Source of the DNA: a virus
DNA length: 15,969 bases
IMG/VR virus record: IMGVR_UViG_3300020217_000047
Coordinates: 1 to 15,969 of that record
Reading direction: 5' to 3' (one strand)
Shown here: positions 1 to 15,969 of the stretch, piece after piece
How the letters are laid out: each line of letters opens with the position of its first letter
Numbering within the stretch: the stretch's first letter is position 1
Program-made: the position numbers and the translations under genes
The notes under the pieces: generated by a model
Database searches by the model: none
What the model was told of the DNA's origin: nothing
The model's input: only the letters and a program-made list of their open reading frames with translations

Positions 1-84
1 CGAGAAAAAAATTGTAGACCTGTCCCACCCCTGTTAACATATATCGAACAAAAATGCAACAAAAAAGTACAACAAATTTTCGAC

Positions 85-102
85 AAAATAAAATTTTATT
101 TT
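85..102. repeat. Perfect 18-bp AT palindrome AAAATAAAATTTTATTTT inside the ITR (mirror copy at 15868..15885)
   Basis: Read directly: a85-a93 is the reverse complement of t94-t102. Confidence 0.9.
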
Positions 103-110
103 CATCAATT

Positions 111-125
111 TTTGTCTAAGACAAA
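111..125. repeat. Inverted repeat TTTGTCT-A-AGACAAA inside the ITR (mirror copy at 15845..15859)
   Basis: Read directly: two 7-bp arms around one central base. It shares the GACAA/TTGTC half-site with the palindrome at 15566..15582. Confidence 0.85.
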
Positions 126-149
126 TTTAAAAATAAAACAAATTTACCC

Positions 150-177
150 TTGCAATATTTTTCTATTTTGGTATACT
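150..177 (+). promoter_or_regulatory. Left-end early promoter, sigma-A-like: TTGCAA, 16-nt spacer, TGgTATACT (extended -10)
   Basis: The -35 TTGCAA (150-155) lies inside the ITR. The -10 TATACT (172-177), preceded by TG at 169-170, lies outside it. An A/T-rich UP-like tract sits upstream, and an SD plus ORF start about 20 nt downstream. Confidence 0.6.
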
Positions 178-209
178 AGACTTATAGAAATTTTAGGGAG
201 GTGTTAAAA

Positions 210-380
210 ATAGAATCATACATTATAGAAATTGTTTCTATTAATGAAGATGGTAAAATTCACAAGTACAAAAATGAACACCATTCACTAGAATTAGCAG
301 TAAGAGATATTTTAACTTATCACAAAAGAAATTACAGAACACTAGAATATAATATAAGAAAGGAGGATAGATTATTTTGA
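210..380 (+). CDS. Hypothetical early protein, 56 aa (IESYIIEIVSINEDGKIHKYKNEHHSLELAVRDILTYHKRNYRTLEYNIRKEDRLF); start codon non-canonical or uncertain
   Basis: Translated by hand; not in the ORF track. The frame is open from 180 to TGA at 378-380. A strong SD, GGAGG (197-201), sits 8 nt upstream of ATA at 210. The only canonical in-frame start is GTG at 201-203, which lies inside the SD. The stop overlaps the TTG start of the next ORF. Confidence 0.5.
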   Translation: MESYIIEIVSINEDGKIHKYKNEHHSLELAVRDILTYHKRNYRTLEYNIRKEDRLF

Positions 381-541
381 AACAATTCTATCTAATTAAA
401 CAGTGGGGTAAAGAACGATCTATAATTTCTCCAATCAAACTAAAAAGTGGTTTTGTAGAAGAAGGAAACCATTTAATAATGAACAATACTAAAATAGTAG
501 AGTTAGAAGAACATGGTACAAAATTTATTAGTTTAGTATAA
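377..541 (+). CDS. Hypothetical early protein, 54 aa (MKQFYLIKQWGKERSIISPIKLKSGFVEEGNHLIMNNTKIVELEEHGTKFISLV), TTG start
   Basis: Translated by hand; not in the ORF track. SD AGGAGG (361-366) lies 10 nt upstream of TTG at 377-379. The start overlaps the upstream stop (TTGA), implying translational coupling. Stop is TAA at 539-541. Confidence 0.6.
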   Translation: MKQFYLIKQWGKERSIISPIKLKSGFVEEGNHLIMNNTKIVELEEHGTKFISLV

Positions 542-574
542 CTTATCACATGTAAACATGTACACATTTAAAGT

Positions 575-611
575 AAAAAAGAAGGGATAACTTTTCCATC
601 GTTATCCCTTC
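575..611 (-). terminator. Intrinsic terminator closing the long - strand operon (11-bp stem, 9-nt loop, T-run on the - strand)
   Basis: GAAGGGATAAC (581-591) pairs with GTTATCCCTTC (601-611). On the - strand the hairpin is followed by TTTTTT (575-580). On the + strand it is followed by CACCAAGC with no T-run, so it is mainly unidirectional. Confidence 0.7.
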
Positions 612-703
612 ACCAAGCAATGTATAACTTTCCACATTATACATCAATCAAGATATACTATTATGAACACATATATGTGTAACGTACATTTATTATATCA
701 TAT

Positions 704-1468
704 CTATGAATAAATGTCATTTACTTTTCTCATAACCTCATCATAATACTCTCCTAATGCCTTTTTACGTTCATTCCCATTCCCAAAATCCCCACGAATG
801 GTACGTTTTACTAGATCATCTATATCAACAATAGATTGATGATTACTAGAATTATCAACATTACCATTAATAATGTTTTGTACCCTTTCATAATATACAC
901 CTAGTTTCCTTTTACGTTCTTCACCATTCCCATATTTCCCTGCTATTGTATCCTTAACTAATTGATCTATTTTAACCTTATCCTTTTTTGAAGTAGGTTT
1001 ATTTCCTTTTACTTTTTCTTTAAATACACTCCAAGTAATTCCTTTATTCCCTGATCGTAAAATTCTTGGACAATTTTTCCCACTCCAGTAATTATGTTGA
1101 ACAACATTTTCGATAGGAATGTTATGCTTATCCATTAAATGCTTCACTAGTTCAATTGTATTATTTACAGTTTGTCTGTAATTACTATCACTATTAACGC
1201 ACATTTCAACACCAATTGAATTTTTATTTCCTTTTACATCTCCTGCATGCCAACATTGAACTTTATCTTTAAAAGATTGCACAATCTCAATATCATCTAC
1301 AGAATAATGCCAAGTTTCCTCACTACCGTTATCTATATATCTTGAATGGTTATCAGCCCCAGCACCTTTAGAAGTATTATCTGTTTCGTGAATAGTGATA
1401 AACTCACAACTATTAACACCATTATAATGATTTGAATTATCCGACAACATTTTTCTAATTTTAACCAT
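704..1468 (-). CDS. Endolysin: N-acetylmuramoyl-L-alanine amidase (Amidase_2/PGRP type) with two C-terminal CW_7 (Cpl-7-type) cell-wall-binding repeats
   Basis: The sequence carries a T7-lysozyme/PGRP-like zinc-ligand pattern (ITIHET ... QHNYWSGKNCP). Two 36-aa repeats are present, IDQLVKDTIAGKYGNGEERKRKLGVYYERVQNIING (nt 863-970) and IDDLVKRTIRGDFGNGNERKKALGEYYDEVMRKVND (nt 716-823), matching the CW_7 GNG-x-x-R...Y..V signature. It is the last gene of the operon, and its ATG overlaps the holin stop (TAATG). Confidence 0.85.
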   Translation of the reverse strand: MVKIRKMLSDNSNHYNGVNSCEFITIHETDNTSKGAGADNHSRYIDNGSEETWHYSVDDIEIVQSFKDKVQCWHAGDVKGNKNSIGVEMCVNSDSNYRQTVNNTIELVKHLMDKHNIPIENVVQHNYWSGKNCPRILRSGNKGITWSVFKEKVKGNKPTSKKDKVKIDQLVKDTIAGKYGNGEERKRKLGVYYERVQNIINGNVDNSSNHQSIVDIDDLVKRTIRGDFGNGNERKKALGEYYDEVMRKVNDIYS

Positions 1469-1707
1469 TATTCATTATCCCCTTTCTTTTTATCTACATT
1501 TTTTTTAACAACCCTTTTCTTTATAGCATCATTCCCTAAAGCCCCGAACCAATAACCAACAATAACAGTCAAAATGGTTCGCAATGTTTCGTCTTCCACC
1601 CCTGCAAATAAACTATAAGCATAAATACCTAATACTACTAACGTAATGACAAGGTGCGACATGATTAAAACCAACCCCATTCTGTCTACTCTTTTTTCTT
1701 TACTCAT
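1468..1707 (-). CDS. Holin (79 aa, two predicted transmembrane helices, highly charged C-terminus)
   Basis: Hydrophobic stretches GLVLIMSHLVITLVVLGIYAYSLFAG and LRTILTVIVGYWFGALG are followed by a KKRVVKKNVDKKKGDNE tail. SD AGGAGGAG lies upstream. The gene sits immediately before, and overlaps, the endolysin gene. Confidence 0.8.
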   Translation of the reverse strand: MSKEKRVDRMGLVLIMSHLVITLVVLGIYAYSLFAGVEDETLRTILTVIVGYWFGALGNDAIKKRVVKKNVDKKKGDNE

Positions 1708-1766
1708 AAAGTAATCTCCTCCTATAAACCTATTATTTCATTATTTACAAAATATTACAATGACCA

Positions 1767-3293
1767 TTATAAATCAGCAGGATTCGGTAGACTTGTTTGA
1801 TTATCTCCTGTAACTTCCAAATAAGGTTCAGGATCAAACGTTGAATTCTCACCACTTGTACTACCATCTTTTGAGAGTACATAATGTAAATGAACCGCGA
1901 TACCTCCACCTGGTGTATTCCCCATTGTGGCTATTTTTTCCCCTGCTTTTACACTATCTCCAACACTCACAACATTGGAATTATTCACTAGATGCATATA
2001 GGTACTGTAATACTCGTCATTATCATGTTTAATTTGCATCATGAAACCTCCTGAATTACTCCATCTTGCAAATTGTACAACTCCAGCATTGGTAGCATAT
2101 ACATCTAAACCTGTTGTACCACCTGCACCAATGTCATACCCTGCATGAAAACGATTTCCACCATTTCTAGTATATCCATAACCCATTTCATGTTGGATTG
2201 TTCCCATTGGATAATTATCTTTTTGCCAAAAATTGACACCACTAGCATTAAAATCTACAGGGAAGTATTTTTCACCATTACCACCATCATTTCCACCATC
2301 ACCATTACCACCATCATCAGGATAGGTAATGTCAGGCTCTATACCATCGATAACATTCCCTAAATTATCTTTACCTGAATTAATAGAATCACTTATATTA
2401 TCTTTCCCTGCTTCTATAATCTCATTTAATATTTCATTAAAATTTAAAGTAGGTTTAATTTTATACATATTATCTAGTTGATTAATAATTTTTAAGAAGT
2501 TATTACCTTGCGTCTTGCTATTACCATATATATATAAATCTTTTGTAAGCATACTTTCTATTTCTTCTATTAACTCGTCTATCATTGCCTGAATTTGAGC
2601 CATTAAATCTTCAACAAAATCATCAAAGGAATCTGTTATTGGCGTAAAATCAATATCTACAATTGGCTCTGGATTAGGATCAGGGTCAGTACCTCCACTT
2701 TCTCCACCAATCACACCGCCCCAATCTTCTATAGCTGAAATCATATTATTAATCGGGGCACCATAATCCTGTACACCATTATATTCTGCTTTTAAACCAT
2801 CAGGATAATAAACTTCCCAAGTTGCCGCGGCTGTTCCCGCAATAACAACCCTACCAATTGTACCAGTTGGTAGGTTGGAAAAGTGGTCATTTCCTGCTTG
2901 CTTCACGTCATCAGGAACAAAATCTTTATAGTTGGCATAATCAATCCAAGCAGGATCATGGTCTGTACTATTGGATTGATCCTCTACCCAACTTCCAACA
3001 CTTTCCGCATCTTGAAAAGGATCACCTGCTGGGGTTGTATGGTTCAACCACCCCCATTGCGCGTTATACCCTTCTGTATATTCATAAGCACCGAAAAAAG
3101 CAGGGGAAACACCTTGATCTTTTACTATGTTTAACACGTCAACAATTTGCGAAACATTACCATTTAACCAAGCTGAAAACCGTCCGTATGACTTCACTTG
3201 TTCTGCCACTTCTTCAACACTTAACCCAAAATCACTTGAAACAGGTGATTCAACAAATTCTTTCATTTTTGGATCTTGAATAACATCTTCCAC
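1767..3293 (-). CDS. Tail-associated peptidoglycan hydrolase (phi29 gp13-like role): C-terminal M23/LytM metallopeptidase plus an N-terminal domain of uncertain, possibly glycosidase, type
   Basis: M23 motifs are present: HxxxD (FHAGYDIG) and HxH (VHLHYV), plus YMHL. A Gly/Asn/Asp-rich linker (DDGGNGDGGNDGGNG, about nt 2270-2325) precedes them. The GTG start at 3293 lies 7 nt after a GGAGG located in the end of the upstream gene. Confidence 0.8.
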   Translation of the reverse strand: MEDVIQDPKMKEFVESPVSSDFGLSVEEVAEQVKSYGRFSAWLNGNVSQIVDVLNIVKDQGVSPAFFGAYEYTEGYNAQWGWLNHTTPAGDPFQDAESVGSWVEDQSNSTDHDPAWIDYANYKDFVPDDVKQAGNDHFSNLPTGTIGRVVIAGTAAATWEVYYPDGLKAEYNGVQDYGAPINNMISAIEDWGGVIGGESGGTDPDPNPEPIVDIDFTPITDSFDDFVEDLMAQIQAMIDELIEEIESMLTKDLYIYGNSKTQGNNFLKIINQLDNMYKIKPTLNFNEILNEIIEAGKDNISDSINSGKDNLGNVIDGIEPDITYPDDGGNGDGGNDGGNGEKYFPVDFNASGVNFWQKDNYPMGTIQHEMGYGYTRNGGNRFHAGYDIGAGGTTGLDVYATNAGVVQFARWSNSGGFMMQIKHDNDEYYSTYMHLVNNSNVVSVGDSVKAGEKIATMGNTPGGGIAVHLHYVLSKDGSTSGENSTFDPEPYLEVTGDNQTSLPNPADL

Positions 3294-3297
3294 GTTA

Positions 3298-5040
3298 TCA
3301 CCTCCAAGTGTTGTCTAATACATTTTGTGTCATTGGATTAGGTGTGTTATTGTTATGCCAAAAACGTACACCGTTTTCAAATTGTGCTTTCATTTGCTCG
3401 ATAAGCGCAACGTCAACATTAGGAATTGTCCAGCTTCCTGAAAATTGAACATAGTTACATATGGTATGAGTGTTTACAACCACCCTACTGTTGTCGTCAT
3501 TTACCAAAAATCCAAACAAATTATAATATTTTTTCAGCTTGTCCAGTTCATGATCTGTTGGTTTACTATGCTTGATGGTTATCCCATAAAAGTTCTCACT
3601 TCTTTTCAAAGCGTTATCCGTACTTTGATTGGTGATTGTGTTATCCCCTAATGCTAAATCTTTTCGTTCTGCTTGCTGTTGTTTATAATAGTCGTGTTCA
3701 TCTGAAAATCGTCCAAATAGATTAGTAGGGGAAACGTTACTAATTAGGTTAGCCGCGTTATAAAAGCGATCTGATAAAGAAGCATTGCTATCCATGACTG
3801 TACCTACACGATTAGATGCAAGTGTACTTTCTTGATAGGCTCGTACATTCGCACTTTTTGACAAGGCAAGGGTATAGTTGTCTATTAATATAGGTATATC
3901 ATCAAAGTTTTTAAAATATATCGCATCATTTAAAAATGAACCTTCTCGATCATGTACCCCTTTATTTTTTACTTTGTAATTGTTTAAATAAACAGCAATT
4001 TCATTATGATACCCTGTTACAATAAGGCTCTTAAATTCAATCCCTGTATCTTCATTTAATAAACCCATATCGACAAGCAAACTTTGCCCGTCCCATGTGT
4101 ATATTTCTGTTGTAGCGTATTCGTTTCTTAATAAATGCCTATGTTCTTCTGATAGACCGTACAGATTATAAAGACTGTCCATTGAGTAATTCCAGTGTTT
4201 TATGTCCTCGTCAAATTCAGTACGATCCGAACTCCCTCCATCTTTAAAAATGGAAACAAAATCAACGTCAATACTATTAATAGATATTCTTTCAAGGTTA
4301 TCATCATTAATAAAGATAGATGGCACCATAATAATAGAAGTAAAGTTTTGAGTAATCCAAGGGTAAGGTGCTAGTAATTCCATTAAGGTTTTAAAATGAC
4401 GTTGTTTGACATGATACAAGTTGACAGGTGAGGACAGATTGTCATAGGTTAATCCCTCGCTTGTTTCGATTTTTGGATCGTCTACATGACCAAAATCTGC
4501 TGTTAAATCACATGTCGATTGTATAATAATGTCGAACTCGTGGAAGTCATATTGTTTTTCAGAAAAATAATGTTTGCTAGACGTTTTCAAAACATCATCA
4601 TTATTTTTTAATTCCCATAATCGTTCATCATATTCATTTTTTCTTAAATGCCTTCTTGTTACTGATAAATTAGGCAACAAGTGAAGTACAGCACCTTGTG
4701 TAAATGTCATGATAGGGTCAATTAACAAATACACCCTGACATTATTATCATTGATATATTCATAATTAATCACATAAGCATAATACCTTGTTTCAGGTTC
4801 AAAGTCTGATAAAAACGTACAATAATTAACACCCCTAAATTCTTTATAAGGGATAGGCACATCAATCGTACTTCTATCCCTGATAAAGTTAAAACGTAAC
4901 CCTTCTGTGTCTAATGTTTCATAATGTCCACCATGTAGAAAAAAGTCGTCACGTTCGGTATTGTTTTCAAAGTGAATCGTATTTTGAAAATCAATTAAAG
5001 GGGTGTTTTTAAAGAATATAAATTCTGTTAAATCGTTCAT
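3298..5040 (-). CDS. Tail knob / distal tail tube protein (phi29 gp9-like), about 580 aa
   Basis: The C-terminal block ICNYVQFSG...IEQMKAQFENGVRFWH resembles, from memory, the phi29 gp9 C-terminus (NYVQTKD...IFDNGITLWH). Size and position match: it lies between the tail fibre and the tail lysin. I prefer the ATG at 5040 (SD AAAGAGGTG, 6-nt spacer) over the track start, a GTG at 5049 that lies inside that SD. Confidence 0.75.
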   Translation of the reverse strand: MNDLTEFIFFKNTPLIDFQNTIHFENNTERDDFFLHGGHYETLDTEGLRFNFIRDRSTIDVPIPYKEFRGVNYCTFLSDFEPETRYYAYVINYEYINDNNVRVYLLIDPIMTFTQGAVLHLLPNLSVTRRHLRKNEYDERLWELKNNDDVLKTSSKHYFSEKQYDFHEFDIIIQSTCDLTADFGHVDDPKIETSEGLTYDNLSSPVNLYHVKQRHFKTLMELLAPYPWITQNFTSIIMVPSIFINDDNLERISINSIDVDFVSIFKDGGSSDRTEFDEDIKHWNYSMDSLYNLYGLSEEHRHLLRNEYATTEIYTWDGQSLLVDMGLLNEDTGIEFKSLIVTGYHNEIAVYLNNYKVKNKGVHDREGSFLNDAIYFKNFDDIPILIDNYTLALSKSANVRAYQESTLASNRVGTVMDSNASLSDRFYNAANLISNVSPTNLFGRFSDEHDYYKQQQAERKDLALGDNTITNQSTDNALKRSENFYGITIKHSKPTDHELDKLKKYYNLFGFLVNDDNSRVVVNTHTICNYVQFSGSWTIPNVDVALIEQMKAQFENGVRFWHNNNTPNPMTQNVLDNTWR

Positions 5041-5053
5041 TAAAAACACCTCT

Positions 5054-6985
5054 TTAATTTATTAACTCATTTTTACGTTTATTTTTGACAATATTACTTC
5101 CTACCAACCTTGATAATGTTGTGGCAATTGTGTTAGATGATTCTAACAATAATAAATATAAACAATCTCTTAATTTTATTTTATCACCTGCTTGTAAAGA
5201 TGGACCACTACCTCTTGTTATATCACTCTCTTCAACTTCTATAATTGTGTTCAAGTCTTTTAAGTAATCTAGTGTTATCATACATGTCATAATTTTAGTT
5301 AATGATGCTGGATATCCTTGTTCTAAAGAACGAACACTACCTATTGGATTAAAATTTCTTTCGGTATATGTGGCGGGGTTAATACCGTTCAGTAAAACAG
5401 CTGCACCCATTTTTGCATCAATATCATTATACAAAAGGTTATTTGCTTCACTTTCAGTTGGTTCATTTCCTTTTCCAAAAGCACTTGTTAAATTAACAAC
5501 AATTACATTATCAACATATCCATCTAAATTAGCATTATGCATTGCACCCACGTATAATGTATGTGATTGTTCTTCGTTTGTTTCAAAATAAATAGATGCA
5601 CGTTCAAAACCATCTGTTGTTCTTGAAATTGACCCTTCAATAATATTTCCATTAATTCTCGTTTGCAACCCTATTGCTCCTTGTGTGTAATCAATACAAT
5701 TACACATGCAACTAATAAAATATTTTTGTCCACCTAAAAAATTGACTGTTTTTCCAATTTGAGATGAAGTACCGTTTGAGGTTACGTTTAAACTATGAGG
5801 TGCAGAATACCAATACACATCTGAAATGCTAGGGTCACCGCTTAAAATATCCCATGTATCTAAACCTTCTGAAAAATTACCATTTTGTAAGAGGGTTTCA
5901 GCAAAACTAGCTTTTTGTCCATTTGCTAAAGCACGGGTTGCATTATCGTACATTAACCTTGTTGAAGTGTATCTGCTTTCATTAGCATCTAATACAACAC
6001 CTGCATATGACTTTGTTGTGTCTTTTGAGTTTACAATGGAAAATAAGTTCATTGTGTTTTGACCATTTGACGTTAATGTACCAGTTTTTCCTCCCATTAA
6101 TTGGTAATTGTTATCAATAGTACTTTTTAATACGGTACTAACTAAATCTAAATTTCTATTGTTTTTCCCTAAAATTTCTATGGTTCTTTCTTTTGTACCC
6201 CACGTATGGGATATATCTTTATAGGCACTAGCATGCAATCCCATCAACAACATATCTTTAGCTGTTGTTATTTGTTCTTCATGTGGTAATCCATGAGGAT
6301 TCATAAATTTTGTATTAAACATACCTATGTCTTTCGCTTTATCATTCATTGCATCTATAAATGTTTTTTTTGCTAAGGATTCATTAACATTTTCAGAAAA
6401 AGGATATTTAACATAGTTTTCAAATTCATCGAGTTGTTGATTTACTAAATTAATTTCATTACTCACATTATCTGTTGTTTTATTTAGTTTTGATTCAACA
6501 TATTCTGTCGTGTCCTCTAATTTTGTTTCTACATTGGAAGTTGTTTGTGCCAACTGTTGATTAACTGAATTAATATTATCGTCTATTTTTTGATTCAAAC
6601 GACTAACATCTTCTTCACGTTGTTGCACATTTTGTGCCAATTGTTGATTAACTGAATTCAGTTCATTATCAACATAATCAGTTGTTTCATTTAATTTTGT
6701 TTCTACATTGGAAGTTGTATCTTCCATTTCTGTATTTACTCTTTGTTCCATATCCTTTACATCTCGACGGTAATTTTCGACTTGTGCATTATAATTTCCA
6801 GTAAGCGACCAATATTCTTCATTATTAATATCAATACCAGCAGGCACATTTTTCTTTGAAGTATATGAACTACCTTCCCATAATACAATAGAAAGACTTT
6901 CATAATTCTTTTCTTTATCCCAAACTCCATCAGGTTTAGGCACGTACCTATTACCAACATAAATATTTTTGTATTTACTATCCAA
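5054..6985 (-). CDS. Tail fibre / appendage (receptor-binding) protein, 643 aa: N-terminal anchor, repetitive coiled coil, then a circularly permuted S11 DD-peptidase fold with an inserted jelly-roll carbohydrate-binding-like domain
   Basis: The coiled coil has TTSNVETKL and N(S/L)VNQQL(A/D) repeats (aa 85-190). Aa 205-350 carry FIDAMNDKAKDIGMFNTKFMNPHGL...TTAKDM...GGKTGT (KTG box). Aa 362-515 start NGNFSEGLDTWD and end LTSAFGKGNEPT (CBM-like). Aa 525-632 carry YPASLTKIMT (SxxK) and ESSNTIA (SxN). TTG start at 6985 with SD AAAGGGG. Confidence 0.8.
   Translation of the reverse strand: MDSKYKNIYVGNRYVPKPDGVWDKEKNYESLSIVLWEGSSYTSKKNVPAGIDINNEEYWSLTGNYNAQVENYRRDVKDMEQRVNTEMEDTTSNVETKLNETTDYVDNELNSVNQQLAQNVQQREEDVSRLNQKIDDNINSVNQQLAQTTSNVETKLEDTTEYVESKLNKTTDNVSNEINLVNQQLDEFENYVKYPFSENVNESLAKKTFIDAMNDKAKDIGMFNTKFMNPHGLPHEEQITTAKDMLLMGLHASAYKDISHTWGTKERTIEILGKNNRNLDLVSTVLKSTIDNNYQLMGGKTGTLTSNGQNTMNLFSIVNSKDTTKSYAGVVLDANESRYTSTRLMYDNATRALANGQKASFAETLLQNGNFSEGLDTWDILSGDPSISDVYWYSAPHSLNVTSNGTSSQIGKTVNFLGGQKYFISCMCNCIDYTQGAIGLQTRINGNIIEGSISRTTDGFERASIYFETNEEQSHTLYVGAMHNANLDGYVDNVIVVNLTSAFGKGNEPTESEANNLLYNDIDAKMGAAVLLNGINPATYTERNFNPIGSVRSLEQGYPASLTKIMTCMITLDYLKDLNTIIEVEESDITRGSGPSLQAGDKIKLRDCLYLLLLESSNTIATTLSRLVGSNIVKNKRKNELIN
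6519..6718. repeat. Near-identical direct DNA repeats inside the tail-fibre coiled-coil region
   Basis: A 26-nt exact repeat, aattttgtttctacattggaagttgt, occurs at 6519-6544 and 6693-6718. A 28-nt repeat, tttgtgccaa(c/t)tgttgattaactgaatt, occurs at 6544-6571 and 6631-6658 with one mismatch. Confidence 0.9.
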
Positions 6986-6998
6986 TTAAAAAACCCCT

Positions 6999-7397
6999 TT
7001 AATATTTTAAAACTAAATGACCATCATCAGTAGAATCGAATGTGATCGTGTTCCAACTATCAGGAATAACAGCAATAAAATACCCATCATTTAATCCGAA
7101 CCATACAATTTTTGATATTCTAGCCACTATATCAGTTAAATTTCTATCAATCCATTGTTCTAAACTATCTATATATTGTTCAACTAAATAGTCACCTTCT
7201 ACAATTCTTTCCAGTTCACTATTTATTTTTTCCTGCATATCTTTTATGGATTGAGCGAGTTTTTCGTCCTGACACTCTATTCTTTCAGCCATCATTTTTA
7301 GATATTCGTTTACCTTTGCTAAATAATCATAATAACTTTTTGCATTGGTTTTATAATCAGCACGTTTTGTATAAGATGGATAGAAACGTTTCGACAA
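6999..7397 (-). CDS. Structural protein of unknown function (132 aa, helical), probably associated with the neck or tail fibre
   Basis: SD AAAGGAGGGA lies 6 nt upstream of TTG at 7397 (product begins SKRFYPSYTKRADYKTNAKSYYDYLAKV). The track ORF (150 aa, to 7451) would overlap the upstream gene and has no SD. The gene sits between the lower collar and the tail fibre. The SYYDYL motif resembles N-termini of fibre proteins in Gram-positive phages (from memory, weak). Confidence 0.55.
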   Translation of the reverse strand: MSKRFYPSYTKRADYKTNAKSYYDYLAKVNEYLKMMAERIECQDEKLAQSIKDMQEKINSELERIVEGDYLVEQYIDSLEQWIDRNLTDIVARISKIVWFGLNDGYFIAVIPDSWNTITFDSTDDGHLVLKY

Positions 7398-7413
7398 TAT
7401 AAATCCCTCCTTT

Positions 7414-8154
7414 CTAAAAGACTTGCATAAAACAATTCTTTTCAAATTCAATAAAAACAGATTCTAGCAAGCCTTTTATTTTTATCAGATTGTCCATGGA
7501 ATATTGTCGGCTGATTGTATTTCCTTTTGTTTTTCCTATTGTTTCATTTTCATTTTCACCGATAGAAGTATTTTCATTGGTTGCACCGTCTTTACTTTTC
7601 GACAAATTAAACTCATTGGCATAGTCTAGTTCTGTATCATCCAAATTTACATTTACTTGTGATTGTGGTAAATCTGTTCTTGCATTTCTATTTTCGTTTA
7701 CCCCTTCATTTTTACCAGTCTGTTCATTCTTTGTTTTTCCTTTTGTAATACTATCATTTTCACCAGTCTGTTCACTTGTTTGTTCATTGGTTAGGAAAGA
7801 ATTTATATCATAGATATGATTGATAAATTCATCATTCATTAAAAAAGTTGTTCTTACTTTCATTGAAAAATCTTCTATTGTTTGAGCATTGATAGACTTA
7901 TTCAAGAAATGAAGAAGAAAGGTTTTCTTGAAATGTTTATCCGCATTTTCATCTATTAACCGTTCTCCTTTAAAAATTAAACCTTCCATTATATCTTGAA
8001 TATCTTTATCATAATCACTAATCTTTTTCATGAATGAAAAACTAGGGTCATGAAATGTCCATTTCCCATTGTTTTCTAGTTCATTAAACCCTCTTAAATC
8101 TAATTCACTATGGATAACATCATATAGATTAGGTGTTTTACTCAAGGTTTTCAC
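7414..8154 (-). CDS. Lower collar / tail tube protein (phi29 gp11 role)
   Basis: The gene lies immediately downstream of, and overlaps, the portal gene. Its size of about 245 aa is typical of small podovirus lower collars. It has a long polar central segment with EQTG(E/K)N repeats, which could form the tube hairpins. The start is ambiguous: either GTG at 8154, or TTG at 8145, which lies 5 nt after AAGGTGA. Confidence 0.6.
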   Translation of the reverse strand: MKTLSKTPNLYDVIHSELDLRGFNELENNGKWTFHDPSFSFMKKISDYDKDIQDIMEGLIFKGERLIDENADKHFKKTFLLHFLNKSINAQTIEDFSMKVRTTFLMNDEFINHIYDINSFLTNEQTSEQTGENDSITKGKTKNEQTGKNEGVNENRNARTDLPQSQVNVNLDDTELDYANEFNLSKSKDGATNENTSIGENENETIGKTKGNTISRQYSMDNLIKIKGLLESVFIEFEKNCFMQVF

Positions 8155-9103
8155 CTTCTTCTAACTTCTCTAATTCCATTATTTCACTTGCAACTTCATC
8201 ATTATAGATCACTTCAATATTTGTACCATAGCGTTTATTCAATTTCTTGAAAGCATGGTTTCTAGCTTCAATTTTAATATTAGCCATTGAAGTGGTAAAG
8301 GCTCTATTACTTTTCGCTTCCGTATCAGATACCCCACTTGACTTTTCCACCGCTAAACTATTAATTCCTAGCATGTTATTTAGTTCACTGATTTTATTTT
8401 GATATTCTCTTTTCAGTTCTGAAAATTGCATAGCAATGTTATCATTTTGTACACTTATCATGTTTTCGTCTACATCAAAATATTTACCAGTTTTAACAAA
8501 AGGTGAACCATTATATAGATCAGATACAAGTTGAACGATTGATTCGTCATTTTCGTCACCTTTAAAAAAGGTCTGTATTTTTGTTTGCATGGTTAGACTA
8601 TATCGGGATAAAACAATTTCAGCTAGTTCTTTTGTGTAGTGATTAATGATTTCTCTGTCCGACACATAGTTAAAAGTCTTGTTACGAACAACAACAAAAT
8701 TTCCTGTCTGACAATCATCTATATAAGAAATTTCTTTCATTTCGTTTGGGATAAACATTTTAGGAATTGTAAAATGTATATCTTCTTTTGTAATTACATT
8801 ACTAGAAAATAAGTTATCGGGGTTTTCTAGGGTATCTCTAGTTGTTACATACCCTAAAACTTGTACAGCCCCATTTTTTGCTTCCCCTATCACCACGTTA
8901 TAATTTTGTGTAAGAGCAGCTTCTAATTTTAAAAAGTCAATCGCTATATTATCAGGTTTGGTATAACTGAAAAGAGTGGGTAACATTTCCAAATAACGTA
9001 ACGAAAAAATTCGTATAAATTGTTGCTTATGTTGCACCACTCTTTCTTTTAGTTTGTCAGCTAAATCTAAACCAATCCCACCTCTTTCGATAAAGTTTGT
9101 CAT
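8138..9103 (-). CDS. Portal / upper collar connector protein (phi29 gp10-like), 321 aa
   Basis: Blocks align by eye with the remembered phi29 p10 sequence. [45 protein letters not shown] matches [66 protein letters not shown]...[12 protein letters not shown] matches [20 protein letters not shown]...NELYGLNVKVKF. The C-terminus is acidic, and the gene sits directly after the capsid gene. Confidence 0.85.
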   Translation of the reverse strand: [321 protein letters not shown]

Positions 9104-9104
9104 A

Positions 9105-10283
9105 TTAATTACCTACTTTAATAGAATTGTAGAATGGGGAAACAGATTTTGAACTGTAGTAATGTAACCAATACGTTACTTCGTCAAATTCTCCATTATA
9201 AAAAGGTGTTTTTAACATGTCTTTTGTATAACGTTTGTATCGTAATTTATTAATGTCGAAAATAAAAGCAAATTGATCGGTCTCAGGTTTAATTTCAACG
9301 ACTTTATCTGTAAAATCAGTTAATGAAGAAACATCAAACGTAATTACAACACCTGATGGTATGGTATCTCCCATTTCAATTTGATAGTCGTTATAGGTTC
9401 TGAAGTAATTAATGGTATCTTGACTAGCTACCTCAACATCTGCTGTGGTACGATACACCCCTCCTAGATCATCAAAAGAAATGATACGGTTAGACAGGTC
9501 TAAACCTTCTGCTTGATACGTTCCTGCTAGTTTGGTATCTAATAGATACGTTTTCATTTTGTCGTTTGTTAGGATAGCGGTATTGTCTAGTTTTGTAGAC
9601 GTTGTGTATCGACCTAATTCACCTCCACTTGCTTTGTTCGCTTCATTATACTTGTCAGAGTTATTTTGAATATTTAAGATAGCTTCAAACGTATTTTTAA
9701 ATACTTCTTCTGCTGATGTGGCAGGTCTAGTATCTTTTGTTACATTTAAAGCATAGTCTACTAACATGCCTTTGATTTCTCTTTCTTCTGATACGTTAAT
9801 ATCGGATATACGTTTCTTATAAACAGATAGAGCATAAGAAACGGCATCACCTAAAGTAGAAAAGTTCAAACGAACATCATTATTATTTAAGGTAAACTTT
9901 TGTTTCTTTAAAATTCCCGTACCATATAATTTACTAGCAATTTTAGGGTAGTTTCTTTTTAACATTAATTCTTCACTTTTCGATAGGTTCATAGAAATTG
10001 GAACACTATCCAAAATCACGTATTCCTCTGAATACTGTCCAATAAAATCTTCTTCTTTTGCCAACCAGTCAAATCGGTTGCCTAGATCAGCGTGAATTAA
10101 AAGCGTTTCATTGATTTTAGGAAAAAGATATTTATTAATAAACGTTTCAAATTGCTTACCTACACTTGTCCAGTTTGTTCCAAACGTCCAACCTGCATTA
10201 AAGTCATTATTAAACTGTTGCAAGGCTGATAAAGCTGAACCTGATAAAACTTTATTTGTTGTCTTTTTTGGTGTTGTTGCCAT
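9105..10283 (-). CDS. Major capsid protein (392 aa)
   Basis: Called from synteny: scaffold-like gene, microgene, this gene, then portal. The size is typical of small Picovirinae-type capsid proteins. A strong SD (ATAGGAGGT) lies upstream. No motif-level proof can be obtained by eye. Confidence 0.7.
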   Translation of the reverse strand: MATTPKKTTNKVLSGSALSALQQFNNDFNAGWTFGTNWTSVGKQFETFINKYLFPKINETLLIHADLGNRFDWLAKEEDFIGQYSEEYVILDSVPISMNLSKSEELMLKRNYPKIASKLYGTGILKKQKFTLNNNDVRLNFSTLGDAVSYALSVYKKRISDINVSEEREIKGMLVDYALNVTKDTRPATSAEEVFKNTFEAILNIQNNSDKYNEANKASGGELGRYTTSTKLDNTAILTNDKMKTYLLDTKLAGTYQAEGLDLSNRIISFDDLGGVYRTTADVEVASQDTINYFRTYNDYQIEMGDTIPSGVVITFDVSSLTDFTDKVVEIKPETDQFAFIFDINKLRYKRYTKDMLKTPFYNGEFDEVTYWLHYYSSKSVSPFYNSIKVGN

Positions 10284-10438
10284 TAATTATTACCTCCTAT
10301 ATTTTTAATTATACGTGTATATTCATCTTGTGACGAATTTTTAATCGTCATGTTATTATTTAATTCTCTGGACTTATCTAATTTGTTATCTTTAAAATCA
10401 GACTTCATCATAGGTCTAGTATTGTTAATTTCTGCCAT
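10283..10438 (-). CDS. Hypothetical 51-aa protein (MAEINNTRPMMKSDFKDNKLDKSRELNNNMTIKNSSQDEYTRIIKNIGGNN) between the scaffold-like and capsid genes
   Basis: Translated by hand; not in the ORF track. SD TAGGAGGT lies 7 nt upstream of ATG at 10438. The TAA stop overlaps the capsid ATG (TAATG), and the capsid SD lies within its last codons. Confidence 0.6.
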   Translation of the reverse strand: MAEINNTRPMMKSDFKDNKLDKSRELNNNMTIKNSSQDEYTRIIKNIGGNN

Positions 10439-10450
10439 GTTTAAAACCTC

Positions 10451-10690
10451 CTATTCAATATTTAATAATTGTTCAACTTCGTCTATTTCTTCTTCTGTAG
10501 GTTCTGTTTCTTCATTGTTATTATTTTCATCTTCATTATTGTTTTCTTCCTTGTTGTTAGTTTGTGAAAGACCTTCAAGAGTTTGTTTTGTTTCCTGTAA
10601 TTGCGTTTGCAAATCTGTTAAAAAACTTTCTAAATCTGCTTTTGTTTTCAATTTTAATCCTTCTTGTTTATCTTTGTTATTTTCTGCCAT
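10451..10690 (-). CDS. Acidic helical protein, candidate scaffolding protein (79 aa from the ATG at 10690)
   Basis: SD AGGAGGTG lies 6 nt upstream of ATG at 10690; the track GTG at 10699 is part of that SD. The product has an amphipathic helical N-half and an extremely acidic, Asn-rich C-half (NNKEENNNEDENNNNEETEPTEEEIDEVEQ). It sits just upstream of the capsid gene, like phi29 gp7. Confidence 0.5.
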   Translation of the reverse strand: MAENNKDKQEGLKLKTKADLESFLTDLQTQLQETKQTLEGLSQTNNKEENNNEDENNNNEETEPTEEEIDEVEQLLNIE

Positions 10691-10712
10691 TTTTGACACC
10701 TCCTGTAATTAA

Positions 10713-10741
10713 ATTATAAACGAAAAGAAGGAATTAATCAA
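10713..10741 (-). promoter_or_regulatory. Candidate promoter for the morphogenesis/lysis genes: TTGATT, 17-nt spacer, TATAAT
   Basis: On the - strand the -35 TTGATT (10741-10736) overlaps the polymerase stop codon region. The consensus -10 TATAAT (10718-10713) lies about 15 nt upstream of the scaffold-gene SD. Confidence 0.4.
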
Positions 10742-13019
10742 TATAATCCCTTCTTATCATATCTTCTTCCATTTCTAAATAGATTAATGGTTTTTTCATT
10801 TTCACTTCATTGGTAACAGGGTATAAATCAGATAAAGAAAAAGTTCCAAGTGTCGATTCGATATACATAATGTCAGGTGTATTACCTTCCATTTCTTCTC
10901 TTATTTTGTTGAATAATTTTTGTTTGAACGTATCGTAATTTTCGTCATAGGAAAAAATTCGATAGCCTTGACCTATGGATAGTTCTGTACTAGCAGGATA
11001 AATTGAAATGGTTCCTTGTTCATTGTAGATTGCTTTATTTGTTTGGATTGTAACCCCATCTGAAAACTGTGTTTTTATAAATTCGTCAAAAGACATATTT
11101 CGATCAAAGCTATCATGTGGCACACCACCACTTTTAATGATGATTTCTCCATCAACAACATAAGCATATTTTTTATGATTGAGTACATAGAATTGTTCGA
11201 TTTCATCATCTTGTATATCCCACTTTCCTAAATGGTAGGGATGGAATAGATTAGGTGATAGTTTATGCCTGATTTTACTTTTAAAGTATAAGCTGTCTGT
11301 ATCGGTATAGATCAGGTTATCATCTATTTCTTTTTGAGTAAGATATTTCAAAGGATCCAATAAGTTATATAGGGATACACTTGTTACGAATATACTAAAT
11401 ACAATATTTCTTTCATTGTTCTTATATCCATTCGGAACATTTTCCAAACTGTCACCATGATAACGGAATAAATTAAAATAAGGTCGTAAAGCTGGAATAC
11501 CGTATAAACCGTTCAATAATACTTTGGAATTGTCTACCTCTTCATTTGAAAATTTTTCCTTGTTTTCTTCTTCGGTTATTTCAATATCGTAAGGGCTGTT
11601 CATGACTATTTTTTTATTAAGTTTTCCTTGTGTTTTAATATAGTAATTTTCTTCAATATGTTGCCTGCTACCAAAGTACCTACATTCAAACGTGACATAG
11701 GAAAGAACATGTAACTGTTTAAATTCTAAGCCTGTGATATTCTCTATCATTTTAATCGTATATGTGTTGATATTAATAAAGTCATTCTTGGAATAGTATT
11801 TTACTAAGATTTGACGTAATAAGCGACTGTTTATCCTGTCTATGATTTCATTATCAAAACGTTTTTTGGTCATTCGGTAGAGAGTATATTCTTCGTCACG
11901 TTGATGAATCGGTATACTCTTTTCTATTTCATACGATTCATAACTTTTTAAAAATGTTGGTACTTTAAAATCATGCATAGCATATGGATAACTAGAATTA
12001 ATATCTATCGAAAACATTTTCTCTTTGATGATTTTACCAACATATTTTTGGTTATACATGTTCAGCCCACCACTATAAAAAGGCTTTAAATAATCATAAA
12101 AATTTTCGTTTGCAAATTTATAATTGGTATACTTGATATGTTTTCCATCTTTATTGTCACCAACTTTTTTAAGCAATTGATAACTTGTAAGATCATTGTC
12201 ATTATAAAAGTCTAATATATTAGATGTAAATGTGATTTTACTATAATCAAATCCTTTGAAAATTTGAGAATAATATTTAACAGAATAGGCAAGAATGATA
12301 ACATCATTCTCAATATAAGTTAGTTCATCTTTATCTAAGTTATTAAACACCTCATGAGCATACTCGTGGGCTTCTTCTTCCGTCATGTCATACGGTTTAT
12401 TGTATTTGCTATAGTTAAAATCCGTCTTTAGCTGATCGTCTGTTAAAACGTTAATCCGCTTTAATTTATGACCTAGTGTTGCAATAGAAACATTTGTTTT
12501 CATAAAGTTATCTGTTGTAAAAAAATGGATTCCTTTCAGAAAGAAAATTAATTCTAAGTTATTGCTTGACTTGATCCTCTTTTCTAAAATAATACCTTGC
12601 TGTTTTTCTTCTTTTGTCACCTTTGACGATTTAACCGTTAGGGTGTTTCCTTCTTCTGTTGCGTTTTTCAAGTACATATTTTTAACTATGGTTTCAGGGT
12701 AATAATATAAAATATCATGTCTTAAAAAATGATTGTCGTATTTGTTATTATTATGTGCTATTAGTTCTACCTTCGGGGTTGTTTTCCACTTTGACCAGGC
12801 ATTGAATATCGTTTCAAAGAATTGCCAAAAATTAGGGAATTTACTAATGTGTAGATCGTTACCGTCAAAATATGAAACAGCTAGGGAGTAGGTGACGTTC
12901 TTATATTTTGATGGTTTTTCCTTTCCTTCTTCTTCATTGTATTGTAAAGTTTCTATGTCAAAGAATAAACGTATATTCTTTTCTTTTCGATATTTGAGTA
13001 AATAATCTTTTAAGATCAT
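10734..13019 (-). CDS. Protein-primed family-B DNA polymerase (761 aa)
   Basis: All hallmark motifs are in the canonical order: Exo I FFDIETL, Exo II HNNNKYDNHFL, Exo III YIENDVIIL, motif A DINSSYPYAM (Dx2SLYP), motif B KVLLNGLYG (Kx3NSxYG), motif C YTDTDS and KxY HKKYAY. The ATG overlaps the ATPase stop (ATGA). Confidence 0.95.
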   Translation of the reverse strand: MILKDYLLKYRKEKNIRLFFDIETLQYNEEEGKEKPSKYKNVTYSLAVSYFDGNDLHISKFPNFWQFFETIFNAWSKWKTTPKVELIAHNNNKYDNHFLRHDILYYYPETIVKNMYLKNATEEGNTLTVKSSKVTKEEKQQGIILEKRIKSSNNLELIFFLKGIHFFTTDNFMKTNVSIATLGHKLKRINVLTDDQLKTDFNYSKYNKPYDMTEEEAHEYAHEVFNNLDKDELTYIENDVIILAYSVKYYSQIFKGFDYSKITFTSNILDFYNDNDLTSYQLLKKVGDNKDGKHIKYTNYKFANENFYDYLKPFYSGGLNMYNQKYVGKIIKEKMFSIDINSSYPYAMHDFKVPTFLKSYESYEIEKSIPIHQRDEEYTLYRMTKKRFDNEIIDRINSRLLRQILVKYYSKNDFININTYTIKMIENITGLEFKQLHVLSYVTFECRYFGSRQHIEENYYIKTQGKLNKKIVMNSPYDIEITEEENKEKFSNEEVDNSKVLLNGLYGIPALRPYFNLFRYHGDSLENVPNGYKNNERNIVFSIFVTSVSLYNLLDPLKYLTQKEIDDNLIYTDTDSLYFKSKIRHKLSPNLFHPYHLGKWDIQDDEIEQFYVLNHKKYAYVVDGEIIIKSGGVPHDSFDRNMSFDEFIKTQFSDGVTIQTNKAIYNEQGTISIYPASTELSIGQGYRIFSYDENYDTFKQKLFNKIREEMEGNTPDIMYIESTLGTFSLSDLYPVTNEVKMKKPLIYLEMEEDMIRRDYID

Positions 13020-14248
13020 AGTCCAAACTTCTTCAATAAGCCTTTTTTCGTTTGATCTATATAATTATCTTTATACTGTTTTTCTTTCTTATCAAAGTTC
13101 GATTCGTTTTGATTCATTGACATATATTTTGAAATGATTTTTGTTATCTTTAATTCGTTTAAAGCGTGAAAGCTATTTGTTACTAAATCTTTTGTAAAAT
13201 TGTTGTCGAATAAATAAAATTCTTTGCTATAGCGTTTCTTGTGTTTAAAATCGAAAAATGTTTCATCCAAATAAATGCTTTCATCTGTATTGTCTTTTAA
13301 CATTAAATTGAAGTCATAATGTTCACTAAAATAGATAACAGATAAAAGGATCAGGTTATTTTCTTCATTAAAAGTTATTTTCAAATAGTTGTCCTGTAGC
13401 TTTACAACTATAAAACGTGCGTTTTTCTTTAAAGCATTACGTTGTTTTTCTGTAATCAGGTTAAAAGAATTCGTTTTAAATTCCCCATGGGTCATACTGT
13501 CGTTTTCTTCATTAAAAGCTCTTAAATTACGTTGTTCATTTGCGGTTTCATTTTTATGCATTTCTAAGACAATATTATCATGTTTCCGTATGGTATTAAT
13601 AGGGTGTTTTTCAAGGATATTAAATAAGTCCAAATTAGATAAAACAGGAGATGAAAAGTTGACCGCATTTCCTAAATAAATTATTTTCGGGAATTTAATC
13701 AAAGGACGGTCCTCTTCACTTTTTCGGTCAATACTTCCATATATTGTTTTTAACCGTTCCCATTCATCAGGTAAATAATCACCTTCTAATGCTAAAAATT
13801 CATCATATACGATAACAGGAAAGTCCTCTAAATAGTTAGAATGATATTTTAAATCGGTTGCTTGATTTAAGTCTGTAATAATTCCTACCTCTTTATCTTT
13901 ATAAAGAATCGTAATATAGAAGTCAGTACGTAAAAACATAAAGTCCTTTAAATTGTATATTTTTGACTTGTCAAGTATTTTAATTAAAAACTTCTGATAG
14001 GCAAATCTCACCGTATACCTTCTCGCTAAAAGAGTAAACCGTATACCAAAATCAATAGATAGTTTTATAAGAGCATGAATATAGTTAAATGATTTTCCGT
14101 CACTTCGATTTGAAATACTTATATAATGGTCTACATCTTCATCTAATAAGTAATCTAGTAATTCAATTTGATTGTAACGTTCGGGTACGTTTTTCTTTCT
14201 GAAATTTTCTATGAATTTATAATACTTTTGTTCTTCTTTATTGTTCAT
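13016..14248 (-). CDS. DNA encapsidation (packaging) ATPase, phi29 gp16-type (410 aa)
   Basis: It has a Walker A-like NRSDGKS and a Walker B VIVYDEF. SD TAGGAGGT lies upstream. Size and motif pattern fit the encapsidation proteins of small protein-primed podoviruses. Confidence 0.75.
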   Translation of the reverse strand: MNNKEEQKYYKFIENFRKKNVPERYNQIELLDYLLDEDVDHYISISNRSDGKSFNYIHALIKLSIDFGIRFTLLARRYTVRFAYQKFLIKILDKSKIYNLKDFMFLRTDFYITILYKDKEVGIITDLNQATDLKYHSNYLEDFPVIVYDEFLALEGDYLPDEWERLKTIYGSIDRKSEEDRPLIKFPKIIYLGNAVNFSSPVLSNLDLFNILEKHPINTIRKHDNIVLEMHKNETANEQRNLRAFNEENDSMTHGEFKTNSFNLITEKQRNALKKNARFIVVKLQDNYLKITFNEENNLILLSVIYFSEHYDFNLMLKDNTDESIYLDETFFDFKHKKRYSKEFYLFDNNFTKDLVTNSFHALNELKITKIISKYMSMNQNESNFDKKEKQYKDNYIDQTKKGLLKKFGL

Positions 14249-14259
14249 CTTGTAACCTC

Positions 14260-14676
14260 CTATAAGTCAAAAGATGATGCTGTTGGTAGATATTCAGCAT
14301 ACCACACAACATTATATCTGTAATCTTCTGCCGGTAATTGTCGTAAAAAGTCACGAATGAGATTAATTAGTTTTTGAAAATTCCCATTCGCTTCAAGATG
14401 CATGGTAAGAAAAATATTTGCTATATGCATATTTTTGTAGCTTGAATTGTTAGAGGATGGGGTTTGTATCATGTTTGCTAATTGGGTTAATGTATCTCTT
14501 ATTTTTCCACCATGATTAATGATAGATCGTGCCTGTACCCATGATATAGTATACCTTGTATTTACTTGTCCAAAATAAGAAAATAATTCGGGGATATTGT
14601 TATCTATAAAACGTTCAAATTGTGTTTGTAGTTCGGTATCGGCAAAGCGATAATTGAAAAAGTTAGAAGCTGTCAT
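14260..14676 (-). CDS. Hypothetical protein (138 aa), first gene of the replication/packaging cluster
   Basis: The ORF has an ATG start and a weak SD (AAAGGAAA). I recognise no motif. Confidence 0.6.
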   Translation of the reverse strand: MTASNFFNYRFADTELQTQFERFIDNNIPELFSYFGQVNTRYTISWVQARSIINHGGKIRDTLTQLANMIQTPSSNNSSYKNMHIANIFLTMHLEANGNFQKLINLIRDFLRQLPAEDYRYNVVWYAEYLPTASSFDL

Positions 14677-14692
14677 ATTTATTTTCCTTTCT

Positions 14693-14729
14693 AAAAATAA
14701 AAAGCCTGTTAGTCATTAACAGGCTTTTT
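14693..14729 (-). terminator. Strong hairpin terminator between the right early genes and the replication cluster; structurally bidirectional
   Basis: GCCTGTTA (14704-14711) pairs with TAACAGGC (14717-14724) around a 5-nt loop, extendable through flanking A/T runs. On the - strand the hairpin is followed by TTTTTATTTTT, and on the + strand by TTTTT. Confidence 0.75.
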
Positions 14730-14735
14730 ATAGGG

Positions 14736-15260
14736 TTATTTTTGTTCCAAGTGGGATAAAGCTAGATCAATTTGCACACCGTTTTGTCGTTTCGTTCCTG
14801 TTACTTTGACATAAATCTTTTTGTAATTTTCGTCATTCGGATAACCAAACGTTTGAAAAAGGTTTTTAATTGTATGATAAACAGATTTTGAAGAAGTGGC
14901 ATAGTAACTACCATTATCTTTTATAGTTGTTGTTACCCCATTTGTAGTTACCCCTGTCTTTTCGTCAAAACTCTGGTATGGATTCATGTAAACTTCATCT
15001 ATTCCAATTGTTTCATTAATCATTCGACCAAGTGGCTTTACAAGATCATTATCTTGTGAATTAAAGACTTTGTATAATTCAATTTGTTTTTCTTGTGTTT
15101 CAGGAATATGGGAATGAAATTTATGATACTTCATTTCTCTTCTAAACGTTCCATCTTGTAATTGCTTTACTACATAATTTTCTGTTTCCTCAACTACTCT
15201 TTCCTTTACAATCATTTCACCAGTTTCTGTGTTTACCATCATTTCATTTTTTTCAGTCAT
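14736..15260 (-). CDS. Early protein (174 aa), possibly a phage-type ssDNA-binding protein; function uncertain
   Basis: SD AGGAGGAA lies upstream. The overall pattern (acidic N-terminus, then ...IGIDEVY...DEKTGVTTNGVTTTIKDNGSYYATSSKSVYHTIKNLFQTFG...) resembles, from memory, the lactococcal/staphylococcal phage SSB family. It occupies an early position next to the replication genes. Confidence 0.45.
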   Translation of the reverse strand: MTEKNEMMVNTETGEMIVKERVVEETENYVVKQLQDGTFRREMKYHKFHSHIPETQEKQIELYKVFNSQDNDLVKPLGRMINETIGIDEVYMNPYQSFDEKTGVTTNGVTTTIKDNGSYYATSSKSVYHTIKNLFQTFGYPNDENYKKIYVKVTGTKRQNGVQIDLALSHLEQK

Positions 15261-15293
15261 TTCATTTCCTCCTGTTTAAAGTCTAGTAGACTA

Positions 15294-15521
15294 TTATTTT
15301 TTAAGTTCTTCTAATTGTTCAATAGATAATTGGATTATTACATCTTCTTTTCTTACTTGAAAAATAGATTCAAATTCGATACCGTTTTTTTCTAAAATTT
15401 CACTAGCTTGATATTTTGAAATTCTATCTTTTTCATTGGTATGAAATACACCTAGTTCATTATCTACTGTTTCAAAGTAAATATTTTGTAGTTTAATAGG
15501 AACTTCCATTAATTCTGACAA
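15294..15521 (-). CDS. Hypothetical early protein (75 aa), TTG start
   Basis: SD GAAAGGTGGTG lies about 9 nt upstream of TTG at 15521. An in-frame ATG at 15509 is too far from the SD. Confidence 0.6.
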   Translation of the reverse strand: MSELMEVPIKLQNIYFETVDNELGVFHTNEKDRISKYQASEILEKNGIEFESIFQVRKEDVIIQLSIEQLEELKK

Positions 15522-15552
15522 AATTTTTCACCACCTTTCATGTGATAGATTT

Positions 15553-15582
15553 AATATATCATTTATTGACAATATTTGTCAA
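15553..15582 (-). promoter_or_regulatory. Second right-end promoter: TTGACA, 18-nt spacer, TGaTATATT (extended -10), with a 17-bp palindromic operator over the -35
   Basis: On the - strand the consensus -35 TTGACA is at 15582-15577, TG at 15561-15560 and TATATT at 15558-15553. The palindrome TTGACAA-TAT-TTGTCAA spans 15566-15582. Confidence 0.55.
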
Positions 15583-15618
15583 ATAGTAATTTGTTATTTA
15601 TTAAAAAATTTTATTCCA

Positions 15619-15765
15619 TTATTTTTTTAAGTATGAAATTCTATTATTTCTTAAAATATATAGATTTGATATTTTTATAATACCTGTTTCTTTTGAATCA
15701 AAGTTACAAAAGTAAATTACTGATCTTTCATTTCCTTCTTGTTCGACAATTCCTATTGGTTTCAT
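15619..15765 (-). CDS. Hypothetical early protein (48 aa: MKPIGIVEQEGNERSVIYFCNFDSKETGIIKISNLYILRNNRISYLKK)
   Basis: Translated by hand; not in the ORF track. SD AAAGGAGGG (15777-15785) lies 11 nt upstream of ATG at 15765. Stop is TAA at 15619-15621. It is the first gene downstream of the right ITR promoter. Confidence 0.6.
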   Translation of the reverse strand: MKPIGIVEQEGNERSVIYFCNFDSKETGIIKISNLYILRNNRISYLKK

Positions 15766-15792
15766 ATTTGTCTTTCCCTCCTTTCACTATCT

Positions 15793-15820
15793 ATTATACT
15801 ATTTTTCACAAATATTGCAA
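15793..15820 (-). promoter_or_regulatory. Right-end early promoter: TTGCAA, 16-nt spacer, TATAAT
   Basis: The -35 TTGCAA (15815-15820, itself palindromic) lies inside the ITR and is the mirror of 150-155. The consensus -10 TATAAT (- strand, 15798-15793) is in unique DNA. The SD of the 48-aa ORF follows within about 10 nt. Confidence 0.65.
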
Positions 15821-15969
15821 GGGTAAATTTGTTTTATTTTTAAATTTGTCTTAGACAAAAATTGATGAAAATAAAATTTTATTTTGTCGAAAATTTGTTG
15901 TACTTTTTTGTTGCATTTTTGTTCGATATATGTTAACAGGGGTGGGACAGGTCTACAATTTTTTTCTCG
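15810..15969. repeat. Right inverted terminal repeat (160 bp)
   Basis: Exact reverse complement of 1..160, checked base by base. Confidence 0.97.

Follow-up and report, generated by a model that had tools for sequence, protein, structure and literature searches.

We found that the distal part of a 643-aa putative tail fibre protein of a phi29-like podophage is an S11 peptidase domain whose two halves stand in swapped order, and we can confirm that this arrangement, first noticed in a preliminary description of the DNA, is a real observation. The architecture as a whole, that is an anchor, a stalk and a circularly permuted S11 head into which a jelly roll is inserted, is almost certain. As the best overall explanation, we consider it probable that this permuted S11 and CBM fibre head engages the host wall.

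The putative fibre gene and its genomic context

The window, i.e. the whole stretch of DNA that was analysed, is a complete phi29-like podophage genome of 15,969 bp bounded by 160-bp inverted terminal repeats. Its genes are ordered terminase, DNA polymerase B, major head, upper collar, lower collar, 150-aa ORF, fibre gene, gp9-like knob, M23 lysin and amidase. The features considered here all lie on the minus strand:

7414-8154, minus strand: lower collar gene (phrog_3225 and phrog_5472)
6999-7451, minus strand: small 150-aa ORF flanked by the collar and fibre genes, in the position where LE1-1 has its "minor tail protein"
5054-6985, minus strand: whole fibre gene, a single ORF of 643 aa plus stop codon, with a TTG start
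6761-6985, minus strand: N-terminal virion-anchor domain, aa 1-75, with the pattern YVGxRYVP...SYTSK..VP...GNYNAQVExYR
6401-6760, minus strand: α-helical, coiled-coil-like stalk with internal repeats, aa 76-195
5915-6373, minus strand: C-terminal half of the S11 domain, aa 205-357 (α6-α8, K300-T-G-T strand β3, β4, β5 and the native C-terminal helix)
5441-5902, minus strand: β-jelly-roll module, aa 362-515, of CBM4/9/16/22-like type, which connects the C-terminal end of the native domain with its N-terminal end
5090-5413, minus strand: N-terminal half of the S11 domain, aa 525-632 (β1, β2, S561-x-x-K564 helix and S616-x-N618)
5057-5089, minus strand: short C-terminal tail, aa 633-643, so that the permuted domain ends the protein
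3298-5049, minus strand: tail knob gene, phi29 gp9-like, directly 3' of the fibre gene (phrog_2248, E 2e-164; Caud_tail_N and phi29_gp9_C)
1767-3293, minus strand: tail-associated lysin of 508 aa with a C-terminal M23 peptidase domain

The assignment to a tail fibre made in the preliminary description agrees with the position of the gene, which has the lower collar on one side and the tail knob on the other in a phi29-like genome, and a fibre role of the 643-aa protein is very likely. Eggerthella phage LE1-1 (Guelinviridae) presents the identical order of lower collar, small ORF and a fibre-position gene encoding a homologous anchor. We also considered, and rejected, that the protein might be a lysis enzyme instead of a structural protein. 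PHROGs matched only the peptidase part of the protein, and nothing in a search of GenBank phage DNA came close to the genome, of which at most 3% was covered. The phage already encodes an M23 peptidase and an amidase, so that the need for an extra peptidoglycan peptidase is not obvious.

The anchor, compared over aa 1-85, is common to more than 115 protein clusters with 50-65% identity, encoded on 14-18 kb contigs. Behind it, other proteins carry unrelated enzyme domains at their C-termini (SGNH esterase, pectate-lyase β-helix, GDPD or deacetylase), so these clusters follow a modular fibre design with a conserved N-terminal anchor and exchangeable distal heads. A profile search of the PDB gave no sequence relative of the anchor. 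The stalk showed weak matches to coiled-coil-type Pfam and PDB entries (apolipoprotein, Lpp) and an internal self-match of aa 73-99 with aa 131-157. The fibre would presumably be trimeric.

The phi29 gp12 appendages and the P68 gp17 fibres carry β-helix or other heads, not PBP, that act on or bind teichoic acid. The fibre protein resembles them in its phi29-type flanking genes (lower collar, tail knob) and in combining an anchor and a stalk with an enzymatic or receptor-binding head directed toward a Gram-positive wall. No sequence similarity to either was detected in PHROG and PDB searches.

An S11 domain in swapped order around a jelly roll

By searching the protein with Pfam PF00768 (Peptidase_S11), we obtained a score of 68.7 bits (cut-off 27.6, E 7e-19), spread over two partial stretches in swapped order, as the preliminary description had anticipated; the best stretch aligned aa 206-311 with profile positions 119-219. 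PF13354 aligned aa 552-632 with profile positions 16-102. With phmmer against the PDB, Bacillus subtilis DacB (3mfd_A, E 2e-16) was matched by residues 559-631 on chain positions 34-106 and by residues 208-284 on chain positions 109-186, which puts the break within 2 residues of one point in the canonical domain. Judged from these profile and sequence searches, the swapped S11 matches are far beyond chance. Instead of the canonical linear order SxxK, SxN, KTG, the protein presents KTG (aa 300), SxxK (aa 561) and SxN (aa 616), with a 150-aa insert. The residue and nucleotide positions given earlier were exact, both for the segments (aa 205-350, nt 5936-6373; aa 362-515, nt 5441-5902; aa 525-632, nt 5090-5413) and for the motifs (K300-T-G, nt 6080-6088; S561-x-x-K564, nt 5294-5305; S616-x-N618, nt 5132-5140).

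Then, a profile of 13 de-permuted family sequences, with the halves re-joined, was searched against solved S11 enzymes. This profile gave one continuous match to DacB (3mfd, E 1e-33), to the PbpG-type DD-endopeptidases 6muq and 6azi (E 1e-28), to the K15 DD-transpeptidase (1es4, profile 25-245 on chain 15-242) and to Escherichia coli PBP5 (1nzo, profile 24-245 on chain 23-242). Together with the PF00768 and DacB matches, this upholds the earlier claim that an S11/PBP5-type domain is circularly permuted, with its break at a single contiguous point. Since only the re-joined sequence aligns continuously, the fibre domain is an S11 homologue with a changed topology and not a canonical member.

Over the whole re-joined domain, it is homologous to the S11 low-molecular-weight PBPs (DacB/PBP5* 3mfd, 6muq, 6azi, K15 1skf/1es4 and PBP5 1nzo; E 1e-33 to 1e-16), with which it shares SxxK, SxN and KTG(T/S). 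Like PBP7 and K15, it has no PBP5-type C-terminal β-sandwich domain. In contrast to these enzymes, its halves are swapped, the break falling after the post-SxN helix and ahead of the FxxxMNxKA helix; its native termini carry a 150-aa jelly roll; its segment before KTG is divergent; and the domain is fused to a fibre stalk, without signal peptide or membrane anchor.

By using Foldseek against the PDB, we found that the insert matches CBM16 (2zex/2zew) with E 4e-8 to 5e-8, a TM (target) of 0.71-0.77 and an rmsd of 3.4-3.9 Å over about 145 columns, and also CBM22, CBM4-2 and CBM61; sequence identity to solved CBMs is 15-18%. Pfam CBM_4_9 is not significant in the window protein and was found in 9 of 28 relatives with the same topology (best E 1e-5). 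These matches bear out the proposal that a CBM-like jelly roll bridges the native C-terminal helix and the native N-terminal strand. In BFVD, the top Foldseek matches of the window model were all tail-fibre or minor-tail CBMs, and as the best TM (query) was 0.28, BFVD holds no full-length analogue.

The AF2 monomer model of aa 195-643 reached a pLDDT of 88.7 and a pTM of 0.76, and its secondary-structure order is the canonical S11 topology read cyclically. The C-terminal half (aa 205-357) had a pLDDT mostly of 82-98, with one 10-residue block of 73 at its start, and the N-terminal half (aa 525-632) of 81-97. An insert-free permuted relative (P0134) was modelled as a single compact domain (pLDDT 93.2, pTM 0.91). 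These two pTM values lend indirect support to the predicted convergence of S561, K564, S616, N618 and K300 on a common site. Foldseek, which aligns sequentially, returned only CBM matches and no PBP for the window model among the best 50 PDB matches listed, and neither a PBP nor any significant match for P0134 (best E 0.014); hence support for the PBP fold rests on the sequence profiles and on AF2 confidence. The miss on P0134 was unexpected and may stem from the 3Di alphabet, which encodes signed sequence separation.

These models are of monomers only, and the halves might instead pair between chains, the C-terminal half of one subunit with the N-terminal half of its neighbour in a domain-swapped trimer, the jelly roll being a spacer. 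Such fibres are usually trimers, as in phi29 and P68, and a 150-aa insert is long enough for a swap. We nevertheless regard this arrangement as very unlikely, given that a model of one chain alone already positions the three parts with confidence and that most of the best relatives join the halves by a short linker (see below), one of them, P0134, modelling as a compact domain.

A clade of permuted S11 domains in phages and bacteria

The permutation is conserved across homologues, of which roughly 1,300 representatives reach E <= 1e-30. Topologies counted in the best 150 representative relatives were C-terminal half then N-terminal half in 104, joined by a short linker of about 10-25 aa in aligned examples, C-half/CBM/N-half as in the window in 19, and a second break point in 22. 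The window order was found in 27 further proteins at an identity of 22-39%, and another 131 proteins are permuted in other ways. All 28 relatives with the same topology match PF00768, and in 27 of them the N-terminal half stops 4-12 residues short of the C-terminus. According to these sequence comparisons, the permutation is not peculiar to the window fibre and defines a large clade with three topologies, present in phages and in bacterial proteins, including those of gut bacteria.

These data also bear on whether the gene could be an artefact, produced by wrong assembly or a chimeric contig, or consisting of two decayed, functionless PBP fragments. Nothing other than the odd order of the halves points that way. 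The identical protein with the same neighbour genes occurs in the public Logan assembly of SRR7698817, possibly the same sample as the window; more decisive are the other proteins sharing the order or permuted otherwise, the strongly conserved catalytic motifs and the intact reading frame within a complete genome with its terminal repeats. An artefact is thus effectively refuted, its probability being negligible.

Tail modules of phages and surface proteins of bacteria both contain the permuted domain, and some relatives are bacterial lipoproteins, dockerin proteins or products of chromosomal genes. The same head is found at tail-tip positions in siphophages and elsewhere behind BppU_N anchors, and anchor-less relatives adjoin ATP-grasp, Mur-ligase and Ddl genes. 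A search of GenBank phage proteins found no record with the C-half/CBM/N-half order. One protein with the order N-C-N-C (P0267) was considered as a tandem-duplication intermediate and rejected; its first copy is truncated and lies about 370 aa from the second.

Class A β-lactamase TEM-1 has been engineered into circular permutants, showing that the fold tolerates joined native termini and new termini elsewhere. Unlike these laboratory constructs, the permutation of the fibre family is natural, ancient and diversified. The Staphylococcus phages UHP46 and ZCSS1 (Herelleviridae) encode a "serine hydrolase" (XDJ02811.1) with the same break point, belonging to the same clade and 39% identical to the window halves. 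In this protein and in about 100 metagenomic C-half/N-half clusters, which share the clade and the break point, a short linker directly connects the halves, in contrast to the window protein, and the jelly roll is often present, but upstream of the domain and not inside it. Because the domain escapes Foldseek and shows up in profile searches as two separate partial matches, permuted proteins end up annotated as "serine hydrolase" or "hypothetical".

A search of the literature for natural permuted PBPs or DD-carboxypeptidases yielded no relevant report, and the co-occurrences seen in the Lipocone preprint belong to another fold. The preliminary description knew of no permuted PBP on a phage fibre, and we likewise found no published description of one. 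A precedent in canonical order is gp39 of mycobacteriophage Omega, a siphophage tail-tip protein with a PBP/β-lactamase-superfamily domain (canonical motif residues 64-268) and identified as a virion tail component by mass spectrometry (PMC3706429). It resembles the fibre protein in placing a PBP-like domain on the tail of a phage (PMC3706429), and is set apart from it by its description, which reports neither a permutation nor an inserted CBM.

Catalytic residues and proposed function of the fibre head

The three catalytic boxes were said to be intact, and they are: K300-T-G302, S561-L-T-K564 and S616-S-N618 align to the DacB motifs and are near-invariant over 163 relatives that are mutually at most about 50% identical. 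The catalytic Ser is conserved in 161 and the Lys in all 163 of these relatives, SxN in 162 and KTG in 161-162, the latter being followed by T or S in 147. Taken at the level of sequence, all elements of the earlier interpretation are supported.

In the mechanism that we favour, the 75-aa anchor and the helical stalk would carry a distal head made of a single S11 domain (low-molecular-weight PBP, DD-peptidase), with α6...KTG-β3-β4-β5-α11 first and β1-β2-SxxK...SxN last. Following the model, both halves would come together again as a single PBP domain that has one active site. The head would recognise a Gram-positive host wall, the jelly roll binding wall glycan and the PBP domain engaging D-Ala-D-Ala-terminated or DD-cross-linked stem peptides by an acyl-serine mechanism. 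The stem peptides might then be trimmed or cleaved (carboxy- or endopeptidase), or held transiently, which would aid adsorption and loosen the wall locally before the M23 tail lysin acts. The head may descend from an older clade of such permuted domains, recruited by the phage, in which the same jelly roll usually lies upstream. For DD-peptidase chemistry on peptidoglycan, predicted from homology, we put the chances at even or slightly better, and the best NCBIfam match, a D-Ala-D-Ala endopeptidase, together with the missing PBP5-type C-terminal domain, gives hints only of an endopeptidase-type chemistry. Phi29 gp13 and other tail-tip M23 DD-endopeptidases are virion-borne metallopeptidases. 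The fibre head, like gp13 and the 508-aa M23 protein of the window, would be a virion peptidase that may cut DD-cross-links at entry, but with a serine PBP fold on fibres instead of a metallopeptidase fold at the tail tip.

Alternatively, the head could be a non-hydrolytic receptor-binding module, its PBP pocket only binding stem peptides, possibly as a long-lived acyl-enzyme, and the jelly roll adding glycan affinity. The distal, receptor-binding position suits such a role, CBM modules are common in receptor-binding proteins and covalent intermediates are natural to PBPs. The near-invariance of the catalytic residues, including SxN and KTG with their part in acylation and deacylation, is more typical of an active enzyme, and we judge pure binding to be quite unlikely. 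A covalent binder would also require Ser, Lys and KTG.

The substrate is a further point. Read from the alignment, the segment between α8 and KTG diverges from canonical S11 enzymes, with G.NAR...TTV instead of N.N.LL, so the substrate may differ. The head could be an esterase acting on D-alanyl esters of teichoic acids, in the manner of FmtA, or act on another D-amino-acid wall polymer, stripping or recognising D-Ala decorations to gain access to the receptor. FmtA is a member of the S12/AmpC-like branch that has YxN and lacks KTG; this counts against the idea, as do the full S11 triad SxxK/SxN/KTG(T/S) of the fibre, typical of binding the C-terminal D-Ala carboxylate, and its nearest solved relatives, which are DD-carboxy-, endo- and transpeptidases. 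In its favour, besides the divergent segment before KTG, the shared anchor is combined in other fibres with SGNH esterases, glycerophosphodiester phosphodiesterase and deacetylases, whose expected targets are teichoic acids or wall polysaccharides, and the ATP-grasp, Mur-ligase and Ddl loci of the anchor-less relatives suggest unusual D-amino-acid peptide substrates. Moreover, FmtA is documented to combine the PBP fold with a D-amino esterase activity directed at teichoic acids (PMC4752606). Altogether, we find an esterase unlikely.

Coming back to the DD-peptidase reading, a broader joint interpretation, which we consider doubtful as a whole, would see in these proteins an unrecognised clade of natural permuted S11 enzymes with at least three topologies (C-half/N-half, C-half/CBM/N-half and β5-α11/N-half/truncated C-half), born by repeated duplication and trimming and serving as distal fibre head in phages of several morphotypes. 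The head would be catalytically live on the virion, and its acyl-serine step on D-Ala-D-Ala stem peptides would let adsorption proceed with a transient covalent bond to peptidoglycan, blockable by β-lactams.

PBPs and β-lactamases are heavily studied folds, and we found no report of a natural circular permutant. With its three topologies, intact motifs and a domain placed at the old termini, the family offers a natural test set for the origin and effects of permutation. It would also add a putative serine DD-peptidase head to the exchangeable fibre enzymes directed against Gram-positive walls. Finally, it predicts that peptidoglycan stem peptides can serve as a phage receptor or substrate, and raises the possibility that β-lactams may interfere with phage adsorption.

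Genome and putative fibre gene

Since the window carries perfect 160-bp inverted repeats at both ends (nt 1-160 and 15810-15969), it is a complete linear genome of 15,969 bp (G+C 30.7%), that of a small protein-primed phi29-like podophage. Among GenBank phages we found no close relative of this genome: at most 3% of its DNA was matched, and the Rountreeviridae of Staphylococcus and Enterococcus are distant kin only.

Annotated genes of the window (coordinates, strand, product)
704-1468, -, endolysin with Amidase_2 and CW_7 repeats
1767-3293, -, 508-aa protein with M23 peptidase domain
3298-5049, -, phi29 gp9-like tail knob
5054-6985, -, 643-aa protein, putative tail fibre
6999-7451, -, 150-aa ORF between lower collar and fibre genes
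7414-8154, -, lower collar
8138-9103, -, upper collar
9105-10283, -, major head protein
10350-10712, +, 120-aa ORF
10734-13019, -, DNA polymerase (phrog_1907; phi29-type by context)
13016-14248, -, encapsidation ATPase
14736-15260, -, phi29-type SSB

Several of these genes have features of their own. The 150-aa ORF, whose listed start codon is TTG, shares 38 nt with the end of the lower collar gene; as the public gene call for an identical contig gives 132 aa, its true start is probably further downstream, and beyond one weak PHROG match no family could be assigned to it. At 761 aa the DNA polymerase exceeds the usual length in this group of phages (the corresponding PHROG profile has 629 positions). 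The 120-aa ORF, which had no family match, is encoded on the other strand and fills part of the gap that separates the polymerase gene from the head gene. The M23 tail lysin combines a 300-aa N-terminal domain (phrog_5979) with M23, and the genome encodes three distinct predicted peptidoglycan-directed enzymes, namely the endolysin, the M23 tail lysin and the fibre PBP.

The 643-aa protein is encoded by a single ORF. Its N-terminal anchor (aa 1-75, nt 6761-6985, - strand; consensus YVGxRYVP...SYTSK...GNYNAQVExYR) has no sequence relative in the PDB and no Pfam or PHROG model. These first 75-85 residues are common, at 50-65% identity, to more than 115 protein clusters (members P0004-P0120), mostly on 14-18 kb contigs, whose C-termini are SGNH esterases, pectate-lyase beta-helices, glycerophosphodiester phosphodiesterase, polysaccharide deacetylase, pectinesterase or GH43. 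So varied a set of predicted enzymes on one anchor is typical of exchangeable heads on fibres or appendages. In the Guelinviridae isolate LE1-1, as in the window, the gene with this anchor comes after those for the lower collar and for a small protein, there a 152-aa 'minor tail protein'. On collar/knob synteny and modularity we therefore accept the protein as a putative tail fibre, as first proposed.

A permuted S11 domain in the fibre head

The preliminary description had placed the two halves of an S11 DD-peptidase domain in swapped order in this fibre, with three intact catalytic boxes and new termini at a single point of the canonical domain; its residue numbers and nucleotide ranges proved exact on recheck against the window.

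Catalytic boxes of the fibre head (coordinates, strand, residues)
5132-5140, -, S616-S-N618
5294-5305, -, S561-L-T-K564
6080-6088, -, K300-T-G

By searching the whole protein against Pfam, we found Peptidase_S11 (PF00768) at 68.7 bits (E 7e-19; cut-off 27.6 bits), with the match split in two stretches. The best one, aa 206-311, corresponds to profile positions 119-219, that is the second half of the model, and aa 552-632 match positions 16-102, the first half, of Beta-lactamase2 (PF13354). Among solved structures, B. subtilis DacB (3mfd_A) was matched at E 2e-16, with query 559-631 aligned to chain 34-106 and query 208-284 to chain 109-186. Thus, the halves are swapped, as the two partial Pfam matches had been expected to reveal, and the new termini fall at one canonical point, the break lying within two residues. 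All three boxes are present.

We then excised the first half (N-half, aa 516-631) and the second half (C-half, aa 204-362) from the window protein and from 12 of its relatives, the halves having been extracted for all 20 rows of alignment A1, and re-joined them in canonical order. A profile of the re-joined sequences aligned to solved S11 enzymes as one continuous stretch, which is the outcome expected from a true circular permutation.

Solved S11 enzymes aligned to the re-joined profile
DacB, 3mfd: E 1e-33
PbpG-type DD-endopeptidases, 6muq and 6azi: E 2e-28 and 1e-27; for 6muq, profile 21-245 to chain 19-236
Streptomyces K15 DD-transpeptidase, 1es4: profile 25-245 to chain 15-242
E. coli PBP5, 1nzo: profile 24-245 to chain 23-242

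An AlphaFold2 model of aa 195-643 (20 sequences, no templates) reached a mean pLDDT of 88.7 and a pTM of 0.76. The chain runs through alpha6, alpha8, a hairpin, the KTG strand beta3, beta4, beta5 and the native C-terminal helix, then through an all-beta module lying between the S11 halves, and finally through beta1, beta2, the SxxK helix and two helices flanking SxN. Read cyclically, this predicted order is the S11 topology known from K15 and PBP5. By the definition of pTM, a value of 0.76 over parts of about 160, 150 and 130 residues would hardly be reachable unless all three were mutually well placed. That the halves instead complement each other between subunits of a putative fibre trimer seems to us very improbable.

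The jelly-roll module that had been described between the halves was recovered by fold. By its PDB matches in Foldseek the modelled middle module is a jelly roll of carbohydrate-binding type, with CBM16 at the top (2zex, 2zew; E about 4e-8, TM (target) 0.71-0.77), followed by CBM22, CBM4-2 and CBM61; in BFVD it matched CBMs from tail fibres and minor tail proteins. Pfam CBM_4_9 was below significance in the window protein; of 28 relatives sharing its C-half/jelly roll/N-half order, 9 have it. For the whole model no full match was found among BFVD viral proteins (highest TM (query) 0.28). Together, these data place a homologous, permuted S11 domain with conserved catalytic residues and a CBM-fold insert at the distal end of the fibre gene.

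Conservation and distribution of the permuted family

Searching with aa 195-643 returned 14 proteins (13 besides the window's own) that share the same order, are 35-44% identical to the query and align along 96-99% of it. With this order recurring and the catalytic residues conserved, an artefact is excluded. When 1.84 billion representatives were searched exhaustively with a profile, 1,339 proteins scored E <= 1e-30, and we classed the topology of the best 150 with separate HMMs for C-half, jelly roll and N-half.

Topologies among the best 150 of 1,339 proteins
C-half then N-half, direct join: 104 (61 with a homologous jelly roll upstream)
C-half/jelly roll/N-half, as in the window: 19 (2 with an additional upstream jelly roll)
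Second break point, beta5 and C-terminal helix ahead of an otherwise canonical domain: 22
Canonical order: 3
Other: 2 (P0267, two S11 domains, N-C-N-C; P0315, jelly rolls only)

The permutation is thus conserved in homologues. Chains with the second break point end just past the strand after KTG (P0005, P0137, P0264, P0274 and others, 23 proteins). Across 163 domains the catalytic residues are near-invariant: Ser (161) and Lys (163) of SxxK, Ser and Asn (162 each) of SxN, and Lys (161) and Gly (162) of KTG, which T or S directly follows in 147.

In a rough neighbour-joining tree on shared columns, indicative only because it lacks support values and sampling was biased, all 159 permuted proteins fell in one clade with a single canonical sequence inside, the second-break-point group was monophyletic (23/23), and window-type proteins had C-half/N-half proteins as their closest non-self relatives in 24 of 28 cases. 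These sequence data suggest a single ancient permutation with later rearrangements; the window form would have arisen from a jelly roll moved or duplicated into the linker, with P0245 and P0247 (CBM/C-half/CBM/N-half) as possible intermediates.

In 27 of 28 window-topology proteins the N-half ends 4-12 residues before the C-terminus, so the permuted domain is the distal tip. Such proteins include two other podophage fibres with the window's anchor (P0240, P0246), a siphophage protein immediately after tape measure and Dit (P0002) and one in an SPbeta-like tail module (P0123); BppU_N anchors precede some. The cultured Herelleviridae Staphylococcus phages UHP46 and ZCSS1 (GenBank) encode matching 439-aa 'serine hydrolases' with C-half then N-half (XDJ02811.1 in UHP46, locus L009, 2509-3828). 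Two short 'AYDIAVDNGF.GTE.EW' repeats precede the S11 domain of XDJ02811.1, and P0003 has a similar motif. P0148 (746 aa), a tail fibre of T7 type that begins with a Phage_T7_tail domain, has an S11 domain of canonical order at its end. PBP-like fibre heads are therefore found with either chain order and among different kinds of phage.

The family is not phage-restricted. Reference-genome relatives are mostly from gut Clostridia, e.g. Lachnospiraceae and Oscillospiraceae; some members are predicted lipoproteins or dockerin carriers, and one is flanked by lgt and whiA in a Bacilli MAG. Of the anchor-less permuted proteins, P0131 (locus L002) sits amid ATP-grasp (YheCD/ST-type) and Mur-ligase genes, and P0134 (locus L005) adjoins Mur-ligase/LRR/S11 fusions and D-Ala-D-Ala ligase genes, gene sets that hint at an uncharacterised D-amino-acid peptide pathway.

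Novelty and predicted function

A PBP-like domain on a phage tail protein is not new in itself, gp39 of mycobacteriophage Omega (PMC3706429) having one in canonical order. The window head is homologous to the S11 family but departs from its canonical order and has a domain inserted at the old termini; in the papers that we searched in full text we found no naturally permuted fold of a PBP, a DD-peptidase or a serine beta-lactamase. Public annotations of members read just 'serine hydrolase' or 'D-alanyl-D-alanine carboxypeptidase', and the wider permuted clade appears undescribed. The insert-free permuted relative P0134 (255 aa) was predicted as one compact domain (pLDDT 93.2, pTM 0.91), and Foldseek against the PDB returned no PBP or any other significant match, despite strong sequence-profile matches of this domain type to S11 enzymes. 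A possible cause is that the 3Di alphabet encodes how far, and in which direction, along the chain the closest residue in space lies; pipelines annotating by structure may miss this family.

We consider the permutation real, its interpretation being supported by sequences and models, with function and active-site geometry predicted. The T or S that mostly comes after KTG agrees with recognition of a terminal carboxylate. DD-endopeptidases supply the best NCBIfam match and several of the top PDB relatives, and the head lacks the C-terminal domain of PBP5, which hints at endopeptidase-type chemistry, short of proof. Analogies to FmtA (PMC4752606) and to the esterases carried by sister fibres would instead make the head a teichoic-acid D-Ala esterase, which we judge unlikely; a module that only binds or covalently tethers is, in our view, quite unlikely. 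On the reading that we consider more likely, C-half and N-half would pair into one active PBP domain that uses acyl-serine chemistry, as PBPs usually do, on D-Ala-D-Ala-terminated or DD-cross-linked stem peptides, and the jelly roll would bind wall glycan. The head would help adsorption and would loosen a thick Gram-positive wall locally, with the M23 tail lysin acting afterwards.

What the first reader, a model, noticed from the sequence alone, without database searches (positions are those of the whole stretch)
13016..15260. A protein-primed polymerase but no recognisable terminal-protein gene; the packaging ATPase occupies the position upstream of the polymerase
The polymerase has every motif of the protein-primed B family, and the genome has ITRs reaching the ends, so a terminal protein (TP) is expected. 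In phi29 and its relatives the TP gene (about 230-270 aa) sits immediately upstream of the polymerase gene. Here that slot holds the Walker-A/B encapsidation ATPase, translationally coupled to the polymerase by an ATGA overlap. No ORF of TP-like size or sequence exists anywhere in the genome. The only unassigned proteins in the replication half are 138, 174, 75 and 48 aa long. Either one of these is a novel miniature TP (the 138-aa orphan heading the ATPase-polymerase cluster is the positional candidate), or the priming function lies elsewhere, for example in the extra segments of the long polymerase.
Basis: partly seen in the sequence, partly recalled or inferred. Interest (0 to 1): 0.65.

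Follow-up and report, generated by a model that had tools for sequence, protein, structure and literature searches.

The report
Small candidate terminal protein, standard Rountreeviridae layout
This small phage genome looks as if it lacks the protein that primes its DNA replication, but its layout is the normal one for its family, and the 138-residue gene ahead of the packaging ATPase belongs to the family already proposed, though never proven, to be that primer.

Summary
The window is a complete 15,969-bp picovirus with 160-180-nt inverted terminal repeats (ITRs). It carries a phi29-type protein-primed polymerase (761 aa) and a Walker A/B packaging ATPase (410 aa) directly upstream, joined by an ATGA overlap. 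No unassigned ORF has the size or sequence of a phi29-type terminal protein (TP).

This is not an anomaly. Small ORF, ATPase, polymerase is the standard order in Rountreeviridae: Andhra, P68, C1, Efmus3, Kurthia phage P1 and the six metagenomic relatives long enough to show it.

The 138-aa ORF belongs to phrog_6099, the family of Andhra gp7 and P68 gp8. Andhra gp7 was proposed as the TP in 2022; the same-slot gene of Enterococcus phage Idefix, IDF_05, was proposed in 2019. The 174-aa "orphan" is the SSB.

New here: across 109 representative family members (127-178 aa) the only invariant residue is a tyrosine (Y126) in a C-terminal [W/Y]N[I/V]V[W/Y]Y motif. It is the obvious candidate for the DNA-linking residue. 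Two thirds of members, this one included, lack the basic N-terminal extension of the staphylococcal forms.

No similarity to phi29 TP was detected by sequence or fold, but two controls show these tests cannot detect it. TP function remains unproven. Interest is modest.

The parts
14260..14676 (-). 138-aa ORF, the candidate terminal protein. It is a short form of the phrog_6099 family (Andhra gp7, P68 gp8).
   Evidence: phrog_6099 at 3.5e-5. BLASTP against Andhra gp7 gives 24% identity end to end, E 1e-4. A profile search retrieves the staphylococcal members at 1e-35. AF2 model: pLDDT 78.6, pTM 0.73, helical. The only fold matches are Rountreeviridae proteins. An RBS (AAAGGAAAA) lies upstream of the ATG.
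14299..14316 (-). Codons for Y121-N-V-V-W-Y126, the C-terminal family motif. Y126 is the inferred DNA-linking residue.
   Evidence: Y126 is the only invariant column in 109 representatives. N122 is kept in 101/109 and V124 in 97/109. The Tyr lies 4-33 residues (median 7) from the C-terminus.
13016..14248 (-). phi29 gp16-type DNA encapsidation ATPase (410 aa).
   Evidence: phrog_2150 at 1.7e-78. Walker A SNRSDGKS at residue 46 and Walker B VIVYDE at 145. 47% identical to the Andhra and P68 ATPases.
10734..13019 (-). Protein-primed family-B DNA polymerase (761 aa). Its start overlaps the ATPase stop (ATGA).
   Evidence: phrog_1907 at 1e-123. All Exo and Pol motifs are present. A profile hits only phi29 polymerase in the PDB, E 6e-9.
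14736..15260 (-). Single-stranded DNA-binding protein (174 aa).
   Evidence: phrog_6243 at 3e-36. Pfam Phi29_Phage_SSB at 4e-5, 24.2 bits against a cut-off of 25.
14697..14731 (-). Terminator hairpin between the SSB gene and the 138-aa gene. It is followed by a T-run on the - strand.
   Evidence: 16-pair stem. The - strand reads AAAAAGCCTGTTAATGACTAACAGGCTTTTTATTTTT. That it attenuates read-through into the TP-ATPase-Pol unit is inference.
15294..15521 (-). 75-aa acidic early ORF (pI 4.6), function unknown.
   Evidence: No PHROG or Pfam hit. It has homologues in L017 (59%) and in Kurthia phage MP1_01 (30%), but none was detected in the staphylococcal phages. The strongest promoter-like site lies upstream, at 15582-15553.
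15619..15765 (-). 48-aa basic early ORF (pI 9.3), function unknown.
   Evidence: No family hit. 43% identical to an ORF in L017 only.
1..180 (.). Left inverted terminal repeat, the presumed replication origin.
   Evidence: It contains the CCCACCCC motif shared with the ends of Kurthia P1, P68 and Andhra.
15790..15969 (.). Right inverted terminal repeat.

Best explanation
The window is a complete genome of a Rountreeviridae-type picovirus. Its replication and packaging operon has the family's normal order: SSB, terminator, 138-aa protein, packaging ATPase, polymerase.

The 138-aa protein is the terminal protein. It is a short form of the Andhra gp7 / P68 gp8 family. I infer the following mechanism:
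1. The protein binds the polymerase.
2. It presents the hydroxyl of its invariant C-terminal tyrosine (Y126) in the polymerase active site.
3. It receives the first dNMP opposite the 3' end of the ITR.
4. It stays covalently attached to each 5' end.
5. As in phi29, it then also serves as the handle that the adjacent ATPase recognises for packaging unit-length DNA. This would explain why the two genes travel together.

Shown here: family membership, synteny, the invariant Tyr, and the absence of any other universal unassigned gene. Inferred: the covalent linkage, the identity of the priming residue, and the packaging role.
For: 1. Homology to the published TP candidate. The 138-aa protein matches phrog_6099 at 3.5e-5. 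Andhra gp7 and P68 gp8 match the same family at 2e-65 and 3e-89. The pairwise alignment with Andhra gp7 runs end to end.
2. Literature. Andhra gp7 was proposed as the 5' TP from its AlphaFold topology, from density in the tail knob and from its detection in virions (PMC9710869). Idefix IDF_05, in the same slot, was proposed from its size and pI (PMC6356687).
3. Strict synteny. All 7 metagenomic members sampled lie directly upstream of a 354-420-aa ATPase-sized gene; in the six contigs long enough, a roughly 760-aa polymerase follows. An HMM of the family hits exactly one ORF per genome, always that one, including Enterococcus Efmus3 gp08.
4. Elimination. SSB, ATPase, polymerase and this family are the only early genes shared across the family. 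The 51-aa ORF is the homologue of Andhra gp19, the capsid lining protein. The 75-aa and 48-aa ORFs are clade-restricted.
5. The invariant Tyr. Y126 is the only invariant column among 109 clusters that are at most 50% identical to each other. No Ser or Thr column is conserved.
6. Fast divergence relative to the polymerase, as expected for TPs: 28% against 59% identity to the Kurthia phage.
7. Gene order. SSB, then X, then polymerase mirrors phi29's p5, (p4), p3, p2.
Against: - No member of the family has been shown biochemically to be DNA-linked.
- There is no similarity to phi29-type TPs by Pfam, by hhalign (probability 0.2%) or by Foldseek against the PDB. These negatives carry little weight. 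The Andhra-type control model also misses 2EX3, and the proven Cp-1 TP is equally dissimilar to the phi29 TP profile.
- The protein is near neutral (pI 6.3). It lacks the basic N-terminal segment and the acidic, DNA-mimicking character of the phi29 TP.
- The Tyr motif is modelled with low confidence (pLDDT 55-69).
- Mass spectrometry of Andhra virions also detected non-structural proteins, so gp7's presence there is weak evidence.
Confidence: 0.65

Rival explanations
1. The 138-aa family is not the primer. It is some other accessory of the operon: a small-terminase-like packaging adaptor for the adjacent ATPase, or a p4-like early/late transcription regulator. The real TP is then one of the tiny fast-evolving early proteins (75 aa or 48 aa here) or a still unrecognised product.
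For: A small gene directly upstream of the large packaging ATPase is the classic TerS-TerL order. In phi29 the gene after the SSB is the regulator p4. P68 gp8 gives a non-significant hit to a TerS PHROG at E 0.087. No pRNA was found, so some adaptor for the motor might be needed. The protein is neither basic nor acidic.
Against: Neither predicted model matches any TerS or p4 structure in the PDB. The window protein has no TerS or p4 family hit. The 75-aa and 48-aa ORFs are not conserved across the family, whereas a TP must be universal. An invariant Tyr a few residues from a flexible C-terminus is not a known feature of TerS or p4.
Confidence: 0.2
2. Priming lies in the polymerase itself. The roughly 190 extra residues relative to phi29 polymerase, notably a conserved insertion of about 65 aa in the thumb plus a C-terminal tail, supply a self-priming residue or replace the TP.
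For: The polymerase is 761 aa against 575 aa. The thumb insertion (residues about 655-730) is strongly conserved and holds invariant Ser, Thr and Tyr residues (I664, N666, S672, Y674, T678, Y686, Y719). TP-polymerase fusions exist in fungal linear plasmids (own knowledge).
Against: There is no N-terminal extension, because ExoI starts at residue 21. The polymerase shows no similarity to TP profiles or to Pfam TP models. The extra residues are split among at least five insertions rather than forming one TP-sized domain. A dedicated candidate gene is universally present next to the polymerase.
Confidence: 0.05
3. The genome is not protein-primed. The ITRs serve another end-replication or packaging mechanism.
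For: No experimental data exist for this metagenomic phage. The extreme ends are not verified.
Against: The polymerase is phi29-type with all its motifs. ITRs with a conserved terminal motif are shared with the ends of P68, Andhra and Kurthia phage P1. The literature treats this phage group as carrying covalently linked terminal proteins, although I found no direct experimental demonstration for it. The assembly appears to lack about 8 terminal nt, as expected for blocked ends.
Confidence: 0.03

Closest known systems
Staphylococcus phage Andhra gp7 / P68 gp8 / Enterococcus Efmus3 gp08 (PHROG 6099), the putative 5' terminal protein of Rountreeviridae. Idefix IDF_05 occupies the same slot but was not sequence-tested here.
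   Same: Detectable sequence homology. The same slot immediately upstream of the packaging ATPase and polymerase. The same helical core. The same C-terminal [W/Y/F]N[I/V]V[W/Y/F]Y motif with an invariant Tyr.
   Different: The window protein is 138 aa and near neutral (pI 6.3). It lacks the basic N-terminal extension of about 26-29 aa found in the staphylococcal forms (pI about 9). It is only 20-24% identical to them.
Bacillus phage phi29 terminal protein gp3 (Pfam PF05435; PDB 2EX3)
   Same: The presumed role (inferred). Placement downstream of the SSB gene and in the same early operon as the polymerase. A largely helical protein.
   Different: Half the size (138 against 266 aa). No sequence or profile similarity. 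No Foldseek match. No N-terminal DNA-binding domain. The candidate linking residue is a C-terminal Tyr rather than a loop Ser (Ser232). An ATPase gene lies between it and the polymerase gene.
Kurthia phage vb_KgiM_P1 (ON637248), Rountreeviridae
   Same: The closest sequenced isolate. Identical gene order and an almost single-strand gene layout. The genome is 15.9 kb. Its polymerase is 59% identical, and its MP1_04 (129 aa) is 28% identical to the 138-aa protein.
   Different: The Kurthia phage carries a p6-like dsDNA-binding protein (phrog_6370). No counterpart was recognised in the window.
Tectivirus PRD1 and Bam35 terminal proteins
   Same: They prime from a tyrosine hydroxyl (own knowledge), as proposed here for Y126.
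   Different: They are about 245-260 aa, are unrelated in sequence and belong to a different virus lineage. They were not tested here.

Membership tests
Rountreeviridae putative TP family (PHROG 6099; Andhra gp7 / P68 gp8) | Significant sequence or profile match to the family | tested here: met
   phrog_6099 at 3.5e-5 over residues 7-129. BLASTP against Andhra gp7 gives E 1e-4. A family profile retrieves the staphylococcal members at 1e-35. There are 125 clusters in the representative library, all 117-193 aa.
Rountreeviridae putative TP family (PHROG 6099; Andhra gp7 / P68 gp8) | Gene immediately upstream of the encapsidation ATPase and the protein-primed polymerase | tested here: met
   In the window the order is 14260-14676, then 13016-14248, then 10734-13019. 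The same order is seen in Andhra, P68, Kurthia P1, Efmus3 and 7/7 metagenomic contigs.
Rountreeviridae putative TP family (PHROG 6099; Andhra gp7 / P68 gp8) | C-terminal [W/Y/F]N[I/V]V[W/Y/F]Y motif with an invariant Tyr | tested here: met
   YNVVWY at residues 121-126. The Tyr is kept in 109/109 members.
Rountreeviridae putative TP family (PHROG 6099; Andhra gp7 / P68 gp8) | Basic N-terminal extension and high pI (the criterion used for Idefix IDF_05) | tested here: not met
   pI 6.26 and no extension. 74 of 109 family representatives are also short forms, so this feature marks a subgroup and does not define the family.
Rountreeviridae putative TP family (PHROG 6099; Andhra gp7 / P68 gp8) | Predicted fold shared with family members | tested here: met
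   Foldseek against BFVD: Staphylococcus phage CSA13 protein at E 3.4e-4 and TM 0.56, Enterococcus Ef6.3 protein at TM 0.55, and SCH111.
phi29-type terminal protein (Pfam PF05435, PDB 2EX3) | Sequence or profile match to Phi-29_GP3 | tested here: not met
   No Pfam hit for the window protein or for any of the 109 relatives. hhalign against 8 Salasmaviridae TPs gives probability 0.2%. The proven Cp-1 TP also fails this test.
phi29-type terminal protein (Pfam PF05435, PDB 2EX3) | Fold similar to phi29 gp3 (intermediate domain plus four-helix priming domain) | tested here: inconclusive
   Foldseek against the PDB gives no hit to 2EX3. The control model of the Andhra-type protein, for which similarity was published after manual domain rotation, also gives none.
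phi29-type terminal protein (Pfam PF05435, PDB 2EX3) | Size of about 230-270 aa and a gene adjacent to the polymerase gene | tested here: not met
   138 aa, and the ATPase gene intervenes.
Terminal proteins in general (functional class) | Covalent phosphodiester link of a Ser, Thr or Tyr to the 5' terminal nucleotide, and priming by the cognate polymerase | not testable with these tools
   This needs virion DNA or purified proteins.
Protein-primed family-B DNA polymerase (phi29 gp2 type) | ExoI-III, YxGG, motifs A, B and C, KxY, and TPR1/TPR2 insertions | tested here: met
   The motifs are located. The alignment with phi29 gp2 shows sequence in the TPR1 and TPR2 positions. phi29 polymerase is the only PDB hit. 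The Pfam DNA_pol_B_2 model itself gave no hit.
Small terminase subunit (rival for the 138-aa protein) | Match to a TerS family or fold | tested here: not met
   No PHROG or Pfam TerS hit. No TerS structure appears among the Foldseek PDB hits.

The most novel reading that the evidence does not exclude
The phrog_6099 family is an independently evolved minimal terminal protein with a core of about 120 aa. That would make it smaller than any TP characterised so far. It primes from an invariant tyrosine on a short C-terminal tail, not from a loop serine. In most lineages, including this one, it does without any DNA-binding N-terminal domain. It also doubles as the recognition handle of the adjacent packaging ATPase in a motor that has no pRNA.
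Probability: 0.35. Interest if true: 0.55.

Novelty: new member of a known kind. Interest (0 to 1): 0.3.

Why it matters
The terminal protein of Rountreeviridae has never been demonstrated biochemically. This family includes the staphylococcal and enterococcal picoviruses favoured for phage therapy and engineering.

This window adds a divergent short-form member. Comparison across the family singles out one invariant tyrosine, which gives a direct mutational test. It also shows that the basic N-terminal segment, previously used as a criterion, is dispensable in most lineages.

If confirmed, this would define a minimal protein primer useful for synthetic linear replicons. As a genome-scan anomaly, however, the "missing TP" is already explained by the known family layout.

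Tried and rejected
- **Pfam.** Scans of all replication-half ORFs and of 109 family members found no TP family, only scattered noise.
- **hhalign.** The family profiles gave nothing against a profile of 8 Salasmaviridae TPs or against the Cp-1 TP. The phi29-TP profile against the Cp-1 TP gave nothing either, so the test lacks power.
- **Foldseek against the PDB.** Neither the 138-aa model nor the Andhra-type control model matched 2EX3 or any TerS.
- **PDB sequence search.** A search with the family profile returned noise.
- **Polymerase profile against the TP profile.** Nothing, so a fused TP is rejected.
- **C1 orf5.** This is the same-slot gene of Streptococcus phage C1. Neither hmmsearch nor hhalign related it to the family (probability 1.5%), although it ends in a similar hydrophobic-x-Tyr tail.
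- **75-aa ORF against the Kurthia p6-like protein.** No similarity.
- **Rfam.** No pRNA was found. A weak Thr_leader hit is only the terminator hairpin.
- **Public runs.** Only assembled contigs from plant metagenomes were available. They do not cover the termini, so the true ends could not be checked.
- **Nelson 2003 paper on phage C1.** It could not be retrieved.
- **Not possible here.** A Pol + 138-aa complex prediction could not be run with the single-chain predictor.

Full report
**What the window is**

The 15,969-bp window is a complete small podovirus genome. Its two ends are inverted repeats, 180 nt at 96% identity and exact over the first 160 nt. Apart from two small ORFs at the left end, all its genes lie on the - strand. 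PHROG scans assign almost every large ORF:

| ORF | Assignment |
|---|---|
| 254 aa | endolysin |
| 508 aa | tail lysin |
| 583 aa | tail knob |
| 643 aa | appendage / receptor-binding protein |
| 246 aa | lower collar |
| 321 aa | portal |
| 392 aa | major capsid protein |
| 761 aa | DNA polymerase |
| 410 aa | encapsidation ATPase |
| 174 aa | SSB |

The nearest sequenced isolate is Kurthia phage vb_KgiM_P1 (Rountreeviridae, 15.9 kb), which has the same gene order. DNA-level matches are short stretches to staphylococcal and enterococcal Rountreeviridae. The sequence occurs in plant-metagenome runs.

**Checking the observation**

The polymerase carries every motif of the phi29-type enzymes, and its only relative among solved structures is phi29 DNA polymerase. 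The ATPase has Walker A and B motifs and matches phrog_2150. Its stop codon overlaps the polymerase start in ATGA. No ORF matches Pfam's phi29 TP model. The only ORFs in the 230-270-aa range are the endolysin and the lower collar protein.

So the descriptive core is correct, with two errors. The 174-aa protein is a clear SSB (phrog_6243 at 3e-36; Pfam Phi29_Phage_SSB at 4e-5). The 138-aa protein is not an orphan, because it matches phrog_6099 at 3.5e-5.

**The layout is the family norm**

The order small ORF, ATPase, polymerase is found in:
- Andhra (gp7, gp8, gp9)
- P68 (ORF8, ORF9, ORF10)
- Kurthia P1 (MP1_04, 05, 06)
- Streptococcus C1 (orf5, orf6, orf7)
- Enterococcus Efmus3 (gp08, gp09, gp10)

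The literature already discusses the arrangement. Lossouarn et al. 2019 noted for phage Idefix that an encapsidation gene separates the putative TP gene IDF_05 from the polymerase gene (PMC6356687). Hawkins et al. 2022 proposed Andhra gp7 (167 aa) as the 5' TP. Their grounds were an AlphaFold model with the topology of phi29 gp3, density in the tail knob, and detection in virions (PMC9710869). Neither assignment has been tested biochemically.

**What the 138-aa protein is**

Andhra gp7 and P68 gp8 are the core of phrog_6099, at 2e-65 and 3e-89. The window protein aligns with Andhra gp7 from end to end at 24% identity, E 1e-4. A profile built from both groups retrieves them together.

A profile search of 1.84 billion representative proteins found 125 clusters, all 117-193 aa. 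None is near the size of a phi29 TP. I sampled seven divergent members in their contigs, and each lies directly upstream of an ATPase-sized gene of about 410 aa (cut at 354 aa by the contig end in one case). In the six contigs long enough to show it, a roughly 760-aa polymerase-sized gene follows. An HMM of the family hits exactly one ORF per Rountreeviridae genome, always the one in that slot. It hits nothing in phi29.

In an alignment of 109 representatives (127-178 aa, at most 50% identical to one another), the only invariant column is Tyr126. It sits in a C-terminal motif [W/Y/F]-N-[I/V]-V-[W/Y/F]-Y, in which Asn is kept in 101/109 and Val in 97/109. No Ser or Thr column is conserved. The Tyr lies 4-33 residues (median 7) from the C-terminus. 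Even the most divergent same-slot proteins end in a comparable tail: Efmus3 FSIIAY, L023 LNFVFY, C1 orf5 FVVVKY.

The family comes in two forms. Of the 109 representatives, 28 are long forms with an N-terminal extension of about 29 aa carrying a net charge of +6.5; these include the staphylococcal phages. Another 74 are short forms without an extension, including the window protein, which has pI 6.3.

**Tests against known terminal proteins**

- Pfam finds nothing for any of the 109 members.
- hhalign against a profile of eight Salasmaviridae TPs gives probability 0.2%.
- The AF2 model (pLDDT 78.6, pTM 0.73, mostly helical) has no significant match in the PDB, and 2EX3 is absent from the list.
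- Against predicted viral structures, the model matches only the equivalent proteins of Staphylococcus phages CSA13 and SCH111 and Enterococcus phage Ef6.3.

Two controls show that these negatives have little weight. A model of an Andhra-type member also fails to retrieve 2EX3. The experimentally established TP of Cp-1 is just as dissimilar to the phi29 TP profile, at probability 1.6%. Membership of the phi29 TP family is therefore not met, while TP function is neither supported nor excluded by these tests.

**Why I still favour the TP reading (confidence 0.65)**

1. A protein-primed polymerase with ITRs needs a primer protein, and that protein must be present in every member of the family.
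2. The only universally shared early genes are SSB, this family, the ATPase and the polymerase.
3. The other small ORFs are either structural or clade-restricted. The 51-aa ORF is the homologue of Andhra gp19, the capsid lining protein. The acidic 82-aa ORF sits in the core/scaffold position. The 75-aa and 48-aa ORFs are clade-restricted.
4. The family diverges much faster than the polymerase, which is typical of TPs: 28% against 59% identity to the Kurthia phage.
5. The position after the SSB and in the polymerase operon mirrors phi29's p5, p4, p3, p2.
6. An invariant hydroxyl residue on a flexible C-terminal tail is what a priming residue would look like.

A terminator hairpin between the SSB gene and the 138-aa gene (14697-14731) suggests a design I can only infer. 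SSB would be made abundantly, and the TP, ATPase and polymerase at a lower level by read-through. Linkage of the TP and ATPase genes makes functional sense if, as in phi29, the packaging motor recognises TP-DNA.

**Rivals**

- The family could instead be a packaging adaptor in the classic small-before-large terminase order, or a p4-like regulator, with the true TP hidden among the tiny early ORFs (confidence 0.2). No TerS or p4 similarity was found.
- Priming by the polymerase's extra segments is unlikely (0.05). There is no N-terminal extension and no TP-like sequence. The extra residues are split into several insertions shared by all Rountreeviridae polymerases. One of these, a thumb insertion of about 65 aa, is notably conserved and remains unexplained.
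- Replication that is not protein-primed is very unlikely (0.03).

**Ends**

The termini of Kurthia P1, P68 and Andhra align with the window's ends through a shared C-rich motif (CCCACCCC). Kurthia P1 and Andhra begin (A)AATA and P68 begins ATATA, about 8 nt before the window's first base. The assembly therefore probably lacks a few terminal nucleotides. This is common for protein-blocked ends. Raw reads were not available to check it.

**Verdict**

The window adds a new short-form member. The useful new point is the single invariant C-terminal tyrosine, which turns the assignment into a simple mutational and biochemical test.

Noticed in passing
window 19-38 and 15932-15951; L001 1-45; L003 1-50; L002 55-100: A C-rich motif (CCCACCCC or CCCCACCCC) lies in the otherwise AT-rich ITR. 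It is conserved at about the same distance from the ends in Kurthia P1, P68 and Andhra. In the alignment the window's ends start about 8 nt later than those of its relatives (Kurthia P1 and Andhra begin (A)AATA, P68 ATATA), so the assembly probably lacks a few terminal nucleotides. The motif may be an origin or packaging element.
   Followed up: partly
L002 (KY442063, phage Andhra) 1-54 and the last ~54 nt: Both ends of the deposited Andhra genome carry Illumina adapter sequence (...GTGACTGGAGTTCAGACGTGTGCTCTTCCGATCT) before the phage sequence starts with AAATA.
   Followed up: no
window 10830-11057 (- strand; polymerase residues ~655-730): There is a thumb insertion of about 65 aa and a C-terminal tail of about 27 aa that phi29 polymerase lacks. 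The insertion is strongly conserved in all ten Rountreeviridae polymerases aligned (motif SIYNEQGTISIYPS; invariant I664, N666, S672, Y674, T678, Y686, Y719). Its function is unknown.
   Followed up: partly
window 14697-14731: A 16-bp hairpin with T-runs on both sides lies between the SSB gene and the 138-aa gene. It is a likely (bidirectional) intrinsic terminator or attenuator that splits the early region into two units. The weak Rfam Thr_leader hit (14695-14815, E 0.07) is this hairpin.
   Followed up: partly
whole window: Rfam finds no phi29-type pRNA at E<=1 although the packaging ATPase is gp16-like. How the motor docks without a pRNA is open for this family.
   Followed up: partly
window 201-541 (+) versus 704-15765 (-): All genes except two small ORFs at the left end are on one strand, as in Kurthia phage P1. 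Staphylococcal Rountreeviridae instead have two convergent arms.
   Followed up: no
window 10283-10438 and 10451-10699 (- strand): The 51-aa ORF is a homologue of Andhra gp19, the capsid lining protein (tblastn E 6e-9; phrog_6289). The very acidic 82-aa ORF (pI 4.2) sits in the position of the Andhra gp20 core/scaffold protein.
   Followed up: partly
window 4989-5063: A 28-nt inverted repeat (89% complementary, 19-nt spacer) lies at the junction of the tail-knob gene and the 643-aa gene. A related G-rich element (AAAGGGGTGTTTTT) recurs at 6979-7003. These may be terminators or regulatory sites.
   Followed up: no
L026 2927-3550 (Streptococcus phage C1 orf5): The same-slot gene of phage C1 (207 aa) has a basic N-terminus and ends ...FGFVVVKYSEMGLM. 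The family HMM does not detect it, but it shares the hydrophobic-strand-Tyr C-terminal tail. It may be a very divergent member of the family.
   Followed up: partly
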